Part shown: piece after piece, positions 1-47,096 of the stretch
Layout: every line of letters starts with the position of its first letter
Position numbering within the stretch: position 1 is the first letter of the stretch
IMG/VR virus record: IMGVR_UViG_2802429246_000002
Length of the DNA stretch: 47,096 nt
DNA from: a virus
Lineage: Duplodnaviria > Heunggongvirae > Uroviricota > Caudoviricetes
Strand: one strand, 5' to 3'
Program-made: the position numbers and the translations under genes
Notes under the pieces: model-generated
What the model saw: only the letters and a program-made list of their open reading frames with translations
What the model was told of the DNA's origin: nothing
Databases searched by the model: none

Positions 1-159
1 CATTAAATTAATATATATATTTCAATTATATTTTTTATTAATTTATTATTCTGGTGAATTTTAATAAATTAAATCTATTCCTTTATCCGCAATACATTTA
101 CTTTCTTCTTTTGAGGATCTTAAATGTCTTATTTTTCGTAATGTGTACAACAAGGAATA
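1..159. promoter_or_regulatory. AT-rich upstream region of the first lipoprotein gene (putative promoter region)
   Basis: Very AT-rich non-coding stretch immediately upstream of the ORF starting at 160; no ORF. Confidence 0.3.
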
Positions 160-678
160 GTGATGAAATTTAAAAAATGTTTTCTGCCTGTGGCAATTTT
201 AGCGTCATTCACCCTGGCAGGATGCCAGTCAAATGCTGACGACCATGCCGCCGATGTCTATCAAACCGATCAACTGAATACAAAGCAAGAAACTAAAACC
301 GTTAATATTATCTCCATTCTTCCCGCAAAAGTTGCCGTAGATAACTCACAAAATAAACGGAATGCGCAAGCCTTTGGCGCACTTATTGGCGCTGTCGCAG
401 GCGGCGTTATCGGCCATAACGTTGGATCTGGTAGTAACTCCGGAACAACGGCTGGTGCAGTTGGTGGCGGAGCTGTAGGCGCGGCAGCGGGTACTATGGT
501 GAATGATAAAACCTTAGTGGAAGGTGTCTCTTTAACTTATAAGGAAGGCACCAAAGTGTACACCTCCACCCAGGTGGGTAAAGAATGCCAGTTCACAACG
601 GGTTTAGCCGTTGTTATTACCACCACTTATAACGAAACGCGTATTCAGCCAAATACAAAATGTCCTGAAAAGAGCTAA
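160..678 (+). CDS. yfgH: Outer-membrane lipoprotein, glycine-zipper type (YfgH-like)
   Basis: Signal peptide with lipobox LAGC; Gly/Ala-rich zipper GALIGAVAGGVIGHNVG; position two genes from guaA matches the E. coli yfgH-yfgI-guaA neighbourhood as recalled. Confidence 0.6.
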   Translation: MMKFKKCFLPVAILASFTLAGCQSNADDHAADVYQTDQLNTKQETKTVNIISILPAKVAVDNSQNKRNAQAFGALIGAVAGGVIGHNVGSGSNSGTTAGAVGGGAVGAAAGTMVNDKTLVEGVSLTYKEGTKVYTSTQVGKECQFTTGLAVVITTTYNETRIQPNTKCPEKS

Positions 679-693
679 CTATCAGGAGGACTC

Positions 694-1236
694 ATGAAGA
701 AAGTTTTTCTTTGCGCCGCCATATTAGCTGCTGTTAGTAGCCCGGCTTTCGCCTCTTCATTACAGGATCAACTCTCTGCGGTCGCAGAAGCTGAACAGCA
801 AGGCAAAAATGAAGAACAAAGGCAGCATGACGAATGGGTTGCGGAGCGCAACAGGGAAATCCAGCAAGAGAAGCAACGGCGCGCAAACGCTCAGGCCGCA
901 GCGAATAAAAGAGCGGCAGCAGCAGCAGCGGATAAAAAAGCTCGCCAGGATAAACGGGACGCCGAATTCACTGCGGATAAAAAGCGCGATCAAAGTTATG
1001 AAGATGAGCTGCGCAACTTAGAGATTCAGAAGCAAAAACTGGCGCTGGCAAAAGAAGAAGCGCGCGTTAAGCGTGAGAACGAATTTATCGATCAGGAACT
1101 GAAACACAAAGCAGCGCAAACCGATGTTGTACAATCTGAAGCTGACGCTAACAGGAATATGACTGAAGGTGGTCGTGATTTGATGAAAAGCGTGGGTAAA
1201 GCAGAAGAGAATAAATCAGACAGTTGGTTTAATTAA
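694..1236 (+). CDS. yfgI: Secreted coiled-coil protein (YfgI-like)
   Basis: N-terminal signal peptide AFASS; charged K/E/R/Q-rich helical body; RBS AGGAGG upstream; synteny with guaA. Confidence 0.55.
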   Translation: MKKVFLCAAILAAVSSPAFASSLQDQLSAVAEAEQQGKNEEQRQHDEWVAERNREIQQEKQRRANAQAAANKRAAAAAADKKARQDKRDAEFTADKKRDQSYEDELRNLEIQKQKLALAKEEARVKRENEFIDQELKHKAAQTDVVQSEADANRNMTEGGRDLMKSVGKAEENKSDSWFN

Positions 1237-1313
1237 TCGTCTTTCCACTACCAGGCCTGTAATTCGTGAGGATTATGGGCTTTTTAATTGCATAAAAAAA
1301 CCTCCAGTGGATG

Positions 1314-1330
1314 AACAGAGGGTTTTGTTA
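1314..1330. repeat. Putative attL core (direct repeat AACAGAGGGTTnTnTTA)
   Basis: aacagagggttttgtta here vs aacagagggttgtatta at 41854..41870; flanking sequence also shares cataaaaa and aacc motifs. Confidence 0.45.
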
Positions 1331-1488
1331 CCAAAATATGCTGAAGCCTCGTACGAATAGAAAACCTCAGCATTTAGTGTTCGGGTTTATTCCCACTAAA
1401 TTATTTACGACACACATAACCATTTGACTGATAACAACTTTCTGAAACCTGATTTTCACCGTACCGTTTTATATACCGTCACCGGAAA

Positions 1489-1986
1489 TCAGTGCCACGA
1501 TTTTTGCTTCTTCAGTGAATCGTATTGCTGTTCGCAGGATTCTCCTGCAATCCGATACTTTTCAGCCTCAGCTGCTGTTGCGTTGTAAACTCGGTTGCTT
1601 TCTTCAAGCATGTCGGCGAGCACACCGATGACCTTGCTGGCTGGCGTGCCAGTGGGGAAAGATCCGGTATAGTGTTCGGCGAGTCGCTTGGTTTTGTCAA
1701 GCTCGGCGCGCAGGCTGTCAGCAGCGGCATTAGCATGCTCAGCATCAACACGCGCCACATCGATACGGGATTGTGCTTCACGTTCAATTTGTGTTTTCTC
1801 CTGATCACGTTGTGACCTGGCCTTATCATCAGCCTGTTTCTGATCTTCCTGTGCCTGCGCATACCCGGCGTCGTACTGACGAATGCCGTGTGCATTCCAG
1901 GCTACAACTCCTGATATGACCAGAACAGCAAGCATCGCCATGATAACCAACTGTTTCCAGTATGCTTTTGCGAATGCCCAGATCAT
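1489..1986 (-). CDS. Rz-like inner-membrane spanin (i-spanin)
   Basis: N-terminal TM helix followed by long charged coiled coil; start overlaps endolysin stop (ATGA); last gene of lysis cassette. Confidence 0.7.
1512..1763 (-). CDS. Rz1-like outer-membrane lipoprotein spanin embedded in the Rz frame
   Basis: Alternative frame inside the Rz gene encodes [17 protein letters not shown] (lipobox) followed by a Pro-rich segment; start codon choice uncertain. Confidence 0.5.
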   Translation of the reverse strand, partial: SMWRVLMLSMLMPLLTACAPSLTKPSDSPNTIPDLSPLARQPARSSVCSPTCLKKATEFTTQQQLRLKSIGLQENPANSNTIH

Positions 1987-2612
1987 AACGCCAGCACCTT
2001 ACTGGCAGTGATGTATCGCGCGCGCCGGTCATCAATGCCGTTCCGGCCACCATTGATAAGCAGAGTTACACGTGCAATATCTCCGGTATACTTCATGCAG
2101 CCTTTGCTGGAGAAGAACCACGCCGCGCTACGAGCCGCGTATTCGTCCTGCGCAAGCAGTTCAGGACTCTCCAGCAGGTCAACCTTAAGACCGTTTCCAC
2201 AGTCACGATAGTTATTCAAACCGGTAATCTGGATAAGTCCGCGCCCACGGTAGTTCCAGCCATCGCCAGGAGCATTGTTACCCATGCGTTTGCTGTACAC
2301 CAGATTGGCAATCGCTCTCTGGCGCTCAGGTGGCAATGGTGGTTCGCCTGCGCGTCGCCCCAATGCGTTGGCCTGTCCCTGAGTGAGACGCCCAGCCCGA
2401 ACAAAGTTAGCCAGTCCGCTGACGCTGTAGTTGAAATTTTCCTGCAACCGGGTGAAACCTCCAGACTCATGCCCGACCTGAGCAATAAACATTGCCTGAT
2501 CTTCTGGTTTGCTGATACCAAACTCTTTCATCGCAGAAGTTATATGCGAGAACCAGCGTGCGGCCAGCGCCTCGCTAATACCAGCAGCTCGCTGGAATTG
2601 TTTAATCTCCAT
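1983..2612 (-). CDS. Endolysin, glycoside hydrolase family 19 (chitinase-like)
   Basis: Motifs [10 protein letters not shown]...[12 protein letters not shown]...YGGRN typical of GH19 phage endolysins; start taken at MEIKQFQ (internal Met of the longer track ORF). Confidence 0.8.
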
Positions 2613-2805
2613 GTTTAGACCTCGATACTTTAAAAATTTGAACGACGTTACCGCGCGTTTTAATAACCGCAGCGAGCATGACAGCGTTGATAATGACCTC
2701 AGATAAATCCACAGCCATTGGCGTGCGGAACCAGATTGCATAGGCAACACGAACCGGAATACTGGCCGCAGCAACAATCAGGAAATAAGCAAGCCACCCC
2801 CCCAT
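2602..2805 (-). CDS. Small two-TM protein, possible holin/antiholin component
   Basis: 67 aa with two hydrophobic helices; sits between holin-like gene and endolysin; weak RBS. Confidence 0.3.
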
Positions 2806-2895
2806 CTTCGATGTTGAGATCCGTTACGCCGGAATGTGACAACACGAATTGCTATGCCAGTACAAATAACTGCATTGGTGATAAGCAAAAAAAAC

Positions 2896-3300
2896 TCATG
2901 CGTTACCATCGTCTTTTCTCCCCGGAATTAACTCGCGTGGATTATCGGAACGGTGGTAGAGCCATATACCAATACGCACAGCAACAATTGCTGACACGAA
3001 TGCGCCAGCAGAGAAAACAATCCCTTTTTCAAAAGAGTCCTGCGTGATAGTAGGGATCAGGCTGGCTATGCCGATAAGAATTGATGCTGCTGGTTTATAA
3101 AAAAGAAGGCCGCAGAGAAAGCTAAGCATCGACAAGAGTACACGACGACGAATGGGATACTCTACCGCAGAGGTAACAAAAATTACCGCTCCAGCCAAAG
3201 CCCCCAAAGCAACCTCAGGAGGAACTCCTGCTATCACCGCCGCCAGAGAACTCATGCTAAGCCACTGATTTAAAGTTTCACTGGTTAGTTGAGCTGACAT
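2896..3300 (-). CDS. Putative holin (multi-TM, charged C-terminus)
   Basis: About four predicted TM helices and a charged C-terminal tail; directly upstream of endolysin; start taken at ATG 3300 with GGTGGA RBS rather than the track GTG at 3309. Confidence 0.5.
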   Translation of the reverse strand: MSAQLTSETLNQWLSMSSLAAVIAGVPPEVALGALAGAVIFVTSAVEYPIRRRVLLSMLSFLCGLLFYKPAASILIGIASLIPTITQDSFEKGIVFSAGAFVSAIVAVRIGIWLYHRSDNPRELIPGRKDDGNA

Positions 3301-3491
3301 GTTTTCCACCGTTTATATGCATAACTACCTCCTGAACAGTAAAGCATTATGCATGATAAACCATTTATGGTTTTTTGTTACTTCAACATCGTCAATCCCC
3401 TGTTTTCATGCCGATAATAAGGCTCACCTTTTACATAACACTGAAGAAACAACAGTACAGAAATGATTCAAACTATGGAGATCGGGTTGAA

Positions 3492-3516
3492 TACCGCGCC
3501 ATCAAATGGCGCGGTA
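3492..3516. other. Perfect 10-bp stem-loop (taccgcgcca-tcaaa-tggcgcggta)
   Basis: Read directly in sequence between the small membrane gene stop and the holin gene; no adjacent U-tract on either strand. Confidence 0.5.
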
Positions 3517-3520
3517 GCGA

Positions 3521-3817
3521 TCAAATAGAGAAATAAATACAAAAACAAAAAATGACAGGAACAGCAAAATCCAACAGACTTCCCACATCCCACACGCGTG
3601 GGTCAAAACCTCCCCACCATGGCATGTTGATACGTTTCCCTTTCCCAAACTTTTCTATCCAGCGATATTCTGCCTGGGTGTGTTCACGCGCAATGAAGAA
3701 CGTACAACCGGCTATCGCACCGTAAGCCCAGTTTCCTGTTATTATTCCGAAGAAACATTGCACAATTATTGATGCAATAGCATGGACAAAAGGAGAATAG
3801 TCAATATTATTCATCAT
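3521..3817 (-). CDS. Small integral membrane protein (unknown function) downstream of tailspike
   Basis: About 99 aa from MMNNIDY; 2-3 hydrophobic helices; AT-rich codon usage. Confidence 0.5.
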   Translation of the reverse strand: MMNNIDYSPFVHAIASIIVQCFFGIITGNWAYGAIAGCTFFIAREHTQAEYRWIEKFGKGKRINMPWWGGFDPRVWDVGSLLDFAVPVIFCFCIYFSI

Positions 3818-3846
3818 AACACCTTCATGAATAAACCATATTCTGC

Positions 3847-6588
3847 TTACACAGCACAAATCCTGATCGTTGCTGTGATATCAGTTTCAGTGCCATTATT
3901 GAGATATAACCTACCGCCTACAATTGACATCCCAATTTTGGTAGAAACTTCTTCATCTGCAGATGTCACCACCACGTTTGTTTTATTGTAATTACCAAGC
4001 GGAGATTCATCAGTCGAATGCCCTGGCCTCAATATCATTCCTACACCTGCAAAGAAATTAGGGTTCCCATTATTTATAACATCCACACAATAAGATAATG
4101 CGCTTTTACTAAGTGGGATGGATTGACTTGTATGTGCCTTAACCCACATTTCCCATACGTATTCACTTTTACGTATCGCCCCCTCACATGAACCAGATGC
4201 ATGGAATAACTTTCCTGATGATACAGTGTTATTGGTGCCAACAAGAATCATCTGATTTCCACCACCAAAGCCAAAGTTATCACCAAGAGATGGTCCACCA
4301 TTAATCCTTAACATATATGCATCAGTACTGCCTGATGAGGCGTCAGAGTTATCTATATATACAGTGCAATCACTTATAAGAACGCCATCAATCTTATCTG
4401 GCGCAACAGTATTAGTTTGGACAACGACGAACTCTCTGGTGGTAGATTTTGCCGAACAACCTTTAATAATTGTTGGTGTTTCAAGAGTATATGTTTGAGT
4501 AATAAAAATGAAATTACTAGGACGAAGCTTCCGATTAACAGCATTTGTTGCTTTCCACCATTTATTGCTTGATTCGGTTGTTTCGCTAAAGCCATCAATA
4601 TAGTGAGTATCGGTAATAGTAATTCCGCTACCATAATACAAACGAATCGGAAGGTTGCTAAATCCTCTAATCTCGCAACCAGATACTATCTCATTAAAAC
4701 CACGTATAGTTGCGCCATAAAAACAGTCAACTGCCACATTGTCTTTATATTTAGACTCTGCGGCACCACCATGACTACCAAACCCATAGGAAAATTCAGT
4801 CCATCCTTCCGATGGAAATATAATCCCACCAGTATAACCAGTTCCGCCACCACGCATTGTAATGTTGGTTACATTATTGTAGAGAGAACTCCAGTTACTC
4901 CCTCCAATATCAACACCACGCCTACAACAAGATGCATTGATATTGTCCACAGTGCAGTAACTGCTATTGGAAACAGAAACAGCATTACCTGTACCACCAT
5001 CACCATTGAAAACTCTATTGATTCCATACAGAGATGTATCACGAACAGTGCATCTTAAGCAGCCTAACAAGGTAATCCCAGCATTCGGGAAATTTTCCAC
5101 ACTAGCGAAACTGGCAATACCGTTTACGCAATATTCGAAGACAACCCCATCATAAGCTTTTTGTCCGCTAGTTGCATTGGTAACTAACCCGTGTATCGTC
5201 CCAACATGAAAATCTCCAGAAATATTAAATGTAGCAGGATAGACAGCCCAGGCCTCAGCTTGCCTAACCAAACGAAATGTATCTCCTGCAGCAGGTTTAT
5301 TTGGGAATCCAGTGTCAGCATTACTACCAATAGTAAATGTTTTTGTGTCATCATCATATGCTGTAACCATTTTGGTTATACCAGCATTATCTCCCGTTAA
5401 TCCAAGAATTTTATAGAGTGCATCACGAGGTGGTGATGTCACTGAGAAATTTGTAGATGTAAATGATTGCCCACTAGATGCGCCAGTAACTGTAACTGTA
5501 ATATTCCCTCCTGAACGGTAGTAATAATATGCATCCTGATCTAATGTCACATTATTTCCACTAAGTGAAACGACTTCAACAATTTGCCCTTCCTGCCAAC
5601 TTCCTCGGTTATCTCCACGAACAAGGTGGTTATTACGAATAACAAGCAAATCTCCGACAGAAATATCAGACACATCATCAAGAGTCACAGTCTTTTCGCC
5701 CAATGATATATCTCTCGTTATGAAATTATGCAATTTAGTACTTGCAATTCCACCAAGCTTTATTGCTGAACCTTCATATCCTACAACATTATTTGTGCAG
5801 AGCAATTCAACCTTTCCTGATGCCACCCAATCGAAGCAACCATATGGAATGGAAATATCTATTTGTGAAAACAGGTACTTTCCTGCTGTCCATTCCAAAC
5901 GCTTTCCGTTAGATGCGCAGTAAATGATGGCATTTGTTATTGCGTCTGTATCGTCAGTAATGCCATCCCCTTTTGCACCAAAATCGCGAACATTGACGAT
6001 ATCCCGCATCTTATCCTGGAACGTTCTGTATACTGCTCCAGAACCATACTGAATAAACAAACCAAAACCACCAACAACTCCGGCGATTGCAGCATCGACA
6101 TAATTACGCATTGAGCGATTATTTACAGCATCCTGCTCAAGTGATGGATCTGCAAGGTTAGAAATTCTGTTTTGTTTTGCATCGTAATATTTTGCAAGCA
6201 GAGAGGGCTTCATCAATGCACGTCTGAACCACCCAAAACATTGCTGGATCAGCATCGTCAGATAGTCAAAGGCATCCTCATGCACTTCGGGGAAAAATTT
6301 TCCCTGATTGCGAAGGTCTGTCTCCTGCACTACATCAAGCACACGATCTATCGTAATTCGCCATCCAGCAGCAAGCGGAGACGGAAGAACCACAGAACCG
6401 CCACTATAAGTGCCCGCCCCAGTTACCGTATAACCGGTATCCAGAACCAATTCTGTTACGTTCCCGTTCAGGTCAGACACCTGAACAACCAGGTCTGATT
6501 TTCTGAAAATTCGAAAAGTATACGGAAACGATGTCGTAACGCCGTTACCTGTGTATTCGTTGTGGTCAACTTCGGTTGAGACCGTCAT
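3847..6588 (-). CDS. Tailspike protein with pectate-lyase-like beta-helix (probable polysaccharide depolymerase)
   Basis: 913 aa; conserved podovirus tailspike N-terminal head-binding region; RDFGAKGDGITDDTDAI beta-helix motif; Ser/Thr/Gly/Asn-rich repetitive body. Confidence 0.8.
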   Translation of the reverse strand: MTVSTEVDHNEYTGNGVTTSFPYTFRIFRKSDLVVQVSDLNGNVTELVLDTGYTVTGAGTYSGGSVVLPSPLAAGWRITIDRVLDVVQETDLRNQGKFFPEVHEDAFDYLTMLIQQCFGWFRRALMKPSLLAKYYDAKQNRISNLADPSLEQDAVNNRSMRNYVDAAIAGVVGGFGLFIQYGSGAVYRTFQDKMRDIVNVRDFGAKGDGITDDTDAITNAIIYCASNGKRLEWTAGKYLFSQIDISIPYGCFDWVASGKVELLCTNNVVGYEGSAIKLGGIASTKLHNFITRDISLGEKTVTLDDVSDISVGDLLVIRNNHLVRGDNRGSWQEGQIVEVVSLSGNNVTLDQDAYYYYRSGGNITVTVTGASSGQSFTSTNFSVTSPPRDALYKILGLTGDNAGITKMVTAYDDDTKTFTIGSNADTGFPNKPAAGDTFRLVRQAEAWAVYPATFNISGDFHVGTIHGLVTNATSGQKAYDGVVFEYCVNGIASFASVENFPNAGITLLGCLRCTVRDTSLYGINRVFNGDGGTGNAVSVSNSSYCTVDNINASCCRRGVDIGGSNWSSLYNNVTNITMRGGGTGYTGGIIFPSEGWTEFSYGFGSHGGAAESKYKDNVAVDCFYGATIRGFNEIVSGCEIRGFSNLPIRLYYGSGITITDTHYIDGFSETTESSNKWWKATNAVNRKLRPSNFIFITQTYTLETPTIIKGCSAKSTTREFVVVQTNTVAPDKIDGVLISDCTVYIDNSDASSGSTDAYMLRINGGPSLGDNFGFGGGNQMILVGTNNTVSSGKLFHASGSCEGAIRKSEYVWEMWVKAHTSQSIPLSKSALSYCVDVINNGNPNFFAGVGMILRPGHSTDESPLGNYNKTNVVVTSADEEVSTKIGMSIVGGRLYLNNGTETDITATIRICAV

Positions 6589-6691
6589 GTTAAATCTCCA
6601 GATAGTCGCAGCACCCGTTGCGCCGCATATCTGGTTATTCTATTACCTGAAAAACCACATATGGATAGAAAGACTGTAAATACGAATAGAT

Positions 6692-6708
6692 ATTACCTTT
6701 CAGGTAAT
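6692..6708. promoter_or_regulatory. 17-bp inverted repeat attacct-ttc-aggtaat (operator-like site A)
   Basis: Exact 7-bp arms, reverse complements of each other; member of a family of at least 13 sites. Confidence 0.6.
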
Positions 6709-6744
6709 TTGCAAAACGTGCTGGATAGCAAACAAATTATTTGC

Positions 6745-6764
6745 TACTGTATAAATATACAGTT
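6745..6764. promoter_or_regulatory. Putative LexA (SOS) box TACTGTATAAATATACAGTT
   Basis: CTGT-N8-ACAG with AT-rich spacer, near-consensus, about 20 bp upstream of the ATG at 6784 with GGAG RBS in between. Confidence 0.7.
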
Positions 6765-6783
6765 ATTGCATGGAGAAGATAAG

Positions 6784-7041
6784 ATGCAGCAGTATCACTA
6801 TCCACTGGAAGACGGATTTACCGAAAGGATTCACACGCCGGGAGGCGTCAGATCACTGGTGGAGGGATCGCACTTGATGAAATTACTCCGGGATCTCGAT
6901 AAGGATGGATTTAATGTCGATGGCCCACTTGCCGAACTGACTGCACTGATTAACTACGTCACCAGCTCACAGATGTCTATGCAGGATCTGCAAACACATC
7001 TCGACTATTGTGCCGAACAATTACGAAAACAAACCCGGTAA
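6784..7041 (+). CDS. Small antirepressor-like protein (homolog of the C-terminal domain of the antirepressor at 8190..8885)
   Basis: 85 aa from MQQYHYPLEDGF; aligns with C-terminus of the 8190 ORF (Y..PL..G...IH.P.GV..L.E.S.LM.LL..L..DG..V.G..AELT); LexA box upstream. Confidence 0.6.
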   Translation: MQQYHYPLEDGFTERIHTPGGVRSLVEGSHLMKLLRDLDKDGFNVDGPLAELTALINYVTSSQMSMQDLQTHLDYCAEQLRKQTR

Positions 7042-7063
7042 ATTTAAAGGCCGCAAGAGCGGC

Positions 7064-7792
7064 CTATCGTTTCGCTTTGTGCTCGTCCCAGCACGTTTTG
7101 CACCATGCCATTAAGCCGTCCGCATTTTGATTATTAGGGTAAAAGCTGGTTCGTTTTCTGCGGACATTACAAATTGGGCACCACTTCATATGACGTGTAT
7201 TCTTTGGGCCATCGAGACACCTTGCACACCACTTAGTCAATCCATCTGGATTTTTTGACGATTTCCTGAATTTTTCATATGGAAGGTTTATTCTGCATCG
7301 CAAGCACTGCTTGCTACCGCTTGAAACTCTGTTAGCTGATTCTTCTTTTGGCGGCGATACAGAAGATATTCTTGCTGGCTCTGATACTGCCTGAGGTGCT
7401 TTTTTAAATGACTGAGACGATATGTCATCACCAGGGAATCTTCCATGATATGCCGGACGCGTTGACACTCCAGGTGGAAGCTCAGCTGTAAACGGCTTTG
7501 GCTGAATCAGTTGCCTCTCTTTTGCTAACTCCTGCTGTTTATAATATGTCTGGATTACCGCACTATCATAAGCAGGAGGTGCGGAAATATTAGGCGCATT
7601 ACCTCCAGTTTTTTGAAACTGAGTAGAGGTGTGTTCTATCACCTGTGTACGATTAATCGTTATCTCCCCATCTTCGGTCTTTATCGTTTTGTTATGATTA
7701 ACGACCGTACGATCAGAGATCTTAGTCTTGTTCTGGTTGATAACGTAAATAATCACCGTAACCACACCAACAACTATCCAGAAAACTTCCAT
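7064..7792 (-). CDS. Membrane-anchored protein with Pro-rich linker and tandem C-terminal zinc-ribbon repeats
   Basis: N-terminal TM helix; two repeats of C-x2-C-x(13-17)-DGL-x2-WC-x2-C; GAGGAA RBS; operator-like site 20 bp upstream. Confidence 0.6.
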   Translation of the reverse strand: MEVFWIVVGVVTVIIYVINQNKTKISDRTVVNHNKTIKTEDGEITINRTQVIEHTSTQFQKTGGNAPNISAPPAYDSAVIQTYYKQQELAKERQLIQPKPFTAELPPGVSTRPAYHGRFPGDDISSQSFKKAPQAVSEPARISSVSPPKEESANRVSSGSKQCLRCRINLPYEKFRKSSKNPDGLTKWCARCLDGPKNTRHMKWCPICNVRRKRTSFYPNNQNADGLMAWCKTCWDEHKAKR

Positions 7793-7811
7793 TGCTTTTC
7801 CTCACAATAAC

Positions 7812-7828
7812 ATTACCTTAAAGGTAAT
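7812..7828. promoter_or_regulatory. 17-bp inverted repeat attacct-taa-aggtaat (site B)
   Basis: Exact arms; about 20 bp upstream of the minus-strand gene starting at 7792. Confidence 0.6.
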
Positions 7829-7904
7829 ATCTTGCTTTCAGGTGATCAAGCATTAAACGCAACCAACCAAATACGGTTGATTTTAATATTTATTCGCGTT
7901 TATC

Positions 7905-7921
7905 ATTACCTTTGCGGTAAA
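7905..7921. promoter_or_regulatory. 17-bp inverted repeat attacct-ttg-cggtaaa (site B2)
   Basis: Same motif family with one arm mismatch. Confidence 0.5.
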
Positions 7922-8189
7922 TTTACATCGCACTCCTCTTGTGCCATAGTAATCGGGCACTGGCAAAATCCAGTGCCGGGATTGGCGTCCCGGATTACTA
8001 AAAGGCGCATTCACCGCGCAAGCGGTTTTTTTATGCGTATAGCACGGCCACATTCGTATTATGGTGGGCTGTGTGGGGGCACCGAAAGGTGCGCCGGGTC
8101 CTTTTAGCCGGTTACGCCAACCCTGCACAGTTCACCACCAACCGATTGGCGTCGGTAGTGGTGATTAACCAGACTAAAAGGTAACCACT

Positions 8190-8885
8190 ATGACAGCTAC
8201 AAAAAGCACGTCCATTTTTTCTTTCGAATCCCAAGCCGATATACGGGTAATCGTCATTAATGGTGAGCCATGGTTTATCGCTTCAGATGTTTGTCGGGCT
8301 ATAGGCATAGCAAACCATCGAGATGCTGTTCGAAAACTTGATGATGATGAGAAGGGCGTCGCTTCAACCGACACCCCTGGCGGTGAGCAAGAATCGATCA
8401 TTATCTCCGAGTCAGGCCTCTACACACTGATCCTCCGCTGCCGCGATGCGGTGACACCAGGCACTATCCCCTACCGCTTTCGTAAATGGGTTACAGGTGA
8501 GGTTCTTCCTCAGATCCGCCGCACCGGAAGTTACATTAAAAACTCGCTCCCGCAGGAAGAACGCATAAAGATGGTTGCCGACCAGGTTGCCAACGCCACG
8601 GCGTCAGCAGTAATGCAGGCGATGAAGATAGAGAACAAAACCTACAGCGCCCCGCTGAAGCCAGGATACCGCAGTCTGATTCACTCGCCGTCTGGTGTTC
8701 TCGGCCTGACGGAGAACTCACTGCTGATGAATCTGCTGAACCAGTTACAGGAAGACGGGCATGATGTATCGGGCGCGGCGGCGGAGCTGACCACCATGTT
8801 CTGCTACATCGTCGGTGTGAGTAAATGCCTGCGTGATATCCAGACGCATGCGGAGTACATCAACGACAAGGCTGGGTTCTTCTGA
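8190..8885 (+). CDS. Antirepressor (Bro-N/KilA-type N-terminal domain + Ant C-terminal domain)
   Basis: N-terminal IRVIVINGEPWFIASDVCRAIG...ISESGLYTLILRCRD resembles Bro-N; C-terminal domain homologous to the 6784..7041 ORF. Confidence 0.7.
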   Translation: MTATKSTSIFSFESQADIRVIVINGEPWFIASDVCRAIGIANHRDAVRKLDDDEKGVASTDTPGGEQESIIISESGLYTLILRCRDAVTPGTIPYRFRKWVTGEVLPQIRRTGSYIKNSLPQEERIKMVADQVANATASAVMQAMKIENKTYSAPLKPGYRSLIHSPSGVLGLTENSLLMNLLNQLQEDGHDVSGAAAELTTMFCYIVGVSKCLRDIQTHAEYINDKAGFF

Positions 8886-8950
8886 CGGGCGGCGGCACAG
8901 GGATGTGCCTTTAAAATAATCATTGGCGATGTGATGTAGATTCGCGTAAT

Positions 8951-8967
8951 ATTACCTTAAAGGTAAA
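8951..8967. promoter_or_regulatory. 17-bp inverted repeat attacct-taa-aggtaaa (site C)
   Basis: Sits 26 bp upstream of the ATG at 8993 with strong GAGGAGGAG RBS in between. Confidence 0.55.
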
Positions 8968-8992
8968 CCATGTGTTTACATGAGGAGGAGAT

Positions 8993-9202
8993 ATGGGATT
9001 TTGGTTCGCTCGTACAAAAACGAGGGATAATGCACCCAGCCCTCAGGCAAAAAATGCAGAAGTTCCGGCGTCAGCGCAGGTTAACAAGCGTGGTGGAGTA
9101 TATATCTCATCACAGCAAATTTCTGAGCTTCCTGAGGTTAAGGAGATGCGTCGTCTCGCTGCTGCAATTGTTAAACAGGATCTTGCCACTGTAAGGAAGT
9201 AG
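8993..9202 (+). CDS. Small soluble protein (69 aa), first gene of a two-gene cargo operon
   Basis: Strong RBS GAGGAGGAG; stop overlaps start of the downstream membrane protein gene (TAGTG); no recognizable domain. Confidence 0.55.
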   Translation: MGFWFARTKTRDNAPSPQAKNAEVPASAQVNKRGGVYISSQQISELPEVKEMRRLAAAIVKQDLATVRK

Positions 9203-10068
9203 TGTTGCTAGCTCTTCTAATTATCCCAATCCTGGTTAGCGGTTATATTATGATAACCGCTAACCAGTATCATTATTTCCGTTTATACCGACACGAAGGC
9301 CAGCTTCTTTATATGAAAGTAGCGGCACTAGGTACATATTGCCTTGTTGCATCAGTAATAATTGCAGCCGCTATAAAATATAAATGGCCTGATTTTCACC
9401 TAGTTCACGATATGGTGGAAACTTTTAATGTAACATCAAAACCAGAAACAGATAGAATTTACATGTGGCTGCTTCTTCTCTCAGCCACATCCATTTGCTT
9501 CTCTTTGTGTTATGTGTCTGTTGTGTGGGTGAAAGATTTTCTTCTTGGTTGTTTTTATAAACGTGATATTTACGAGCAAAAAACAGAGGCAATGAAGGCC
9601 AGAGTACTGCGAAAAACTTACTCGCAGGGTTCTTTAGACTTACTATTGCTTGATGCTATTGAATCGGATCCTAAACGACCAATGCTGATTACTTTATCAT
9701 CAAACAAAGTGTATGTTGGAATAATAAATGGTTCTGGTGAACCAACGGAAAATCAGGGTCCGCATCAGCACATATCTTTTGTTCCTTTAATGTCAGGATA
9801 CAGGAACAAAGAAAACTTATCTGTCACATTCACTAATGCTTATCCAGGAGAAATACAGGTCAAGCGGACTGCAGCAATAAGAGGAATTAGCAGAAAGAAA
9901 GTGCCAGGACTTGAGATCATGGTGTCTATTGACGAAATAAGTTATATATCATGGTTTGATTTTGAAGTATATAAAGCAACAAATAACAAAGTAGAATCCA
10001 GGGGGCACGTTATTCGTGTTACCAAAAATGGAAGAAATATATATCAAAGAAATAGCAAAAAAGAATAG
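9202..10068 (+). CDS. Integral membrane protein (3-4 N-terminal TM helices) with ~150 aa C-terminal soluble domain; unknown function
   Basis: 288 aa; GTG start overlapping upstream stop; AT-rich codon usage; followed by intrinsic terminator. Confidence 0.65.
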   Translation: MLLALLIIPILVSGYIMITANQYHYFRLYRHEGQLLYMKVAALGTYCLVASVIIAAAIKYKWPDFHLVHDMVETFNVTSKPETDRIYMWLLLLSATSICFSLCYVSVVWVKDFLLGCFYKRDIYEQKTEAMKARVLRKTYSQGSLDLLLLDAIESDPKRPMLITLSSNKVYVGIINGSGEPTENQGPHQHISFVPLMSGYRNKENLSVTFTNAYPGEIQVKRTAAIRGISRKKVPGLEIMVSIDEISYISWFDFEVYKATNNKVESRGHVIRVTKNGRNIYQRNSKKE

Positions 10069-10088
10069 CCCGCGCCGCGGGCTTTTTT
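10068..10088 (+). terminator. Rho-independent terminator (GC stem gcccg/cgggc + T6)
   Basis: Hairpin followed by TTTTTT directly after the stop of the 9202..10068 gene. Confidence 0.6.
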
Positions 10089-10160
10089 GTGGACGAAACA
10101 AAAGTCAGTGCTACACTCATTGACGCCACATTGAGATGGCTTATAGATGGAAATTTCACA

Positions 10161-10322
10161 ATGAAAAAAGCATTTGCTGCACTGTTCGTTTTGTTGTCTC
10201 TGGTAGCTTCAACTCAGGCCTTTGCCGGTCGTTGTCAGCACGACAGCGATACTGCTGCTGACGGCTCCCGCTGCGGTGGGCGTTCTGCGGATTCCCGCCC
10301 GGGCGGCGGTGGCATCCGTTAA
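10161..10322 (+). CDS. Small secreted Cys-containing peptide (signal peptide + ~30 aa mature, Gly/Asp/Arg-rich)
   Basis: MKKAFAALFVLLSLVASTQAFAG signal peptide, AFA cleavage motif; start chosen at internal Met 10161. Confidence 0.4.
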   Translation: MKKAFAALFVLLSLVASTQAFAGRCQHDSDTAADGSRCGGRSADSRPGGGGIR

Positions 10323-10351
10323 AAACAAGGCCGCGAAAGCGTCCTGTTTGA

Positions 10352-11203
10352 TCACTGTGCAGTTTTCGCTGATCGATTTTCAGCTCTAAATTCAAGAACC
10401 GTTTCAATATTTCTTTCCTTCAGCATATCAATAACATTTTTATTCATTTGACTATCACTGGTTAATAACTGGTAAACGTTGCTTCTCTCTTTATCAGAGT
10501 TTTCTTTAACAGCTGCTTTGCATGCCAAATGCTTATTGAAATTTTCTACATCGCTAGTACAGGAATTTACGGCTGCTGATGAAATATCAGACGCTGAAGA
10601 AACACCATCATCCAAACGTTTTATAGCATTTTCTATACATGAGTTAAGGGAATAAACGACAACTGAGCGATACCCTTCAGACGCACACCATTCTAAATTT
10701 CTTGAAGGATCGAGTGGTTTTACTTCGCTGGATTGAATTAACTTGTCAAAAACTGACTTATATTCAATCTGTTTTTTATCTATAGCCCATACTTCAGTAG
10801 CTGATTTATAATTCCCCGTATGCCTATTAACATCAAATCCATGTTTTATAAGCAAATCTGCCCATGAAAGATTTATTGATTCATTGTTATGAGGCCATTT
10901 TCCTGTCAGAACCGCCCCCATAGACCCCATATATCCGCCATATGATGGTATAGCACCATGGCTCAGTAACTTCTCAGCAACCACAGGGCAATTAATTACA
11001 TAAGAGGCGTAAAGCCCATTCCATAAAGCCCCTCTATAGTAATCGCCACGATTAGGTTCTTTTAAGTCGATAGCCTTTGATAATTGTTCACACGTTTTGC
11101 ATGCATCAAAGTTATCCTTATTGCATTGCAATGAACTGGCAGCTGTAGGATTTACAGAGACTATTGAAAGCACTATGCCAAAAAACAAATTTATTTTTTT
11201 CAT
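10352..11203 (-). CDS. Secreted protein with possible ankyrin-like repeats (AT-rich cargo gene at the end of the ejection-protein operon)
   Basis: N-terminal signal peptide; segments VAEKLLSHGAIPS and WADLLIKHGFDVN loosely resemble ankyrin repeat cores; about 38% GC; starts 1 bp after the stop of the upstream gene. Confidence 0.5.
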   Translation of the reverse strand: MKKINLFFGIVLSIVSVNPTAASSLQCNKDNFDACKTCEQLSKAIDLKEPNRGDYYRGALWNGLYASYVINCPVVAEKLLSHGAIPSYGGYMGSMGAVLTGKWPHNNESINLSWADLLIKHGFDVNRHTGNYKSATEVWAIDKKQIEYKSVFDKLIQSSEVKPLDPSRNLEWCASEGYRSVVVYSLNSCIENAIKRLDDGVSSASDISSAAVNSCTSDVENFNKHLACKAAVKENSDKERSNVYQLLTSDSQMNKNVIDMLKERNIETVLEFRAENRSAKTAQ

Positions 11204-11204
11204 C

Positions 11205-14200
11205 CTATTTCATCTGCTCTTCAACTTTATTTAGTAATGGTGATATCGCCCACAGATTCTGAAAAGGTAGCATTTTACGGACAGCGTGGGTTTGCTGGCT
11301 GTCAAATTCTCCGTTAAGTACACCATTTGCAACCGTCGCGGCATCACCGCCAAGATCAAAGGTAGGACCAAGTAAAGCACCAATAGCATTACGACTCTGA
11401 AACCTTGATACCGGAGGCGCACCAAACATCGCGCCAAGACCAAACCTACCGCCGCTTATGTTCTCAACGGTATTCAGCGGCTCAGAGAGCCAGCCAAGCA
11501 TTCCGCCCCGGTCGATCCCCTCTTTCACAAGGTTATTCCAGCTGTAGTCAATATCGCGACCGCTTAACTTCTGTTTCATCATATAGACCATTGAGCCAAG
11601 CGCAATCGTGCCAAGCGCACCAAGATAGAATGCAGCATCGCCCTGCTGGATACCAGATACCAGCACCCTGTTATGCTGTGCGAAGATAAACGTTTTAAAC
11701 TGCGTGATCATCTTCCAGCCTTCTTTACTAAAAAACAGCGGGGTATCACCTACGCCAGGCGTTACAATCACTGAGTCTACATCTTTCAGCACTGCAGACT
11801 GGAAAATCTCTCTAGCGAAACGGTCATCCCACAGATGACTATGCCCGGTTAACAGCCCGTCCATATCCTCTCCGTGCTTCCCGAATTGCTCCCCGATTCG
11901 GCGCAGAACATCTTCATTGATGCCGACCTGTGCCATCTTCCGCATTTCACTTTTGGAGAGCGTGCCACCAGCAGAAACTTTGCGAGCCGCGTCAAGTATC
12001 CTCGACTGCACTATCATCCCGGACCATGATTTAAGTGCGCTGTTCCACTGATTCATCAGCGTCCAGTTACCGAATTTCTGCGTCATCCAGTTCAGACCTC
12101 GCTCAGCGGCGCTTCTCCGGCTATAGGGGTCAGTAAGATCCGCTATAGCCTTTGTACGCGTAGACAGGACATAATCAAGCCCAACGGCCATTTCTCGCAA
12201 ATCCCTGGTTGCAATTTTCACTGAGTCCATATTTTTAAGCATGCTTACCATTGGTCCGAGAGATTTTCTCAGGCCATGCTGCATCATCGGTCGCATCAGA
12301 TCAGTTGCAGCGGAGACAGTCATTCCACCAAGCAAACGGAGGAAGTTAATATTCCTAGCAACTCGCCCGGCACGAACAAAGAAACTGCGTGGATCTTGAG
12401 GTGCACCGTAAGTACCAAGCAGTCGATCACGCATAGCCGTAATATCCCTAATATCAGCCTCCCGTTGCTTCTCAAGAACTGCACGTCGTTTAGGTGTTTT
12501 AGCCTCTTTTATTAGCCGGGTATATTCCTCACTAACCTGACGGATTTGCTCCCCCATATCTTTACGGCCAAACTGCGCAGTCAGCTCAATTTCTGGTGCC
12601 ACCTGCCGGAGATAACTTTCCATGATGTAGTTAACATCTGATTCAAGAAAATCTTCTATACGCTCATCAGGAATAAGCAGCGTTCTGCTTTTAGTGAAAC
12701 CAGCCCGACCAACGAGTCTCTCTGGGATAATATCGGCTGGTACAAGCCCGGAAGGTGCGCCTATTATTTTATTCACGATCTCGTCAGCAGCGTCCTCTGC
12801 TTCCTCTCGGGATAGAGGCTCCATCTGCTTCAGTGCTCGTTCGCGGCTTGCATTCAGCCTTGTGGTTGAATTTGCCCGTTTTTGCAGTCGGCGAAGCTCA
12901 GAACGATATTTCCGTGGATTATCCAGCAACTCCATATGGCGCTGATAGACAGGAAGCTCACTCTTTGCCTGCGCTATATCATCAAGGCGTGTTTTAAGGT
13001 CAGAGCTTTCTTTCATCATTCTTGCCTGAAGTTTTTCTGATGAAGTCTCGGCCAACTCTTTTTCTATTCTTGTAAGACGCGCCTGTGTGTCAGTCTCCTG
13101 AGATATAAGCTTATTTCGTTTATCCAGTTCTTCCATGAGTAGAATTTTTTTACCAGACCATTTCTCCGCTTCAGCGATTTCACTAGCGAGAGCATCAGCG
13201 CGCGGTGCCGATTCCTCTGCAGTTTTTAGCAATGAATTTATCCTTTCAATTCGCTGACCTGCTTTGTCAGCACCTTTGGCACTAATCCCTTGTATCCAGT
13301 TGGCAATTCGCCCTCTGAATTCAGTGCGGTCGGAAAGTATCTTATCGAACTTATAAATGCGGGGAAGATAACTTTTCGCCGTCACGACATCGATATCTTC
13401 AGGAAGGATCCCCAGTTCCTGCATACGGGCTTTTGTGGTCTCGAAAATGGGGCGGATTCTGGCGGCTGCTTGTGAAACCTCAGGAATATCACTCTGATCA
13501 CCACGGCGCATAGCCATGCCAACAGCTTCATTGAAATCAATAAAGTTCATCCTCTTCACGCCGCGGGCGCTAACAGATTTGCTGTACTGCTGGTAAGCAT
13601 CACGAGTAGCTTCCATCTGCTTATAAAGCATGGCGTCGTATTGCTTAATCTTAGTCTCGACTGCTGTAAACGTAGCCAACCCCTCATCATTTTTGGCGAA
13701 GAAATAGTTATTTTCGGCAAGCTGCTGGTTAATCTGACGGGAGACAAGAGATGGTGATTGCGCCAAGCGGCCAGCAGGAGTGACACTCAACGTTTTGTTA
13801 GCAAGTCCAAGTCCAGCGAGCTGTTCCTGATCGAGTGTGGTATTGAAAACCTGAGCTGCACCAATGCTTTGAGGAGAATCCATACCTCGCAAATGATTAC
13901 CTACTGAGTTAACCACTGCCTCGCGCGCGCCAGGTCCAGCAAGTAGCTGTGCACCAGCACCAAGAATCCCACCAACGAGAGCATCAACAACAACGTTCGA
14001 TACGCTCTCCATCGGTGAGCGAGCTTCCTGAGTGGCCTGTAATGCGGCCTCTGAAGCAACACTGCCAGCAGCATTCGCCATGGCAAAACGCCCGGCTGTT
14101 TCTGCAATACGACCGCCACGAACGACAGCGCCGAACGGAATAAACATAGAAATCGCATTGAATGGATCTGCTAATCTCATTGCTACAGAAGAGACTGTAC

Positions 14201-14594
14201 CAGCAAATCCCAAGCCTGAATTGTATTCCATGTCAGCTCTCTGCTGATCGATTCGATGTTTAATTGCCATTGTTTCTTCAGGCGAACCGGAGTTGATAAA
14301 CGAATCTGCAAAATCTTCATAGCCTTTAATATCTGCTGCATCGTTATCAAATGGGTTATATCCTTCAACCCTGTCAAACTGACTGAAAGGAGCACTGGCA
14401 ATAAAGCTACCCAGCGTGTTATCTATACGAAATGCTGCTTGTCTAGACCTTTGAACGCGTTGATCACTGGTAAATGGGTTCACAGCAGAAAGCAAAGAAG
14501 GTGTTTCCATATAGAAATTACTGTCATCAGGTGCTGCTATTTGCTGAATATCCTCGCCAAGCAACTCTTTAGGATCCTGTTCATATATCGGCAT
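11205..14594 (-). CDS. Internal virion / DNA-ejection protein (large, 1129 aa)
   Basis: Size, position after tail tubular genes, coiled-coil-rich sequence; typical of podovirus core/ejection proteins. Confidence 0.6.
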   Translation of the reverse strand: MPIYEQDPKELLGEDIQQIAAPDDSNFYMETPSLLSAVNPFTSDQRVQRSRQAAFRIDNTLGSFIASAPFSQFDRVEGYNPFDNDAADIKGYEDFADSFINSGSPEETMAIKHRIDQQRADMEYNSGLGFAGTVSSVAMRLADPFNAISMFIPFGAVVRGGRIAETAGRFAMANAAGSVASEAALQATQEARSPMESVSNVVVDALVGGILGAGAQLLAGPGAREAVVNSVGNHLRGMDSPQSIGAAQVFNTTLDQEQLAGLGLANKTLSVTPAGRLAQSPSLVSRQINQQLAENNYFFAKNDEGLATFTAVETKIKQYDAMLYKQMEATRDAYQQYSKSVSARGVKRMNFIDFNEAVGMAMRRGDQSDIPEVSQAAARIRPIFETTKARMQELGILPEDIDVVTAKSYLPRIYKFDKILSDRTEFRGRIANWIQGISAKGADKAGQRIERINSLLKTAEESAPRADALASEIAEAEKWSGKKILLMEELDKRNKLISQETDTQARLTRIEKELAETSSEKLQARMMKESSDLKTRLDDIAQAKSELPVYQRHMELLDNPRKYRSELRRLQKRANSTTRLNASRERALKQMEPLSREEAEDAADEIVNKIIGAPSGLVPADIIPERLVGRAGFTKSRTLLIPDERIEDFLESDVNYIMESYLRQVAPEIELTAQFGRKDMGEQIRQVSEEYTRLIKEAKTPKRRAVLEKQREADIRDITAMRDRLLGTYGAPQDPRSFFVRAGRVARNINFLRLLGGMTVSAATDLMRPMMQHGLRKSLGPMVSMLKNMDSVKIATRDLREMAVGLDYVLSTRTKAIADLTDPYSRRSAAERGLNWMTQKFGNWTLMNQWNSALKSWSGMIVQSRILDAARKVSAGGTLSKSEMRKMAQVGINEDVLRRIGEQFGKHGEDMDGLLTGHSHLWDDRFAREIFQSAVLKDVDSVIVTPGVGDTPLFFSKEGWKMITQFKTFIFAQHNRVLVSGIQQGDAAFYLGALGTIALGSMVYMMKQKLSGRDIDYSWNNLVKEGIDRGGMLGWLSEPLNTVENISGGRFGLGAMFGAPPVSRFQSRNAIGALLGPTFDLGGDAATVANGVLNGEFDSQQTHAVRKMLPFQNLWAISPLLNKVEEQMK

Positions 14595-17341
14595 TATTTG
14601 CCCCCTGCGTATATATTGCTCGGAAGGTAATTGGCTGAACCATAACCGAATGGTTTGGTCAGATCTGGAGGAGTATATCCATCTTTATTGCTGAACTGCG
14701 GCAGCGGATTGCCTTCTCTCCGCACTCTAGCCTCATCAACACGCTGTTGCTGGAACTGAATGGTTTGCCTGTACATTGGAGATGTCAGCTGATCCGGCTT
14801 GAAACGAACAGGGAGACCATTTTCTCCAATATAATTTCTCGGTTCTATCGCTCCGTTTGCGTCAGGCTGTAAAACCATAACAGCATAACTCCTATCCCTT
14901 GCCGTAAGGCCATCAGAAACAAGTATTAAGTCCGTATCACTGCGAGGACCGCCAAAGGATTTTGATTTAAGCTCGCGTTTTTCCTGCTCCCACTGCCCCT
15001 GTATCCAGTTACCAGCACCATTATTTACTCCGTACAATGCCTCAGGTGCATACTTCATAACCTCTGCTTTGCCATTAACCGTAGAAACTCCCCAGGTGGT
15101 TCTGATCATGGCATTGGTCATTTTCTCAGCCTGTTCTGCATCGCCACCTGTCTGTACAAAGTTAGCATCGTAAATTGTCTGGTAATCTCGCTGATAGGCC
15201 GCATTTGATTTTCCTGGATCGGTAATATCCGGAGACCACGAACCAAAGGAAGTCAGACTGCTGGCGTTATTTTGTGCAGCAGTTGCCCTCGCCGCGACAT
15301 ATTTTTTGTCTCGCATGGCAGTGGAAAGCATCTGTTTCATTCGGTCATCCTGTTGGAACACCTGGCTGTAAGCCATATCAACAGCCTTATCCTCCGGCAC
15401 GCCAGCGCGGGAATAATCGTAAACCTTGCCGTAAAATGCCATCGTACTTTTATCAAGTGTTGCCGCTGCCGCCGGATTATTATCGAATAACTGACCGTAG
15501 AATTTTGCCATCGGGACAACCAGCGCAGGATCTCTTGATGTTGCTCCACTGTTAAGCATTGTTTTAACCTGAGTTGGTATCATGCCGCTTTTAGTTGTGA
15601 CGGTGACCAGTGTATTGATGCTCTGCGGATCAGATATGGAAAACGAAGGCGCAATATCCTGCGCGAAATAACGGTCTACCGCTGCCTGATTGTTTTTGTC
15701 GTTCGGGTCCAGCGGGAAGTTATTTTGCATTGAAGACACGAACCTGTTTCTTCCCTGCTGAATCTCCCAATCCCTATCCATCTCTTTAAATTTGGCCTGC
15801 ATTTTCTCCCAGCGTTGCTGGTTAGCTGCAAATCCAGGAGCGTTTGGATCCTGTGGACGTAAACGTTCAAGAATGTCTTGTCGTCCTTCTGGAGTGAGGT
15901 CTTTAGCGGCACCAATGACACCTCCATATTGTATCTGCGCCTGCATATCCTTCCACTTCATAGCGCCAATGCGCGGACCATTGGCCCGGATAAAATCGTC
16001 CTCAGAAGGTAACTGCTCAGGTTTCAATCCTTCATCAAGGGCTGAATATGCATCTTTAACTACGGTGCTAAGCTGGTCCGCATACTGCTGGCGGTACTGA
16101 TTTCTCAGCTCATTAGCCTGCCTCAATGCCTGTATTTGCATTTGAGGGCTCATAGCATCAAATGCCGCATTGCCCGTATAACGCTTAGGTGAATCAAGGT
16201 TAGTTAGACCAAGGGCTGCCGAGATACCAGTTTCAAGCTGTTCGGTGCTATAAGGCATACTGCCATTTTCGTGTTTAATAATCCCAGCAAATAAAGCAGC
16301 TAGTGTCTTTGGGTTAGAGATATCAAGCTGATCATTCTCCCCAACACCAAGCTCACCACACAATGCCCTAATATAAGCATCAGTATTATTACCATCACTA
16401 GCCGGAGCATAGCGATTAACAATCTCGCTAACGGTGTCATAGCCTTGACGCTGGTAAGACAACATATTTTTACCCAACGCGCGGATTCCATGCTCAGGGG
16501 TAGCAAACGTTGCAAAACGTCCATCGCTACCGATCTGACCTTCCCACGGGTTAGATTTGCTCGCTTCAATATTACCAGGGTTATTATTACGTAAACCACG
16601 AGCATCCAATGAATTACCATGTGACATTGCACGACTCACACCGTCAAGATCCCCTGGCTCTCCATTAACCTGAAGAAACTCGTTGTATTTTTGAGCGATA
16701 TTTCCTATCCATGCTTGCTGCCCCATTTGTTCCTTGAGCTGAGTTTTCTGCTGAACACGCCACTCATCAGGAAGCCCATGCGCATCAGCGTATTGATCAA
16801 TAGATTCAAATCGCTGCTTGGCTAAATCGACAAATGCTTGGTTATCGCTATATAGCCCCGCAGACTGAGTGACAGCCAATGCATTTCCTGACAAATACGT
16901 TTGATCTTGGAATTGCTGAAACTGCCCAACTTCATATCGACGTGCCTGATTGTAATAAGACTGCATAGACTGCTGGAGTTGAAAGGATAATTTATTCCTT
17001 TCCTCACTTTCAGGAATTGAGCCTAATAATGCCTGAGCCCTTTCCTGCATATTTTTCATAACAGCGTCACTCTGACCAAGAGCGTTTTTACCCTGTTTAG
17101 AAATCAGCCCATTTTCAGGGTTGTTAATCTGGTCATCTGCAAATTGGTTAAATTGCAGTAACGCCTCCTGGGCCATAGCAACATTCGCTTTCTGCCTGGC
17201 TTCACCATATGCCACCGCATACTGATCTGCGACATTCGCCAGCACCTGACCTGCTTGAGGAACATCGAAGGTCTGAAAACCACCGGTTTGCACACCACGA
17301 CTTTGCACCTGGCGTCCGGATGTAGTAGGAACAACAGGCAT
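14594..17341 (-). CDS. Internal virion / DNA-ejection protein (915 aa)
   Basis: Position and size; Gln/Asn-rich N-terminus; conserved-looking block around RNNNPGNIEAS in the N-terminal third. Confidence 0.6.
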   Translation of the reverse strand: MPVVPTTSGRQVQSRGVQTGGFQTFDVPQAGQVLANVADQYAVAYGEARQKANVAMAQEALLQFNQFADDQINNPENGLISKQGKNALGQSDAVMKNMQERAQALLGSIPESEERNKLSFQLQQSMQSYYNQARRYEVGQFQQFQDQTYLSGNALAVTQSAGLYSDNQAFVDLAKQRFESIDQYADAHGLPDEWRVQQKTQLKEQMGQQAWIGNIAQKYNEFLQVNGEPGDLDGVSRAMSHGNSLDARGLRNNNPGNIEASKSNPWEGQIGSDGRFATFATPEHGIRALGKNMLSYQRQGYDTVSEIVNRYAPASDGNNTDAYIRALCGELGVGENDQLDISNPKTLAALFAGIIKHENGSMPYSTEQLETGISAALGLTNLDSPKRYTGNAAFDAMSPQMQIQALRQANELRNQYRQQYADQLSTVVKDAYSALDEGLKPEQLPSEDDFIRANGPRIGAMKWKDMQAQIQYGGVIGAAKDLTPEGRQDILERLRPQDPNAPGFAANQQRWEKMQAKFKEMDRDWEIQQGRNRFVSSMQNNFPLDPNDKNNQAAVDRYFAQDIAPSFSISDPQSINTLVTVTTKSGMIPTQVKTMLNSGATSRDPALVVPMAKFYGQLFDNNPAAAATLDKSTMAFYGKVYDYSRAGVPEDKAVDMAYSQVFQQDDRMKQMLSTAMRDKKYVAARATAAQNNASSLTSFGSWSPDITDPGKSNAAYQRDYQTIYDANFVQTGGDAEQAEKMTNAMIRTTWGVSTVNGKAEVMKYAPEALYGVNNGAGNWIQGQWEQEKRELKSKSFGGPRSDTDLILVSDGLTARDRSYAVMVLQPDANGAIEPRNYIGENGLPVRFKPDQLTSPMYRQTIQFQQQRVDEARVRREGNPLPQFSNKDGYTPPDLTKPFGYGSANYLPSNIYAGGK

Positions 17342-17886
17342 CAGTAACCTCCTATTTTGAATCGGGAGTCAGAATTCATAAAACCTGAGTTAGATAACAT
17401 TGGCGTCCCACCACTAGATGTACTTCCTTTAGAGAACGGACTCCACGTCCCACCAAACATCTGGTACGCACCGTATGCCTTCAGAGGCGCAGTGAGCAAT
17501 GTTGTTGCTGCTCCCACATTCCCCTGTTTACGGGCTGAACTGGCTTCTGCTTTATAGTTGGCAGCCTGAACCTGATAACCGTAAGCCTCGCGTTGCGCGT
17601 TATTCACCGTCGTCAGCGAATCAAGAGCGCCAAACTGAGCAGTGTCACCAAATATATCCAGCGCGTTACCGGTAGATAAATCAGCGCCGGTAGCCCCCAT
17701 TGTCGCCGCCTGTGTACCAAGCCGCTGTCGGGTCTCTCTGCGCCGTTGCTCAGCTTCAGCGTTACCCCTGTTTATTGCATCATTTGCCTGAGCTGTGGCT
17801 ATATCTGCGTTCGCTTCTGCAACCTTCGAGGCATACTTTCCCTGTTGGTACTGGGTGTATGCCTGAATGCCACTCATGGCGAGCAT
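17341..17886 (-). CDS. Internal virion protein (small, Ala/Gln-rich)
   Basis: 181 aa, low-complexity helical protein within the virion-core gene block. Confidence 0.5.
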   Translation of the reverse strand: MLAMSGIQAYTQYQQGKYASKVAEANADIATAQANDAINRGNAEAEQRRRETRQRLGTQAATMGATGADLSTGNALDIFGDTAQFGALDSLTTVNNAQREAYGYQVQAANYKAEASSARKQGNVGAATTLLTAPLKAYGAYQMFGGTWSPFSKGSTSSGGTPMLSNSGFMNSDSRFKIGGY

Positions 17887-17915
17887 TGCGCCACCAGCAA
17901 TAACCGGATCGCAGA

Positions 17916-18380
17916 TTATTTTCTCTCCATGTGAAATCTGTGGAAATTAAGACCAAGAGCACCATAAGGCGCGGCTTCTTCAAGCCTGAATCCAAGCCAG
18001 TGCAGCCATGCTTTGGCAACATGGTTTCGCTCGTCGACGTAGTTTTCCAGGCGCGGATAAACTGCCAGCATCTGCTGCAATACAGGGCGGCAGTGGCGAA
18101 GAAATGTCTTCTGATATTTTTCAATACGGCTGGTTCCGACCAGCCAGGGCGTACCATTGCCACCGATCATTGACGCCGGAGATACACCAAACATGGTTAC
18201 CAGTTCTCCGTTCGCGAACCCTGACCAGGCCATAGTCGCAGTGCGCAGACCAACGCGCAGCGCATCTTCGGTAGTCATCAGCGATACCGCATACAGTTCG
18301 TCAATATCAGCCTGACGAACATCCGGCAAAATCATCTGAAGATGCTCTTCGGTAGCGGGAATAATTTGAACGTCGATCAT
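17916..18380 (-). CDS. Tail-associated / virion assembly protein (unknown function)
   Basis: 154 aa ORF within the structural operon between tail tubular and core genes. Confidence 0.45.
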   Translation of the reverse strand: MIDVQIIPATEEHLQMILPDVRQADIDELYAVSLMTTEDALRVGLRTATMAWSGFANGELVTMFGVSPASMIGGNGTPWLVGTSRIEKYQKTFLRHCRPVLQQMLAVYPRLENYVDERNHVAKAWLHWLGFRLEEAAPYGALGLNFHRFHMERK

Positions 18381-20851
18381 CAGAATCCCCCAACAGTAAG
18401 GCGAGGAATAACGGCAAGAACAGACAGCGGCAACGGGTCAAGCTGACGGATTTTTACACGTCCGTTTTTGCCCCAGTTACTGTCCAGTTTCACTTCTACT
18501 TTTCCGGTAGCATCATCAACAGGATCATCGTAGAACTCGAATTCACGCTGTGGATATTCGTACCATTTACCGCCAGGCGTAGTCGCCCAGATGCCGCGGC
18601 TGGCATTCACAACCAGAGTAACGGAGGGGATCACCTGTTTTTTGTCCAGCAGCGTTTCCTGTCCGTTAATGTTGATATCCAGTGTTTCGAATTCAGCAGT
18701 TATTGGCAGACCGATGTGCACTACAGCCCCCGGAGATTCCAGCGTGACGGCACCTCCGGAAACAACTTTCTGTGGCTCAACATTCGCATCAGAAAGAATG
18801 TTTACGGTCTGTCCTTCAAGATGAGACAGGCCTCCAAATGTCCGGCGCGCCATCTGCCAGTTCGTGGTGGCCGCATTCCTGAGGGATGGCGGGAGGTTCC
18901 TGTTGGCACGAACCACTACAGCGGTATTGCTGGTTACAGAAATAATGTCGCAACGTAATTCTTTTGACACTTCATCGCCAGTATCAGGATCAGTTCCAGC
19001 ATAAGGGAACTGTAGTTGCGCACCGACATCACTACTGGTGAAGTACGCACCACCAGAAACACTGATTGTATATTCCGCGCGGTAATCCCATTCACCAGAA
19101 CCACCAGTGATGGTCATCGTTCTGTCAGACGTATTTCTTCCATCATAGCTAAGGCCAGAATCAACAAAGAAAGCGTCTTCATCGCTGGTAAATAAACGGC
19201 TGGACAGTCTCTCGATGTATCTCACTGCTTGCCCGTTAACGGTTCGGTTAACGACGAAATACACCGCATCTTCATTGCCTTCGCTGATACTGCATGTGCT
19301 TTCATATTTTCCGGTACTGGACTGTGGTGCCCATGCAAAAACCTGCTGATCACGCAAATAGGTCATCACCAGTAATTTACCGTCATCACGAATGCAGAAG
19401 GCGCTGGAGTAAGGGACAATCGAGAAGCACCAGTCAACAATGCTGTGCTTCTGAAAAAGATGATTGGCAAGGATGGTCAGGTCGTTCCCCTGATAGCCGT
19501 CAACATCGAATGAGTAGGCCAGATCACGGACAACGCTGCCTTTCTCCTGGACGAACAAAGCAATATTCGCCACGGCAATTGGCGGGACGTTGCTTGAGCC
19601 ATTTGATCCCTGAGAGCTGAATGCAAATGATGATGGGGTTAACACTTTGTTCTGGTCGCCGGTGATGACGTACTCACCTCCGGAAGTCAGCGCCACCAGC
19701 GAACCAACATCAATCAGGTGACGGATCTCATTAACCTGACGCCCGGCATAGGTGTAGATAATTCTGTCGTCATCCTGCGTAGGATTGCTTTTGCCAAAAT
19801 CCTTATAATCCCCAGTACGGCTGGCCCAGATAGTCTGAGGGAACGCAGTCGATGCGGCGAAGTAAAGACGTTGTTGATAATAAACAACAGTGCCAGGATA
19901 ACCATTAACACTGTTCCAGGCATATTTAGCCCATTTATAGCTGGCATTATCCTCGCCAACGACCTGCGAAGGGATATAGGAAATCACCTCAGCAGTTGCA
20001 GTAGTGCCATTTACAGCAGTTATACGGGCAATGCCAAAACCACTGTGCAGATACTCCCACTCAATGCCAGTATCATCATCACCGGATCCGCCCCAGCCAT
20101 CCCATGATGTGCCTTCTGTATGCGAAGGGCGCAAAGTGCCTGTTTTGCCTGCTGTAACGGCGCGATAGTAGTTACTGTCTGCACGGCGAATATCACCAAT
20201 CGACGTACTCTTACTGGTTTCCCATACCGGCACTGAATCCACTGCAGGCTGTTCCAGATAGAACAATTTGCCTACCTGCTCCGCGCCAAAAATAGAGGCG
20301 CTTGCCGTTAACGTAATTGTCCCGGTGCTGGCGCTGGCATAAACCGTCACTGACTCGTCAATATTGATATCTTCAAATGGCCCGTTCTTCGTTACCACAT
20401 CAACCAGTTGCCAGTTGTCATGAGCATAGCGGCGCAACTCTTTCGGCGGGTATGCCGGATGAACCAGCGTAAGCACGTCGGCGCTTTGCGTGAATTTAAT
20501 TCGGAACAGATCGGCTTCAGTATATGGCGTGGCAATTTCATAAATAACATTGCTGCTGTTCAGCACCAACGCACCATCTTTGATAACGCGCATGTACTGG
20601 TGTCCGAACTCCAGAGCATAGGTCTGAACAGTCGAGAACTGGAACGGGATCAGGCGGCATTTCCGATTTGGGTATTTGGCGGCACCGACAAAACGCGTAC
20701 CCGGTCGATTCTCAACGCCGCCATACTGCCGCACGATAAAGTTATCGCACTTGCGCAAAGCCACCTGGTACTTCGCCATGTCGATACGACCGTACAACGA
20801 CGGTCCAATCTCACCACCGGCAAAGCTGGGCTGGATCCAACTGATAGCCAT
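18380..20851 (-). CDS. Tail tubular protein B-like (podovirus nozzle protein)
   Basis: 823 aa; N-terminus MAISWIQPSFAGGEIGPSLYGRID typical of podoviral tail tube B-type proteins; follows a tail tubular A-like gene. Confidence 0.6.
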   Translation of the reverse strand: MAISWIQPSFAGGEIGPSLYGRIDMAKYQVALRKCDNFIVRQYGGVENRPGTRFVGAAKYPNRKCRLIPFQFSTVQTYALEFGHQYMRVIKDGALVLNSSNVIYEIATPYTEADLFRIKFTQSADVLTLVHPAYPPKELRRYAHDNWQLVDVVTKNGPFEDINIDESVTVYASASTGTITLTASASIFGAEQVGKLFYLEQPAVDSVPVWETSKSTSIGDIRRADSNYYRAVTAGKTGTLRPSHTEGTSWDGWGGSGDDDTGIEWEYLHSGFGIARITAVNGTTATAEVISYIPSQVVGEDNASYKWAKYAWNSVNGYPGTVVYYQQRLYFAASTAFPQTIWASRTGDYKDFGKSNPTQDDDRIIYTYAGRQVNEIRHLIDVGSLVALTSGGEYVITGDQNKVLTPSSFAFSSQGSNGSSNVPPIAVANIALFVQEKGSVVRDLAYSFDVDGYQGNDLTILANHLFQKHSIVDWCFSIVPYSSAFCIRDDGKLLVMTYLRDQQVFAWAPQSSTGKYESTCSISEGNEDAVYFVVNRTVNGQAVRYIERLSSRLFTSDEDAFFVDSGLSYDGRNTSDRTMTITGGSGEWDYRAEYTISVSGGAYFTSSDVGAQLQFPYAGTDPDTGDEVSKELRCDIISVTSNTAVVVRANRNLPPSLRNAATTNWQMARRTFGGLSHLEGQTVNILSDANVEPQKVVSGGAVTLESPGAVVHIGLPITAEFETLDININGQETLLDKKQVIPSVTLVVNASRGIWATTPGGKWYEYPQREFEFYDDPVDDATGKVEVKLDSNWGKNGRVKIRQLDPLPLSVLAVIPRLTVGGF

Positions 20852-21456
20852 CAGGACAACCTCGCAATAGTAAACTCGTCAACCGGTGGCTGTGGTTCCT
20901 GTGATTCATTCTGGCTATGCGAGCCAGCACTAAGAATCACGCGATTGTACATATTGAGGGCAAACGTACCGAGGTCTGCATTCCCAGTCAGCGCCATGTT
21001 AATAGCTGCCGCAAGACGCCAGGCCAACGCCTCCATAAAAATGGCATCAAACATGTTCACATCTGAAACGCGAGAGACATACTTGAGCCATGCCTGAGGC
21101 TGGTCTGTGTAGATCAACTTTCCTGTTCCGTTGGTGTCTGCACCAACTTCGTACTGAACGCGCATTGCTGCTGTTGGATTGCGTACACCAGGAAGCATAA
21201 TTTCAGTAATGCGCAGACAATCTGACGGGTACTGATACGCATATTCCCAGTCAGGCGGTGGATTGCTCGTATCTGCAAGCGCCACGCGTTTGGTAGCAAA
21301 GTTCCAGTCAAAATCAGAAAGCACAGCATCACGGCAGGCCTCAAAGTGCAGCGAACATTCCCCCGCTTCCTTGCTGGCTTCCTTCAGGCTGTTAATGCTG
21401 CGGCTATTGCCAATATTGGACAGCGCACGATTGCAGATCTCTACTACAGAGGCCAT
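20851..21456 (-). CDS. Tail tubular protein A-like / head-tail adaptor
   Basis: 201 aa; N-terminal VEICNRALSNIGNSRSINSLKE pattern resembles T7 gp11-type adaptors (from memory). Confidence 0.5.
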   Translation of the reverse strand: MASVVEICNRALSNIGNSRSINSLKEASKEAGECSLHFEACRDAVLSDFDWNFATKRVALADTSNPPPDWEYAYQYPSDCLRITEIMLPGVRNPTAAMRVQYEVGADTNGTGKLIYTDQPQAWLKYVSRVSDVNMFDAIFMEALAWRLAAAINMALTGNADLGTFALNMYNRVILSAGSHSQNESQEPQPPVDEFTIARLS

Positions 21457-21785
21457 TACTCACCCCCATTGCCGTACAGGGTTTCAGCCGCTGATTTTTC
21501 TACATCCCCGGAAACAGGAGCGATCGCCATATCAGTGATCTGCAGATCGGCGCTGCGATTAACACCATCGTCAGTTTCTCTGGCAGACAGGCCTCGAATA
21601 ACAGCCTTTGCAGTTATCATCTCTTCTGTTCCGACGCCCTGAGGTTGCGCCTTCAGCTTATTCAATGTGTCGTTATTCAGCGTGATGCACAGCCCCCACG
21701 GGTATTCATCGCGAGTTCTGGTTTCTCCGCTCTCATCCTGGTAGCTGTCAGTGCCGGTTTTGAGGTTTACGAGTTCCATATACAC
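21456..21785 (-). CDS. Hypothetical virion protein
   Basis: 109 aa ORF in structural operon; start overlaps upstream stop. Confidence 0.4.
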   Translation of the reverse strand: MYMELVNLKTGTDSYQDESGETRTRDEYPWGLCITLNNDTLNKLKAQPQGVGTEEMITAKAVIRGLSARETDDGVNRSADLQITDMAIAPVSGDVEKSAAETLYGNGGE

Positions 21786-21829
21786 TCCTGCAATAAAGGG
21801 GCCGAAGCCCCTTGTCGGATTCGCGAGGC

Positions 21830-22174
21830 TTACACGCCCAGTTCTTTACGCTTATCTGCGATCTTCTCGCGGAGCGTTTCGGCTTTGGCGTTATGGTGTG
21901 GCTTCTCGTTAAAGAGCAATTCGTACTCTTCACGGAGCTTATCCAGTTCACCATCATCTGACACATCGTTGATGATTTTGGTGCTGGTTGCTGCCATAGA
22001 CACCTTTCCTGCTACCTTTGCTTTTGCCTGTCTGGCTGCATCGTTAACAGGTTCCAGTGCGCTACCAGGCTCACCTTCGTATTCGATTTCTGCCCCCTCC
22101 GGCCACAGTGTGTTATGGATATGAGAGAGGCGCAGAACGCGGTATCTTGGTTTCTCACCTGACATCGATATCAC
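21830..22174 (-). CDS. Hypothetical head-associated protein
   Basis: 114 aa ORF in structural operon, charged C-terminal helix. Confidence 0.4.
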   Translation of the reverse strand: MISMSGEKPRYRVLRLSHIHNTLWPEGAEIEYEGEPGSALEPVNDAARQAKAKVAGKVSMAATSTKIINDVSDDGELDKLREEYELLFNEKPHHNAKAETLREKIADKRKELGV

Positions 22175-22175
22175 C

Positions 22176-22613
22176 TTAACCAGTTACTTTTGAGCGGATC
22201 GGGTACGGCGTATTGGCATCAACATCAAGACTGATACCCGCAGTGAATTCGCCAGCCGTTAGTGGGCCAGTTGCGACGGAGTAGTTAACACGCAGATATC
22301 GCTGAACACCGGCAGGCACCTTTGCAGAAACAACTCGTTTACCTGCTGTCAGGGTGGTCTTTGCCAGTGCGCCACTATCATAAATAGTGGTCCATGAGCT
22401 GTTATTCTCACTCGTCTGCAACTGGATGTTTACAGTTGCATCACCGCTTGCCGCGGCGGCTGTGTTAACCAGCGCCCAAAATTCAAGCGGGTAACCCACG
22501 CCGATATCACGACGTTTTCCGTCAATTGGACCGAGATCGATTACGTCAGTAGAAGCCGCGGTATTCGTAACCGCCTGAGCTTCGGAGAACATCAACAGTT
22601 TGTCGGTGATCAT
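22176..22613 (-). CDS. Putative capsid decoration protein
   Basis: 145 aa, beta-rich composition, immediately downstream of major capsid gene. Confidence 0.45.
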   Translation of the reverse strand: MITDKLLMFSEAQAVTNTAASTDVIDLGPIDGKRRDIGVGYPLEFWALVNTAAAASGDATVNIQLQTSENNSSWTTIYDSGALAKTTLTAGKRVVSAKVPAGVQRYLRVNYSVATGPLTAGEFTAGISLDVDANTPYPIRSKVTG

Positions 22614-22664
22614 CTTCTTTCTCCATTAGTGGGTCTGTTACGACCCACAGGTTAATAACAGGCG

Positions 22665-23657
22665 TTACACCACGCGGGCTTCTGTTTCCAGAAGCGCATC
22701 AGTTTCACGGATTGGTACACCACGGAATGAAGTCCACCACTCGCCTTCAGTCTCTTTTACGCTGATAGCCAGAGATGTTTTCTCCAGAGACTGTAGATCA
22801 AGAGCCTGGCCTACAGTGCGGTTCATGTAGAACACCGGGCGGCCCATGCCACGGTTTGGAATGCGATGCAGTGCTTTAACCATCAACTTCGCAATATTTG
22901 CGGCAGAGGAAGGTTCTGAAAGATTGCTGACATCGATGTTTGCAATGCGAACAACATAACGCCAGTCACGCAGAGCAAGTCCGTTGTCCCATTTGTAATG
23001 GGTACGGTAGCCTTCGTACTTGCCGCCATTCGCATCTTCCAGTGTCACCTGGCCTTTATCTTCCATCTGGATGCCAGCCTTCTGCCCTTTCGGGAAGATG
23101 CCATGCACGGTGTTTTCGCCCCACACCACTAACCAGATTGAGGTGTTATCTGTACCCGTGCCACCAGCATCAATGATGTTCTGAGCATTACCCGCAGACA
23201 GGCTGGAATAGCGGGAGGACAAACCCATAAACTGCTGAGGGTTAACGCTGGAATCACCATAAAACAACGTCTGCGCCATCTGCTGATTCATCGCTTCAAT
23301 AAATGCGCGGTCTTCAGACAGGCGGAATTCGGCGGTATTACCGTTCAGATCAGCCAGTGACTTATCGACTTCAGCATAGGTTTCCAACATGCCAACGGAA
23401 TCGGTGACCTGCACTGTGGTTGATTTGCTTGGTTGTACGCCATAGTTCAGCAAACGCCAGGTAGCTGAAGGTAAACCAGAACGAATGGTGGTTCGGTGTC
23501 CGGTAGGAAGGTTCCCTTCGACAAAAGGCATATCCTGAAGGATCGGGTTAGTTTGACCGAGAAGCTCGATAATCTTATCGACTTTCCCGTTTGGATCGAC
23601 GCGCTTACCCCAGTCAGCCAGCGTTAGCGCAGTTAAGCCTTTAACAGCCATTGTCAT
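22665..23657 (-). CDS. Major capsid protein (HK97-fold)
   Basis: 330 aa; position after scaffold; typical size and sequence character of podovirus major capsid proteins. Confidence 0.75.
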   Translation of the reverse strand: MTMAVKGLTALTLADWGKRVDPNGKVDKIIELLGQTNPILQDMPFVEGNLPTGHRTTIRSGLPSATWRLLNYGVQPSKSTTVQVTDSVGMLETYAEVDKSLADLNGNTAEFRLSEDRAFIEAMNQQMAQTLFYGDSSVNPQQFMGLSSRYSSLSAGNAQNIIDAGGTGTDNTSIWLVVWGENTVHGIFPKGQKAGIQMEDKGQVTLEDANGGKYEGYRTHYKWDNGLALRDWRYVVRIANIDVSNLSEPSSAANIAKLMVKALHRIPNRGMGRPVFYMNRTVGQALDLQSLEKTSLAISVKETEGEWWTSFRGVPIRETDALLETEARVV

Positions 23658-23665
23658 TTCCTCTC

Positions 23666-24361
23666 TTATTTGCCATAGAGCACTTCGGCCGCACTACGCT
23701 GGCCTTCATTACCACCGGTGACCATGCCATCTTCAGACATCGCCTTTCCGATTTTCACGAACGTTTTGACCAGATCAGGGTGATTACCCAGCCCGGTGGT
23801 GTTCAGATATTCTTTGAGTTCAGGTGTCCCGAACTGGTCAAGCGCACGCTGTGCGGCGCTAAGGTTAGAAATCAACTTGTCGCCACCGATTTCTTTGTCA
23901 GCTTTTACATCCGCAGCCCACTGCTCGGTTGTTTTCTGCCAGGCTTCTGCCTGGCGCTGCTGAACACCTGCCAGAATCTTCGGATAAGCATCAACCAGCT
24001 TTTGCGCTTGCTCGTTGGTCAGGTTAAGTTCTCGCGCCACCGGCTCGAATTCCTTCAACGCTTCTGTATCCAGCTCTACGCCTTCGGCAGCCTGAAACTC
24101 GTACTTCTCAGGCGCACCCTCTGGTTTATCGCCGCCCTTTTTTTCATCCTGCTTATCGTTTTCAGGCTTTTTGTCATCAGCAGGTTTATCGCCATCAGCA
24201 ACAGGTTGTGGCTTATCGCCTTCCTGTTGTGATGGATCACCAACTGGAGCAGGGGTATCACCTGCAGGCGCTGACGGTTCTGACGCAGCCGGAGCTGCTC
24301 CACCATCGACTGGTTGCTCATTGCAAAGACGGCGATACAGCAAACGCTCAAATAAATTCAT
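23666..24361 (-). CDS. Putative scaffolding protein
   Basis: Acidic, Pro/Ala/Asp/Lys-rich low-complexity N-region and helical C-region; between portal and capsid genes. Confidence 0.5.
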   Translation of the reverse strand: MNLFERLLYRRLCNEQPVDGGAAPAASEPSAPAGDTPAPVGDPSQQEGDKPQPVADGDKPADDKKPENDKQDEKKGGDKPEGAPEKYEFQAAEGVELDTEALKEFEPVARELNLTNEQAQKLVDAYPKILAGVQQRQAEAWQKTTEQWAADVKADKEIGGDKLISNLSAAQRALDQFGTPELKEYLNTTGLGNHPDLVKTFVKIGKAMSEDGMVTGGNEGQRSAAEVLYGK

Positions 24362-24363
24362 GA

Positions 24364-24660
24364 TCACTCCTGTTCACTGGCCTCTTTGGCCATCTTCAAA
24401 TACTGTTCAGGGCAATGCGCCATAACGCGCTGAAACAGTTCCAGCGCCAGATTGCGTTGCCCCTCATTAAATGCCATTGCCATAGCGTCCATCGGTGAGA
24501 TAGCGGAAAACACACGGCCTTTCTCCAGCACCGACCAGACAACGCGACGCCCCTGTTCACTGCTCATGACAAAGCGAATGTCATCAATTTCACGCTGCGC
24601 CATGTCACGTTGCTTACGGGCGTTTTCTTCTTTCAGTTGATCGTCTTCGTAATCTGTCAT
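24364..24660 (-). CDS. Hypothetical head morphogenesis protein
   Basis: 98 aa ORF overlapping portal stop and scaffold start. Confidence 0.4.
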   Translation of the reverse strand: MTDYEDDQLKEENARKQRDMAQREIDDIRFVMSSEQGRRVVWSVLEKGRVFSAISPMDAMAMAFNEGQRNLALELFQRVMAHCPEQYLKMAKEASEQE

Positions 24661-26336
24661 TGTGATTGCCCACCCTGACCACTAACTGCATTCGCCATAG
24701 CTGACAAAACACTCGGATCCGAAGTTTTAGCTTCGCTTAGCGTCTTGGCACCCTGTGCCGCCGCCATCCCCATCGCCATCATTTGTTGCTGCTGTTGCTG
24801 CTGTGCCCGTTGCTGGCGAGCCTGCTCAACCTGTTCCTGCGGAACAATGACGGTTGGAGACACTCCGGACATATCAGCGAATGCATCGATCGCCTGATCA
24901 ACGTTGAGTTTGTCGAGAGCTTCTGGTTTCGCTTGCGCAAGTTGACCAATGAAGTTGACCGTAGACGCCAGACTGGACAAGCCGATAGACTTCTGCGCCT
25001 GAGCCATGACGGAAATGTATTCGACCTTCAGGGGCATACCTTCCATCGCGTCAGGCGGTGGCGGCAGCATGTTTTTACGCACCATCATCGAGAAAGCGCG
25101 GTCAATGAGAGGATTAAGACATTCGTCGTTCAGACGCTCCAGAACCGGCCCCAACATCAGAAGTTTTTCTTCTTTCATTTCGATCACCGCTTCAACAGGC
25201 ATCGAGCGGGTATTGATGTTCTGCAACATCATGAACAGATCGACAAAGTAGGCGCTGTTAATGATTTGACGAGTGTCCTGAATGTCTGCCACCAAATCTG
25301 CTGTACTGGGGTTAACCAGATAAGCAGGCCTGAAGCCATCCTGACCAGTAATCTGATCGATATACGTGATGTCGCCAGGAAGAAGGGAGGCGCGCTGATT
25401 CTTGAGGGAAGTCGGAGCAACCATCGGCGGATTGGTGGCTTTATCAATCAACTGCGACTTGCGCTTCTGGAGAAGCTGCAATGCCTTAACAGGTCCAAGC
25501 GCCAGCATACCCGGGCATGATGATCCATAAACATCTTCGCCGTTAACTTCCCAGCGCGGAGCCATAATTGGAAACTCATCGAATCCGGACTCACGCAACA
25601 ACTTGTCGTTATCGCCACCAACCTCGTAATAAACCGATTTGAATGGCTTGTTCTTGCTATCCAGCTTCGATGTATCGCGGTCAATGTTCGGGTAAACCGA
25701 ATGCATCACTTCAATCCACTTCTCGTAGGTGCCGCTTTCCCACATGCTTTTTACGGATTCGCTGACGTTATTTAGCCCGAACTCCTGAACAAGCTGACGA
25801 ACAGTCATAGAGAACTTACGAAAACATGTGTCCACACTGCCACGAGGTGAGTTAGCCAGGTAGTAACTACCTATCGGGAATGGCATTGTGCGAATTATGT
25901 CCTCGTCATCCTCCAGCACCGCCATTGCACCAGTGCTGTATGTGCCGAGGCTTCCGTATAACTGCGGAAGAGACTGGTAGAGATTCGACTTATTGAACAT
26001 ATCGTTCATGCGGTTCTGCACCGCCTCAAGCCACAACTTAACAGGGCCATAATCCATCATTTCAGGATCTGGCGTAGCCAGGCGAAACCACGGACGCGCG
26101 GGACTTGTGATGCCTGACATCATGCCGCTGGCGAGAGTGCGCGCCGCCATAGTCCCGGTCGAATCAATAATGCGTGTATTGCGTCGATCGTTACGGTTGA
26201 CCTCAGAAGTCAGAAAGCGGGAACCACGCGGGTTGATGTAATCACTCAACTCGCGCCAGTGCGGCTCGAACGACTGACGCTCGCTTTCAAGTTGTGCGAA
26301 CTGTTTGTTCAATCGCTCTTTAGTTGTTTCCGCCAT
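24657..26336 (-). CDS. Portal protein
   Basis: 559 aa; position after terminase module; Gln-rich C-terminal tail. Confidence 0.75.
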   Translation of the reverse strand: MAETTKERLNKQFAQLESERQSFEPHWRELSDYINPRGSRFLTSEVNRNDRRNTRIIDSTGTMAARTLASGMMSGITSPARPWFRLATPDPEMMDYGPVKLWLEAVQNRMNDMFNKSNLYQSLPQLYGSLGTYSTGAMAVLEDDEDIIRTMPFPIGSYYLANSPRGSVDTCFRKFSMTVRQLVQEFGLNNVSESVKSMWESGTYEKWIEVMHSVYPNIDRDTSKLDSKNKPFKSVYYEVGGDNDKLLRESGFDEFPIMAPRWEVNGEDVYGSSCPGMLALGPVKALQLLQKRKSQLIDKATNPPMVAPTSLKNQRASLLPGDITYIDQITGQDGFRPAYLVNPSTADLVADIQDTRQIINSAYFVDLFMMLQNINTRSMPVEAVIEMKEEKLLMLGPVLERLNDECLNPLIDRAFSMMVRKNMLPPPPDAMEGMPLKVEYISVMAQAQKSIGLSSLASTVNFIGQLAQAKPEALDKLNVDQAIDAFADMSGVSPTVIVPQEQVEQARQQRAQQQQQQQMMAMGMAAAQGAKTLSEAKTSDPSVLSAMANAVSGQGGQSQ

Positions 26337-26350
26337 TTCAATGACTCCGG

Positions 26351-26557
26351 TTACTGACCAAGCAGCGTTTTACCGCTGGTATTAGCGGTTGATGTGTCGC
26401 CCTGAGAACCGGTAAGCAGCGTAGAACTACGACCAGCAGCAGCGCGACGGCGACGAGTTTCTTCGTCGCGGGCATCAACAACGGCGGCATCCTGCTCCTG
26501 TGGTGCGGCCTGAACTTCTGGTGTTGCAGGCACTGATGGTGAGCTACCCATGCACAT
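26351..26557 (-). CDS. Small hypothetical protein upstream of portal (low-complexity)
   Basis: 68 aa ORF ending 15 bp before portal start; Ala/Arg-rich; coding status uncertain. Confidence 0.25.
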   Translation of the reverse strand: MCMGSSPSVPATPEVQAAPQEQDAAVVDARDEETRRRRAAAGRSSTLLTGSQGDTSTANTSGKTLLGQ

Positions 26558-26646
26558 ATCAATGACTCCGTACGCAATTAAATTATTACCAATTTAACCA
26601 CATATGATTTATTTATCGTAGATAGTTGACATTTAACGCACGAATT

Positions 26647-26663
26647 ATTACCTTTCAGGTAAC
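26647..26663. promoter_or_regulatory. 17-bp inverted repeat attacct-ttc-aggtaac (site D)
   Basis: Same motif family; upstream of the GC-rich structured region and tRNA. Confidence 0.5.
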
Positions 26664-26984
26664 CAAAGAGTTCATTCCGGTTACTAACCTGACTGGCTTG
26701 TCGTTAAATTGAACAGGTGGAGTGAGCTTTTATTTTGAGCAGTACGGCGTATGGCACATGCGCCGATAGCGGTCTGGATACGTTTAAGGGGCACCCTCCC
26801 TTGCTCGGGCAAACGAACCAGGTAGCCGGAATGTGCAAGTCGAGCGGTTTTATTCCGCGCACGGGGATTCACCATCCCGGCGATTCGGTGTGACACCTCG
26901 GAAGAGACGAGGGTACAACGATGAGGGCATTTATGGAGCCGCGACAAAGTGTGGTGCCTTAACAGGCTAAGTGCTCTCAGCGTT

Positions 26985-27061
26985 GTGGCATTAGCTCAGC
27001 TGGACAGAGCAACCGCCTTCTAAGCGGTTGGTCGCAGGTTCGAATCCTGCATGCCACGCCA
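26985..27061 (+). tRNA. tRNA-Arg (anticodon UCU), phage-encoded
   Basis: Manual fold: acceptor GTGGCAT/ATGCCAC, D-stem GCTC/GAGC, anticodon stem ACCGC/GCGGT with loop CTTCTAA, T-stem GCAGG/CCTGC with loop TTCGAAT, discriminator G, encoded CCA; sequence differs from E. coli argU. Confidence 0.85.
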
Positions 27062-27104
27062 GAATCACGCCTAAGGACCGTGATGCCAGAAGTTCCATGG
27101 GCTT

Positions 27105-27146
27105 GGCGGTGATGGTTTCCCTTGAAGGACTATCACCGCCCTTTTT
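27105..27146 (+). terminator. Rho-independent terminator downstream of tRNA (stem ggcggtgat/atcaccgcc + CTTTTT)
   Basis: 9-bp stem followed by T-run on plus strand. Confidence 0.55.
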
Positions 27147-27224
27147 ACAGCAGGACGCCATTGCGATGACTTCATGCTGTAAACCAGTACAGCCACGGAA
27201 GGCATAACTCATTGCTTCCAGTTC

Positions 27225-27248
27225 GCCCGGTTCGCCGGGCATTTTTTT
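27225..27248 (+). terminator. Rho-independent terminator (gcccgg-ttcg-ccgggc + T7)
   Basis: Perfect 6-bp GC stem with tetraloop followed by TTTTTTT. Confidence 0.65.
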
Positions 27249-27263
27249 GCCTGGTGACTGAAC

Positions 27264-27280
27264 GTTACCTTGAAGGTAAG
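27264..27280. promoter_or_regulatory. 17-bp inverted repeat gttacct-tga-aggtaag (site E)
   Basis: Core TTACCT-N3-AGGTAA intact; 32 bp upstream of the ATG at 27312. Confidence 0.5.
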
Positions 27281-27311
27281 ATAACAAAAACATTTAACAT
27301 CTGGTTTAGAC

Positions 27312-27917
27312 ATGTTCGAGCAATTTAAAGAGATCGCATCATCGGCTATTAGCACAACGTCAGAGAGAGTCCGCAACCCAGCACTTGGGGCATTTGTGTT
27401 TTCGTGGTGTTCTTTTAACTGGAATCCACTATTATTTTTATTCTTCAGTAAGTCAGGAATTGAAGAAAAAATAAATTATATATCTTCCCATAGTGATGCG
27501 TACCACTCACTCTTATATCCAGCTTTATGTGCATTCGCGCTGTGTGTAATAGTTCCATGGTTTAACAATATAGTGGTGATGTTTCAAAAAATTCCACTAC
27601 AGAACATCGATAACTTCAAACACAACAAAAGCCTCAGGGATGTTAAAAACGCCATAGAATTGCGTAAGCTTGAGGCACAAAGGGACATTACATACGACAG
27701 AGTTAAGGTTGAGTTTGAGTCTGAGATTCAATTCTATAAAAATGATTTAATCAAGCACCAAGAGTCTTTGAATTCTTTTTTGCAGGAAAGAGATTCCCTT
27801 ATTGAAAAAATAATGGCGCTTGAAAAAGAACTTGCAGAAGAAAAAATAAAATCCAATACCAGAATTGCAAATAAGTTTAACTCAAGGAACAATCGCAACA
27901 CAGACAATGCTGCTTAA
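27312..27917 (+). CDS. Cargo membrane protein: two N-terminal TM helices + C-terminal coiled coil (unknown function)
   Basis: 201 aa; about 35% GC; opposite strand to flanking terminase and portal genes; preceded by operator-like site. Confidence 0.65.
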   Translation: MFEQFKEIASSAISTTSERVRNPALGAFVFSWCSFNWNPLLFLFFSKSGIEEKINYISSHSDAYHSLLYPALCAFALCVIVPWFNNIVVMFQKIPLQNIDNFKHNKSLRDVKNAIELRKLEAQRDITYDRVKVEFESEIQFYKNDLIKHQESLNSFLQERDSLIEKIMALEKELAEEKIKSNTRIANKFNSRNNRNTDNAA

Positions 27918-27921
27918 AACT

Positions 27922-29391
27922 TTATGAAAACGGATCGTACTCAGTAATAGCTTTCCCCTGCTGCTGCCGTGGGTCATTAGTTTTCTTGGCTACCGGGAAG
28001 GCGAACGTTAGCAGCAGCGCATCACCTTTACCCGGCGAACGCCCAAGTCGCTCTTTGATATCTTCCTTCGGTTCGATAACGATTTTACCGTCCACGCGAA
28101 CTTTGTACTCTGCCGTCGACAGGTCGTCCGCTGTTTCCTGGTCATCCAGCATCCCGCCCAGCCTCAGCCATGTCTTGCATGAGTTGAACATCTCCCCACG
28201 CTTGTTGAGCATCTGCGGGTCAGTAGACGCGCCACCGAACGGAACAAGTTGCCATGTACGACCCCAGCCGTCACCGATTGACTTCAGACCAGTTCCGTAA
28301 CCGAAGTCGATGAACACTGCGTCAGCCTGGTACTGGTCTTCAAAGTCAGCGATACGCTTCGCCATTATCAGATCGTCAGTGGTCTTGTTGCCAGTCCACA
28401 GCACCTTACTGTGCAGCCCCTGCCGCAGGTATATCACAGCGTCATCAACGCCGGAGTATGCAGGGTCAACGCCGATTATCACCGGAGCATGTGCCACCTG
28501 CGCAGCAGTTACCACCCGTTTCATTGCCTCGTCAGTAAGACCGGTAGGGATAAACTGCAATTCAGATGCATCAGGAAATATGCCGCGCACACGGATTTTA
28601 ACGAAGTCGCTGTCTTCCCCGTAGTCATCAACCCATTTCTGTAATTGCTGCTTGTTAGTACCTTCCACCGTCCGGCTGTCAATCTGTGCAGTTTTCCAGC
28701 GGTGTTTATATTTGCGGAAACATTCGCGGAAACGCCCGGTGTTACGTGTCGGGTTTCCGAACGCCACCCAGATAATCTCAGTGTCTTCGTCCGTAAGCGC
28801 ACCCTCAGCAACTTCCCACACCAGATCCGCAATGTTCGACGCTTCATCGAATACCACGATGATGCGTTTGCGCTCATTGTGTAATCCGGCGAATGCCTCA
28901 GTGTTGTGCTCAGACCAGGGGATTGCGTCAGCTCGCCACCGCTTGTCGTGCCCAGGGTCATTGCTGTACATCGCGGTAGCGGTACAGGTAAACCAATCTT
29001 TCGTGATAGCAAGGTTCGACCACTTGATAATTTCCGGCCAGGTCTTCGTTCGTAGCTGGTTGTCGGTGTTGGCGGTCACCACGACCTTACAATCCTCGCA
29101 AGTGGACATGCCCCAGTTGATCAGCATTGAGATGAATGCTGATTTACCAATACCGTGACCAGAAGCACGTGCCAGCATAAGCGGCTGATAGCGCGTCTCT
29201 GGATTCTGCAGATGATCACGTATCTCTCGGAACGCATCGGCCTGCCACTGACGTGGACCGGTGGCATGTGCCAGTTCAGTCCCCTCTTCCCCCCACGGGA
29301 ACGCATAGAGGGCATAGCCAAGTGGATCGTGAGTGAACCCTGCAATATCCTCGATTAACTGCTCTTCAGGAGATAACGCTGTATCTGTCAC
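27922..29391 (-). CDS. Terminase large subunit
   Basis: 489 aa; ATPase region with GHGIGKS and downstream acidic motif VVFDEAS, C-terminal nuclease-like region; adjacent small subunit. Confidence 0.85.
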   Translation of the reverse strand: MTDTALSPEEQLIEDIAGFTHDPLGYALYAFPWGEEGTELAHATGPRQWQADAFREIRDHLQNPETRYQPLMLARASGHGIGKSAFISMLINWGMSTCEDCKVVVTANTDNQLRTKTWPEIIKWSNLAITKDWFTCTATAMYSNDPGHDKRWRADAIPWSEHNTEAFAGLHNERKRIIVVFDEASNIADLVWEVAEGALTDEDTEIIWVAFGNPTRNTGRFRECFRKYKHRWKTAQIDSRTVEGTNKQQLQKWVDDYGEDSDFVKIRVRGIFPDASELQFIPTGLTDEAMKRVVTAAQVAHAPVIIGVDPAYSGVDDAVIYLRQGLHSKVLWTGNKTTDDLIMAKRIADFEDQYQADAVFIDFGYGTGLKSIGDGWGRTWQLVPFGGASTDPQMLNKRGEMFNSCKTWLRLGGMLDDQETADDLSTAEYKVRVDGKIVIEPKEDIKERLGRSPGKGDALLLTFAFPVAKKTNDPRQQQGKAITEYDPFS

Positions 29392-29984
29392 TGATTACCA
29401 TCCTGACGTTCTTTGAGTCGCTTCCTGGCTGCTGCTATGCGATCAGCAATTGTCACATTCACATTAACATCCAGACGTTCTTTGAACGCGTTGACATCAA
29501 CATGCTTACCAATCAGCTCAAGGTTCTTCACCTTGTCAGGCCATTTAATTTTTTTGAGGATTGTCTCTATCGAATCCTCGTTCATGTTCATGATGGTCGA
29601 TGACAGATCAAAGCCACTAAGCGTAGTACGCCAGATTTTCGGCCACTCACGGATTGGTTTAAGGCTCCCATCGTCGTTGAGGATGTCGATCACGTCCATC
29701 TGGTCGATCTCCACCAGGCGCATGAGAACGTAATCAGCACTGACGCGCATTCGTTTGTTGCGCTCCTCCATCAACTCGGCAATCCGTTTCTGAATGCGTT
29801 CATCGCGCATCATGACACTGGCTTTAACTGCCGCTGTATTTGGGGAGAATCCTGCGTTAATCGCAGCCTGAGTCTGGTTTTCAGGCGTTTTGATGTATGA
29901 CTGGCAATAAGCCTCCTGCATTGCTGTGAGCGGCTTAAATTGCGTTGATTTGCGTTTATAGGTTTTAGGTTCAGCAGGCATCAT
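29388..29984 (-). CDS. Terminase small subunit
   Basis: Segment AMQEAYCQSYIKTPENQTQAAINAGFSPNTA typical of small terminase N-terminal HTH; start chosen at MMPAEPK (the track ORF extends to 30062). Confidence 0.65.
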   Translation of the reverse strand: MMPAEPKTYKRKSTQFKPLTAMQEAYCQSYIKTPENQTQAAINAGFSPNTAAVKASVMMRDERIQKRIAELMEERNKRMRVSADYVLMRLVEIDQMDVIDILNDDGSLKPIREWPKIWRTTLSGFDLSSTIMNMNEDSIETILKKIKWPDKVKNLELIGKHVDVNAFKERLDVNVNVTIADRIAAARKRLKERQDGNQ

Positions 29985-30094
29985 AACCACCGTGGTAATT
30001 GTTACCGTTGTGGTAATAGTACCATGCAAAATAAAGCCGCCATAGTTGGCGGCAGTATTCAAAACCCATCAAATTCATCATGCATAATCTACTC

Positions 30095-30106
30095 GTGACA
30101 TGTCAC
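30095..30106. promoter_or_regulatory. 12-bp perfect palindrome GTGACATGTCAC upstream of terminase genes
   Basis: Read directly; lies between the 113-aa gene stop and the terminase small subunit start. Confidence 0.35.
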
Positions 30107-30444
30107 ACTATTAATTTCGTTTCATGCCAGCCTTTAGTCACCCAGCATTGCGAGTCACCATTACACGGGCATGAATTAACTGGAACTCTCTCGCCGCACT
30201 TACCGCAACGTTTTCTGCTGATCGATTTTATACGCCCGCGCACGCGTGCATCATCCTGGCGGATCAGTAACGCTATATACTCACCAAATTCGTAAGGCGC
30301 ACGCCCGGGGCGACGCGTGGCACAGTTACGCTCCAGCATTTCAATTTCCTGAGCATCAAGCACAATTTCCAGCTTACGCACACCAGATGCAGCTTGTCTG
30401 GCTCTCTGAGCGGCTTTGCGCTCTGCTGCTGATTTAGCCATCAA
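30103..30444 (-). CDS. Hypothetical protein with C-terminal Cys-rich (zinc-binding-like) segment
   Basis: 113 aa; Ala/Arg-rich helical N-terminus; RCGKCGERVPVNSCPCNGDSQC. Confidence 0.45.
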   Translation of the reverse strand: MMAKSAAERKAAQRARQAASGVRKLEIVLDAQEIEMLERNCATRRPGRAPYEFGEYIALLIRQDDARVRGRIKSISRKRCGKCGERVPVNSCPCNGDSQCWVTKGWHETKLIV

Positions 30445-30715
30445 TATTTACCTTTATCGCGAACACCTTTACCGGTTTATCGCCGAAGTGCGGATGTGTG
30501 ATTGTCTTGATTTCATATCCGTCATACGGAACATTAATTCTGCGGCTGGAATCGTCGCGCTTCGGATATCCCTTTGTGATAATCAGGCGGTCGTACTCGC
30601 GGAACATAATTCGCTTATTCCAGTAGTCATTACACAGGCGATACTCTTCCGTTTTCTCTCCGCGAATCATGGCATCGAAGTATTCACCTTTGACGGCAAG
30701 TTGCAGGTTAGCCAC
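30434..30715 (-). CDS. ASCH/PUA-like small domain protein
   Basis: 93 aa; YFDAMIRGEKTEEYR motif reminiscent of ASCH/DUF3850-type domains (from memory). Confidence 0.4.
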   Translation of the reverse strand: MANLQLAVKGEYFDAMIRGEKTEEYRLCNDYWNKRIMFREYDRLIITKGYPKRDDSSRRINVPYDGYEIKTITHPHFGDKPVKVFAIKVNIDG

Positions 30716-30995
30716 GACCTTCCTCCTTTGGCTTGTGAATTTGTATCGTCATGCCGCTTTGAGTGGTGACTACAACGACAGAACCTGGCTGAAGGCTGTT
30801 AAGATTGAATGCTTCGTAAAACGAATCCAATGCCAGTGCTTTTTTATTCTTTCGGTTCCACCAACGCCATCCCTTGCTACAGGCTACATCGACAATCCAC
30901 TGTCCACTCCTGTAAGCCATATAAAACCAGATGAGCAAAACCTGAAGGAAGGCTATCCAGTCAATAATCGTATATTTCGCGAAGGAGTCCATCAC
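30708..30995 (-). CDS. Hypothetical small membrane protein
   Basis: 95 aa with one hydrophobic helix (IAFLQVLLIWFYMAY). Confidence 0.35.
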   Translation of the reverse strand: MMDSFAKYTIIDWIAFLQVLLIWFYMAYRSGQWIVDVACSKGWRWWNRKNKKALALDSFYEAFNLNSLQPGSVVVVTTQSGMTIQIHKPKEEGRG

Positions 30996-31822
30996 TTCAC
31001 CTCCTGCGGCGGTTCCGGTAGCCGCATCCAGTCGGTTACATTGCGACTCTGTGTTTCGAAAAGTTCATCACCATTGCGGACAATATCGAAAAACTCTCCG
31101 TCTCGATATTGCGCATAAAGAACGAATGCGCCATCACATAAAATAATTACGTGCTGACCATCATCTGGCATTCGCTCACTACAGCTTATCCAACCATCCG
31201 GAGTTACCGGAGAATTGCCATTTACCAAGTCAGCTCGAACATATAGCGTGTCATCATGGTGCTGATTGTGGCTGCACCACGTTAATTCGCTTAACTCGCC
31301 ATCTTCTGGCCATACTCCAGCTGTTTGCAGCCAGATATGGGCTGGCGCATCCTGGCAAGGTGTATTAACTGGAAACTTGTAAGTTTGGCTTACAGGTTGG
31401 CTACCCTGAAGCATGGCAGCGTGGCAGGCATCCTCTACGCCCTTAACTGCATCTGCGCAGTAGTTATAGCGATTGCATTCCACTAACTTCTGCTTGAGGA
31501 TTTCAATTGTTTGCGCGACATCAGCCTGTATTACCGGCGCTGGCGGTGCAGTGTACACAGTACGAAATTCGGCGTTTTCACTGGCGTTATCTTTGACAAA
31601 CTCGTATTCCTGCTCGGTCAATTCCTGCCATCCGGTCGTCATGCCATTGTAGGGATTTCGCTCGCGATAGAGAGTTACCTTTTCAGCTTCCAGAGATGCC
31701 AGTGCAATCCGTGCCAGTTCTTTAAGATTTTCGCTATATGGTGAAGTATTATCACGGTTGATTACGTGATTAGCTGTATCTATGAGAACTTGCTTTTGTT
31801 CTTCTCTGTTCATAGTGGTCAT
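30992..31822 (-). CDS. Hypothetical early protein with C-terminal DUF551-like domain
   Basis: C-terminal GWISCSERMPDDGQHVIILCDGAFVLYAQYRDGEFFD pattern; start set at MTTMNREEQ to avoid overlap with upstream gene. Confidence 0.45.
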   Translation of the reverse strand: MTTMNREEQKQVLIDTANHVINRDNTSPYSENLKELARIALASLEAEKVTLYRERNPYNGMTTGWQELTEQEYEFVKDNASENAEFRTVYTAPPAPVIQADVAQTIEILKQKLVECNRYNYCADAVKGVEDACHAAMLQGSQPVSQTYKFPVNTPCQDAPAHIWLQTAGVWPEDGELSELTWCSHNQHHDDTLYVRADLVNGNSPVTPDGWISCSERMPDDGQHVIILCDGAFVLYAQYRDGEFFDIVRNGDELFETQSRNVTDWMRLPEPPQEVK

Positions 31823-31823
31823 C

Positions 31824-32384
31824 TCACTCTCCTTTGATGCGAATGCCAGCGGCGCGTGGCACATTAACTTCCACGATGCGCACAGTTGGTTTGTACATCT
31901 CAATCGCTGTCAGCCAGTCAGCTCCTGTCATGCGCTTTTCCGCATCGCCATTAGTCCACTGAACCGGTACACCAATAGCCTTCATCGCGATTTCTATTTC
32001 CCCGGCAATGGCGCTTTTTCCGCAACCAGTAAAACCAGATACAACGACAAGAACTTCGCCTTTGGCTGGTTTTATTTCCCGTGCTTCCAGTTCTGCAATG
32101 CGCTTTTTGTCTGCTTCCCGTTCATCCAGTAGTGCCAGCAAGATAGCTGGACTGGCTGCGGCGATGAATTCAGCATTGGCCTGCTGTTCCATTTGGAAAT
32201 CTTCATCGAAACCGCTTTCTGGATGCGCTCCTTCAATTCTGCAAATGGGAAGATATCCAACAACTTCACGATGAATTAGCGCATCACCAGCATCAAATCT
32301 CTCCTCTCCATATTCGAGCGACCACACACCACACGTTGCTTTCTCTGCCTTTTCACGCAGTGCCTGATAGTCAATCTTGCTCAC
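31824..32384 (-). CDS. Hypothetical early protein (Ea22/ead-like N-terminus, P-loop-like segment)
   Basis: 186 aa; MSKIDYQALREKAEKA... N-terminus; VVVSGFTGCGKS glycine-rich loop. Confidence 0.4.
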   Translation of the reverse strand: MSKIDYQALREKAEKATCGVWSLEYGEERFDAGDALIHREVVGYLPICRIEGAHPESGFDEDFQMEQQANAEFIAAASPAILLALLDEREADKKRIAELEAREIKPAKGEVLVVVSGFTGCGKSAIAGEIEIAMKAIGVPVQWTNGDAEKRMTGADWLTAIEMYKPTVRIVEVNVPRAAGIRIKGE

Positions 32385-32688
32385 TGGGTGCCTCCTTTGC
32401 TGGGCTTTCTAACTTCTGAGTGGTTGTATCAAACTCAAACAACTTAACCACGTCATCAAACAGGACATAATCTCCATCAGAATCTTCAGTCATGTCAGCG
32501 CCACAATCCTGACCGCACGAGTCACAACCATCCATATCAAGCTCGTATCGCTTGAGGTTTGCGATATTTGATAAATTCAGCGCCAGTACAGCTAGGTCAT
32601 AAACCTCGTCAGCGGTATACCCTGCACCATGTCCATACATTTCAATGCGGGATATGATTTCTTCTACCCGTTGTTTTGTGATTGTCAT
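32371..32688 (-). CDS. Hypothetical acidic protein
   Basis: 105 aa ORF in early operon, Asp/Cys-rich middle. Confidence 0.35.
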   Translation of the reverse strand: MTITKQRVEEIISRIEMYGHGAGYTADEVYDLAVLALNLSNIANLKRYELDMDGCDSCGQDCGADMTEDSDGDYVLFDDVVKLFEFDTTTQKLESPAKEAPSEQD

Positions 32689-33146
32689 TTTTGCTCACCT
32701 CCCTGTTCTTCCAGAAAAATACGCATAGCCTCAAGCATCTCTTCGGTGTCATACGGTGACAACTTGTCACGCAGGATGTGTTCAATGCTGTTAATGAACT
32801 TGCGGATTGCTTTGCGTTCAATTTCAGCCAGAAAAGCATCGGTGGCTGGCATATTTCCTGTTGCCTTCATGGCCTCCAAAATAACCAGAACGCCATCTCG
32901 CCCAACCTCATCAGCGATAATCTCGGTGTTGTCGCCAACAACATCGCAGAATGCCTGAACTGCCTTACGAGCCAGCTCATTCTCCGCCGCAAGCGCATTA
33001 GCACGCGCCAGTTGCACTTCCAGTTGCGTTGCCAAATCGCTGATCAGCTTTGCCACACTGCGCATATCAACGGCACCACATTCTGCTTTCAGTTCCGAAG
33101 CCATCTCATGCCCGGCGGCAACTAACCCTTTGATATTACTTTCCAT
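32685..33146 (-). CDS. Hypothetical helical protein
   Basis: 153 aa ORF in early operon, overlapping stops/starts with neighbours. Confidence 0.4.
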   Translation of the reverse strand: MESNIKGLVAAGHEMASELKAECGAVDMRSVAKLISDLATQLEVQLARANALAAENELARKAVQAFCDVVGDNTEIIADEVGRDGVLVILEAMKATGNMPATDAFLAEIERKAIRKFINSIEHILRDKLSPYDTEEMLEAMRIFLEEQGGEQK

Positions 33147-33207
33147 CTTTACCCTCGCTTATCCACATAACTTATTGATTACATTGATAACTAAAAAGAT
33201 CGTCGAT

Positions 33208-33552
33208 TCAGAACTCTTCGATGTTCCAGCCATCACCCGCTTTCTTTGTCTTAACCGTTACCCCGATGATGCGAAACGGGTACTGGTCTGCTGCGACTTT
33301 GGTTTTCACCCTGGCGTCGTCGGTCCAGAAACCTTTCACTTCGTGTAGTTCCATCTCGCCGGTGGCGAGCATCACAGCAAAATCGGGCGTATAGAACGTG
33401 TTGTCAGCTAACCGCAGCTTGATACCCTCGAATCGATACCAGGCGATTTCCCCTGCACGTTTACGCAGCTCAAGGTGCTGGCAATACGCAGATTCTGTTT
33501 TGTTCATCTGGCCTGTTTTGAGTCGACCAAGAGCCTGTATCTGTTTTCTCAT
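33208..33552 (-). CDS. Putative PD-(D/E)xK nuclease (possible Holliday-junction resolvase-like)
   Basis: YTPDFAVML...ELHEVKG matches a PD...E.K motif arrangement; 114 aa; downstream of replication genes. Confidence 0.45.
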   Translation of the reverse strand: MRKQIQALGRLKTGQMNKTESAYCQHLELRKRAGEIAWYRFEGIKLRLADNTFYTPDFAVMLATGEMELHEVKGFWTDDARVKTKVAADQYPFRIIGVTVKTKKAGDGWNIEEF

Positions 33553-33669
33553 GATTTACCCCTGAGGTAATTAAAAACCACATAAGACACGAAATCAATA
33601 GAGTTTAGAATATTTTGTTACCAAACAGGTAATTATCAAGACGTAAAAAAATGCGCTATCGCGCTGGTA

Positions 33670-34446
33670 TTACTTGATAAATCCTGCCGCCTTTCCCCGC
33701 CTGTATTCCTCCATCAGCCACTGCGCCGGTGTTATTCCCCCAAGGGTGGCGGCGTTAGGCATGCACCCGAAACTTCGCCCTGGTGGATGGTAAACGTCTC
33801 TCCCTGTGTCCGGAGGTGTACTCATGGGCTCTGGCTTTGCCTGTATGCTGATCACCGGATCGGGTATCTGCTGTCCGGAAGCCACCTTTTTCGCCCAATC
33901 ATCGAGCAGCCTGCGCGCGTGTTTCTCAACCTCAATCTCGCTAAGCTGGCGCTGATACATTGCACGGCGGGTATCACATACGACCCAGTACATAACCGGA
34001 TGCCGCCACGGGAATCTTTCGGGACCACCAGGATATAAACTTTTTTCCTTGCTGTACCGGTGAAACTCCGCCATCACATCGTCAATGGTGACGCCAAGAA
34101 CCATCTTGCTGTCTTTACACCACTTGATAAATTGCCCTGGCGACGGCCAGAACGGAGATTCACTGGCGCGGGCGTGGCGCATACCAGCGTTAACCTGTTC
34201 CATTGTAGTGATCCCATTCTCCAGAAACGCAAGCATCCATTGCTTACGGAATTCATTAAGTTTGTTCTGCTCCCTTATGGTCGAAACGCTTGCAGGAAAT
34301 GCAGCCTGTAACTGGACAAATAGTTCATTGAAAATTCTAGCGACCTGCTCCTTTTTGCCATTGCTGTCACGCCGCTCTTCATGCACAGCAACACCATGCT
34401 CACGTAAGCGATCGTACTCATTGAGAAGTTCTGGAGTTGATTTCAT
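33670..34446 (-). CDS. Replication protein P-like (DnaB helicase loader)
   Basis: Block ENGITTMEQVNAGMRHARASESPFWPSPGQFIKWC closely matches lambda P (ENGITTMEQVNAGMR...PFLPSPGQF..WC) as recalled. Confidence 0.75.
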   Translation of the reverse strand: MKSTPELLNEYDRLREHGVAVHEERRDSNGKKEQVARIFNELFVQLQAAFPASVSTIREQNKLNEFRKQWMLAFLENGITTMEQVNAGMRHARASESPFWPSPGQFIKWCKDSKMVLGVTIDDVMAEFHRYSKEKSLYPGGPERFPWRHPVMYWVVCDTRRAMYQRQLSEIEVEKHARRLLDDWAKKVASGQQIPDPVISIQAKPEPMSTPPDTGRDVYHPPGRSFGCMPNAATLGGITPAQWLMEEYRRGKAAGFIK

Positions 34447-35248
34447 CCCACACCCCTTCTATCCAGTCAGTGTTATTCCAGTCAAGCTCATCGCTTTTCC
34501 CGACGTTTTTTGATTTTCCCCTGATATGATTTACGTGCCTGGCGAATTTTTGTTCCCACTGAACCTGCGTGAACACTTTGCCCTCAGCCATCCAGTAATC
34601 CCGGAATGCAGCAAGTTCAGCAGGTGTAAATTCCGGTTCCGGCAGGGCCGTTCCCCACAGCGCAGCACGCCGTCGAAAATCCGGCGACGGATGCCAGCCA
34701 TCGGTCATCGGAAATTTCCCAATAGGTTCACTCAGGCCATCCAGAAATGCAGGTTCTGCCACCTGCAACGGCGTACCGTTCGCTTCACTGGTCGGATCAC
34801 TCTCGCGCGCGTGTGCTATGTGTGGGGTTTTATATATATCTTCCTCTTCCTCTTCCTCTGGTAACTCTTTTTGTAACGCTGTTGGCGTTACTTTTTGCGT
34901 TACTCGTTTTCGATGCTCTGCCACTCTTCTATTCGTAAGTGCACGTTTTTTCGATGATTCTCCATTGTGTCGCTCAAAGTTTGGAAGAATTAGTTTGCCG
35001 TCATGATAAGCAAGCCATCCGACGCTAATGAGGGCGTCAGCAAATCCTGTAATAAAAGCGAGTCTATCAAGTACTCCTTTTGTAACGCTGCCAGCGTTAC
35101 CGTCTATTGTTTGCTGGTCAGCCCATGCCCATATACGAACCAGCTTTCCAAGAACAGCATCTGGATCAATACCCAGAATTTCTGCTATCTGAAAAATTTC
35201 AGGTTTATCAGGAGTGATAACTTCAACCTTAATCCAGCTGCTTGCCAT
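34418..35248 (-). CDS. Replication initiator / replisome organizer (lambda O-like, DnaT-like C-terminal domain)
   Basis: N-terminal replisome-organizer-like region, acidic linker EEEEEED, C-terminal WHPSPDFRRRAALWG...AFRDYW pattern; directly upstream of P-like gene. Confidence 0.6.
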   Translation of the reverse strand: MASSWIKVEVITPDKPEIFQIAEILGIDPDAVLGKLVRIWAWADQQTIDGNAGSVTKGVLDRLAFITGFADALISVGWLAYHDGKLILPNFERHNGESSKKRALTNRRVAEHRKRVTQKVTPTALQKELPEEEEEEDIYKTPHIAHARESDPTSEANGTPLQVAEPAFLDGLSEPIGKFPMTDGWHPSPDFRRRAALWGTALPEPEFTPAELAAFRDYWMAEGKVFTQVQWEQKFARHVNHIRGKSKNVGKSDELDWNNTDWIEGVWDEINSRTSQ

Positions 35249-35441
35249 AGGTTTCCCCTCTTGCACTCTTTAGTGCACAAGCAAATTCATTACGATGGCG
35301 GTTGGCGCTATTCATTGCACATTCAACACATGTTCCGTTCAGAACATACCTTTCAGAGAGATGGCCGTGACGGCACCGCTTTCCTGTGAAATAGCGATTT
35401 AACCCGGCTTTTGCGGCCTCCATTCTGGTTACTATCTTCAA
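35229..35441 (-). CDS. Small Cys/His-rich protein (cII-position; unknown function)
   Basis: 70 aa; RCRHGHLSERYVLNGTCVEC; between cro-like gene and replication genes. Confidence 0.4.
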   Translation of the reverse strand: MKIVTRMEAAKAGLNRYFTGKRCRHGHLSERYVLNGTCVECAMNSANRHRNEFACALKSARGETYGKQLD

Positions 35442-35517
35442 TTTTTCCGCCCCTTTTTGTTATTGATATTGGCTATTTTGCACAATTGGAAAATTTGATC
35501 AACCAGATTTGGTTTTT

Positions 35518-35534
35518 TATTACCTTTGAGGTAC
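35518..35534. promoter_or_regulatory. 17-bp inverted repeat attacct-ttg-aggtacg (site F)
   Basis: Left arm exact, right arm 5/7; between the cro-like stop and the next early gene. Confidence 0.45.
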
Positions 35535-35589
35535 GAATAGATATGAAAAGACCGCCGGATGGCGGTCTACAGAGGGTTGTGGATGGATA

Positions 35590-35820
35590 TCATGAGTAGA
35601 AGAAGTATGCCAGTTCTGCTTTTGAGCGCAGCCATTGTCTTGTTTTACAGGCTTTAAAAAGCCCATTCATCAATACCTTACCTGGCATTTTGCGCTTACC
35701 TGTTAAGTGAGTCTGGATATAGTGACTCGTCGTTCCGGCTTCCTGTGCGAAGGCTTCACGCTCATCCGGAGTAAGTGCAAGCCAGTGCTTTTTGAAATCG
35801 AAATGTCCGTTATCGCTCAT
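35590..35820 (-). CDS. Cro/YdaS-like HTH regulator
   Basis: 76 aa; putative HTH AFAQEAGTTSHYIQTHLTGKRKMP; divergent from repressor gene; first gene of replication-side operon. Confidence 0.6.
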   Translation of the reverse strand: MSDNGHFDFKKHWLALTPDEREAFAQEAGTTSHYIQTHLTGKRKMPGKVLMNGLFKACKTRQWLRSKAELAYFFYS

Positions 35821-35886
35821 AGCTATTGCCTGATATTTATTTCAGATAATAAATATTCACCCATAAGGTAACAAAAATCAAGGATA

Positions 35887-35920
35887 GTTACCTATGAGGT
35901 GCATTTACCTGTTGGGTAAT
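35887..35920. promoter_or_regulatory. Tandem operator-like sites gttacct-atg-aggtgca and tttacct-gtt-gggtaat in the divergent immunity intergenic region
   Basis: Two adjacent 17-bp sites of the aTTACCT-N3-AGGTAAt family between the cro-like start (35820) and repressor start (35975); extra half-site aggtaac at 35866. Confidence 0.6.
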
Positions 35921-35974
35921 ATTGCTTTAAATTGAATCATCTACTGATTCATATATGAGGCGATTTTCCAGAAA

Positions 35975-36559
35975 ATGAAAAGTATCCAGGACGTCCGCAG
36001 GCAAAATCTCAACGACTTGATCGACCGTGAATTCAATGGTGTTCAGACGCGGATGGCAGAAAAACTTGGAACTCAGGCAAATCTGGTAAACCGCTGGGCT
36101 CTTGGCAAGAAGGTTATCGGCGACCAGGTTGCGCGAAAAATTGAAGCTGCCGCCAATAAACCCCGTAACTGGCTTGATATCGATCGCTCGCTTTCTCAGG
36201 AAGGTTTTCAGCCTGTCGGCCCAAGCGACATTGGTCAGCTGGCGGCTCACAACCTGGAACGCTGGATGAGCGAAAGCCGCGACCTTTCAACACAGGGAAA
36301 ACTTCACCGCGCATCCGGCGTCGCCCAGGTAACAATCAGCCGCCTGTTAAACAATGAGGTCAGCGTTTCCATTTCCACCCTGGAGAATGTTGCATCCGCA
36401 TTCGGGCGTCACGGCTATGAATTACTGATTCACCCGCACGACCCTGCGACCATCAACTATGACCGCTCGCGCTACGCATTGTTACCCGAAACCGAGAAAG
36501 CAAAGATCGAAAGTTACATTGAATTTGTCATCAACCAGAACGAAAAAAATAAACAATAA
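35975..36559 (+). CDS. Prophage repressor (CI-like), two HTH-like regions, no obvious LexA/S24-type autocleavage domain
   Basis: 194 aa; N-terminal XRE-type HTH (VQTRMAEKLGTQANLVNRW) and second HTH-like segment (GVAQVTISRLLNNEVSVSISTLENVA); divergent to cro-like gene. Confidence 0.65.
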   Translation: MKSIQDVRRQNLNDLIDREFNGVQTRMAEKLGTQANLVNRWALGKKVIGDQVARKIEAAANKPRNWLDIDRSLSQEGFQPVGPSDIGQLAAHNLERWMSESRDLSTQGKLHRASGVAQVTISRLLNNEVSVSISTLENVASAFGRHGYELLIHPHDPATINYDRSRYALLPETEKAKIESYIEFVINQNEKNKQ

Positions 36560-36615
36560 AACTATAGTTTTCAGCAAGTAAGCCGCCTCATGGCGGCTTT
36601 TTTATTGCCATCAAG

Positions 36616-36632
36616 ATTACCTTATGGGTAAT
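36616..36632. promoter_or_regulatory. 17-bp inverted repeat attacct-tat-gggtaat (site H; OL-like position)
   Basis: Downstream of repressor gene, upstream of the recombination-side operon. Confidence 0.55.
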
Positions 36633-36677
36633 TTTTTTAGCTCATATCTATTGACATCAAACCAAATACGCATAATC

Positions 36678-36694
36678 ATTACCCCAACGGTAAC
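36678..36694. promoter_or_regulatory. Inverted repeat attacc-ccaac-ggtaac (site H2)
   Basis: 6-bp arms ATTACC/GGTAAC with 5-bp spacer; 19 bp upstream of ATG at 36713. Confidence 0.45.
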
Positions 36695-36712
36695 AGACCG
36701 AGGTAACAAATT

Positions 36713-36865
36713 ATGCAGTGGAAAATCATCAACGGTTGGTACTGCGTTACTGCATGCGGATTCATGAGCTGGAAGTTCCGCACCTTACAGGAAGGCATTA
36801 AGTGGGCTTTCGTCAGCAAAGAAGCTCGCGATGTGGCCAACGATAACGAGATATGGGAGGGCTGA
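36713..36865 (+). CDS. Small hypothetical protein (50 aa), first gene of the recombination-side early operon
   Basis: ATG with GAGGTAAC RBS; ORF MQWKIINGWYCVTACGFMSWKF... ends just before the next start; below the ORF-track cutoff. Confidence 0.3.
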   Translation: MQWKIINGWYCVTACGFMSWKFRTLQEGIKWAFVSKEARDVANDNEIWEG

Positions 36866-36867
36866 TA

Positions 36868-37167
36868 ATGAACGTTAATCAGCAGAAAAATCTTCAAAAA
36901 ATCATGCTGGCATTCGACAAGGACTACCGCCTGTCAGAACAGCTATATGACCGACAAGTTGAACTGATTGAGAGCATCCGACTTCATCAACTGTCCTCAA
37001 CTTTCGACGTTGTAACAGGCAAAGGCGTTCGTCAGGAAGTACTGGAGGCTGCTAAAGACAGCCCTGAGTTCGAAGAACTGATGGATGCCTACCGGCGCGA
37101 GGCAATGGCAATTATCGCCCGCTGGGATCTGGCGGATCAGCTTGATGGACAGAGGGACGCGGCATGA
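36868..37167 (+). CDS. Hypothetical early protein
   Basis: 99 aa from MNVNQQKN with GGGAGGG RBS; stop overlaps exonuclease start. Confidence 0.45.
   Translation: MNVNQQKNLQKIMLAFDKDYRLSEQLYDRQVELIESIRLHQLSSTFDVVTGKGVRQEVLEAAKDSPEFEELMDAYRREAMAIIARWDLADQLDGQRDAA

Positions 37168-47096: not shown

Follow-up and report, generated by a model that had tools for sequence, protein, structure and literature searches.

What occupies the interval between the tailspike gene and the neighbouring internal virion protein gene of an epsilon15-like prophage, a fixed regulatory region or a site of gene exchange? The DNA analysed (hereafter the window) is a stretch of 47,096 nucleotides, IMG/VR virus record IMGVR_UViG_2802429246_000002, with an epsilon15/phiV10-like E. 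coli prophage inserted at guaA. The 4.6-kb interval in this prophage is a genuine, swap-prone block. We read it, with a probability of roughly 0.8, as the immI-type anti-immunity region and cargo hot spot of an epsilon15-like (Uetakevirus) prophage, made of about six exchangeable cassettes bordered by terminators or operators and holding a proposed two-antirepressor switch.

The block (6589-11204) sits between the tailspike gene (3847-6588, - strand) and a gene encoding a 1129-aa internal virion protein (11205-14594, - strand), its edges being the tailspike start (6588) and the virion protein gene stop (11205). A preliminary description had placed an accessory island at 6600-11203, and these limits are correct, as is its statement that the island lies mostly on the strand opposite the virion genes: five of the seven protein genes and both RNA genes, about 60% of the annotated bases in the island, are on the + strand. 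It was also right to list a small SOS-controlled antirepressor (with its LexA box), a zinc-ribbon membrane protein, a Bro-N antirepressor and two secreted-type ORFs. That the island is mostly AT-rich is only partly true because its composition is mixed and the adjacent tailspike gene is lower still (41.3% GC): the island has 43.5% GC where the prophage has 47.7%, which places it at the 6th percentile among segments of its size, and single parts range from p283 (36.7%) and p288 (37.0%) to the Bro-N gene (52.6%), p53 (58%) and C4 (59%).

An SOS-controlled antirepression switch, LexA-Ant-Rep, was reportedly described for SPC32H/epsilon15 by Kim & Ryu in 2013 and Kim et al. in 2016 (PDB 5D50, 5D4Z). 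The corresponding parts in the window are as follows.

6692-6708, no strand: putative Rep operator O1, ATTACCTTTCAGGTAAT, an exact palindrome in the tailspike/ant85 divergent intergenic region
6745-6764, no strand: LexA (SOS) box, TACTGTATAAATATACAGTT, the sole match in the window (0 expected)
6784-7041, + strand: ant85, an 85-aa antirepressor, orthologue of SPC32H Ant and epsilon15 gp19
35975-36559, + strand, outside the island: rep, a 194-aa repressor with HTH domains, the antirepressor target

The ant85 protein matches PDB 5D50 chain E, "Anti-repressor protein" (E 4e-47), and is 88% identical to the SPC32H ant product. It is present in 12 of 12 relatives compared (a panel of 11 phages and the STEC346 prophage), the sole universal unit of the slot; this LexA-controlled small Ant unit is core, not accessory. 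Relatives keep the LexA box 5' of their ant homologue (the Klebsiella phages with a single half-site mismatch), and its offset from O1 is constant (53 nt) in each of the 11 E. coli, Salmonella and Enterobacter relatives. The position of the 17-mer matching O1 is labelled "protein_bind: repressor" in the epsilon15 RefSeq record. Rep matches 5D50_A, "Repressor" (E 4e-42); a Pfam search of the protein gives HTH_3 only, with no S24 peptidase domain found, and the ZX5 homologue is annotated "repressor". A 42% identity between this repressor type and that of epsilon15 is given in the ZX5 paper (PMC9782041). A summary of the LexA/Ant/Rep mechanism of SPC32H (PMC9638917) reports that the Rep of that phage binds DNA palindromes as a tetramer. 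The likeness to SPC32H/epsilon15 thus extends to the place of the unit, divergent from the tailspike gene, to the upstream LexA box and Rep operator, and to a homologous Rep without a self-cleavage domain. In contrast, the slot of those phages holds the Ant unit and one tiny ORF, whereas here five further cassettes follow and a second antirepressor reuses the Ant domain; the 88% identity of Ant also contrasts with the figures for Rep, the E value above for its SPC32H counterpart and the 42% identity to the epsilon15 repressor type.

How is this second antirepressor controlled? Two RNA genes, isrK and C4, which the preliminary description had overlooked, precede it.

7877-7950, + strand: tandem promoter-like sites P1 and P2, with Rep operator O3 (7905-7921) between them
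7957-8032, + strand: isrK sRNA (Rfam RF01394), the upstream a1/b1 target element of C4
7982-7988, + strand: isrK b1, TTGGCGT, complementary to C4 b'
7998-8005, + strand: isrK a1, CTAAAAGG, complementary to the C4 a' loop
8013-8032, + strand: isrK's own terminator, with a good hairpin at 8013-8026
8057-8142, + strand: C4 antisense RNA (Rfam RF01695)
8100-8107, + strand: C4 a' loop, CCTTTTAG, pairing with a1/a2
8114-8120, + strand: C4 b', ACGCCAA, pairing with b1/b2
8146-8152, + strand: downstream C4 target b2, TTGGCGT, a perfect 7-nt complement of b'
8174-8181, + strand: downstream C4 target a2, CTAAAAGG, a perfect complement of the a' loop
8190-8885, + strand: antirepressor gene with an N-terminal Bro-N domain (Pfam Bro-N, 2e-21)

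isrK scores 77.9 bits against RF01394 (gathering score 50) and C4 77.7 bits against RF01695 (gathering score 45); the further match of isrK to RF03163, "a1,b1 targets of C4", falls slightly short of the gathering score (45.1 against 46.7 bits). Element a2 covers the Shine-Dalgarno of the Bro-N gene, 9-16 nt 5' of its ATG (8190). In eight of eight phages the C4 loops complement their own targets perfectly (a' over 8-9 nt, b' over 7 nt) at fixed positions, while loops and targets of different specificity types match over only 0-6 nt. There are three a-types and two b-types, making three specificity classes among the eight phages, and the loops covary with the antirepressor ribosome-binding site targets. 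These features point to a P1 immI-type antisense switch formed by isrK and C4 5' of the Bro-N antirepressor. Because of these two RNA genes, the block would be an immunity-I region by function and not by position alone, of the predicted SPC32H (LexA/Ant/Rep) and P1 (C4 RNA) types rather than the P22 Arc/Mnt type.

The C-terminal domain of the Bro-N protein is paralogous to ant85 (42% identity, E 8e-16), and residues 150-226 match 5D50_E (E 1e-13). Its last 101 aa recur, at 84% identity, in an Arc-controlled Ant of TL-2011b, as a shared effector domain. The whole Bro-N protein has the sequence of ZX5 ORF4 (100% identity), and over-expressing ORF4 reduced lysogeny (PMC9782041); this and the homology suggest that the Bro-N protein may bind Rep.

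The remaining cassettes carry cargo.

7048-7065, no strand: bidirectional terminator hairpin common to ant85 and Zn242 (-15.5 kcal/mol), a module junction
7064-7792, - strand: Zn242, a 242-aa membrane-anchored protein, variable cargo (phrog_6762)
7812-7828, no strand: Rep operator O2, overlapping the predicted leftward Zn242 promoter TTGATC-17-TACCTT
8923-8967, + strand: predicted promoter TTGGCG-18-TAATAT, with Rep operator O4 (8951-8967) over its -10/+1
8993-9202, + strand: p69, 69 aa, soluble, with a one-base overlap with p288
9202-10068, + strand: p288, 288 aa, with three predicted transmembrane helices and an Sm/LSm-like C-terminal domain
10067-10083, no strand: strong bidirectional terminator after p288, a module junction
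10161-10322, + strand: p53, 53 aa, signal-peptide-like (phrog_14503, "membrane associated protein")
10352-11203, - strand: p283, 283 aa, signal-peptide-like

Zn242 has one N-terminal hydrophobic helix (residues 1-21), 8 Cys and a C-terminus with two zinc-ribbon-like repeats, in regions that match zinc-binding segments of endonuclease VII/Lar-type PHROGs; among relatives it occurs only in TL-2011b and the STEC346 prophage. p69-p288 (8993-10068) is a conserved two-gene cargo cassette, and its earlier description as a two-gene membrane module was half right because only p288 is hydrophobic. p53, found in six relatives, has 2 Cys in its mature part and lacks an operator. p283, with 8 invariant Cys, is weakly ankyrin-like in its N-half and helical in its C-half, and is probably the tail of the late operon because its start abuts the virion protein gene stop.

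Exact TTACC-N5-GGTAA cores number 12 in the window against 0.01 expected, and this palindrome is annotated as a repressor site in the epsilon15 record. The four island operators (ATTACCT-N3-AGGTAAT; 6692, 7812, 7905 and 8951) serve four of the six transcription units, so the claim that every unit has its own operator-like site does not hold. Promoter positions are predictions from our lenient scan; a formal sigma-70 scan of the region gave 4 promoter-like sites against 10.7 in shuffles, i.e., fewer. On the predicted map three of the four operators overlap a -10/+1. P1 would be TTGATT-18-TATCAT, its -10 running into O3, and P2 TTTACA-17-CATAGT, its +1 falling at the isrK 5' end. A -10 hexamer abutting an operator is a layout common to the island promoters and the immunity-region early promoter (TTGACA-17-AATCAT, 36678). 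O4 is the entry point of the variable cargo slot, and an operator stands at its place in every relative with cargo 3' of the Bro-N gene, despite different cargo. Terminator-like sites number 13 against 4.9 +/- 2.7 expected; most units do end in one, as had been proposed, with good hairpins after ant85/Zn242, isrK and p288 and weaker ones after Bro-N and p53/p283.

Is the block no more than conserved core content, foreign-looking only because small regulatory genes are AT-rich? The universal, syntenic ant85 unit would fit this, as would the isrK-C4-Ant cassette, present in 7 of 11 phage relatives, but four of the six cassettes are missing or replaced in most relatives. In epsilon15, SPC32H and PAS61 the slot is as short as 0.65-0.7 kb, and the other relatives range from 1.7 kb to the 5.9 kb of TL-2011b, whose slot holds a P22-type Arc-sar-Ant set and a YafO-family toxin pair. 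None of 5,426 complete E. coli genomes reaches 80% coverage of the island (the maximum is 77%), and none has it whole. Homology breakpoints cluster at 7041-7065, 7896-7916, 8896-8968, 10058-10060 and 10347-10351, on terminators and operators; homology with seven relatives breaks at 7035-7065 and with four at 10058-10060. Gene order thus differs among relatives and composition is uneven, in agreement with the accessory island proposed earlier. For the block as a whole the core-content reading is extremely improbable and is rejected; it holds for cassette 1 alone. It is very unlikely, too, that isrK and C4 are decaying remnants beside a Bro-N gene regulated by transcription alone. The gene is frameshifted in phiV10, and an icd/orf45-like leader ORF was sought and no conservation of one was found; both RNAs, however, exceed their gathering scores by some 30 bits, the loops stay matched to both target sets in the three specificity classes through compensatory changes, and the isrK terminator and predicted promoter are intact.

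The palindromes themselves could belong to another regulator, such as a Cro-like protein or a late activator, or serve mainly as recombination joints. Module breakpoints do coincide with them, O1 overlaps neither of the predicted core promoters, and the epsilon15 "repressor" label is an annotator's prediction. We nevertheless consider this unlikely: the sites flank rep on both sides (35904, 36616 and 36678) and precede early operons, O3 keeps its half-sites (with the TTTACA hexamer) in seven relatives while its centre drifts, as a dimer-binding operator would, and the palindromic binding reported for SPC32H Rep also argues for Rep. A less improbable, still doubtful, proposal is that the prophage expresses Zn242 and p69-p288 as genes for lysogenic conversion or superinfection exclusion, with Rep neutral or activating there. 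The position parallels that of P22 sieA, p288 homologues lie at classic moron positions (in lambdoid prophages beside the integrase, in a P2-like phage at the genome end), and the TL-2011b toxin pair occupies the same slot. Moreover, Rep operators stand 45-55 nt 5' of the O-antigen conversion genes of epsilon15, SPC32H, phiV10 and Tyrion; as lysogens require the activity of these genes, the presence of an operator does not in itself imply silence in the lysogen. Against this, the predicted promoters, with operators over their -10/+1 as in the immunity-region early promoter, put both cargo units under repressor control, which argues against lysogen expression. The cargo proteins gave no match in PADLOC, Pfam or NCBIfam, and p288 has no similarity to SieA and is not its homologue. 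Of the suggested hot spot for regulatory and probable exclusion cargo, the variable regulatory slot stands, while the exclusion part is unproven.

How does the immI-type hot spot that we favour compare with known systems? P1/P7 immI (c4-icd-ant1/2) has the same order of upstream target, C4 RNA, ribosome-binding site targets and antirepressor gene, a master-repressor operator at the operon promoter region, and loop differences that set specificity classes, as between P1 and P7. Here, however, a conserved icd-like coupled ORF is lacking, a2 lies on the antirepressor's own Shine-Dalgarno, the antirepressor is a Bro-N plus SPC32H-Ant protein, and the phage is a podovirus that integrates, where P1/P7 are myoviruses kept as plasmids. 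The Salmonella Gifsy-1 isrK-orf45-anrP locus likewise combines a leaky-terminator isrK, a C4-like processed RNA (STnc1160) and an antirepressor gene, and its short IsrK acts in trans on the long transcript; unlike here, it needs a translated orf45 leader (PMC4825925). Since no leader ORF is conserved, the P1/Gifsy-1 coupling step may be absent. The proposed positional parallel to P22 immI/sieA is real (P22 order 7-20-16 / sieA / mnt-arc-sar-ant / gene 9): both regions, on the opposite strand, are flanked by genes for ejection or internal proteins on one side and by the tailspike gene on the other, and combine antirepressor control with membrane cargo, although homologues of Arc, Mnt, sar RNA, P22-type Ant and SieA were not found in the window. 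Moron and defence hot spots, such as P2-like cargo slots, exchange promoter-plus-terminator cassettes at fixed positions; the p69/p288 homologues at such sites tie the block to them, but its predicted cargo promoters carry the phage repressor operator and its cargo has no catalogued defence match.

In the lysogen, a non-cleavable Rep would occupy TTACC-N5-GGTAA operators, both those of the immunity region and those at scattered promoters, with four sites in the island, while LexA would silence ant85. DNA damage would remove LexA, and the Ant then made would pull Rep tetramers apart, as in SPC32H. The two loops of C4 would pair with a2 and b2 at the Bro-N ribosome-binding site and also with a1 and b1, the decoy copy that IsrK carries, blocking translation and conferring sequence-specific immunity in trans against related phages, as in P1/P7 immI. 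Loss of Rep would open the Rep-controlled upstream promoter, the excess transcript and IsrK may then out-titrate C4, and the Bro-N Ant would reinforce induction. Zn242 and p69-p288 would be turned on together with the early genes because operators cover their predicted -10/+1, p53 would be expressed from its own operator-free promoter, and p283 would ride the late operon. The regulatory parts are of known kinds; only their combination is new.

The window carries a prophage of ~40.5 kb of the epsilon15/phiV10-like (Uetakevirus-type) group, set in E. coli chromosomal DNA. The published att core (ATTGAGTGGGAATGATT; PMC9782041) has an exact copy at the integrase end of the prophage (41909-41925), where guaA has its 3′ end; the second copy, at the lysis-gene end (1385-1401), is degenerate (13/17). 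The virion genes lie on the minus strand. All seven ORFs named in the preliminary description of the block between the tailspike and internal virion protein genes were found, five of them on the opposite strand to the virion genes as described, and Rfam reveals two RNA genes which that description had overlooked; they occupy the 400-bp gap that precedes the Bro-N gene.

Features of the prophage and its flank (coordinates, strand, identity)
3847-6588, minus, tailspike gene (pectate-lyase-like and K1-lyase rider domains)
6745-6764, LexA box CTGT-N8-ACAG, directly upstream of ant85
6784-7041, plus, ant85, small antirepressor
7064-7792, minus, Zn242, predicted zinc-ribbon membrane protein
7957-8032, plus, isrK (RF01394, 77.9 bits)
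8057-8142, plus, C4 antisense RNA (RF01695, 77.7 bits; gathering score 45)
8190-8885, plus, Bro-N gene
8993-9202, plus, p69
9202-10068, plus, p288
10161-10322, plus, p53
10352-11203, minus, p283
11205-14594, minus, 1129-aa internal virion protein gene (phrog_342 'internal virion protein')
35975-36559, plus, rep, repressor (Rep)
41911-43488, minus, guaA, with the prophage inserted at its 3′ end
43557-45092, guaB
6692, 7812, 7905 and 8951, predicted Rep operators O1-O4 of the island, exact core palindromes
35904, 36616 and 36678, operators flanking rep

The first regulatory module of the island matches the LexA/Ant/Rep switch of phage SPC32H in three features: the Ant homologue, the upstream LexA box and a Rep homologue devoid of an S24 domain. 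The ant85 product shares 88% identity with that of SPC32H ant and aligns over 83 aa with Ant in the 5D50 structure (chain E, E 4e-47), while Rep aligns with the repressor of the same structure (chain A, E 4e-42). Pfam finds only HTH domains in Rep and does not find the S24 domain of RecA-dependent self-cleavage. The LexA box is the only match in the window, with 0 expected by chance. All E. coli, Salmonella and Enterobacter relatives keep this box together with a palindrome of 17 bp that lies 53 nt upstream, and the Klebsiella phages retain a LexA-like box with one half-site change. According to PMC9638917, SPC32H Rep is a tetramer on palindromic DNA. Homology suggests that Ant would bind Rep and induce the prophage by the mechanism summarized there; statements on SPC32H and epsilon15 draw on GenBank and PDB labels and on citing papers.

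Rep is likely to act at a palindrome with the core TTACC-N5-GGTAA (full form ATTACCT-N3-AGGTAAT), of which there are 12 exact sites in the window against 0.01 expected. The spacing variants ATTACCT-N5-GGTAAT and TTACC-N7-GGTAA occur at chance level. Besides the sites in the island and around rep, operators precede early genes and surround a second accessory patch (26.6-27.3 kb). In the RefSeq record of epsilon15 this motif bears the label 'protein_bind: repressor', both at the immunity region of that phage and upstream of gp19. The operator preceding isrK has the same half-sites in all relatives but a variable centre, as would be expected if a dimer binds there. Our own lenient promoter scan reveals a recurring layout in which the -10 hexamer extends into the first two operator bases: TTGACA-17-AATCAT at 36678 (the predicted early promoter on the immunity side), TTGATT-18-TATCAT at O3 upstream of isrK, and TTGGCG-18-TAATAT at O4 upstream of p69. 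A variant with the -10 hexamer TACCTT inside the operator precedes Zn242 (TTGATC-17) and the tRNA patch (TTGACA-17). We infer that Rep represses these predicted promoters. O1 overlaps no predicted core promoter, and neither its position nor the operators before O-antigen conversion genes fit simple Rep repression. Such Rep-operator-like palindromes are situated ~45-55 nt upstream of the conversion genes of epsilon15 (position 2095 of its record), SPC32H (2134), phiV10 (3094) and Tyrion (2271); as these genes are expected to be active in lysogens, simple repression sits uneasily there.

The second accessory patch (26600-27920) lies between the portal-like and terminase genes. It opens with a promoter-like TTGACA-17-TACCTT overlapped by a Rep operator (26647-26663), followed by ~300 nt of GC-rich untranslated sequence, tRNA-Arg(TCT) (26985-27061), another operator (27264-27280) and a 201-aa ORF (27312-27917, 37% GC) without a Pfam match.

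A second switch is made up of isrK, C4 and the Bro-N gene. isrK has its own terminator and is followed by the Bro-N antirepressor gene on a predicted read-through transcript. Directly after O3, TTTACA-17-CATAGT (with a TG motif) forms another promoter-like site, whose +1 would be the isrK 5′ end. A similar promoter pair is present in P1, one C1-controlled and one constitutive. The c4-icd-ant operon of P1 is repressed by C1, and C4 RNA is additionally needed (PMC8198154). In the window, the C4 hairpin-2 loop CCTTTTAG (8100-8107) is perfectly complementary to CTAAAAGG, and the single-stranded segment ACGCCAA that follows it (8114-8120) is perfectly complementary to TTGGCGT. The first target occurs inside IsrK (a1, 7998-8005) and downstream of C4 (a2, 8174-8181), and the second likewise (b1, 7982-7988; b2, 8146-8152). 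The upstream element offers direct 8- and 7-nt complements at isrK+42 and isrK+26, and the isrK stretch scores 45.1 bits against RF03163 ('a1,b1 targets of C4'), below the gathering score of 46.7. The a2 site spans the Shine-Dalgarno sequence of the Bro-N gene (ATG at 8190).

The C4 loops and both target sets vary jointly across eight phages, giving three a-types and two b-types.

C4 target types among eight phages
Type A (window, TL-2011b, phiV10, ZX5): a, CTAAAAGG; b, TTGGCGT
Type B (EC.W1-9, Tyrion, ST512phi13.3): a, CTACAAAGG; b, TTGGTCT
Type C (phiv142-3): a, CTAAGTGG; b, TTGGTCT

Own-type complements amount to 7-9 nt at fixed positions, cross-type ones to 0-6 nt. Because the changes in loops and targets are compensatory across these phages, they are strong evidence that the antisense pairing of C4 with its targets is functional. 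Whole-molecule RNAduplex predictions were set aside in favour of a loop-by-loop complement matrix, as they gave long duplexes that ignored the fold of C4 itself and were only weakly above shuffles; the MAFFT alignment of the RNA region was likewise left out of structure-pair counting, having misplaced the phiv142-3 loops. P1 and P7 represent immunity classes of this kind, and the C4 types imply P1-versus-P7-like classes here, which the loops would define. The isrK-C4 pair is also present in a Providencia prophage and in the E. coli STEC346 prophage.

Two ORFs of 35 and 37 aa (8061-8184) overlap C4 and the downstream targets in window-type phages. No short ORF overlapping C4 was found in EC.W1-9 or ST512phi13.3, and a leader like icd or orf45 appears not to be conserved. 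Since they are missing from phages with type-B C4, the two ORFs may not be icd/orf45-like leaders at all but artefacts of annotating a structured RNA, and C4 may then act directly on the ribosome-binding site of the antirepressor. One of these ORFs is annotated 'ash family protein' in ZX5.

The protein predicted to be under this switch has 231 aa with a Bro-N domain (E 2e-21), and its C-terminal residues 150-226 align with Ant of 5D50 (E 1e-13) and are 42% identical to ant85. By homology it is a further antirepressor, in which the Ant domain is used again. ORF4 of phage ZX5 is identical in sequence; when it was over-expressed, repressor mRNA fell by 75% and the titre of lysogens dropped from 10^9 to 10^6 (PMC9782041). 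That study tested only the Bro-N protein and makes no mention of the small Ant, LexA or the RNAs. The corresponding slot of TL-2011b (4174-10050) accommodates three antirepressor systems: the LexA-controlled small Ant, isrK-C4-Bro-N Ant, and a P22-type Arc-sar-Ant (sar, Rfam 44.8 bits). The last 101 residues of the Arc-/sar-controlled Ant are 84% identical to those of the Bro-N protein of the window.

Which known systems does the island resemble? The positional parallel with P22 immI/sieA drawn in the preliminary description is borne out by the two maps, both loci lying between ejection-protein genes and the tailspike. No ribbon-helix-helix match, as expected of Arc or Mnt, was found in the window, nor was sar RNA (Rfam); the Bro-N protein has no detectable similarity to P22 Ant (E 0.054) and p288 none to SieA (E 3.1). 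The window matches the immI region of P1/P7 in the C4 gene, the upstream a1/b1 element and the downstream a2/b2 sites over the ribosome-binding site, with compensatory variation. It shares with the isrK-orf45-anrP locus of Gifsy-1 (PMC4825925) an isrK with terminator followed by an antirepressor gene, although the orf45-like leader appears not to be conserved. In function the island unites the SPC32H switch with a P1/Gifsy-1-type C4/IsrK switch, both already described, together with cargo cassettes typical of phage hot spots, and the earlier reading of the block is supported with corrections.

The block has 43.5% GC and the prophage 47.7%, which puts the block at the 6th percentile among windows of its size. 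Values within it run from 36.7% (p283) to 59% (C4), and the adjoining tailspike gene has 41.3%; 'AT-rich' fits only in part. The proposed intrinsic terminators are well represented (13 terminator-like hairpins against 4.9 ± 2.7 expected, the main ones folding well). The four exact operator sites serve only 4 of 6 transcription units, not each of them as described; p53 has none. Comparison of the slot in 11 phages and the STEC346 prophage reveals ~0.65-0.7 kb in epsilon15, SPC32H and PAS61 (the small Ant and a tiny ORF only), 1.7 kb in phiV10, 1.8 kb in Tyrion, 2.2 kb in BUCT711, 2.9 kb in phiv142-3, 3.75 kb in ST512-KPC3phi13.3, 4.6 kb in the window and EC.W1-9, and 5.9 kb in TL-2011b. Among these relatives, Zn242 is found only in TL-2011b and STEC346, p69/p288 only in STEC346 and p283 only in EC.W1-9. 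The accessory character therefore holds for all but the first cassette, ant85 being the only block gene present in every relative. None of 5,426 complete E. coli genomes covers at least 80% of the block (best coverage 77%). Homology breakpoints cluster at 7041-7065, 7896-7916, 8896-8968, 10058-10060, 10347-10351 and 11204-11206, coinciding with terminators and operators. Since relatives differ in content and breakpoints fall on these elements, the block is a series of about six cassettes with regulatory elements at the joints.

The 1129-aa virion protein and p283 (10352-14594) belong to a Klebsiella-phage lineage: over its C-terminal 200 aa the former shares 96% identity with ST512-KPC3phi13.3, and homologues of p283 come mainly from Klebsiella (84-89% identity). 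In most E. coli relatives the virion protein is replaced by one of 824 aa (48% identity over the C-terminal 200 aa in TL-2011b), which makes the right border of the island a further joint at which phage lineages have recombined. On the left, 13 phages, distant Klebsiella ones among them, share without change a block 'ATTCTATTACC...ATATG.AT' (6630-6670, ~50 nt left of O1); its minus strand contains a -10-like TAGAAT adjoining an operator half-site, and the tailspike/lysis unit, separated from the late operon by the island, may have its promoter here. A hydrophobic 112-aa ORF without a Pfam match (3521-3859, minus) overlaps the 3′ end of the tailspike gene, where conversion genes such as that for O-antigen acetylase are found in relatives.

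Behind the Bro-N gene, a Rep operator invariably comes first in the slot, whereas the genes that follow vary between relatives.

Cargo after the Bro-N gene
Window and STEC346: p69 and p288
EC.W1-9 and ZX5: 108-aa ORF and DUF2335 protein
TL-2011b: 59-aa ORF and YafO-family toxin
phiv142-3: small ORFs

p69 and p288, whose genes share one base, had been described as a two-gene membrane module; p288 is hydrophobic and p69 is not. The p288 family comprises 2,361 cluster representatives at E <= 1e-3 and has no Pfam model, Pfam also being silent on 10 distant relatives. An ORF of 58-90 aa precedes the p288 homologue in five further contexts (SEN5, Providencia, Citrobacter, Pectobacterium and a metagenome contig), which include the same island of an epsilon15-like Providencia prophage, a P2-like genome end and two integrase-adjacent lambdoid prophages; p69 is 47% identical to its Providencia counterpart. 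Given this recurrence of homologue and small ORF, p69/p288 is, as judged by homology, a mobile two-gene cassette. As in toxin-antitoxin and abortive-infection pairs, a small upstream gene overlaps a larger one and the pair is conserved across genomes, although PADLOC, Pfam and NCBIfam reveal no homology to toxin, antitoxin or defence families. Tentatively, the pair could be an effector that acts at the membrane in exclusion or abortive infection and is turned on together with the early genes.

For Zn242, p69, p288, p53 and p283, Pfam, NCBIfam and PADLOC gave nothing usable. Zn242 accords with a zinc-ribbon membrane protein, having one N-terminal hydrophobic helix, eight Cys and C-terminal regions that match the zinc-binding parts of endonuclease VII/Lar-type PHROGs; the gene context of a homologue in a Yersinia phage is uninformative. 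A signal-peptide-like segment begins both the 53-aa and the 283-aa product, as expected of the small secreted peptide and secreted protein proposed earlier. p283 has eight invariant Cys and a weak ankyrin-like half, is predicted to be periplasm-directed, and its gene is probably the tail of the late operon.

Taken jointly, the island might be a multi-input induction hub with at least three C4-loop heteroimmunity classes and a Rep-controlled p69/p288 membrane effector, a reading to which we assign a probability of about 0.3. If true, paralogous antirepressors with one common Rep-disassembling domain would each be placed under a different sensor: LexA/SOS for the small Ant, C4/IsrK RNA for the Bro-N Ant, and Arc/sar in TL-2011b. 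C4 loop sequences would set at least three heteroimmunity classes among epsilon15-like phages. The p69/p288 effector, with three predicted transmembrane helices and a predicted Sm-like ring domain, would give a first clue to the function of an unannotated family that comprises >2,300 sequence clusters and serves as cargo in at least three phage types, plausibly acting in superinfection exclusion or abortive infection in the lytic phase.

Current understanding is not overturned; rather, three known regulatory modules are united in one locus. The covarying RNA-switch classes, the use of one antirepressor domain by two or three control systems and the p69/p288 family merit follow-up, though none is surprising in kind. 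Present annotations of these phages omit the C4/IsrK switch and the small Ant, testable immunity classes can be read straight from C4 loop sequences, and p69/p288 is a widespread unannotated two-gene cassette and a candidate for functional screening. As Rep lacks self-cleavage, induction would depend entirely on antirepressors gathered in one exchangeable block, which would account for the exit from lysogeny in this group of prophages, which are common among pathogenic E. coli, Salmonella and Klebsiella.

Follow-up and report, generated by a model that had tools for sequence, protein, structure and literature searches.

A putative LexA-controlled antirepressor switch of the SPC32H type, with a second, predicted C4-gated Bro-N antirepressor, in an epsilon15-like prophage

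The closest described counterpart of the locus reported here is the Rep/Ant/LexA switch of phage SPC32H (PDB 5D50, 5D4Z; Kim et al. 2016, PNAS). A passage of PMC7380047 that cites Kim and Ryu 2013 describes self-cleavage of LexA, synthesis of an antirepressor and inactivation of the repressor by protein-protein contact, and a passage of PMC9638917 on the 2016 structure has a Rep tetramer that binds DNA and an Ant tetramer that binds two Rep dimers and breaks the Rep tetramer. In phage N15, an SOS-controlled antirepressor (antC) is found together with a small-RNA-gated operon, immA (CA RNA, icd, antA, antB), AntC being a separate antirepressor of the SOS regulon (Ravin 1999; Mardanov and Ravin 2007). 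The isrK-orf45-anrP system of prophage Gifsy-1 consists of an isrK RNA with a terminator, read-through to a C4-like region and then an antirepressor, expression of which induces the prophage (Hershko-Shalev et al. 2016; PMC4825925). Finally, 186 Tum and the Gifsy antirepressors GfoA, GftA and GfhA are small proteins encoded behind a LexA box that bind a non-cleavable repressor (PMC3121763).

The window analysed here, meaning the whole stretch of 47,096 nucleotides, holds an epsilon15-like (Uetakevirus) podophage prophage in guaA. The region 6500..9000 closely matches Escherichia phages TL-2011b (97% identity over 97% of the region), ZX5 (vB_EcoP_ZX5) and phiV10, with more distant matches to epsilon15, SPC32H and Tyrion, each of them an epsilon15-like podophage of Uetakevirus type. 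Of 5,426 complete E. coli genomes, 112 have at least 80% of the length of the region. We placed the right attachment site, ATTGAGTGGGAATGATT, at 41909..41925 within the guaA 3' end, where integration of ZX5, phiV10 and epsilon15 has been described (PMC9782041); the tyrosine integrase gene occupies 40468..41718. No left attachment site was found at up to 3 mismatches, and a degenerate copy with 4 mismatches was located by eye near 1388..1404; the two copies together therefore delimit a prophage of about 40.5 kb.

Within this prophage lies what is very probably an induction module orthologous to the SPC32H Rep/Ant/LexA switch, accompanied by a second, C4-gated antirepressor in which an Ant domain is fused to Bro-N (Bro-N::Ant). 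Shared with SPC32H are an orthologous Ant of the same length, the site of the LexA box, the Rep operator upstream of it, the position of ant divergent from the tailspike gene, a Rep family with two helix-turn-helix (HTH) domains and no S24 peptidase, and operators of the form ATTACC-N5-GGTAAT. The differences are that the two Rep proteins are only 42% identical over their full length, and that SPC32H and other Salmonella relatives, unlike the window, lack the isrK/C4/Bro-N::Ant cassette. The features around the first antirepressor gene are as follows.

6692..6708, unstranded: Rep operator ATTACCTTTCAGGTAAT, a perfect palindrome that lies 36 bp ahead of the LexA box
6727..6755, plus strand: candidate ant promoter, with -35 TAGCAA at 6727..6732 and -10 TATAAA at 6750..6755, proposed from sequence and alignment
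6745..6764, unstranded: LexA (SOS) box TACTGTATAAATATACAGTT, near-consensus, supported by heterology index and alignment of relatives
6784..7041, plus strand: ant, 85-aa stand-alone antirepressor of the SPC32H Ant family, by homology to SPC32H and 5D50
7048..7065, unstranded: GC-rich hairpin between ant and a convergent 242-aa gene, called as a minus-strand terminator

To score the box, we used a Berg-von Hippel heterology index derived from a set of 19 SOS boxes of E. coli, on which these genuine boxes themselves range from 0.6 to 9.3 (n = 19). The site at 6745..6764 has an index of 1.58, inside that range and better than 16 of the 19, and it is the single site scoring below 9 in the 47-kb window; none of 500 random 47-kb sequences generated with a first-order Markov model reached this value, their mean best score being 10.6. 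The runner-up, inside int, scores 9.2, a value that 62 of the 500 random windows match or undercut, and in the same scan neither the isrK promoter nor rep had a further LexA box nearby. The box ends 7 nt ahead of the ant Shine-Dalgarno sequence (GGAG, 6772..6775), which is followed by the ATG at 6784. Both its score and its placement bear out the original prediction, which had placed a near-consensus SOS box directly before the ribosome-binding site and start codon of an 85-aa reading frame.

Conservation of the box was analysed in an alignment of the tailspike-ant intergenic region from 11 phages with E. coli, Salmonella, Enterobacter and Klebsiella hosts. Across all 11, the arms TACTGT...ATACAGT are kept while the spacer and flanking bases drift, the left arm in the Klebsiella phages reading ATGT, a one-mismatch form; the ATTACC/GGTAA core of the operator at 6692..6708 is invariant. 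SPC32H and its virulent variant SPC32N are one base apart in the aligned region, by a C to A change in the CAG arm of the LexA box, at the base corresponding to C6760 of the window. Kim and Ryu (2013, J Virol) reportedly traced constitutive Ant and a virulent phage to this change.

These observations bear on the reading that the palindrome is a chance or vestigial resemblance and that ant is under Rep alone via 6692..6708. Besides the perfect operator so close upstream, this reading can draw on the bare core CTGT-N8-ACAG, which by itself is not rare in the window (3 occurrences vs. 0.6 expected); the LexA box, however, has this core with an AT-rich spacer (CTGTATAAATATACAG), and an index that no random window attained, arms that persist in 11 phages around a variable spacer, and a one-base SPC32H/SPC32N difference that falls inside the box all make such a coincidence highly improbable. 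A passage of PMC7380047 moreover groups Kim and Ryu 2013 with LexA-controlled antirepressor systems. A simple sigma-70 consensus scan called no ant promoter; in the candidate promoter listed above, the -10 element sits within the LexA box, so that the box would overlap the promoter.

For ant itself, a longer open reading frame of 126 aa can be called from an in-frame ATG at 6661, and we prefer the 85-aa start because its length fits the crystallised 86-aa SPC32H Ant and because it has a Shine-Dalgarno sequence. The encoded protein is 88% identical over residues 2-84 to SPC32H Ant (annotated 'anti-repressor protein' both there and in SPC32N), and matches PDB 5D50 chain E ('Anti-repressor protein', 86 aa) with E = 4e-47 in phmmer and PHROG 450 with E = 9e-48, the PHROGs entry for this family reading 'unknown function'. 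Searches of Pfam, NCBIfam and PADLOC gave no family match for small Ant, and PADLOC and NCBIfam searches of the neighbouring accessory genes likewise returned nothing. A crystallised and mechanistically understood antirepressor family thus stands without a Pfam or NCBIfam model, with the result that small Ant goes as 'hypothetical protein' in annotated E. coli genomes, as it does in the E. coli phage records and genomes listed among our matches. The hairpin at 7048..7065 may end ant transcription as well as that of the convergent gene.

Evidence that this gene is maintained comes from dN/dS values of 0.05 to 0.09 against relatives, indicating purifying selection. The possibility that the small reading frame is a decaying duplicate of the Bro-N protein C-terminus was rejected on the strength of these values, of a Shine-Dalgarno sequence and a candidate promoter of its own, and of the crystallised orthologue. 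Homologues of Ant were found in 35 phage records and homologues of Rep in 36, and the two sets essentially coincide.

The repressor gene, its neighbourhood and further operator copies are listed below.

7812..7828, unstranded: Rep-operator palindrome ATTACCTTAAAGGTAAT, ahead of the 242-aa minus-strand gene, from the motif scan
7905..7921, unstranded: Rep operator ATTACCTTTGCGGTAAA, abutting the -35 element of the isrK promoter, from the motif scan and relatives
35590..35820, minus strand: cro-like gene
35857..35920, unstranded: cluster of three operator-like palindromes in the gap from the cro-like gene to rep, from the motif scan
35975..36559, plus strand: rep, 194-aa prophage repressor of the SPC32H Rep family, by homology and Pfam
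36616..36694, unstranded: two operator palindromes (36616 and 36678) downstream of rep and before the rightward recombination operon, from the motif scan

The repressors of ZX5 and phiV10 are identical (100%) to Rep of the window, which matches PDB 5D50_A (E = 4e-42) and 5D4Z, both named 'Repressor'. The Pfam content of Rep is limited to two HTH domains, with no Peptidase_S24 domain, and this domain was also absent by Pfam from 19 other prophage early-region reading frames and host guaA (20 ORFs scanned), in line with the earlier remark that the repressor has no recognizable S24 region. By analogy with the SPC32H orthologue, and given the conserved box, induction would proceed as had been proposed, through an antirepressor under LexA control whose target is a non-cleavable repressor. 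The proposal named coliphage 186 Tum and Gifsy-type prophages as models: the functional analogy holds, and no kinship was detected, the true family being SPC32H Ant. Neither Ant paralogue carries a DinI or Tum domain (Pfam, NCBIfam, PADLOC and HMMER profile searches), and Tum and the Gifsy antirepressors would accordingly be classed, from their sequences, as functional analogues only.

We identify the Rep operator, on sequence grounds, as the palindrome ATTACC-N5-GGTAAT. The motif TTACCT-N3-AGGTAA occurs 18 times in the window with up to 2 mismatches (1.1 expected), the ant-proximal copy is annotated as a 'repressor, lysogeny' binding site in the epsilon15 GenBank record, and rep of SPC32H is flanked by the same palindrome in a comparable cluster. 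In the window, copies additionally stand ahead of accessory cassettes, at 7812, 7905, 8951, 26647 and 27264. With Rep 42% and Ant 88% identical to their SPC32H counterparts, we assume that the interface between the two proteins is conserved.

A second antirepressor gene lies downstream, behind a leader that the original prediction had described as structured and that proved to contain isrK and C4 antisense RNA, both above the Rfam gathering scores. The features of this cassette are as follows.

7922..7950, plus strand: isrK promoter, TTTACA, 17-nt spacer and CATAGT with an extended-10 TG, from the promoter scan and relatives
7957..8032, plus strand: isrK-type RNA with terminator (Rfam RF01394, 77.9 bits vs. 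a gathering score of 50)
8057..8142, plus strand: C4 antisense RNA (Rfam RF01695, 77.7 bits vs. a gathering score of 45; full model 1-87)
8144..8181, plus strand: downstream C4 targets, a2 GATTGGCGTC at 8144..8153 and b2 CTAAAAGG at 8174..8181, from repeats and relatives
8190..8885, plus strand: 231-aa antirepressor, Bro-N plus a C-terminal Ant-like domain, by Pfam and homology to 5D50_E

The 231-aa protein has a Bro-N domain at residues 17-107 (Pfam PF02498, E = 2.3e-21) and matches PHROG 130, 'anti-repressor Ant', with E = 3.7e-63; Pfam, NCBIfam and PADLOC searches assigned it to no further family. Its Ant-like domain covers residues ~149-229 (8634..8876), and the C-terminus matches PDB 5D50_E with E = 1e-13. 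Small Ant aligns with residues 150-223 at 31 of 74 identical positions (42%, E = 8e-16), which substantiates the homology of the 85-aa protein to the C-terminus of the larger antirepressor that had been read from the translations, and the two paralogue types share 20 invariant alignment columns. Like small Ant, the fused domain appears to be under purifying selection, at dN/dS 0.13 to 0.28. Recognising one effector domain in both antirepressors is modestly new.

Experimental information on this protein comes from ZX5, whose ORF4 is 100% identical to it. Overexpression of ORF4, as a GST fusion and with titre and rep transcription as the effects reported, brought the prophage titre from 1e9 down to 1e6, about 1000-fold, and reduced rep transcription by 75% (PMC9782041). 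This 2022 study analyses the Bro-N protein alone, and LexA, SPC32H, small Ant and the RNA leader go unmentioned in it (PMC9782041). We infer that Rep is the target of the Bro-N protein and that the Ant domain directs it there. A frameshift interrupts the Ant-domain part of the Bro-N gene in phiV10, and at least one viable phage can therefore do without the second antirepressor.

The leader resembles immI of phages P1 and P7 (c4, icd, ant), where C4 is processed from the transcript that also carries its target, with duplicated a/b targets behind a repressor-controlled promoter, and where compensatory changes set the P1 and P7 specificity types. The window has the same a1/b1 - a'/b' - a2/b2 layout, and differs from immI in lacking icd and in having an antirepressor and a repressor with no relation to P1 Ant and C1. 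The promoter, ending 7 nt before 7957, predicts a start near that position, the first base of the isrK model; within the isrK RNA, a terminator-like hairpin at 8013..8026 is followed by a T-run, and the upstream C4 targets are a1 GATTGGCGTC at 7980 and b1 CTAAAAGG at 7998. The C4 loop CCTTTTAG (8100) is complementary to CTAAAAGG, which occurs only at 7998 and 8174, and the C4 segment ACGCCAA (8114) is complementary to GATTGGCGT at 7980 and 8144. The b2 target at 8174..8181 covers the Shine-Dalgarno sequence of the Bro-N antirepressor gene.

In relatives, we observed compensatory changes in all three elements, that is, in both targets and in C4. The pairings compare as follows.

Window: a targets GATTGGCGT, a' ACGCCAA; b targets CTAAAAGG, b' CCTTTTAG
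Tyrion: a targets GATTGGTCT, a' AGACCAA; b CTACAAAGG (the copy at the ribosome-binding site), b' CCTTTGTAG
Kp4865-1: a targets GATTGAGAC, a' in C4 GTCTCAA
KpOXA245phi3.2: b targets CTAAACGG / CTAAGCGG, b' in C4 CCGTTTAG

The isrK copy of the b target in Tyrion pairs via G-U wobble. Such three-way compensation is good sequence evidence that C4 gates translation of the Bro-N gene. In addition, the Rep operator abuts the isrK -35 element in all five phages compared (window, phiV10, Tyrion and two Klebsiella phages), and a second gene that would be both Rep-repressed and C4-gated is modestly new.

The cassette differs in mechanism from that of Gifsy-1, where translational coupling through orf45 is essential. 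The upstream reading frame at 8061..8168 encodes 35 aa here and 15 aa in Tyrion and Kp4865-1, and is fused in-frame in KpOXA245phi3.2; we rejected coupling of the Gifsy-1 type via this frame, which is unconserved in relatives, and in the window the C4 loop is instead predicted to pair directly with the antirepressor Shine-Dalgarno sequence. In the immA locus of N15, isrK and C4 Rfam matches stand directly upstream of the Bro-N protein gp30, which is 54% identical to the 231-aa protein over the first 115 residues and does not align with it beyond residue 115, in its own C-terminal domain. N15 further differs in having icd-like reading frames between C4 and antA and in its repressor CB, which is another protein.

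We combine the sequence features, homologies, conservation and covariation observed at the locus with LexA control, Ant binding to Rep and Bro-N anti-lysogenic activity as taken from the literature on orthologues. In a lysogen, Rep would occupy the ATTACC-N5-GGTAAT operators throughout the prophage, while host LexA would sit on 6745..6764, overlapping the ant promoter, and no Ant would be made. Upon DNA damage, activated RecA would promote LexA self-cleavage and the 85-aa Ant would be produced, bind Rep and strip it from its operators, turning on lytic genes with Rep itself left uncleaved. The second antirepressor, at 8190..8885, would be transcribed from the promoter abutting a Rep operator, and a C4 antisense RNA of the P1/N15 type would control its translation through loop pairing at the ribosome-binding site. 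The Bro-N gene would be expected to stay silent while Rep is bound and to fire after a first displacement of Rep, upon infection, or with a shift in the balance of isrK and C4. This arrangement suggests that its role is to strengthen or circumvent the SOS trigger, and not to serve as a plain sensor in parallel with it.

A different reading treats the two antirepressors as independent inputs, one responding to SOS and the other to an isrK/C4 signal such as stationary phase or low Mg2+, with either alone able to induce. In Gifsy-1, isrK-orf45-anrP drives SOS-independent induction, and IsrK rises in stationary phase and low Mg2+ (PMC4825925); the window has the same isrK and C4-like leader, and ZX5 lysogens induce spontaneously at a high rate, with 1e7 PFU/mL of free phage. 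This reading nevertheless has to contend with the Rep operator at the isrK -35 element in all five phages, which predicts silence in a stable lysogen, and with the lack of conservation of a Gifsy-1-type coupling frame in the window and relatives, and we consider it unlikely, if still a serious contender. With a Rep operator before it, the Bro-N gene therefore probably provides no independent input in a stable lysogen.

The arrangement of ant, isrK/C4 and Bro-N::Ant is also found in 4 of 10 relatives (TL-2011b, Tyrion and two Klebsiella phages), while phiV10 has a frameshifted version of it. The pairing in N15 gives the dual arrangement a published precedent. Given these occurrences and the Rep operator before the second gene, the description of the locus as an unusual dual input was overstated. 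The switch is the known SPC32H Rep/Ant/LexA system in an E. coli relative, and the second antirepressor is two known modules joined, an isrK-C4 cassette of the N15/P1/Gifsy-1 type and an Ant domain. By analogy with SPC32H, the LexA box and Ant would account for the response of phiV10- and ZX5-type prophages of pathogenic E. coli to SOS-inducing antibiotics.

To examine how widely the Ant domain is distributed, we searched with a profile of both paralogue types, which recovered 64 cluster representatives (E <= 1e-3) among 1.84 billion; this HMMER search recovered Ant-domain proteins only. Most matches, with lengths of 80 to 95 aa, are stand-alone proteins, and in some the domain is C-terminal to Bro-N, AntA, Phage_pRha or ORF6N heads. 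The occurrence of one Ant domain behind interchangeable heads and cassettes hints, at the level of sequence, at where repressor specificity resides.

These fusions have also been weighed under another interpretation, in which the shared domain serves chiefly for oligomerisation and Bro-N::Ant co-assembles with small Ant to modulate it or hits the repressor of another prophage. Fusion of the domain to Bro-N, AntA, Rha and ORF6N heads, the 20 invariant positions kept by the paralogues, and the tetrameric Ant reported in a passage of PMC9638917 all fit oligomerisation, and the antirepressors of Gifsy prophages affect other prophages in trans (PMC3121763), as cross-talk would have it. Yet ZX5 ORF4 shifts ZX5 from lysogeny and lowers rep transcription without added small Ant, mixed tetramers are uncertain between paralogues that are ~40% identical, and among the phage records searched the Bro-N::Ant fusion occurs only in those with a Rep homologue, all of which leaves this interpretation improbable.

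A more far-reaching view, which we hold to be less likely than not, takes the ~80-residue Ant domain as a portable Rep-targeting module mounted on differently regulated proteins, with the Bro-N copy as a feedback latch. The N-terminal Bro-N-like heads would then be generic, with the small C-terminal domain setting repressor specificity, and the carriers would comprise a LexA-controlled bare gene, a Rep-repressed Bro-N fusion gated by C4 and, in TL-2011b, an Ant fusion under Arc/sar control; a Rep-repressed positive-feedback latch would make SOS induction irreversible. If true, this would provide a general rule for reading modular phage antirepressors. The TL-2011b carrier is gp42, a P22-type Ant encoded beside an Arc-like repressor and sar RNA; it bears a third Ant domain, and the C-terminal domains of gp42 and the Bro-N protein share 91% identity.

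The palindrome ATTACC-N5-GGTAAT, the operator of the repressor Rep, is spread over the entire prophage, with 18 loose matches compared with 1.1 expected. Copies lie at 6692, 7812, 7905, 8951, 26647, 27264, 33555, 33617, 35519, 35857-35920, 36616, 36678 and 41760, such that almost every accessory ("moron") cassette is preceded by one copy, with further copies at rep/cro. Such a layout is more reminiscent of P1, with its scattered C1 operators, than of lambda, with its OL/OR pair. Accessory genes and a tRNA gene noted in the prophage are as follows:

7064..7792, minus strand, gene for a 242-aa protein, inserted between the antirepressor gene ant and the isrK cassette
8993..10068, operon for 69-aa and 288-aa proteins, downstream of the Rep operator at 8951..8967
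10352..11203, gene for a 283-aa protein, convergent, after the 69-aa and 288-aa operon
26985..27061, prophage-encoded tRNA-Arg (anticodon UCU)

The 242-aa protein combines a hydrophobic N-terminal segment with Cys-rich C-terminal repeats of endonuclease VII / Lar-like zinc-ribbon type, and belongs to PHROG 6762 (unknown function), with no PADLOC matches. Its gene has a Rep operator of its own (7812..7828); phiV10, Tyrion and the Klebsiella phages lack the gene at this location. The 69-aa, 288-aa and 283-aa proteins returned no Pfam, NCBIfam or PADLOC matches and only PHROGs of unknown function; the last carries an apparent N-terminal signal peptide, as judged by eye, and all three genes are candidates for a role in lysogenic conversion or defence. 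The tRNA-Arg gene is flanked by two Rep-operator palindromes, at 26647 and 27264.

We also compared Ant and Rep between the window and its relatives. In Salmonella relatives (among them SPC32H), Ant is 84-88% identical to its counterpart in the window while Rep is only 42% identical, and in Enterobacter phages the corresponding values are about 78-85% for Ant and 75-78% for Rep. The gap between Ant and Rep identity constitutes a mosaic mismatch, for which there are two readings: either the features of Rep that Ant recognises are conserved, or reshuffling of the modules has taken place.

A longer, 126-aa version of ant (6661..7041) results if translation is taken to start at the in-frame ATG at 6661, and this ORF extends across the LexA box as well as the Rep operator. 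The long form is frequent among gene-caller outputs, including cluster P0003 (126 aa, 833 member sequences), and probably reflects a wrongly assigned start of the 85-aa gene. Within the LexA box, ATGT replaces CTGT in the left arm in the three aligned Klebsiella phages, and LexA control of ant may be weaker or otherwise tuned in these phages.

Relatives also differ in their other Ant-domain proteins. In phiV10 (region 3491..3747), a frameshift within the Ant-like C-terminal domain splits the Bro-N antirepressor into the annotated p23 and p22, so that, unless this is a sequencing error, at least one viable phage carries a broken second antirepressor. In TL-2011b, the region 6562..7746 encodes a third Ant-domain protein, gp42, a P22-type Ant of 314 aa. 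The C-terminus of gp42 and the C-terminal domain of the Bro-N protein share 91% identity, and the gp42 gene adjoins an Arc-like repressor and an Rfam match to sar RNA; the window has no such third protein. In the Bro-N leader, a 35-aa ORF (8061..8168) starts within the C4 antisense RNA and ends 21 nt upstream of the Bro-N ATG, a position like that of orf45 in Gifsy-1. Its equivalent is 15 aa long in Tyrion and Kp4865-1, and in KpOXA245phi3.2 it forms an in-frame fusion with ant, so that conservation of this ORF as a coding element is unlikely.

At the prophage ends, a left attachment-site copy with about 4 mismatches was spotted by eye only (1388..1404), and two lipoprotein-like host ORFs (160..1236) flank this end. 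The right attachment site (41909..41925) matches the published 17-bp core exactly and lies within the 3' end of guaA.

Follow-up and report, generated by a model that had tools for sequence, protein, structure and literature searches.

A predicted membrane-anchored tandem zinc-ribbon protein, linked to immunity genes of temperate phages, is a candidate phage-exclusion factor

Our question was what a protein that couples a predicted membrane anchor to a pair of zinc ribbons might do in the accessory island of a prophage. The window, which is the whole stretch of 47,096 nucleotides analysed, is an epsilon15/phiV10-like (Uetakevirus-like) prophage. ORF size, ORF order and the guaA attachment site reported for ZX5 (PMC9782041) suggest integration at the end of guaA. 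The closest phage is TL-2011b, with 97% identity. An accessory island is placed between the tailspike gene (3847-6588) and the ejection-protein genes. This layout, with tailspike and ejection genes and an antirepressor, resembles that of the P22 sieA/immI region. The gene of interest, its flanking signals and its neighbours are as follows.

7064..7792, minus strand: protein-coding gene, 242 amino acids, ATG start; full-length member of phrog_6762 (function unknown)
7799..7803, minus strand: ribosome-binding site GAGGA, 6 nt ahead of the ATG, read from the sequence
7048..7065, no strand assigned: intrinsic terminator (G+C-rich hairpin and T run), common to gene 7064-7792 and the convergent gene 6784-7041
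6784-7041, plus strand: 85-amino-acid protein of the island, a free-standing copy of the antirepressor C-terminal domain
7957-8142, plus strand: isrK and C4 antisense RNAs of the island, upstream of the antirepressor
8190-8885, plus strand: Bro-N antirepressor (ant) of the island, after isrK/C4

Two more unknown genes are also present in the island. The match between the open reading frame and the phrog_6762 profile is end to end (E = 3.3e-148, residues 1-242 on profile positions 1-242 of 242), and a homologue search found 33 close homologues in Enterobacterales. Across 35 distinct E. coli alleles, pN/pS is 0.24 for the whole gene. The value is 0.06 for the zinc domain (residues 157-242), 0.27 for residues 1-56 and 0.80 for the intervening linker. 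We conclude that the gene is under purifying selection, that the zinc domain is the most constrained part and that the linker is near neutral.

Gene 7064-7792 is not part of the common equipment of this phage type. In phiV10, ZX5 and others, both flanks are present and the gene is absent. Note that phiV10 and ZX5 are described as temperate phages (for ZX5, PMC9782041). Among 50,697 phage records, relatives are encoded only in TL-2011b, where the copy is entered only as a misc_feature, in Yersinia phages YeP4-6 and in Aeromonas phage phiARM81mr. The gene occurs in 129 of 5,426 complete E. coli genomes, always labelled 'hypothetical protein'. The same island position is occupied in Serratia, Providencia, Enterobacter/Citrobacter-type, Yersinia and other such prophages (42-63% protein identity). 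Hence, the gene is accessory in this phage type yet syntenic in such prophages across Enterobacterales. The original prediction of accessory cargo is supported: the gene is neither a structural nor a lysis gene, and it is absent from phiV10 and ZX5. A lysis or holin role was considered separately and rejected: the endolysin (1983-2777) and a spanin-like DUF2514 protein (1489-1986) are encoded elsewhere, and the gene is missing in sister phages. The unusual orientation, a minus-strand gene inside a plus-strand island, was also correctly noticed, since the neighbours on one side (6784-7041) and the other (isrK/C4/ant, 7957-8885) are both on the plus strand. It is peculiar to the E. coli lineage. 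Outside that lineage, the gene is co-oriented with the antirepressor genes and abuts the ejection-protein genes.

We examined how the protein is built. The parts, listed from the N-terminus, are these.

7733..7786, minus strand: single N-terminal TM helix, residues 3-20, predicted N-out/C-in (AF2 helix, pLDDT about 90)
7625..7732, minus strand: Thr-rich membrane-proximal segment, residues 21-56, predicted beta-hairpin; N21, T39 and G42 conserved in alignments
7325..7624, minus strand: Pro-rich disordered linker, residues 57-156; variable, pLDDT below 50 over most of its length
7202..7324, minus strand: zinc ribbon 1, residues 157-197, with C163, C166, C189, C192, D183-G184 and W188; invariant columns; Stc1-type
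7067..7201, minus strand: zinc ribbon 2, residues 198-242, with C205, C208, C231, C234, D225-G226 and W230; basic patch R211-R212-K-R214

Residues 3-20 (VFWIVVGVVTVIIYVINQ) form one hydrophobic helix. Only Met-Glu stands ahead of the helix, and the flank that follows it, NQNKTKISDR, is net positive. Hence, by the positive-inside rule, the predicted topology is N-out/C-in. With just two residues ahead of the helix, nearly all of the protein would be cytoplasmic. In 41 family members, the hydrophobic N-terminus is likewise preceded only by M-[E/D], and an Asn after the TM helix is conserved. Much of the N-terminal 55 residues is conserved among close homologues, and a low-confidence AF2 model places strands at residues 27-39 and 42-54 of the Thr-rich segment. 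The linker has 13 Pro per 100 residues, and its length differs by about 60 residues among homologues. A secreted or periplasmic protein was ruled out as a reading of the N-terminus: it has neither a positively charged n-region nor a cleavage motif, and the periplasm would be a poor place for eight zinc-ligand cysteines.

The two zinc units follow one pattern. Repeat 1 is C163-x2-C166-x16-D183-G-L-x2-W188-C189-x2-C192 and repeat 2 is C205-x2-C208-x16-D225-G-L-x2-W230-C231-x2-C234. Hence the architecture first proposed, with one N-terminal TM helix, a Pro-rich linker and two C-x2-C...DGL-x2-WC-x2-C copies, was recovered in full, and both copies (residues 163-192 and 205-234) have x16 spacing. 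The Cys pattern is also conserved. All eight cysteines are invariant, both in 30 close homologues and in 41 family members that diverge down to 19-30% identity. Both Asp-Gly turns, and the Trp ahead of each second knuckle, are conserved in the close homologues. Whether the whole protein or only the domain is modelled, pLDDT over the two units is about 90 or more (above 90 for ribbon 1); the model of the domain alone has a mean of 88.8. Taken together, these features suggest that the Cys4 units bind zinc. The domain is strongly basic: here its pI is 9.9 and its own net charge +14, and in the family as a whole the net charge ranges from +9 to +16.

Profile and structure searches both pointed to kinship with Stc1. 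Pfam Stc1 (PF12898) matched the 242-residue protein over two stretches, with 21.2 bits (E = 4e-4), just under the gathering score of 24.8. The top PDB match in Foldseek was 2LUY, the Stc1 tandem zinc finger (E = 4e-3, probability 0.87). We then compared a profile of the zinc domain with 1.84 billion representatives, which returned 3,097 proteins at E <= 0.001. Among the best 150 of these 3,097 matches, about 40 clusters were TM-anchored. Proteins in these clusters have 180-240 residues and are built alike: M-[E/D] leads into the TM helix, which is followed by an Asn, a Thr-rich hairpin centred on a Gly, the linker and the two zinc ribbons. In all, more than 40 clusters at under 50% identity keep this architecture. 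The remaining proteins among the best 150 matches are soluble, with 2-10 zinc-ribbon units each. Pfam Stc1 was found at E <= 1e-4 in 50 of 103 soluble relatives, with a best E of 2.8e-18. Other domains amongst the 103 were HNH (11), HNH_5 (11), Endonuclease_7 (10), Bro-N (2), KilA-N (1) and SF1 helicase (1). Similarly, PHROG matches fall at the N-termini of endoVII, HNH and primase families, and structure neighbours in BFVD are mostly HNH/EndoVII endonucleases, plus proteins named 'Stc1 domain'. Note that a word-indexed protein search with the C-terminal 88 residues alone gave no match, which is a limit of the tool and not of the family. Judged by these sequence and fold matches, the units are Stc1-type zinc ribbons, a module found in front of HNH/EndoVII nucleases.

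Kinship of this type raises the possibility of a degenerate HNH nuclease. In His-Me finger nucleases, a catalytic His (Tyr in PacI) and a metal-binding Asn or His are carried on a beta-beta-alpha core. The conserved His, Asn and Tyr of the His-Me finger (HNH/Endonuclease_7/PacI) site were not found in the 41 family members. In the alignment of these proteins, the invariant and near-invariant columns are Cys, Gly, Trp, Asp-Gly, Phe and Lys/Arg only. Neither Pfam HNH nor Endonuclease_7 matched the 242-residue protein. A degenerate HNH nuclease is ruled out, since catalytic residues are not conserved and the likeness is confined to the accessory zinc motif. Because the module is strongly basic, is kin to the zinc modules of nucleases and lacks catalytic residues, it is likely to bind nucleic acid, most probably DNA, without cutting. 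Stc1 itself is a protein-binding module. Hence, the zinc ribbons could bind protein instead of DNA.

We also asked how the gene might be controlled. The relevant features are the following.

7812..7828, no strand assigned: perfect 17-bp operator palindrome ATTACCTTTAAGGTAAT of the prophage repressor, a recurrent motif also in the repressor/cro intergenic region
7821..7849, minus strand: predicted sigma-70 promoter; -35 TTGATC (7849-7844), 17-nt spacer, -10 TACCTT (7826-7821) inside the operator
35975..36559, plus strand: prophage repressor, 194 amino acids, HTH type, syntenic with a ZX5 gene annotated 'repressor'; presumed binder of 7812-7828

The palindrome at 7812-7828, which can be written ATTACCTT-N-AAGGTAAT, has its end 19 nt ahead of the ATG. 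In the window, the 17-bp motif occurs 9 times at up to 3 mismatches, where 0.14 occurrences are expected. The core, TTACC-N5-GGTAA, occurs 17 times against an expected 0.81, a number reached by no shuffle. Hence what had been called an operator-like site, 20 bp upstream, is a real operator. Between the repressor and the divergent cro-like gene there are 2-3 motif copies (35857-35919), and operators flank the repressor gene. Further copies lie ahead of the antirepressor RNAs, the 85-amino-acid gene, gene 8993, the integrase gene and others. Because copies are dispersed, and also occupy the repressor/cro intergenic region, we take the motif to be the operator of a dispersed regulon under repressor and Cro. 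Family scans found no S24 domain in the window's own repressor. This protein probably binds the site at 7812-7828, and probably represses through it. The ORF21 repressor of vB_EcoP_ZX5 was tested in the paper describing that phage (PMC9782041).

A consensus promoter scan did not list the TTGATC/TACCTT promoter, since its -10 element has only 3 of 6 consensus bases. The same geometry, of a -35 element, 17 nt and a -10 element in the operator, recurs in Serratia (TTGAAC), Enterobacter/Citrobacter-type (TTGACC) and Providencia (TTGAAT) prophages. In Providencia the palindrome is altered to TTAACC-N5-GGTTAA. An operator over the -10 element is a repression geometry. Hence, expression should be low in a stable lysogen and rise upon infection or derepression. 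In some genera, a palindrome, TGTGACATGTCACA, is found upstream of the gene. A CRP-like reading of this was rejected, since the spacing is wrong (4 nt, not 6). An operator of this kind may not always silence a gene in the lysogen. In phiV10, an operator-like site that departs from the motif at one position is found near the start of oac, a gene annotated as functioning in superinfection immunity. If so, oac must be expressed in lysogens, the operator-like site notwithstanding.

The setting of the gene in other elements is different. Outside epsilon15-like prophages, the gene typically comes directly 3' of a CI-type HTH+S24 repressor gene, on the same strand and 15-54 nt from it. At least 10 lineages (proteins under about 50% identical to one another) have this arrangement. 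These are Aeromonas phiARM81mr and relatives, three contigs, Acinetobacter, Marinobacterium and Neptunomonas genomes, and five further viral-contig groups. Scans of two junctions found no promoter or terminator between the cI-type gene and the family gene. We propose that, in many other temperate phages, the gene is co-transcribed with cI, and hence expressed in the lysogen. In 3 lineages, the gene is instead convergent with the repressor gene. In a P4-like satellite it adjoins the integrase, behind a small HTH gene. Members also have pRha or KilA-N genes as neighbours, lie in the vicinity of an AAA_15/RloB (PARIS-like) pair, and occur in small integrative elements and lambdoid prophages. Hence, the gene seems to follow whichever module controls immunity: the S24 repressor elsewhere, and antirepressors here. 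The position after cI is the slot that lambda gives to rexA-rexB.

What might such a protein do? Action on DNA at the membrane, as originally suggested, is, we infer, still the best-supported reading: the units are of the Stc1 type also carried by HNH/EndoVII nucleases, the charge is strongly positive and the genomic context is that of immunity regions. The product would be a single-pass inner-membrane protein in which a helix and a short, conserved beta-hairpin are joined by a flexible, Pro-rich tether to a rigid and very basic module of two ribbons. The module would bind nucleic acid at the inner membrane face, with DNA as the likeliest ligand, and the protein would serve as an accessory phage-versus-phage weapon of the immunity region. 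Foreign DNA might be held or blocked on entry, resulting in superinfection exclusion. Alternatively, foreign DNA might be sensed, and the membrane disturbed via the clustered TM and hairpin part, resulting in abortive infection. In an epsilon15-like prophage, the protein would be made from its own sigma-70 promoter, with the -10 element under the repressor operator, at low levels in the lysogen and at higher levels upon infection or derepression. By analogy, we tentatively favour a single-chain, membrane-anchored, DNA-binding protein for exclusion or abortive infection, with a logic like that of Rex, AbiP or PdpSau. It is also possible, and we hold this view a little more loosely, that the family is an unrecognised and widespread single-gene 'Rex-equivalent' of temperate phages in Gammaproteobacteria, in which an anchored tandem Stc1 ribbon senses or traps invading DNA and so excludes or aborts phages. 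In either case, the predicted phenotype would be exclusion or abortive infection. None of the families in PADLOC-DB v2 (5,027 defence models, 2023) matched the protein or its four neighbours at E <= 0.1, and NCBIfam models did not match the 242-residue protein. The main objection comes from the operator over the -10 element in epsilon15-like prophages, since repression in the lysogen is awkward for a classical, lysogen-expressed, exclusion gene.

A regulatory role would account just as well for the link to repressor and antirepressor genes. The tethered zinc module could be a modulator of the switch between lysis and lysogeny that tunes induction by sequestering the repressor, the antirepressor, the 85-amino-acid protein (6784-7041) or operator DNA. 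The gene does accompany immunity machinery wherever it occurs. It comes after cI if the repressor is S24-type, and with a repressor that lacks S24 its neighbours are Bro-N, KilA-N/ANT and pRha antirepressor genes, controlled by the same operator. Furthermore, zinc-ribbon units are fused to Bro-N or KilA-N in some soluble relatives, and the fold match, 2LUY, is to a tandem zinc finger that binds protein. RexA also has a second role, biasing the lambda switch (PMC11077077). However, immunity regions are also the usual landing place of exclusion genes, so this context does not discriminate, and phiV10 and ZX5, described as temperate, have no copy of the gene, which is hence dispensable. Nor does modulation of the switch explain the need for a membrane anchor, or the presence of the gene next to int in a P4-like satellite. 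We regard this as an unlikely explanation. A sigma factor is an even less probable target. The original prediction had suggested an anti-sigma-like regulator, and the string H201-x3-C205-x2-C208 does resemble a ZAS motif. That suggestion is not supported. All four cysteines in each unit are used as zinc-knuckle ligands, the fold is a beta-hairpin and not a helical domain, H201 is not conserved in the wider family, there is no zf-HC2 match and no sigma factor gene is nearby. The domain order is also the reverse of that in known membrane anti-sigma factors, which have a cytoplasmic N-terminus and then the TM segment. A membrane-bound regulator of this type is very improbable.

Two further explanations draw on the predicted timing of expression. 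In one, the protein helps the phage's own DNA, either as an early protein that tethers the incoming or replicating genome to the membrane, in the manner of phi29 p16.7, or by aiding entry beside the ejection channel. The layout, with an N-terminal TM segment and a cytoplasmic DNA-binding C-terminus, is that of p16.7, the operator over the -10 element predicts early, repressor-controlled, expression, and the gene abuts ejection-protein genes in most genera. These points are offset by the occurrence of the family in elements that replicate and enter cells in unrelated ways (lambdoid prophages, a P4-like satellite and small integrative elements). Moreover, the cI operon occupied in at least 10 lineages is a lysogenic, and not a lytic, transcript, and close relatives of the window's phage manage without the gene. 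Overall, help for the phage's own DNA seems rather improbable. The same early, operator-controlled, expression, in a gene that is accessory and mobile, would also suit a factor for host takeover or counter-defence. Such a factor might neutralise a membrane-associated defence of the host or a prophage, or block some function of the host, for instance cell division. PHROG gives a weak match to a family labelled Lar-like restriction alleviation protein, but this covers the generic zinc-ribbon part only, and Pfam Lar_restr_allev is found in just 1 of 103 relatives. Co-transcription with cI in many lineages is unexpected for a counter-defence gene, and no target is indicated. We give takeover or counter-defence little credence. 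Exclusion or abortive infection of other phages, by action on DNA at the membrane, remains the reading that we prefer.

Temperate phages place lysogen-protecting functions in the genes after cI, of which lambda rexAB is the classic example. The zinc-ribbon family fills this post-cI slot in at least 10 lineages. If the protein does act in exclusion or abortive infection, the mechanism would be a very compact one, with a single gene providing both membrane anchor and zinc-ribbon DNA binder. It would also be the first cellular role for a bacterial Stc1-type zinc ribbon, otherwise seen only as an appendage of homing-type nucleases. The two modes of control, from the cI operon and from an operator-controlled promoter, amount to a natural experiment on the timing of expression required. 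We found no description of a family protein in the literature searched on Stc1 in connection with zinc ribbons of phages, on TL-2011b or on the genes that come after cI. As far as that literature shows, the domain type and the general logic were already known, and what is new is the architecture, the breadth and the systematic link to immunity regions. The family is a good experimental target, as a candidate new phage-exclusion protein.

Comparison with known systems places the family between several of them. Like lambda RexA/RexB (PMC11077077), the family combines a membrane component with a probable non-specific DNA-binding component, and in at least 10 lineages its gene comes immediately after a CI-type repressor gene and is co-oriented with it. 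The two differ in that there is one polypeptide here and two in lambda, and a tandem Cys4 zinc ribbon here in place of the RexA fold. RexB has several TM helices, against one in the family protein. Unlike Rex, the gene in the window is separated from the repressor gene by about 28 kb and sits in the antirepressor island, where an operator controls its promoter. No sequence similarity to RexA or RexB was found at E <= 0.1 with PADLOC-DB, a database that should include Rex models.

The closest parallels in architecture, and in architecture only, are AbiP of Lactococcus and PdpSau, each of which is a single chain with an N-terminal membrane helix and a basic cytoplasmic domain. In PdpSau, from S. 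aureus prophages, the membrane helix is at the N-terminus and the cytoplasmic C-terminus carries positive charge; the protein acts by depolarising the membrane (PMC10127798). The cytoplasmic domain binds nucleic acid in AbiP and has been proposed to do so in PdpSau (PMC10127798). The gene for PdpSau is an accessory one of prophages, and AbiP is a lactococcal abortive-infection protein. Their domain is OB-fold-like, whereas here it is a zinc ribbon; there is no homology, and their hosts are Gram-positive.

With the Stc1 domain (PF12898; fission-yeast Stc1, 2LUY), the family shares tandem Cys4 zinc-ribbon units of equal spacing. Stc1 is a soluble eukaryotic protein-protein adaptor, whereas the family module is bacterial or phage-borne, membrane-tethered and highly basic. 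The N-terminal zinc modules of HNH and endonuclease VII proteins, PacI and Hpy99I have the same unit, C-x2-C ... F ... DG ... C-x2-C. Unlike these enzymes, the family protein has no nuclease domain and no conserved catalytic His, Tyr or Asn; hence binding only, and not cleavage, is expected. Finally, phi29 p16.7 has an N-terminal TM anchor and a C-terminal DNA-binding domain, and is expressed early. This membrane protein of the phage binds viral DNA, which it has been proposed to recruit to the membrane (PMC4974454). The folds of the two proteins are unrelated. While p16.7 serves protein-primed replication of one phage family, the zinc-ribbon family is distributed across unrelated elements, often in the lysogenic operon.

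The window holds 17 copies of the TTACC-N5-GGTAA operator, the palindrome assigned to the prophage repressor. Such a sequence precedes almost all of the early and accessory transcription units, that of the integrase gene included. The left half-site of the operator also provides a -10-like TACCTT. We conclude that these sites are a dispersed operator regulon. Examples, and other features of the region, are as follows.

Operator sites, examples of the 17: 6693, 7813, 7906, 8952, 26648, 27265, 30002
Operator sites, further examples: 33556, 33618, 35905, 36617, 36679, 41761
6784-7041, +, 85-aa epsilon15 gp19-like protein (phrog_450)
7957-8032, +, isrK RNA (77.9 bits)
8057-8142, +, C4 antisense RNA (77.7 bits)
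8190-8885, +, Bro-N antirepressor gene
8993-9202, +, phrog_5739 gene
9202-10068, +, phrog_3630 gene (N-terminal hydrophobic segment, read from sequence)
26985-27058, +, tRNA gene inside the prophage

The isrK and C4 antisense RNAs lie in tandem, directly 5' of the Bro-N antirepressor gene, and the operator at 7906-7920 is placed at their promoter. Both RNAs are overlapped by an 81-aa ORF (7883-8128, -). In relatives, 'ash family' or Phage_ASH genes are called at the equivalent position, 5' of the antirepressor. The ORF and these calls alike look spurious. Note that, in TL-2011b, the closest phage record, a misc_feature 'similar to hypothetical protein' covers the zinc-ribbon gene together with the isrK/C4 RNAs.

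The 85-aa gene has its own operator (6693-6707). Its product and the Bro-N antirepressor share the phrog_450 match, and each cross-hits the other in tblastn. The 85-aa protein duplicates the antirepressor C-terminal domain in free-standing form. The phrog_5739 and phrog_3630 genes are also paired in other prophages of this type (L076, L080), and could form a further module with an accessory or defence role. Two operator copies (26648 and 27265) flank the tRNA gene.

Turning to relatives of the zinc-ribbon gene, Enterobacter/Citrobacter-type prophages (L065-L071) keep a palindrome, TGTGACATGTCACA, approximately 60 nt 5' of the gene and immediately 5' of the -35 element. A CRP-like site was rejected, as the spacer is 4 nt. 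In a lambdoid prophage (L097), a distance of approximately 1.5 kb, which includes a pRha gene, separates the zinc-ribbon gene from a PARIS-like AAA_15/AAA_21 and RloB gene pair (8182-10156). In Yersinia phage YeP5 (L009 1900-2634), the annotated start is 29 codons 5' of the conserved MEIFWIV start, and was probably mis-called. The same protein has a (TK)7 repeat, a slippage-prone tract, immediately after the TM helix.

The zinc-domain profile search also retrieved a large class of soluble proteins (P0034-P0181), each with 2-10 tandem Stc1-type zinc ribbons. Some carry a C-terminal HNH or EndoVII nuclease; in others, the fusion partner is a helicase, HEAT repeats, Bro-N or KilA-N. Among viral structure neighbours (BFVD), giant viruses are also rich in tandem Stc1-type zinc-ribbon proteins.

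The isrK, C4 and Bro-N antirepressor arrangement resembles the immI-like c4-ant module of P1/P7. The dispersed operators are reminiscent of the scattered C1 operators of P1.

Follow-up and report, generated by a model that had tools for sequence, protein, structure and literature searches.

RESULTS

Features of the locus

The window, a 47,096-nucleotide stretch of viral DNA that was analyzed at its full length, carries the gene ant, whose 231-aa product combines an N-terminal Bro-N domain with a C-terminal domain. The protein matched Pfam Bro-N at 2.3e-21 and PHROG 130 ("anti-repressor Ant") at 3.7e-63 and was 100% identical to ORF4 of phage vB_EcoP_ZX5, overexpression of which brought the prophage titre from 10^9 down to 10^6 (PMC9782041). 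An 85-aa paralogue of the C-terminal domain of Ant is encoded at 6784 to 7041, behind a perfect LexA box (6747 to 6762). An earlier note, made from the letters of this DNA, had drawn attention to a GC-rich, hairpin-dense leader at 7930 to 8170 and suggested that the antirepressor may be controlled there by an sRNA or attenuator. The element had been located correctly, but the true unit proved to be larger, running from the operator and promoter (7906 and 7922) to the ant ATG at 8190. The order of the parts on the plus strand was promoter, a1, b1, intrinsic terminator, C4 (containing b' and a'), a2, b2 and ant, as follows.

7906 to 7920, no strand: operator-like palindrome TTACCTTTGCGGTAA, the "site B2" of the earlier note, adjoining the -35 hexamer of the leader promoter
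7922 to 7950, plus strand: sigma-70 leader promoter from a promoter scan (-35 TTTACA, 17-nt spacer, TG-extended -10 CATAGT)
7957 to 8032, plus strand: IsrK-like small RNA of about 76 nt (Rfam RF01394), comprising hairpin 1, hairpin 2 presenting a1, single-stranded b1 and the intrinsic terminator
7982 to 7988, plus strand: a1 (UUGGCGU), loop of hairpin 2, exact 7-nt complement of a' at 8114 to 8120
7998 to 8005, plus strand: b1 (CUAAAAGG), exact 8-nt complement of b' at 8100 to 8107
8013 to 8032, plus strand: intrinsic terminator ACCGC-GCAA-GCGGU plus U-run, found by a terminator scan; it corresponds to the last (3') hairpin in the isrK model and covaries
8057 to 8142, plus strand: C4 antisense RNA (Rfam RF01695)
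8100 to 8107, plus strand: b' (CCUUUUAG), loop of C4 hairpin 2, antisense to b1 and b2 by complementarity and the MFE fold
8114 to 8120, plus strand: a' (ACGCCAA), an unpaired segment that follows hairpin 2 and precedes the outer stem's 3' strand, antisense to a1 and a2
8146 to 8152, plus strand: a2 (UUGGCGU), just 3' of C4, exact complement of a'
8174 to 8181, plus strand: b2 (CUAAAAGG), exact complement of b', overlapping the ant Shine-Dalgarno sequence AAGG, with the ATG 8 nt after the box
8190 to 8885, plus strand: ant (Pfam and PHROG assignments)

The leader was GC rich as described, with 52 to 53% GC in positions 7900 to 8199 compared to 37 to 41% in the intergenic DNA just upstream. A GCACC-GAAA-GGUGC hairpin with a GNRA loop was present at 8079 to 8092, and the short GC stem followed by T7 that had been noticed at 8013 to 8032 was the terminator listed above. 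The stem-loop written in the earlier note as cgggcactgg-caaaat-ccagtgccgg was also present, but this 10-bp form has a single mismatch, and the outermost bases are part of hairpin 2. The fold of positions 7957 to 8215 had an MFE of -105.5 kcal/mol (z = -5.4 versus shuffles).

Scanning with Rfam covariance models, one of the checks proposed in the earlier note, placed two curated RNA families, isrK and C4, side by side on the plus strand only, both above the gathering score. Apart from these and one tRNA, nothing reached the gathering level in the 47,096-nt window, and no relevant weak match was seen in 7700 to 8300. A tRNA or tmRNA identity for the leader was rejected, as ARAGORN reported only a tRNA-Arg at 26985. 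The other computational check, folding and covariation in related phages, gave folds that beat shuffles and two RNA structures that covaried across some 40 different homologous sequences taken from viral contigs. Two full-length Rfam matches, covariation and an antisense segment complementary to the ant ribosome binding site (RBS) thus upheld the proposal of a small RNA acting on the antirepressor.

Operator-like palindrome and leader promoter

The motif TTACC-N5-GGTAA occurred 17 times in the window compared to an expected 0.8, and the copies at 35857 and 35905 lay between a cro-like gene (35590 to 35820, minus strand) and a cI-like HTH gene (35975 to 36559, plus strand). The palindrome at 7906 to 7920 is a putative binding site of the prophage repressor. 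Transcription from the adjoining promoter was predicted to start at about 7957, and in an alignment of 36 homologous leaders a -35 TTGAC and a -10 TATAnT were kept at the same position. The isrK match of Gifsy-1 starts 7 nt after the -10 element, a spacing identical to that seen here. LexA control of the leader promoter was rejected, there being no good LexA box in 7800 to 8200; the sole match was mismatched and lay inside C4.

IsrK-like RNA and C4

The isrK match scored 77.9 bits (gathering score, 50) over model positions 1 to 77 of 77, compared to 79.3 bits for Gifsy-1's own copy. A third model, RF03163 (c4-a1b1), scored 45.1 bits at 7944 to 7996, just below its gathering score of 46.7, with the a1 and b1 boxes themselves present; its scores were 48.1 bits for the Gifsy-1 copy and 42.4 bits for the N15 copy. 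Hairpin 1 was formed by GCACUGG and CCAGUGC (7957 to 7963 with 7970 to 7976; loop CAAAAUC) and hairpin 2 by CGGGA and UCCCG (7977 to 7981 with 7988 to 7992). The MFE of 7957 to 8032 was -28.0 kcal/mol (z = -2.4). Among 36 homologues, 90.4% of cells in this part were paired and 12 of 17 pairs had changed on both sides, with slid controls reaching 33 to 46%. An outer helix (8005 to 8010 with 8033 to 8038), which showed compensatory changes in most homologues, clamps the terminator in the read-through RNA. The conserved -35/-10 promoter and the intrinsic terminator would delimit a transcript of about 76 nt, beyond which read-through would continue into the antirepressor operon.

The C4 match scored 77.7 bits (gathering score, 45; E = 1.3e-13) over model positions 1 to 87 of 87. 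The MFE fold of 8057 to 8142 (-45.6 kcal/mol, z = -4.7, with 0 of 200 shuffles as good) consisted of a long outer stem of 17 bp (8062 to 8078 with 8121 to 8137) enclosing hairpin 1 (8079 to 8092, with a GAAA loop) and hairpin 2 (8093 to 8112). In 38 sequences, 98.3% of cells were paired and 14 pairs had changed on both sides, with slid controls at 33 to 54%; the homologue search pattern fixed hairpin 2 (helix 3), so this helix is uninformative about covariation, and the sample excluded P1-like variants whose hairpin-2 stem differs. About 40% of the pattern matches were due to chance; they were excluded by keeping only sequences with the AUGG motif at the 5' end. On alignment, the 77-nt C4 annotated in P1 corresponded to 8063 to 8139, the predicted mature RNA of 77 nt. 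The outer stem was acceptor-like, with a 3' ACCA tail at 8137 to 8140, and C4 is listed as an RNase P substrate in a review (PMC11143913). The length, the acceptor-like stem and the ACCA tail are consistent with processing of C4 from the leader by RNase P to a 77-nt RNA.

When 7957 to 8142 was folded as a whole, two conformations were obtained, one of -82.9 kcal/mol in which a1 and b1 paired with a' and b' and one of -81.3 kcal/mol containing the IsrK hairpins and the C4 fold.

Antisense segments and their target boxes

The order of the boxes was antiparallel, with b' matching both b1 and b2 over 8 nt and a' matching both a1 and a2 over 7 nt. Duplex energies of such short boxes in this single sequence were only marginally better than those of shuffled targets (0.03 to 0.31 of shuffles were as good), and the case for pairing hence rests on comparative data. 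Changes in the C4 loop were accompanied in the homologues by changes in the upstream and downstream target sites. Comparison of 42 variants detected a mean match between b' and b2 of 8.4 nt for cognate and 4.0 nt for noncognate combinations, with corresponding values of 7.1 and 4.4 nt for b' and b1 and of 7.0 and 4.1 nt for a' and a2. There were 30 distinct b' loops among these 42 variants, each with its own matching b2, and 11 distinct variants of a', all matched by a1 and a2. In two homologues, L010 and L097, b' was as in the window and a', a1 and a2 had changed together, a1 being UUGGAAC and UUUGCAC, respectively. In most of the 37 homologues with a placeable downstream gene, b2 ended in the Shine-Dalgarno sequence and the start codon followed 7 to 11 nt later. 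Genes downstream of homologous leaders were of antirepressor class (Bro-N, ORF6N plus P22_AR_C, Rha, P22_AR_N or Icd-like).

Distribution

The region was 97 to 99% identical in phages phiV10, TL-2011b and ZX5, whose records carry no annotation of these RNAs. Positions 7800 to 8200 had a megablast match in 956 of 5,426 complete E. coli genomes, indicating that the module is widespread among prophages of E. coli, Stx phages included.

Alternative explanations

A different output of the same RNAs, termination of the P4/N15 type, is possible but rather unlikely. A processed C4-like RNA would pair with a1 and b1 (the seqA equivalent) on the nascent leader and enforce termination at 8013 to 8032, so that ant would be under transcription attenuation rather than an RBS block, although the two could coexist. 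The position of a1 and b1 immediately 5' of a conserved intrinsic terminator, with b1 adjoining the helix that flanks it, fits this proposal. So does phage N15, which has the same isrK and C4 pair, an annotated terminator coinciding with the isrK 3' end and an antirepressor reportedly controlled by a small processed RNA. Barquist et al. equated IsrK with P4 seqA and C4 with the P4 CI RNA (PMC3632133), and the same idea was raised by the authors of the Gifsy-1 study (PMC4825925). However, termination leaves unexplained the overlap of b2 with the Shine-Dalgarno sequence in most of the 37 homologues with a placeable downstream gene, a2/b2 carry the label "repression of icd ant translation" in the P1 record, and constitutive coexpression of the C4 equivalent in Gifsy-1 did not relieve the IsrK-driven toxicity (PMC4825925).

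Coupling through a leader peptide appears improbable. Translation of the ORF at 8061 to 8168 (35 codons), which starts from the conserved AUG at the C4 5' end and is the counterpart of Gifsy-1 orf45, would open the ant RBS. The 45-codon orf45 begins at the same AUGG, its stop codon overlaps the anrP ATG, and mutations of its stop or start lowered activation of anrP (PMC4825925); the ORF here ends 6 nt short of b2 and 21 nt short of the ant ATG. Across variants, however, the reading frame ranged from 14 to more than 100 codons or had no matching AUG, the position of its stop relative to the start codon of the next gene varied between 74 nt on the 5' side and 64 nt on the 3' side, and the P1 counterpart has only 14 codons. 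The ORF at 8061 to 8168 had no Pfam match, and nucleotide changes tracked RNA base pairing, not codons.

A cis-antisense RNA of the P22 sar type, crossing the start of ant on the minus strand, is suggested only by the analogy with the small-RNA-controlled antirepressor of P22 immI and is hardly credible: nothing of the kind was found in the Rfam scan of the window or the promoter scan of 7600 to 9100, which detected no minus-strand promoter-like site, the reverse strand of the C4 region folded no better than shuffles (z = -1.2), and both Rfam matches were on the plus strand, with no other relevant family at threshold. It is just as implausible that the region is protein coding (ORF 7832 to 8107, or 7883 to 8128 on the minus strand) or an inert remnant; the ORFs are mechanically present and the region is covered in the TL-2011b record by a misc_feature, "similar to hypothetical protein," but ORF 7832 to 8107, which the earlier note had rightly found unconvincing, crosses the conserved promoter and terminator and had no family match at E ≤ 1, the substitutions were compensatory for RNA helices and intermolecular boxes, and the module was intact and full length against both covariance models. 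ORFs 7883 to 8128 (minus strand) and 8071 to 8184 were likewise rejected as coding, with no Pfam match at E ≤ 1.

DISCUSSION

The hairpin-rich stretch 5' of the Bro-N antirepressor gene is very probably an IsrK-C4 (P1 immI-type) RNA immunity module that keeps ant silent in the lysogen. Modules of this type have been described for phages P1, P7, N15 and Gifsy-1; the copy reported here is unannotated, and the element is an ordinary one.

We infer the functional steps of this module by homology with the related systems. Most transcripts would end at the terminator at 8013 to 8032, yielding the IsrK-like RNA, and read-through transcripts would be processed to the 77-nt C4, the 5' end being produced by RNase P as in P1. 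Pairing of C4 a' and b' with a2 and b2 on the ant mRNA would block ribosome binding, and therefore no Ant would be made and the prophage repressor would stay active. The a1 and b1 boxes may compete for C4 both in cis, within the folded read-through leader, which is nearly isoenergetic with the separate IsrK and C4 folds, and in trans, as the short IsrK-like RNA. A shift in the balance from C4 toward the short RNA would therefore free ant for translation, as happens in Gifsy-1, and Ant would then inactivate the repressor. By analogy, C4 would repress antirepressor synthesis in trans and define immunity specificity through its a' and b' sequences, with related phages carrying other sets of segments and targets, as in P1/P7 heteroimmunity.

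We tentatively suggest that two independent induction inputs act on the same repressor, one dependent on SOS (the LexA-box paralogue) and the other non-SOS and gated by RNA. In this proposal, the IsrK-like RNA would be a dedicated, cotranscribed sponge for C4 and the leader a ratio sensor gating Ant; a single promoter would supply both RNAs, and the extent of read-through at 8013 to 8032 would fix their proportions, making the sensor self-contained.

Two ncRNA genes (IsrK-like and C4) and their target boxes should replace the hypothetical ORF in the annotation. For epsilon15-like phages, the module offers a testable way into the non-SOS control of induction and the specificity of immunity, and the a' and b' boxes predict which related phages would be heteroimmune at this locus. 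The known working of such systems is left unchanged by these findings.

Comparison with known systems

The P1 immI record lists the C1 operator Oc4, promoters, a1, b1, c4, a2, b2 and icd-ant, and this order of parts is shared here. The C4 RNAs of P1 and P7 have the same three-helix fold, with b' in the hairpin-2 loop and a' 3' of hairpin 2, and the 77-nt mature length known for P1 was that predicted here. In P1, a2 occupies the same position a few bases after C4, b2 lies at the RBS, and the regulated product is an antirepressor, although Ant had no BLASTP match to P1 Ant1/2 at an E value of 1e-5. The systems differ in that icd is present in P1 and absent here, where b2 covers the Shine-Dalgarno sequence of ant itself; with no icd-like ORF, the coupling of icd translation to ant transcription in P1 is inapplicable as such. 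They differ also in the operator, which is the palindrome TTACC-N5-GGTAA here, whereas the P1 C1 site is asymmetric, and in the host phage, which is an epsilon15-like, chromosomally integrated podovirus here and a plasmid prophage in P1.

The isrK-orf45-anrP region of Gifsy-1 contains the two Rfam families found here, in identical order, 5' of an antirepressor gene, and its short RNA ends at the same terminator. Its a1 (UUGGCGU) and a' (ACGCCAA) are identical to those found here; its b', b1 and b2 boxes differ (CGGUGAU and AUCACCG). AnrP looks like an ORF6N plus P22_AR_C protein rather than a Bro-N protein, since its first residues (MTTQISVETLSP) match a scanned protein of that type. The near-isoenergetic structures A and B of Gifsy-1 are mirrored by the two leader conformations described above. 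Compensatory mutants (G28/C162 and G31/C159) proved the a1:a' pairing in Gifsy-1 (Hershko-Shalev et al. 2016; PMC4825925), and the alternative-pairing partners here are the same a1:a' bases. Translation of anrP rose more than 100-fold when IsrK was supplied in trans; the downstream RNA was described as orf45/STnc1160 and compared with P4 CI, not P1 C4 (PMC4825925). Hfq binding and trans-activation of antirepressor translation are experimental properties that would be expected of an isrK RNA. Tree et al. 2014 do not mention isrK or C4 in their study of Hfq-bound prophage sRNAs of EHEC.

APSE phages of Hamiltonella carry isrK and C4 directly 5' of a Bro-N gene, and both are annotated in GenBank records (APSE-7); the pair is discussed in PMC7313666, with a' and b' labelled in the opposite order. 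Covariation is seen between the APSE boxes (CCUGUUUAG with CUAAACAGG; AUGCGAA with UUCGCAU), whose sequences and host differ from those here. In N15, as here, isrK (62.4 bits) and C4 (78.8 bits) precede the antirepressor locus (the N15 ant operon), and the small processed CA RNA of the N15 anti-immunity locus reportedly controls the antirepressor genes. The P4 CI RNA, with seqA and seqC, regulates replication genes, not an antirepressor.

The analogy with P22 drawn in the earlier note held as far as a small RNA on an antirepressor is concerned; the type is that of P1, P7, N15 and Gifsy-1 instead of sar. In P22 immI the antirepressor is off in the lysogen partly because a small RNA base pairs at the ant translation initiation region. 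This RNA, sar, is a cis-encoded antisense transcript of the other strand, and the proteins Arc and Mnt also take part in P22. In contrast, a C4-type regulator is encoded within the ant leader itself, in the same orientation, is cut from the transcript in P1 and acts on short complementary boxes both up- and downstream. The P1-type leader here also has an internal intrinsic terminator that would produce a second small RNA, IsrK. The precedents differ in their main output: translation is blocked in P1, transcription is reportedly terminated prematurely in P4 and N15, and the short RNA is an activator in Gifsy-1.

The ant leader matches the isrK and C4 RNA families

The entire window was scanned against Rfam at gathering level, as the earlier note had proposed for the hairpin-dense leader of ant, the Bro-N antirepressor gene. 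Three matches were obtained, of which one was a tRNA elsewhere and two, both to full models, were adjacent in the leader: isrK (RF01394; 77.9 bits versus a gathering level of 50) at 7957-8032 (+) and C4 antisense RNA (RF01695; 77.7 bits versus 45) at 8057-8142 (+). Every defining feature of the two families that can be tested from sequence was found. A permissive scan gave 45.1 bits at 7944-7996 for c4-a1b1 (RF03163, "a1, b1 targets of C4"; gathering level, 46.7), and alignment of the window to the ends of P1 C4 predicted a mature C4 of 77 nt at 8063-8139.

All three structures described previously were present, namely, the first stem-loop (GCACUGG-CAAAAUC-CCAGUGC, 7957-7976), the GNRA hairpin (GCACC-GAAA-GGUGC, 8079-8092), and a GC stem followed by seven T (ACCGC-GCAA-GCGGU, 8013-8032), the last in agreement with a terminator scan. 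The description of the leader as GC-rich was borne out by a content of 52 to 53%, compared to 37 to 41% immediately upstream. Folding analysis detected greater stability than in shuffled sequence, with z-scores of -2.4 for 7957-8032, -4.7 for 8057-8142 (no shuffle was equally stable) and -5.4 for 7957-8215, while the reverse strand of 8057-8142 was unremarkable (z = -1.2). The ORF at 7832-8107, already doubted, had no Pfam match even at an E of ≤1, and the same was true of the other ORFs overlapping the leader.

Features of the ant leader, 5' to 3' (a1/b1 and a2/b2, upstream and downstream target boxes; a'/b', antisense segments within C4)
7906-7920, palindrome TTACCTTTGCGGTAA
7922-7927, -35 TTTACA, then a 17-nt spacer
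7945-7950, -10 CATAGT, TG-extended
about 7957, predicted transcription start
7957-7976, hairpin 1 of the IsrK-like part
7977-7992, hairpin 2 of the IsrK-like part, displaying a1
7982-7988, a1 (UUGGCGU)
7998-8005, b1 (CUAAAAGG)
8013-8032, intrinsic terminator (terminator scan)
8057-8142, C4
8062-8078/8121-8137, C4 outer stem
8079-8092, C4 hairpin 1, GAAA loop
8093-8112, C4 hairpin 2, b' in loop
8100-8107, b' (CCUUUUAG)
8114-8120, a' (ACGCCAA)
8137-8140, 3' ACCA of C4
8146-8152, a2 (UUGGCGU)
8174-8181, b2 (CUAAAAGG), overlapping the AAGG Shine-Dalgarno sequence
8190, ant ATG

The complementarities of a' and b' to their boxes were exact and in antiparallel order. A 6-bp helix formable only in read-through RNA (8005-8010/8033-8038, GCGCAU/AUGCGU) surrounds the IsrK terminator. 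Compensatory changes in this helix were detected in most of 32 homologous leaders folded (variants GCGACA/UGUCGU, GCGAUA/UAUCGU and GCACAU/AUGUGU), and the P1 sequence has a like arrangement.

Antisense pairing is maintained among homologous leaders

A pattern scan of viral contigs yielded 120 loci, and removal of chance matches left 42 distinct C4 variants. Covariation, a further check proposed earlier, was detected in both structures. In a C4 structural alignment of 38 sequences, P1 and APSE-7 included, 98.3% of cells were paired (slid controls, 33 to 54%), 14 pairs had changes on both sides, and the covariation score was reached by 0 of 500 shuffles. The IsrK-like part (36 sequences) had 90.4% of cells paired (slid controls, 33 to 46%) and 12 of 17 pairs compensated, with conserved -35 and -10 hexamers.

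More telling than structural covariation was the test of cognate antisense pairing. Among the 42 variants, 30 b' loop sequences and 11 a' sequences were distinguished, and every one matched its own boxes. Cognate and non-cognate matches were 8.4 and 4.0 nt, respectively, for b' with b2, 7.1 and 4.4 nt for b' with b1, and 7.0 and 4.1 nt for a' with a2. Two close relatives shared the b' of the window and differed in a', which was GUUCCAA in L010 (a1 and a2 both UUGGAAC) and GUGCAAA in L097 (both UUUGCAC). As the box sets change with a' and b', including in these natural swaps, these results indicated that selection keeps C4 pairing with the upstream and downstream boxes. In most of the 37 homologues with a placeable downstream gene, b2 ended in a Shine-Dalgarno sequence with a start codon 7 to 11 nt on.

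Proposed control of ant

The promoter, terminator, two folds, four boxes and placement of b2 over the ribosome-binding site were seen directly in the sequence. The family matches, covariation and box pairing supported the earlier suggestion that a regulatory RNA or attenuator acts on ant; the analogy then drawn with the small antisense RNA of P22 (sar) failed on strand and architecture, and the fitting model is that of P1, N15 and Gifsy-1. By analogy with P1 and P7 (Citron and Schuster 1990, as summarized in PMC8198154 and PMC12197685), C4 would be freed from read-through transcripts and would pair with a2/b2, blocking ant translation. The 5' cut would be made by RNase P, whose substrates include C4 (PMC11143913). 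The a1/b1 boxes would compete for C4, in cis or as a short RNA, and Ant would be gated by how much short RNA is present relative to C4. In Gifsy-1, transcription from the promoter either terminates to give the short IsrK or reads through into an mRNA that is translationally silent because mid-IsrK pairs with downstream RNA; IsrK in trans raises antirepressor translation >100-fold (PMC4825925). The Gifsy-1 bases tested in that study, G28/C162 and G31/C159, correspond to a1:a' pairs, and the "orf45/STnc1160" segment is a C4-family RNA (69 bits). In the window, leader folds with a1/b1 paired to a'/b' (-82.9 kcal/mol) or with IsrK hairpins plus C4 (-81.3 kcal/mol) were near-isoenergetic.

Pairing of C4 with a1/b1 might instead enforce termination at 8013-8032, as in the P4/N15 model, and this can coexist with the action on a2/b2. 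Translational coupling of the Gifsy-1 kind is unlikely as a general step, the ORF from the conserved AUGG of C4 having 35 codons in the window (8061-8168) with a stop 21 nt before ant, and 14 to >100 codons in other variants, where the stop position is not conserved. This ORF is the counterpart of Gifsy-1 orf45, an overlapping ORF 3' of isrK. It had no stop within 300 nt in 16 Stx-phage-like variants (L005, L008, L009 and L027 among the loci noted), which may reflect descent rather than meaning.

Palindromes and neighbouring genes

The palindrome TTACC-N5-GGTAA occurred 17 times in the window versus 0.8 expected, including 15-bp sites at 6693, 7813, 7906, 8952, 26648, 27265, 29984, 30002, 33556, 33618, 35520, 35857, 35905, 36617, 36679 and 41761. 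Copies were dispersed in front of many genes; two lay between cro-like and cI-like HTH genes, and one directly abutted the -35 of the leader promoter. The palindrome probably serves the prophage repressor as its operator, and the arrangement suggests that this epsilon15-like prophage has a dispersed repressor-operator network similar to that of P1 C1.

A perfect LexA box (CTGTATAAATATACAG, 6747-6762) and one palindrome precede an 85-aa ORF (6784-7041) with 42% identity (E = 8e-16) to residues 150 to 223 of Ant, PHROGs 450 and 15539 being common to both. Its product resembles the Ant C-terminal domain on its own, apparently under SOS control and beside the RNA-controlled Ant, and may be an SPC32H-type small antirepressor. 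The divergent neighbour (7064-7792, -) encodes a 242-aa protein (PHROG 6762) whose N-terminus is hydrophobic and whose cysteine-rich repeats at the C-terminus are weakly like endonuclease VII/HNH zinc fingers; its start codon has a palindrome 21 nt upstream. A tRNA-Arg (anticodon TCT; 26985-27061, +) within the prophage is flanked by the palindromes at 26648 and 27265.

Genes carried behind the leader

The ant product (231 aa, N-terminal Bro-N domain) matched PHROG 130, "anti-repressor Ant," and was 100% identical to ORF4 of vB_EcoP_ZX5, overexpression of which lowered prophage titre from 10^9 to 10^6 and decreased repressor transcription (PMC9782041). Elsewhere, the C4 leader stands before Icd-like, ORF6N + P22_AR_C, Rha, P22_AR_N or other Bro-N genes, and this variety of antirepressor-class genes behind one leader indicated a portable controller of such genes. 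Two leaders (L046 and L060) precede DUF6124 genes, not recognisable antirepressors, and others (L020, L040, L031 and L008) precede genes for short proteins of 58 to 92 aa without a Pfam match. Both kinds are candidate new cargo.

Comparison with known systems

The window represents an E. coli prophage of the epsilon15-like (Uetakevirus) type, and its leader region is 97 to 99% identical to those of TL-2011b, phiV10 and vB_EcoP_ZX5, whose records have a terminator or hypothetical proteins there and no RNAs. An "IsrK-C4 immunity system" was described in P4, P1, P7, N15 and some lambdoid prophages by Barquist et al. 2013 (PMC3632133), and APSE genome records annotate isrK and C4 before a Bro-N gene; the window element thus represents a known system that had not been annotated here, and the value of the finding lies in correct annotation and ready compensatory-mutation experiments. 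The isrK-C4 pair also precedes the antirepressor genes of Gifsy-1, N15 and APSE-7. The curated P1 record has the same series (Oc4, the P2c4/P1c4 promoters, a1, b1, c4 of 77 nt, a2, b2, icd and ant), with a2/b2 labelled "repression of icd ant translation," and the placement of the palindrome beside the leader -35 parallels that of the C1 operator Oc4 before P1 c4. Compared to P1, the window shows minor differences, having no icd gene, a Bro-N-type antirepressor and a palindrome as its probable operator.

Follow-up and report, generated by a model that had tools for sequence, protein, structure and literature searches.

Between the ejection genes and the tailspike gene of a 47,096-nt viral DNA stretch (the window) lies a small two-gene unit whose role, for the phage or for its host, is the question raised here. 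A sequence-only reading had described it as a self-contained operon, in which a small soluble protein (A) is translationally coupled to a multi-spanning membrane protein (B), and had proposed a superinfection-exclusion or abortive-infection module. The gene A–gene B unit itself is confirmed, with sequence features present at every position where that reading had placed them (Table 1).

Gene pair and expression signals

Table 1. Features of the gene A–gene B unit and of the slot that holds it.
Feature	Position	Strand	Description
Putative sigma-70 slot promoter	8923-8952	+	-35 TTGGCG (8923-8928), 18-nt spacer, -10 TAATAT (8947-8952); read from sequence
Operator palindrome TTACCTTAAAGGTAA	8952-8966		Overlaps -10/+1; left edge of cargo slot
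Swapped cassette proper	8968-10057	+	Spans the RBS, the whole of gene A and all but the last codons of gene B
RBS (Shine-Dalgarno, SD) of gene A, GAGGAGGAG	8982-8990	+	Read from sequence; ATG then at 8993
Gene A	8993-9202	+	69 aa, basic soluble protein
Coupling junction	9193-9207	+	SD-like AAGGAAG (9193-9199), A stop TAG (9200-9202), B starts GTG (9202)/TTG (9205)
Gene B	9202/9205-10068	+	288 aa, inner-membrane protein
Intragenic hairpin in B	9232-9267	+	15-bp perfect, codons 11-22, U-rich stretch after
Intrinsic terminator	10067-10089	+	7-bp GC stem AGCCCGCGCCGCGGGCT (10067-10083), then T6; right slot edge

The pair differs from its surroundings as had been noted: its GC content is 0.37–0.42 over 9001–10000 against ~0.50 in the structural genes, and it is read from the + strand, opposite to the genes for the tailspike (3847–6588) and a 1129-aa internal protein (11205–14594), both on the - strand. 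ORFs A and B match PHROG 5739 (E ~7e-52) and PHROG 3630 (E 1e-113), respectively; judged by these matches and by the retention of the pair in distant taxa, both are real genes. PGAP annotates both as hypothetical and calls B as a 251-aa protein without transmembrane (TM) helix TM1; since the motif IPILVSGY is invariant at the N-terminus of B, the long form is correct and the PGAP form is too short.

The strong RBS before gene A and the intrinsic terminator after gene B were both borne out. The proposed TAGTG stop/start overlap is also present, but it represents only one of two possible starts of B, since the TTG, two bases past the A stop, is the start kept across the Enterobacterales clade. 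TAATG stop/start overlaps are found in the copies of P2-like phages (SEN5 and a Klebsiella phage).

The hairpin within gene B, picked up as terminator-like in our scan, begins 27 nt into the gene. As RNA, it has an MFE of -24.7 and a z-score of -6.1 versus synonymous recodings, and the same test is also significant at four other Enterobacterales loci. Among 11 sequences, 8–9 retain its core helix, and three of its pairs are compensatory; covariation did not reach significance in a shuffling test, where 61 of 500 shuffles scored at least as high as the real data, so the argument for the hairpin relies on the comparison with synonymous recodings. An outer stem sequestering the RBS of B was rejected as a conserved feature, being limited to the window and its nearest relative. 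The expression signals of the two genes are asymmetric, with a strong SD and ATG for A and a TTG start followed by the selected hairpin for B, and the latter two features, of which the 5' hairpin is conserved, would be expected to keep expression of B low.

Cargo slot and operator circuit of the host prophage

The unit had been placed in a P22-like context, at the site of sieA and the immI antirepressor region, and this placement fails. The prophage, inserted at guaA, is epsilon15/phiV10-like (Uetakevirus), an assignment based on its relatives (phiV10, TL-2011b and ZX5) and on the epsilon15-type gp10 staple protein that is present in Uetakevirus relatives. Its ant gene is preceded by a C4 antisense RNA and isrK, as in a P1-type C4-RNA immI, and a check for the P22-like sieA/immI arrangement found neither a P22-like host phage nor an Mnt/Arc-controlled ant.

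The pair lies downstream of this C4-RNA/antirepressor operon, in a slot whose content is exchanged among related phages. A blastn comparison with phage HEMP4 aligns the flanks (8389–8967 and 10058–10347) at 97% identity around a different 629-bp cargo, and the cassette junctions are visible at the nucleotide level in the slot comparison. In phiV10 the slot has no cargo, and TL-2011b, ZX5, EC.W1-9, phiv142-3 and HEMP4 carry cargo other than A–B there; among Uetakevirus relatives, it contains a small gene plus a YafO-family toxin, a 108-aa gene plus a DUF2335 membrane protein, or nothing. The sequence-only reading had asked whether the pair is variable cargo or phage core, and it proves to be variable: the fixed site, the presence or absence among relatives and the deviant composition are those of a prophage moron, and the module occurs in 28 of 5,426 complete E. 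coli genomes.

The operator palindrome at the left slot edge is retained upstream of unrelated cargo in HEMP4, phiv142-3, AR_0085, TL-2011b and ZX5. Since the palindrome and the terminator are common to relatives with other cargo, the operon is not self-contained; its promoter, operator and terminator are parts of the conserved slot that follows the antirepressor gene. The palindrome had been spotted correctly as operator-like but is not the unit's own, being one of ~17 TTACC-N5-GGTAA sites in the prophage (12 perfect and 5 with one mismatch, versus 0.8 expected), and two pairs of such sites flank the gene for the 194-aa repressor at 35975–36559. The slot promoter scores under the threshold of the promoter scan, which reports a promoter (TTGATT-18-TATCAT) at 7877–7906, upstream of C4/ant. 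Both carry ATTCGCGT before the -10 element and an abutting operator, from which we infer that the slot promoter may be a paralogue of the promoter at 7877–7906.

Because the same type of operator also flanks the repressor gene, the module may be kept off while lysogeny is stable instead of giving constitutive protection, and silence of A–B in the lysogen would be unusual for a defence gene that protects lysogens. The slot, exchangeable in content but fixed in its promoter–operator and terminator edges, and the dispersed operator family bear on how temperate phages wire accessory genes into the lysis–lysogeny circuit.

Predicted proteins and distribution of the pair

The earlier description of B as a 288-aa protein with 3–4 TM helices and a cytoplasmic domain agrees with our analysis. 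Hydropathy predicts three TM segments (residues 1–22, 35–60 and 86–116), with K/R enriched past TM3, and a soluble part of ~175 aa. After the membrane part, two linker helices (residues 127–154) lead into a candidate Sm/LSm-like beta-barrel (residues ~145–255, nt ~9634–9966) in a structure model of moderate confidence (pLDDT 73). The modelled domain displays the N-terminal helix and five bent beta-strands of the Sm/LSm/Hfq fold and superposes on solved Sm proteins; Foldseek searches of PDB and BFVD return weak Sm-like matches only (E at least 0.003), plus uncharacterised viral proteins, and the E-values behind the Sm-like assignment of B start at 0.02. The model thus suggests an Sm-like fold for the C-terminal domain of B, whose conserved residues (K-x-Y-x-G, P-x-E, S-G-Y-R and Y) differ from the Sm1/Sm2 motifs and whose barrel includes a 20-residue low-confidence insertion at 217–236. 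Pfam LSM, Hfq and WYL do not match B, Pfam is also empty for 55 B relatives, and B carries neither the MS_channel domain (PF00924) of the MscS family nor the W-Y-L signature of WYL sensor domains. The B family comprises 2,338 representatives with invariant residues.

Protein A has no hydrophobic segment by hydropathy, and its N-terminal half is disordered. Its AF2 model, built from a shallow alignment, has a pLDDT of 66 overall and is confident only in the C-terminal half (residues 31–69, pLDDT 71–90). The conserved core, V-x-K-R-G-G-V-Y-I-S-x-x-x-I-x-E-L-P-E-V-K-E-M, is modelled as a beta-hairpin followed by helices and is kept in Providencia, Citrobacter, Pectobacterium, Sodalis and Arsenophonus; the small upstream proteins at loci of B homologues have a common beta-hairpin/helix core. 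An AbrB/MazE-like reading of the A core ('V-G-x-x-G-x-x-I-P-x-x-E-I') was considered and dropped because no profile match supports it.

Neither protein could be assigned to a family, as had been stated before. Pfam, NCBIfam, PADLOC and PDB sequence searches with A, B and 56 diverse B relatives gave nothing usable, and in particular no toxin or antitoxin domain for A–B was detected in Pfam, NCBIfam or PDB sequences. PADLOC-DB v2.0.0 matches neither A nor B, nor the P2-like and phiES15 copies, and PADLOC on the 56 family members yields one marginal AbiEii match (E 0.009). Literature searches by PHROG and WP identifiers returned no papers, and a keyword search returned general hotspot papers only.

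At each of the ~20 loci examined, B is immediately preceded by a small A-like gene, an ORF of 58–93 aa that overlaps the B homologue or is separated from it by 0–51 nt. These loci cover Uetakevirus, lambdoid and P2-like phages, IncC plasmids and a Vibrio integrative element, as well as chromosomes of Pseudomonas, Bowmanella and Acidobacteria (MAG); an alignment-based scan of genome contigs gave six loci. On this comparison, the pair is conserved over about 20 loci and several phyla. Lambdoid prophages carry it in the interval from int to the attachment site, and in P2-like phages it occupies the gpA–gpQ defence hotspot defined in PMC9122126, a study in which phage hotspots also hold non-defence cargo. 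The Vibrio integrative element also has TraN/TraG, and locus L005 encodes a Pfam SieB domain as a separate gene. Three loci adjoin known defence systems, namely a RecD-like/PDC-S68-like ATPase, bSEFIR (E 7e-103) and a complete PD-Lambda-5 (E 5e-235 and 9e-125). Members of the Pseudomonas fluorescens group carry the pair on the chromosome, in a syntenic position following an HTH-cupin regulator; the left flank is syntenic in many species, and mobile-element genes are absent from the vicinity.

Likely role and relation to known systems

Our preferred reading, with a probability of about 0.5, is that A–B constitutes a mobile accessory two-gene conflict module of an undescribed family, most likely abortive-infection or toxin-antitoxin-like. 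In the mechanism that we envisage, the pair would be read from the slot promoter, whose overlapping operator is of the type that flanks the repressor gene. B would be the membrane effector, with three TM helices, its N-terminus out and its C-terminus in, and its cytoplasmic Sm-like barrel would serve ring assembly and/or ligand sensing. A, small and cytoplasmic, would be translated in linkage with B but in excess over it, and would either hold B in check or set it off. B might then damage or gate the membrane while A neutralises or senses, with an anti-phage outcome.

The conservation of the pair, its mobility, its residence in hotspots and beside defence genes, its asymmetric expression signals, its AT-richness and its rarity in E. 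coli suggest such a module. Against it stand the lack of a match to Pfam, NCBIfam or PADLOC models, the repressor-type operator over the promoter, the non-defence cargo of hotspots and the weak fold matches, and the Pseudomonas chromosomal synteny looks more like a stable cellular function. That synteny, shared by many species of the fluorescens group, favours a non-defence membrane function, with A–B acting as a stress-responsive channel or regulator, or as a fitness or lysogenic-conversion factor benefiting the host; the three-TM plus Sm-like layout recalls MscS-type channels, a defence-family signature is absent, and hotspots house other cargo too. We regard this alternative as possible, though somewhat unlikely. 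The same chromosomal pair means that a phage-specific exclusion role is not required. Of the earlier proposal of an exclusion or abortive-infection module, the fit of the context to a conflict module is supported. Superinfection exclusion proper, with B at the inner membrane blocking phage DNA entry or ejection in the manner of P22 SieA or T4 Imm and A as an accessory, would suit an inner-membrane protein whose gene, in a podovirus prophage, has tail genes on one side and ejection genes on the other, and a pair found in moron positions of several phage types. It is nevertheless distinctly unlikely, since an entry block is less expected on IncC plasmids, an integrative element or the Pseudomonas chromosome, B resembles none of SieA, SieB and Imm and does not match Pfam SieB, its large conserved cytoplasmic domain and obligatory cytoplasmic partner are unlike known entry blockers, and the promoter appears to be under repressor-type operator control.

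The gene order, in which a small gene is followed in tight linkage by a larger one, is that of type II toxin-antitoxin systems, and the YafO-family toxin with its small upstream gene in the TL-2011b slot and the presence of A–B on IncC plasmids likewise speak for pure addiction, i.e., stabilization of the mobile element by post-segregational killing with no anti-phage role. However, neither protein contains a recognisable toxin or antitoxin domain, A shows no demonstrable DNA-binding or labile character, and the neighbouring defence systems and the hotspot locations fit defence as well as they fit addiction, two roles that often coincide; we consider pure addiction very unlikely. The shorter PGAP form of B and the hypothetical annotation of both genes could hint at chance ORFs, but the chance of an annotation artefact is negligible and this reading is already refuted by conservation across taxa, with PHROG matches, invariant residues in the B family and a pair that extends from E. 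coli to an Acidobacteria MAG.

A bolder form of the conflict-module reading would have A–B found a new, widespread two-component class of membrane immunity or abortive infection, in which the Sm-like ring is the sensor and gate of a pore of three-TM subunits, the ~65-aa partner controls it, the hairpin sets the dosage of B, and the pair sits in a repressor-controlled, nucleotide-precise Uetakevirus slot. This is doubtful at present. If A–B is a defence or abortive-infection system, it adds to the bacterial immunity catalogue a family of thousands without a Pfam, NCBIfam or PADLOC model, and it would be the first case of a membrane-anchored Sm-like domain serving as effector or sensor. At ~1.1 kb, the pair is easy to clone, and natural variants of it exist on mobile elements of four kinds, which makes it directly testable.

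Among known systems, lambda RexA/RexB is likewise an accessory prophage pair of a soluble and a polytopic inner-membrane protein linked to immunity circuitry. In the Rex pair, however, the sensor RexA is 279 aa long and RexB, with its four TM helices, lacks a soluble domain, whereas in A–B the membrane protein bears the predicted Sm-like domain and the partner is ~65 aa; the two pairs also lack any sequence or profile similarity, and A–B has no PADLOC match. P22 SieA and T4 Imm are, like B, small phage-encoded inner-membrane proteins in accessory regions, but they act alone, have no large cytoplasmic domain and show no detectable homology to B. MscS-type channels resemble the predicted B in that they are ~286 aa long, cross the membrane three times (N-out/C-in) and carry in the cytoplasm an Sm-like beta domain, which in MscS forms a ring. 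The Sm/LSm/Hfq and WYL barrels differ in that the B domain is membrane-tethered and has no Pfam LSM, Hfq or WYL match. Type II toxin-antitoxin cassettes are similarly carried on plasmids and prophages, and the YafO-family pair of TL-2011b (gp45/gp44), also a small gene that overlaps or abuts a larger one, occupies the same slot between identical flanks, although B is a three-TM membrane protein, unlike the YafO-family ribosome-dependent RNase. The dispersed TTACC-N5-GGTAA operator family to which the slot operator belongs, in turn, resembles the P1 C1 regulon.

Anatomy of the A-B pair and its cargo slot

Genes A and B, encoding a small soluble protein and a membrane protein, are real genes; A matches PHROG 5739 (E 7e-52) and B matches PHROG 3630 (E 1e-113), neither of which has an assigned function. 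The pair is encoded on the other strand from the tailspike (3847-6588) and from two internal proteins of 1129 aa and 915 aa (11205-17341), and its region has 37-42% GC versus ~50% for structural genes. The sequence-only reading had described an RBS, a 69-aa and a 288-aa gene, a terminator, AT-richness and the opposite strand, all of which are present. The TAGTG stop/start overlap it pointed to is also there, at 9202, yet it is merely one of two options, since TTG at 9205 is the conserved B start in the Enterobacterales clade. TAATG overlaps are used by the copies of P2-like phages. A is basic and has no hydrophobic segment. B has three (aa 1-22, 35-60 and 86-116), and the K/R enrichment past the third points to an N-out/C-in topology with a cytoplasmic C-terminal domain of ~175 aa. 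The public E. coli annotation of the B family is probably truncated, losing TM1, which is invariant: the PGAP/RefSeq version in sister genomes is 251 aa and starts at an internal ATG past TM1 (12414-13169 in locus L001; 5370-6125 in locus L039), a form that is almost certainly wrong because an LL-IPILVSGY motif at the B N-terminus is invariant across 22 homologues.

Features of the antirepressor region and the A-B pair, with the dispersed palindromic sites
Feature	Coordinates	Strand	Remarks
C4 a1/b1 target element	7944-7996		Rfam; upstream of Bro-N gene
isrK	7957-8032		Rfam, E 2e-16; upstream of Bro-N gene
C4 antisense RNA	8057-8142		Rfam, 77.7 bits, E 8e-15; upstream of Bro-N gene
Bro-N antirepressor gene (ant)	8190-8885
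Shine-Dalgarno of A	8982-8990	+	strong, GAGGAGGAG
ORF A	8993-9202	+	69 aa
A/B junction	9200-9205		A stop TAG 9200-9202, overlapping GTG 9202, then TTG 9205; either can open B
Hairpin inside B	9232-9267	+	perfect 15-bp inverted repeat, B codons 11-22 (TM1-coding), MFE -24.7 kcal/mol
ORF B	end at 10068	+	288 aa counted from GTG
Terminator	10067-10089	+	GC-rich hairpin and T6, directly after B
TTACC-N5-GGTAA sites (15 nt)	3162, 6693, 7813, 7906, 8952, 26648, 27265, 29984/30002, 33556, 33618, 35520, 35857, 35905, 36617, 36679, 41761

The edges of the slot were set by comparing the window with relatives (loci L016, L023, L025, L027 and L039). The common left flank (8886-8967) begins at the ant stop codon and takes in the palindrome TTACCTTAAAGGTAA (8952-8966). 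The common right flank takes in the last B codons GAATAG and the terminator (10058-10160) and continues into the next gene, for a 53-aa signal-peptide protein (ATG 10161). These edges are nucleotide-precise: unrelated cargos all start directly past ...AAAGGTAAA and all finish with ...GAATAG (AAGTAA in ZX5) ahead of a common terminator CCCGC-nnn-GCGGGCTTTTTTGTGGACGAAAC. Between them, phiV10 carries nothing, TL-2011b a 59-aa gene with a YafO-family toxin (Pfam E 8e-6), ZX5 and EC.W1-9 a DUF2335 membrane protein overlapped by a 108-aa gene, phiv142-3 two tiny ORFs, and HEMP4 a 55-aa gene with an ORF of up to 193 aa. Because the flanks are common and the interior differs among phages, the cassette exchanged in the window spans 8968-10057, comprising the RBS, A and B only. 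Conservation across related prophages thus marks variable cargo rather than core; promoter, operator and terminator, being shared with relatives that bear other cargo, belong to the slot, and the unit is not self-contained as had been claimed. The module occurs in 28 of 5,426 complete E. coli genomes. Two further accessory genes flank the slot, each with an apparent signal peptide: that of the 53-aa Gly/Arg-rich protein (10161-10322, +; PHROG 14503, "membrane associated protein") and that of a 283-aa secreted protein (10352-11203, -; PHROG 6118, unknown function), the latter AT-rich at GC 0.38.

Prophage type and regulation of the slot

The prophage is flanked by yfgI and guaA, and its relatives phiV10, TL-2011b, ZX5 and phiv142-3 are Uetakevirus, i.e., epsilon15-like podoviruses. 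In this phage group, the guaA 3' end is the integration site, and the Bro-N protein is the antirepressor, the repressor being separate (PMC9782041). With the isrK, C4 RNA and C4 target elements found by Rfam, the immI region is of the P1/P7 type within an epsilon15-like podovirus prophage, not of the P22 Mnt/Arc type. The P22-like context first proposed does not apply. Between the tailspike and a zinc-ribbon gene, a small ORF (6661-7041, +) preceded by operator site 6693 encodes a copy of the Ant C-domain on its own, with 42% identity over 74 aa to the Bro-N C-terminal domain (E 3e-15). The zinc-ribbon gene (7064-7792, -; PHROG 6762) is a further accessory gene of this region, encoding a 242-aa protein with an N-terminal TM helix, two C-terminal CxxC zinc-ribbon repeats and weak endonuclease VII/Lar-like matches.

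The operator-like site noted ahead of A is a palindrome, yet not A-B's own: it belongs to a dispersed TTACC-N5-GGTAA family, of which the window has 12 perfect copies and 5 with one mismatch, versus 0.8 expected. Two site pairs (35857/35905 and 36617/36679) flank the gene of a 194-aa double-HTH repressor (35975-36559), and most intergenic promoter regions contain other sites, single sites abutting the -10 of several promoters. C1 operators of P1 are dispersed, and the sites here resemble such a genome-wide set of operators for a C1-type repressor. Site 7906 abuts the -10 of TTGATT-18-TATCAT, a promoter found by promoter scan upstream of C4/ant; site 8952 abuts the -10-like TAATAT of TTGGCG-18-TAATAT upstream of A; and ATTCGCGT stands just ahead of the -10 in both. 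From these sequences, we infer a putative promoter belonging to the slot itself and paralogous to that of ant. Both would be governed by a protein binding the palindrome, for which the prophage repressor is the simplest candidate. In that case, A-B may stay off in a stable lysogen and be switched on by infection or induction. The ZX5 paper contains no description of this palindrome family (PMC9782041). A second AT-rich island (26600-27950; GC 0.37 at 27501-28000), bracketed by sites 26648 and 27265, holds divergent ORFs (26991-27293, -; 27312-27917, +, 201 aa, no Pfam match) and may be another regulated cargo position.

Conservation of the pair and the hairpin inside B

Each locus examined has an ORF of 58-93 aa directly ahead of its B homologue, and the pair is a unit of inheritance. 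It is found in the same region of an epsilon15-like prophage in Providencia (L002); at the chromosome junction to int interval of lambdoid prophages in Citrobacter (L005), Pectobacterium (L008), Enterobacter (L029/L030) and Kosakonia (L031); between int and attP in Cronobacter phage phiES15 (L038); between gpA and the portal gene in P2-like phages SEN5 (L036) and Klebsiella ST15-OXA48phi14.1 (L037); on conjugative Salmonella IncC plasmids (L040); in a Vibrio cholerae integrative element with TraN/TraG (L012); on chromosomes of Pseudomonas poae and relatives (L009, L032) and P. asiatica (L014); and in various settings in Symbiopectobacterium, Arsenophonus, Sodalis, Bowmanella and an Acidobacteria MAG (L017-L022). 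Enterobacterales A-like proteins share the core R-V-G-x-R-G-G-x-Y-I-P-S-x-E-I-x-x-L-P-E-V-K-x-M; distant ones retain the hairpin-helix pattern, with weak pairwise links (Pseudomonas-Sodalis, E 0.019; Vibrio-Bowmanella, E 0.0015; phiES15-Vibrio, E 4e-4). In Sodalis (L019, 5971-6141) and one Arsenophonus endosymbiont (L020, 5971-6126), the membrane partner alone is decayed, B being a pseudogene with 51-56 codons left and A intact.

The hairpin inside B is followed by a U-rich stretch and was flagged by the terminator scan. Scored against 1,000 synonymous recodings, its stability stands out in five lineages of the prophage-borne Enterobacterales clade (z of -6.1 in the window, -5.1 in Providencia, -5.0 in Pectobacterium, -4.4 in Citrobacter and -2.7 in Symbiopectobacterium) and is not exceptional in Arsenophonus, Pseudomonas, Vibrio, Bowmanella or Acidobacteria. 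Compensatory changes occur between the arms: synonymous ones on the left (GGT to GGC, TAT to TAC) are matched on the right by changes that alter the amino acid (ACC to GTC, ATA to GTA). A formal covariation test on 11 sequences was not significant. An outer stem that would mask the B RBS is confined to the window and its closest relative. The hairpin is a candidate attenuator, translational brake or protein-binding site, and together with the TTG start it suggests that B is kept low relative to A through attenuation or a translational brake.

Family, neighbourhood and putative role

Profile searching over 50% identity clusters recovers 2,338 B-family representatives at E <=1e-3 and 123 at E <=1e-30, mostly of 250-290 aa, with named sources that include Pseudomonas, Vibrio, Providencia, Citrobacter, Enterobacter, Kosakonia, Pectobacterium, Arsenophonus, Sodalis, Bowmanella and an Acidobacteria MAG. 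Y37, G44, K169, Y171, S198, G199, R201 and Y214 are invariant family-wide; near-invariant residues include G14, G33, Q34, G173, P181, E183, P195 and F252. A, B and 56 diverse B relatives have no match in Pfam, NCBIfam, PADLOC or PDB sequences, bearing out the initial impression of no family signature. The AlphaFold2 model of B (pLDDT 73) comprises long TM helices, two linker helices and a helix-plus-bent-strands barrel; that of A is confident for residues 31-69 only, a short beta-hairpin followed by two helices.

A-B is a genuine, clearly delimited two-gene family, so far uncharacterised. The reading with the best support makes it an accessory and mobile conflict module, and a role in conflicts between mobile elements has good circumstantial support. 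The P2-like gpA-gpQ locus is an experimentally supported anti-phage hotspot (PMC9122126), and in a Klebsiella P2-like phage it holds an A-B-like pair with bSEFIR beside it (PADLOC E 7e-103). A complete PD-Lambda-5 system adjoins the pair directly downstream in P. asiatica (9110-11802 of L014; E 5e-235 and 9e-125), and on IncC plasmids the pair is next to a RecD-like/PDC-S68-like ATPase and a methyltransferase. However, the syntenic pair of the Pseudomonas fluorescens group sits behind an HTH-cupin regulator among ordinary metabolic neighbours, which counts against a defence link and favours a rival, a non-defence membrane function. Superinfection exclusion and pure addiction are also rivals to the conflict-module reading. 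The P. asiatica island around PD-Lambda-5 also contains large unannotated genes (523, 399 and 293 aa) that may be further defence candidates.

The analysis shows the anatomy, pair conservation, mobility and neighbourhood of A-B, together with the fold of the B C-terminal domain in the predicted model. In the proposed biochemistry, B would act as an effector at the membrane, its cytoplasmic Sm-like barrel serving for assembly or sensing, and A would be a small partner, made in excess, that restrains or triggers it. The pair is a worthwhile candidate for experiment, its defence role being putative.

A-B cannot be filed under any known family: the defining sequence features tested for PADLOC systems are absent from the pair, as are those of MscS and WYL from B. 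Likeness is confined to two systems. Those features of TA families are likewise absent, but the gene layout of A-B is TA-like; and although B differs from Sm/Hfq in sequence features, its C-terminal domain resembles them in predicted fold.

Follow-up and report, generated by a model that had tools for sequence, protein, structure and literature searches.

Ankyrin-repeat (ANK) proteins with Sec signals can work in the bacterial periplasm, AnkB of Pseudomonas aeruginosa being one such case. A similar one is RARP-1 of Rickettsia parkeri, an ANK protein with a Sec signal that resides in the periplasm (bioRxiv 10.1101/2022.02.23.481736). In two further systems the ANK protein neutralises an enzyme. 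Bd3460 of Bdellovibrio bacteriovorus is a periplasmic self-protection protein that neutralises DD-endopeptidases; its gene adjoins that of its target endopeptidase, and binding was shown by co-crystal structures (PMC4686830). Tli of Enterobacter cloacae, with six canonical repeats, confers immunity against the T6SS lipase Tle (Tle6 group); it is always paired with the lipase gene and neutralises the enzyme via its inner helical layer (PMC11470151). Among phage proteins, periplasmic Spackle of T4 acts on superinfecting phage by inhibiting its gp5 lysozyme (PMC7677548), while Llp of T5 is an outer-membrane lipoprotein that masks the receptor FhuA (PMC9586334).

Here we analyse a gene for a 283-aa protein with affinities to several of these systems. 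It lies in a phage sequence of 47,096 nucleotides, the whole of which is referred to below as the window. Bd3460, a binder of cell-wall-cutting entry enzymes, provides the best functional analogy for a gene located beside a transglycosylase-bearing envelope-penetration module. However, no specific sequence relationship was found between the two proteins, Bd3460 is not among the PDB profile matches, and the 283-aa protein differs from it in having degenerate, putatively disulfide-capped repeats and an extra C-terminal domain. Tli, too, comes from Enterobacterales, combines ANK repeats with a signal sequence and counters a periplasm-acting enzyme; the protein studied here, in contrast, has three repeats, all degenerate, is phage-borne, has no adjacent toxin and bears no specific similarity to Tli. 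RARP-1 and AnkB are chromosomal housekeeping or fitness factors, whereas the protein considered here is phage-encoded. Spackle resembles it as a small, helical, Sec-exported phage protein, and stoichiometric inhibition of the cell-wall-degrading domain in an incoming penetration device, as Spackle carries it out, is the mechanism that we propose below; but no fold match was found between Spackle and the 283-aa protein, and Spackle is encoded by a virulent myovirus as an early gene, whereas the present gene is the last of a late operon in a temperate podophage and encodes an ANK-like module. No homology was found to the known exclusion proteins T4 Spackle, P1 Sim, T5 Llp or Cor.

The ankyrin-like gene and the ejection-protein operon

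The source phage is a temperate podophage, an E. coli prophage integrated beside guaA, that joins an epsilon15-type capsid and tailspike N-terminus to a T7-type portal and core. As listed in Table 1, the ankyrin-like gene is the terminal cistron of an operon for gp14-, gp15- and gp16-like ejection proteins. The RefSeq name for the homologue of the 181-aa protein is "virion core protein, T7 gp14 family". The gp15-like protein contains a lytic-transglycosylase region (about residues 243-395), and its homologue in phage TL-2011b is annotated as a lytic transglycosylase; it is a candidate periplasm-acting partner or target of the ankyrin-like protein.

Table 1. Features of the ankyrin-like gene and its surroundings (window coordinates).
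Feature	Position	Strand	Details
Exported ankyrin-like two-domain protein, complete CDS	10352..11203	(-)	283 aa + stop; PHROG 6118, function unknown
Predicted Sec (signal peptidase I) signal peptide, residues 1-23 (MKKINLFFGIVLSIVSVNPTAAS)	11135..11203	(-)	Sequence reading; without lipobox
N-terminal domain, residues 24-165: Cys-rich cap and three degenerate ankyrin-like repeats	10709..11134	(-)	Invariant Cys; standalone homologues; AF2 model
Ankyrin-like repeat stack, residues ~55-158, including VAEKLLSHGA and WADLLIKHGFDVN	10730..11041	(-)	
C-terminal domain, residues 166-283: helical bundle, undescribed secreted domain	10355..10708	(-)	
T7-gp16-like internal virion (ejection) protein, 1129 aa, upstream gene	11205..14594	(-)	PHROG 342 "internal virion protein", E 3.9e-233
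gp15-like internal virion protein, 915 aa	14594..17341	(-)	PHROG 1044, 873, 7182 ("tail injection transglycosylase", residues 246-381)
T7 gp14-family core protein, 181 aa, first of three ejection proteins	17341..17886	(-)	Pfam T7_gp14, E 3.4e-5, under curated cut-off
Imperfect hairpin then U-run (AAACAGGACGCUUUCGCGGCCUUGUUUUU)	10323..10349		RNA fold

The original prediction, made from the letters of the window, had described an AT-rich gene appended to the virion-core operon and starting 1 bp after the stop of the 1129-aa ejection-protein gene. This description holds. The minus-strand junction between the two genes reads ...CAGATGAAATAG G ATGAAAAAAATA, with the single base 11204 separating the TAG of the upstream gene from the ATG listed as the start of the 283-aa ORF (the stop codon of the latter is inside the end coordinate). 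Since the gp16 stop is only 1 nt from the ATG, the two genes are probably coupled in translation, in E. coli as well as in Klebsiella (TAG-N-ATG). A crude consensus scan of the minus strand between 9000 and 12000 predicted no sigma-70-like promoter, and there is no intergenic room for one; the ankyrin-like protein is thus probably made from the late structural transcript. The hairpin in Table 1 lies between the stop codon of the gene and a convergent small gene. Its fold energy is no better than that of shuffled sequences (z 0.16), and the Klebsiella and Morganella loci have cleaner hairpins at the corresponding site; it is a possible bidirectional terminator closing the operon. The GC content of the gene is 0.367, against 0.468 and 0.480 in the two upstream genes, with third-position values (GC3) of 0.28 against 0.42-0.43. 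The same holds across four lineages, where the ankyrin-like gene has a GC of 0.35-0.40 (0.47-0.54 in flanking phage genes) and its low GC3 persists (0.28-0.38, as compared to 0.42-0.59).

Orthologues of the 283-aa protein are full-length in four genera. Comparison of two E. coli alleles gives a dN/dS ratio of 0.157, and E. coli compared with Klebsiella gives 0.092-0.107. These values (0.09-0.16 overall), together with the full-length orthologues, establish that the gene is real and under purifying selection and rule out a chance, spurious or decaying ORF. The only family returned from PHROGs was PHROG 6118, matched over the full length (E 1.1e-200). Neither NCBIfam nor PADLOC yielded a match, and a literature search retrieved no paper on this protein.

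The gene is found in 106 of 5426 complete E. coli genomes, at least one of which has two copies, and Escherichia phage EC.W1-9 carries a 100% identical protein. The full-length family amounts to 22 clusters among 5.8 billion and is confined to Enterobacterales prophages. A gp16-like C-terminus is encoded directly upstream in all 30 of the IMG/VR loci (30/30), and the order is the same in the Klebsiella, Serratia and Morganella loci, the last showing the most compact arrangement seen (gp16, ankyrin-like gene, an 83-aa gene on the opposite strand, tailspike). When the loci are compared, identity to the E. coli protein is 86, 58 and 43% for the ankyrin-like protein and 82, 58 and 44% for the gp15-like protein; hence, the former has diverged about as much as its neighbour. 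In view of universal synteny in the inspected loci and neighbour-like divergence, we reject a single recent horizontal acquisition, although neither accounts for the persistently low GC3.

Conservation is not absolute. Among 120 E. coli genomes with the gp16 3' end, the ankyrin-like gene is missing in about 14. Prophages without it can have a gp16 3' end that is 95-99% identical in DNA, and in the two E. coli cases inspected a two-gene cassette fills the slot. Klebsiella phages ST512-KPC3phi13.3 and Kp4865-1 also have no ankyrin-like gene, yet their gp16 is 91.5-91.7% identical; in the first of these, the slot holds an unrelated 204-aa ORF. The gene is absent as well from TL-2011b and from Vibrio relatives. 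In distant Vibrio phages, gp16 is directly followed by a large ORF of 948 or 704 aa, annotated as hypothetical, which is presumed to be a tail protein by analogy with T7 gp17. The breakpoints of the slot are sharp: one is the gp16 stop and the other falls at about 10347, a homology break shared with other prophages. The slot borders a variable accessory island holding a YafO toxin, DUF4760 and antirepressors. Searches with the cassette proteins (146, 149 and 204 aa) and with the Serratia and Morganella neighbours gave no informative Pfam or PADLOC matches, so that the attempt to assign a function from the company kept in the slot failed. Because close relatives hold other cassettes at this position, the gene is dispensable. 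It is a conserved yet dispensable accessory gene, with the distinct base composition and the presence/absence polymorphism at a fixed site that are seen in morons.

The genetic arrangement bears on the idea that the protein is a helper acting late and in the periplasm during the lytic cycle of its own phage, one that adjusts lysis timing, restrains envelope damage until particles are assembled, seals or neutralises the ejectosome that the infecting particle left in the envelope or keeps progeny DNA from being wasted on the debris of lysed cells. Such a role would suit a gene that comes last in a late structural operon, is apparently coupled in translation and has no room for a promoter; it would also suit the retention of the gene in the compact Morganella arrangement and a divergence about equal to that of the gp15-like transglycosylase protein. 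However, the phage has its lysis cassette in another part of the genome (ORFs at about 1489..3309 of the window; holin, endolysin and endopeptidase are annotated in EC.W1-9), the relatives that do without the ankyrin-like gene were submitted as complete phage genomes, and the Pfam and PHROGs searches revealed nothing resembling antiholins, spanins or other lysis regulators. We regard a part in the lytic cycle as distinctly unlikely.

Predicted export and two-domain organisation

A rule-based reading of the N-terminus distinguishes an n-region (MKK), an h-region (INLFFGIVLSIVSV, mean Kyte-Doolittle hydropathy 2.73 over 12 residues) and a c-region (NPTAAS) with small residues at -3 and -1. This layout is kept in 16 of 16 aligned orthologues, and distant ones present clean ALA-K and AIA-G sites; cleavage would occur near residue 23 of the 283-aa precursor. 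The residue preceding the first Cys is Q (Q, K or E among orthologues), therefore there is no lipobox, which rules out a lipoprotein. Eight Cys residues are invariant, all in the mature part (C27, C35, C38, C72, C173, C189, C215 and C228), and their even number is consistent with disulfides made outside the cytoplasm. Standalone homologues of the N-terminal domain (N-domain) and of the C-terminal domain (C-domain) begin with signal peptides, too. The precursor would leave the cytoplasm via Sec and be oxidised to four disulfides, which would make it a soluble periplasmic protein. Export to the periplasm is thus probable on sequence grounds, and we consider it very likely that the gene product is a genuine exported ANK-like accessory protein.

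The signal peptide weighs heavily on another reading, in which the product is a fourth internal core protein, packaged in the virion and delivered to the periplasm of the newly infected cell. While the position of the gene, its tight coupling to gp16 and its co-divergence with the core proteins would accord with packaging, a conserved cleavable Sec signal would take the protein out of the cytoplasm, where capsids assemble. Moreover, both domains occur in secreted proteins that are not of phage origin, and the gene is not that of a required structural component, since it is missing or replaced beside 95-99% identical gp16 3' ends and in two Klebsiella phages. Its conserved signal peptide and patchy distribution set the protein apart from internal virion proteins, which are made and packaged in the cytoplasm and occur throughout their lineage. 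Delivery from the virion appears extremely improbable.

The N-domain was modelled with moderate confidence (AF2 pLDDT about 60-87). Its cap contains C27, C35 and C38, which putatively pair with C72, and its predicted repeat stack consists of the helix pairs 54-61/73-81, 96-100/108-120 and 135-141/149-158. As in canonical ankyrins (PF00023/PF12796, clan Ank), helix-turn-helix units would stack, matches are found at the profile level and, tentatively, at the fold level, and the outer-helix/loop signature is kept in the form of xVAxxLLxxGAxP..GG and LLxxHGxDVN. In contrast to canonical ankyrins, the inner-helix motif TPLH/GxTPLHxAA is absent; direct reading finds ALWNGLYASY and GSMGAVLTGKW at the equivalent positions, with WNGLY standing where TPLH belongs. 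Other departures are a WPHNN insertion in repeat 2, a predicted disulfide cap (CxxxxxxxCxxC...C) and a predicted location in the periplasm, rather than in the cytoplasm or as a eukaryote-directed protein.

Pfam models failed to recognise the domain. An hmmscan against Pfam (E <= 1) assigned no family to the 283-aa protein, and none of the curated Ank scores (PF00023, PF12796, PF13637, PF13857, PF13606) was reached. PF00023 was matched directly by 2 of 20 N-domain relatives, with a best E of 7.3e-5. The family profile, on the other hand, matches the Pfam-verified ANK proteins P0059 (E 1.4e-9, in seven stretches at query positions 65-127) and P0076; a like pattern of several matching stretches recurs with P0078 and P0085. 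In a search of the PDB with the N-domain profile, almost all of the top matches were ANK proteins or ANK-like repeat designs, the best E values being 2.9e-4 for the design 8fre and 1.9e-3 for ankyrin-1 (1n11). Alignment with hhalign to a consensus DARPin gave a probability of 82.5% (E 9.8e-6). A Foldseek search of the PDB with the full model returned nothing below E 1. At the profile level, the N-domain appears homologous to genuine ANK repeats and aligns with them in register.

The signal peptide had been part of the original prediction, as had two ankyrin-like segments, LLSHGA and LLIKHGFDVN; all are present, the segments at residues 79-84 and 117-126. The ankyrin assignment itself, offered as tentative, is supported by profile evidence and, tentatively, by the predicted fold, and fails at every Pfam Ank threshold. 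As for the suggestion of an ejected effector, it is disfavoured by the conserved signal peptide and putatively paired Cys, by the signal peptides of the non-phage homologues and by the absence of the gene from close relatives. Neither of the two findings named as telling jointly against the original prediction was made: an ANK-like fold finds tentative support, and the protein does not emerge as a conserved virion component of related phages.

The two-domain make-up had gone unremarked. The C-terminal half, the better modelled of the two, is a separate and undescribed secreted domain, a five-helix bundle predicted with confidence (pLDDT 94.7). It is marked by the invariant motif C189...LDDGxSxASD...C215, with C173 and C228 as another Cys pair and VLExR as a terminal motif. 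The domain has no relative in Pfam, and a sequence-profile search of the PDB with the C-domain family (E <= 10) returned nothing. Each domain also exists alone in signal-peptide proteins of other Proteobacteria: the N-domain in ones of about 160-190 aa that keep the first four Cys, the C-domain in ones that keep C189 and C215. By sequence, these are two uncharacterised secreted families, one a degenerate ANK domain with a Cys cap and the other a helical bundle with the LDDGxSxASD motif, found across Proteobacteria and lacking a model in either Pfam or NCBIfam.

In Burkholderiaceae, standalone homologues of the N-domain sit in ordinary chromosomal, non-phage neighbourhoods; the contigs of the closest standalone proteins, P0023 and P0089 (about 1 kb or less), have uninformative neighbours. 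The chromosomal copies would fit an orphan immunity protein acquired by lysogenic conversion, whose target is not phage-related and which protects the lysogen from periplasm-acting toxins or enzymes of competitors, such as T6SS lipases or peptidoglycan hydrolases. Immunity of this kind is documented for the periplasmic ANK proteins Tli (PMC11470151) and Bd3460 (PMC4686830), and the AT-rich gene lies at the edge of a variable island with other cargo (such as the YafO toxin, DUF4760 and antirepressors). We nonetheless hold orphan immunity to be unlikely.

A target in the animal host has even less to recommend it. On this reading, the protein, once exported by Sec, would reach the outside through, e.g., type II secretion, vesicles or phage lysis and would use its ANK domain to bind a host protein, acting in virulence or colonisation. 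ANK repeats characterise effectors directed at eukaryotes, proteins rich in disulfides are well suited to an extracellular setting, and the prophage is found in extraintestinal pathogenic lineages (e.g., APEC O18, IHE3034 and ST131 strains). But secretion past the periplasm is without support, homologues of each domain come from environmental Burkholderiaceae and metagenomes with no link to an animal host, and the distribution of the gene tracks the phage, not host pathotypes. The ANK effectors known to us are, furthermore, T3SS or T4SS substrates without Sec signal peptides. A host-directed function is accordingly very improbable.

Superinfection exclusion as the leading proposal

The possibility that we favour, tentatively, is superinfection exclusion; a periplasmic exclusion factor had been among the roles originally envisaged, and by analogy it is plausible. 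Speculatively, the ankyrin-like protein would act, as other periplasmic ankyrin proteins do, as a stoichiometric binder or inhibitor. Its target would be the machinery by which incoming phages of the same type cross the envelope, i.e., the gp14/15/16-like ejectosome that spans the periplasm, or the lytic-transglycosylase domain within it. The ANK surface would supply recognition, and the outcome would be an exclusion analogous to that caused by T4 Spackle. Contexts of the C-domain hint at a defence or exclusion role: one homologue is encoded in the immunity region of a prophage, where its gene directly follows that of a CI repressor, and another among TIR, Mrr, PLD and HsdR genes. The gene order has a precedent in Llp and in the similar case of Cor of phi80 and HK022, where the exclusion gene lies beside the structural gene that it counteracts; the window protein differs from both, which are outer-membrane lipoproteins masking FhuA, in having no lipobox.

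Several observations count against this proposal. An exclusion factor of a temperate phage usually needs to be expressed in the lysogen, and such expression is unsupported here, since no sigma-70-like promoter was predicted in the scanned interval; late-only expression would bring a smaller benefit. The N-domain is not specific to phage conflict, because its standalone homologues in Burkholderiaceae have non-phage neighbourhoods. Strong homotypic exclusion would make genomes with two copies of the gene rarer, and at least one E. coli genome has them. Any co-adaptation with gp16 is not obligatory, since prophages with a nearly identical gp16 3' end lack the ankyrin-like gene. Finally, the moderate pLDDT of the N-domain model and the negative Foldseek result weigh in the same direction. 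An extended version of superinfection exclusion would have the protein as the first ankyrin-based exclusion factor and the first to target a T7-type ejectosome: a disulfide-stabilised ANK domain would block podophage genome delivery, co-divergence would reflect matched specificity and the LDDGxSxASD domain would be a new periplasmic anti-phage module. We consider this version rather doubtful.

Whatever its function, the protein defines two uncharacterised secreted domain families; should it be merely a generic accessory binder, the gain in annotation would be modest. If the leading hypothesis is true, it would be a compact phage protein defending the periplasmic step of genome delivery and a new use of the ankyrin scaffold. 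To our knowledge, very few mechanisms guard this step, T4 Spackle being the main one. Prophages of this family occur commonly in Klebsiella and in E. coli causing extraintestinal disease; its member EC.W1-9 is being explored for therapy, in a preprint that deals with phage-antibiotic combinations (bioRxiv 10.1101/2024.06.28.601134). Exclusion of related phages by the ankyrin-like gene would matter for the design of phage cocktails.

Place of the gene in the ejection operon

The window is a segment of the E. coli chromosome with a prophage of about 40 kb adjoining guaA. The prophage has a major capsid protein of the epsilon15 type (PF20911) and a T7-type portal; the 1129-aa protein encoded just upstream of the ankyrin-like gene is a gp16-like internal virion protein (PHROG 342). 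Protein names in the RefSeq annotation of a sister prophage are identical, and the sewage phage EC.W1-9, an isolated podovirus according to its preprint abstract, carries an identical copy of the ankyrin-like gene at the equivalent position. The prophage also contains a tRNA-Arg gene (anticodon TCT), located between its structural and terminase regions. At the left edge of the window, beside phage lysis genes, are the genes of a glycine-zipper protein with a sub-threshold TraT-like Pfam match and of a DUF5384 protein (Pfam). Both look envelope-associated and may be envelope-directed cargo or host genes.

Coordinates of features in the window and in loci of stand-alone homologues
Feature	Coordinates	Strand	Remarks
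Glycine-zipper protein	160..678	plus	172 aa
DUF5384 protein	694..1236	plus	180 aa
126-aa ORF	6661..7041	plus	
CxxC protein	7064..7792	minus	242 aa
Bro-N antirepressor	8190..8885	plus	
PHROG 3630 protein	9202..10068	plus	288 aa; GC 0.37
Mini-protein	10161..10322	plus	53 aa; longer GTG ORF from 10089
Ankyrin-like ORF	10352..11203	minus	ATG start, 283 codons (ORF finder)
915-aa protein	14594..17341		lytic-transglycosylase region
T7 gp14-family core protein	17341..17886		
tRNA-Arg	26985..27061	plus	
Integrase	40468..41718		
guaA	41911..43488		
Stand-alone homologue of the C-terminal LDDGVSPASDIA domain	P0120 locus		
Stand-alone homologue of the same domain	6001..6534		locus L024
Stand-alone homologue of the same domain	6001..6729		locus L025

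The 1129-codon ORF ends at 11205. On the minus strand, which is that of the ankyrin-like gene (the original prediction gave no strand), the junction reads ...GAGCAGATGAAATAG-G-ATGAAAAAAATA, with a single base between stop and start, as had been claimed. The predicted signal peptide is also borne out: read from the sequence, the N-terminus MKK / INLFFGIVLSIVSV / NPTAAS shows the n-h-c pattern typical of Sec signals, with a hydrophobic core of mean Kyte-Doolittle value 2.73 and no lipobox. The gene is AT-rich as proposed, having 36.7% GC (GC3 0.28) versus 46.8-48.0% (GC3 0.42-0.43) in the two upstream genes. In phages of E. coli, Klebsiella, Serratia and Morganella (the window and loci L010, L008 and L005), its GC3 is 0.28-0.38, compared to 0.42-0.59 for the adjacent gp15 and gp16 genes, whose composition follows that of the host. 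Compared with the flanking genes, its dS is 3-10 times as high within E. coli (0.115) and lower between E. coli and Klebsiella (0.83 versus 1.3-1.5). The AT-richness is persistent and the history of the gene mosaic.

Searching 5.8 billion protein clusters returned only 22 relatives, from E. coli, Klebsiella, Serratia, Morganella and Providencia, with a lowest identity of about 40%. Sixteen full-length orthologues can be aligned over their entire length; 53 columns are invariant, eight cysteines among them. Nei-Gojobori dN/dS is 0.157 for two E. coli alleles and 0.09-0.11 for E. coli versus Klebsiella, values comparable to those of neighbouring structural genes. The ORF is a real gene under constraint.

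The upstream neighbour of the ankyrin-like gene in the Morganella, Serratia and Klebsiella loci is always a same-strand gp16-like gene of 1129-1131 aa, at distances of 31, 11 and 1 nt, respectively. A gp16-like C-terminus precedes the gene in 30/30 IMG/VR viral contigs with a relative, with direct abutment in all except L057 (29/30), where the distance is about 180 nt. Identities to the E. coli versions in Klebsiella, Serratia and Morganella are 86%, 58% and 43% for the ankyrin-like protein, 82%, 58% and 44% for the gp15-like protein, and 90%, 79% and 56% for the gp16-like protein. The gene has evidently long travelled with the ejection module. The TAG-N-ATG junction in E. coli and Klebsiella suggests translational coupling to the gp16-like gene; in distant loci the gene has a Shine-Dalgarno sequence ahead of its ATG. 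No sigma-70-like promoter was predicted on the minus strand between 9000 and 12000. The stop codon is followed by a hairpin and U-run; the E. coli hairpin is weak, those of Klebsiella and Morganella are cleaner.

Two modules and the ankyrin relationship

Comparison of a sequence profile with 1.84 billion representative proteins revealed a fusion of two modules that also occur independently. Module 1 (residues ~1-155) has stand-alone versions of 155-190 aa, all with a signal peptide and four cysteines (C27, C35, C38, C72), and is elsewhere fused to TPR repeats, true ankyrin arrays or other C-terminal regions. Module 2 (residues ~160-283) occurs in stand-alone signal-peptide proteins of 110-250 aa sharing C...LDDG(V/I)SPASDIA...C and a terminal VLExR motif; in the related protein P0143 it is fused to Sel1 repeats. 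Neither module has a sequence match in Pfam, NCBIfam or the PDB.

The two segments on which the tentative ankyrin call was based are present (LLSHGA, residues 79-84; LLIKHGFDVN, residues 117-126). A Pfam search with the whole protein yielded no family even at E <= 1; by Pfam's own criterion it is therefore not an ankyrin member. It lacks the canonical TPLH motif and has a WPHNN insertion in repeat 2. Four independent lines nonetheless point to a degenerate ankyrin stack at residues ~55-158. The family profile matches large ankyrin-array proteins, confirmed as such by Pfam (P0059, E 1.4e-9), and in P0059 repeated alignments place VAEKLLSNGA...WADLLIKHGLDVN on successive ankyrin outer helices and loops. 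PDB matches of a broader N-domain profile are almost exclusively ankyrin proteins or ankyrin-like repeat designs (best: 8fre, E 2.9e-4; 1n11, 1.9e-3; ankyrin-1, 4e-3). Two of 20 stand-alone N-domain relatives match PF00023 unaided. Finally, hhalign to a consensus DARPin sequence pairs W61-L155, in repeat register, with two internal repeats and the C-cap (probability 82.5%, E 9.8e-6). The original call was right, though the protein itself has no Pfam match, and "ankyrin-like, remote homologue" is the description that fits the sequence.

The variable slot after the gp16-like gene

Among 5426 complete E. coli genomes, the gp16 3' end is found in 120 and the ankyrin-like gene in 106. In two inspected prophages that lack it, the slot is taken by a two-gene cassette unrelated to it (146 aa and 149 aa). 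Klebsiella phages ST512-KPC3phi13.3 and Kp4865-1, with gp16 91.5-91.7% identical, also lack it, the former having a 204-aa protein without obvious signal peptide instead. In TL-2011b, gp16 is not followed by a gene on the same strand; in distant Vibrio relatives gp16 is directly followed by a large ORF annotated as hypothetical, presumably a tail protein like T7 gp17. The ankyrin-like gene is dispensable. Since DNA downstream of ~10347 is common to 458 E. coli genomes, the gene lies at the proximal border of a hypervariable accessory island running from gp16 to the tailspike.

Convergent with the ankyrin-like gene, and sharing an intergenic hairpin with it, is the gene of a signal-peptide-bearing mini-protein (MKKAFAALFVLLSLVASTQAFA|GRCQHDSD...), annotated "transmembrane anchored protein" in records (PHROG 14503); its region occurs in 458/5426 complete E. 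coli genomes versus 106 for the ankyrin-like gene. The AT-rich PHROG 3630 product (function unknown) has no Pfam or PADLOC match, and its hydrophobic N-terminus suggests a membrane protein. In sister prophages this position is taken by DUF4760, DUF2335 or a YafO-family toxin, and thus represents a second swap-in accessory slot. The CxxC protein combines a hydrophobic N-terminal stretch, which could be a membrane anchor, with C-terminal repeated CxxC motifs matching endonuclease VII, HNH and Lar-like PHROGs (Pfam Stc1 below cut-off), an odd pairing for a nuclease-like module. The 126-aa ORF and the Bro-N antirepressor, 1.2 kb apart, have by eye a common C-terminal module (...LMxLLxxLxxDGxxVxGxxAELTxxxxY...DxQTHxxY), suggesting that an antirepressor C-domain was duplicated or exchanged.

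Possible function of the putatively exported protein

This accessory gene is the last of the ejection-protein operon, and its product combines a predicted signal peptide and presumably paired cysteines with an ankyrin-like module. We infer that the protein is exported by Sec, forms disulfides and resides in the periplasm, and that its gene is co-transcribed late. Periplasmic protein binding or inhibition is the best-supported function.

The settings of the stand-alone domains differ. N-domains of Burkholderiaceae are encoded in a chromosomal setting that is conserved and unrelated to phages (Lon-like protease, Usp, esterase, PLP decarboxylase). The stand-alone C-domain P0120 (LDDGVSPASDIA; ENA ERZ1426682) is encoded directly downstream of a CI-repressor gene, opposite cro, in a prophage immunity region, a usual location for lysogen-expressed genes; P0121 lies in a defence island with TIR, AAA_15, Mrr, PLD and HsdR genes, and P0151 beside integrase-like and resolvase genes. 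These contexts hint that the C-domain may take part in mobile-element conflicts.

The leading specific hypothesis, which we hold tentatively, is superinfection exclusion: the protein would bind or inhibit the gp14/15/16-type ejectosome or its transglycosylase. In phage T5, the llp gene lies beside its cognate structural gene. Analogies for this reading are the exclusion factor Llp (PMC9586334), T4 Spackle (PMC7677548) and the periplasmic ankyrin inhibitors Bd3460 (PMC4686830) and Tli (PMC11470151). Against exclusion, expression in the lysogen is unsupported, the protein resembles no known exclusion factor, homologues of the N-domain occur outside phages, and at least one genome has two copies of the gene. 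Among the rival readings, orphan immunity or lysogenic conversion is doubtful and a late periplasmic helper of the lytic cycle unlikely; a host-directed factor seems very unlikely, and a protein ejected from the virion highly improbable. The remaining probability goes to some other function.

We found no description of the protein or either domain in papers, Pfam or NCBIfam, and PHROG 6118 is a function-unknown family. The kind of gene, a phage accessory gene for a periplasmic repeat-protein binder, is already known; its form appears undescribed, in that a degenerate ankyrin domain, probably capped by disulfides, is joined to a helical LDDGxSxASD domain and the gene closes a T7-type ejection operon. 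Altogether, the finding provides a solid annotation and a cleanly testable hypothesis.
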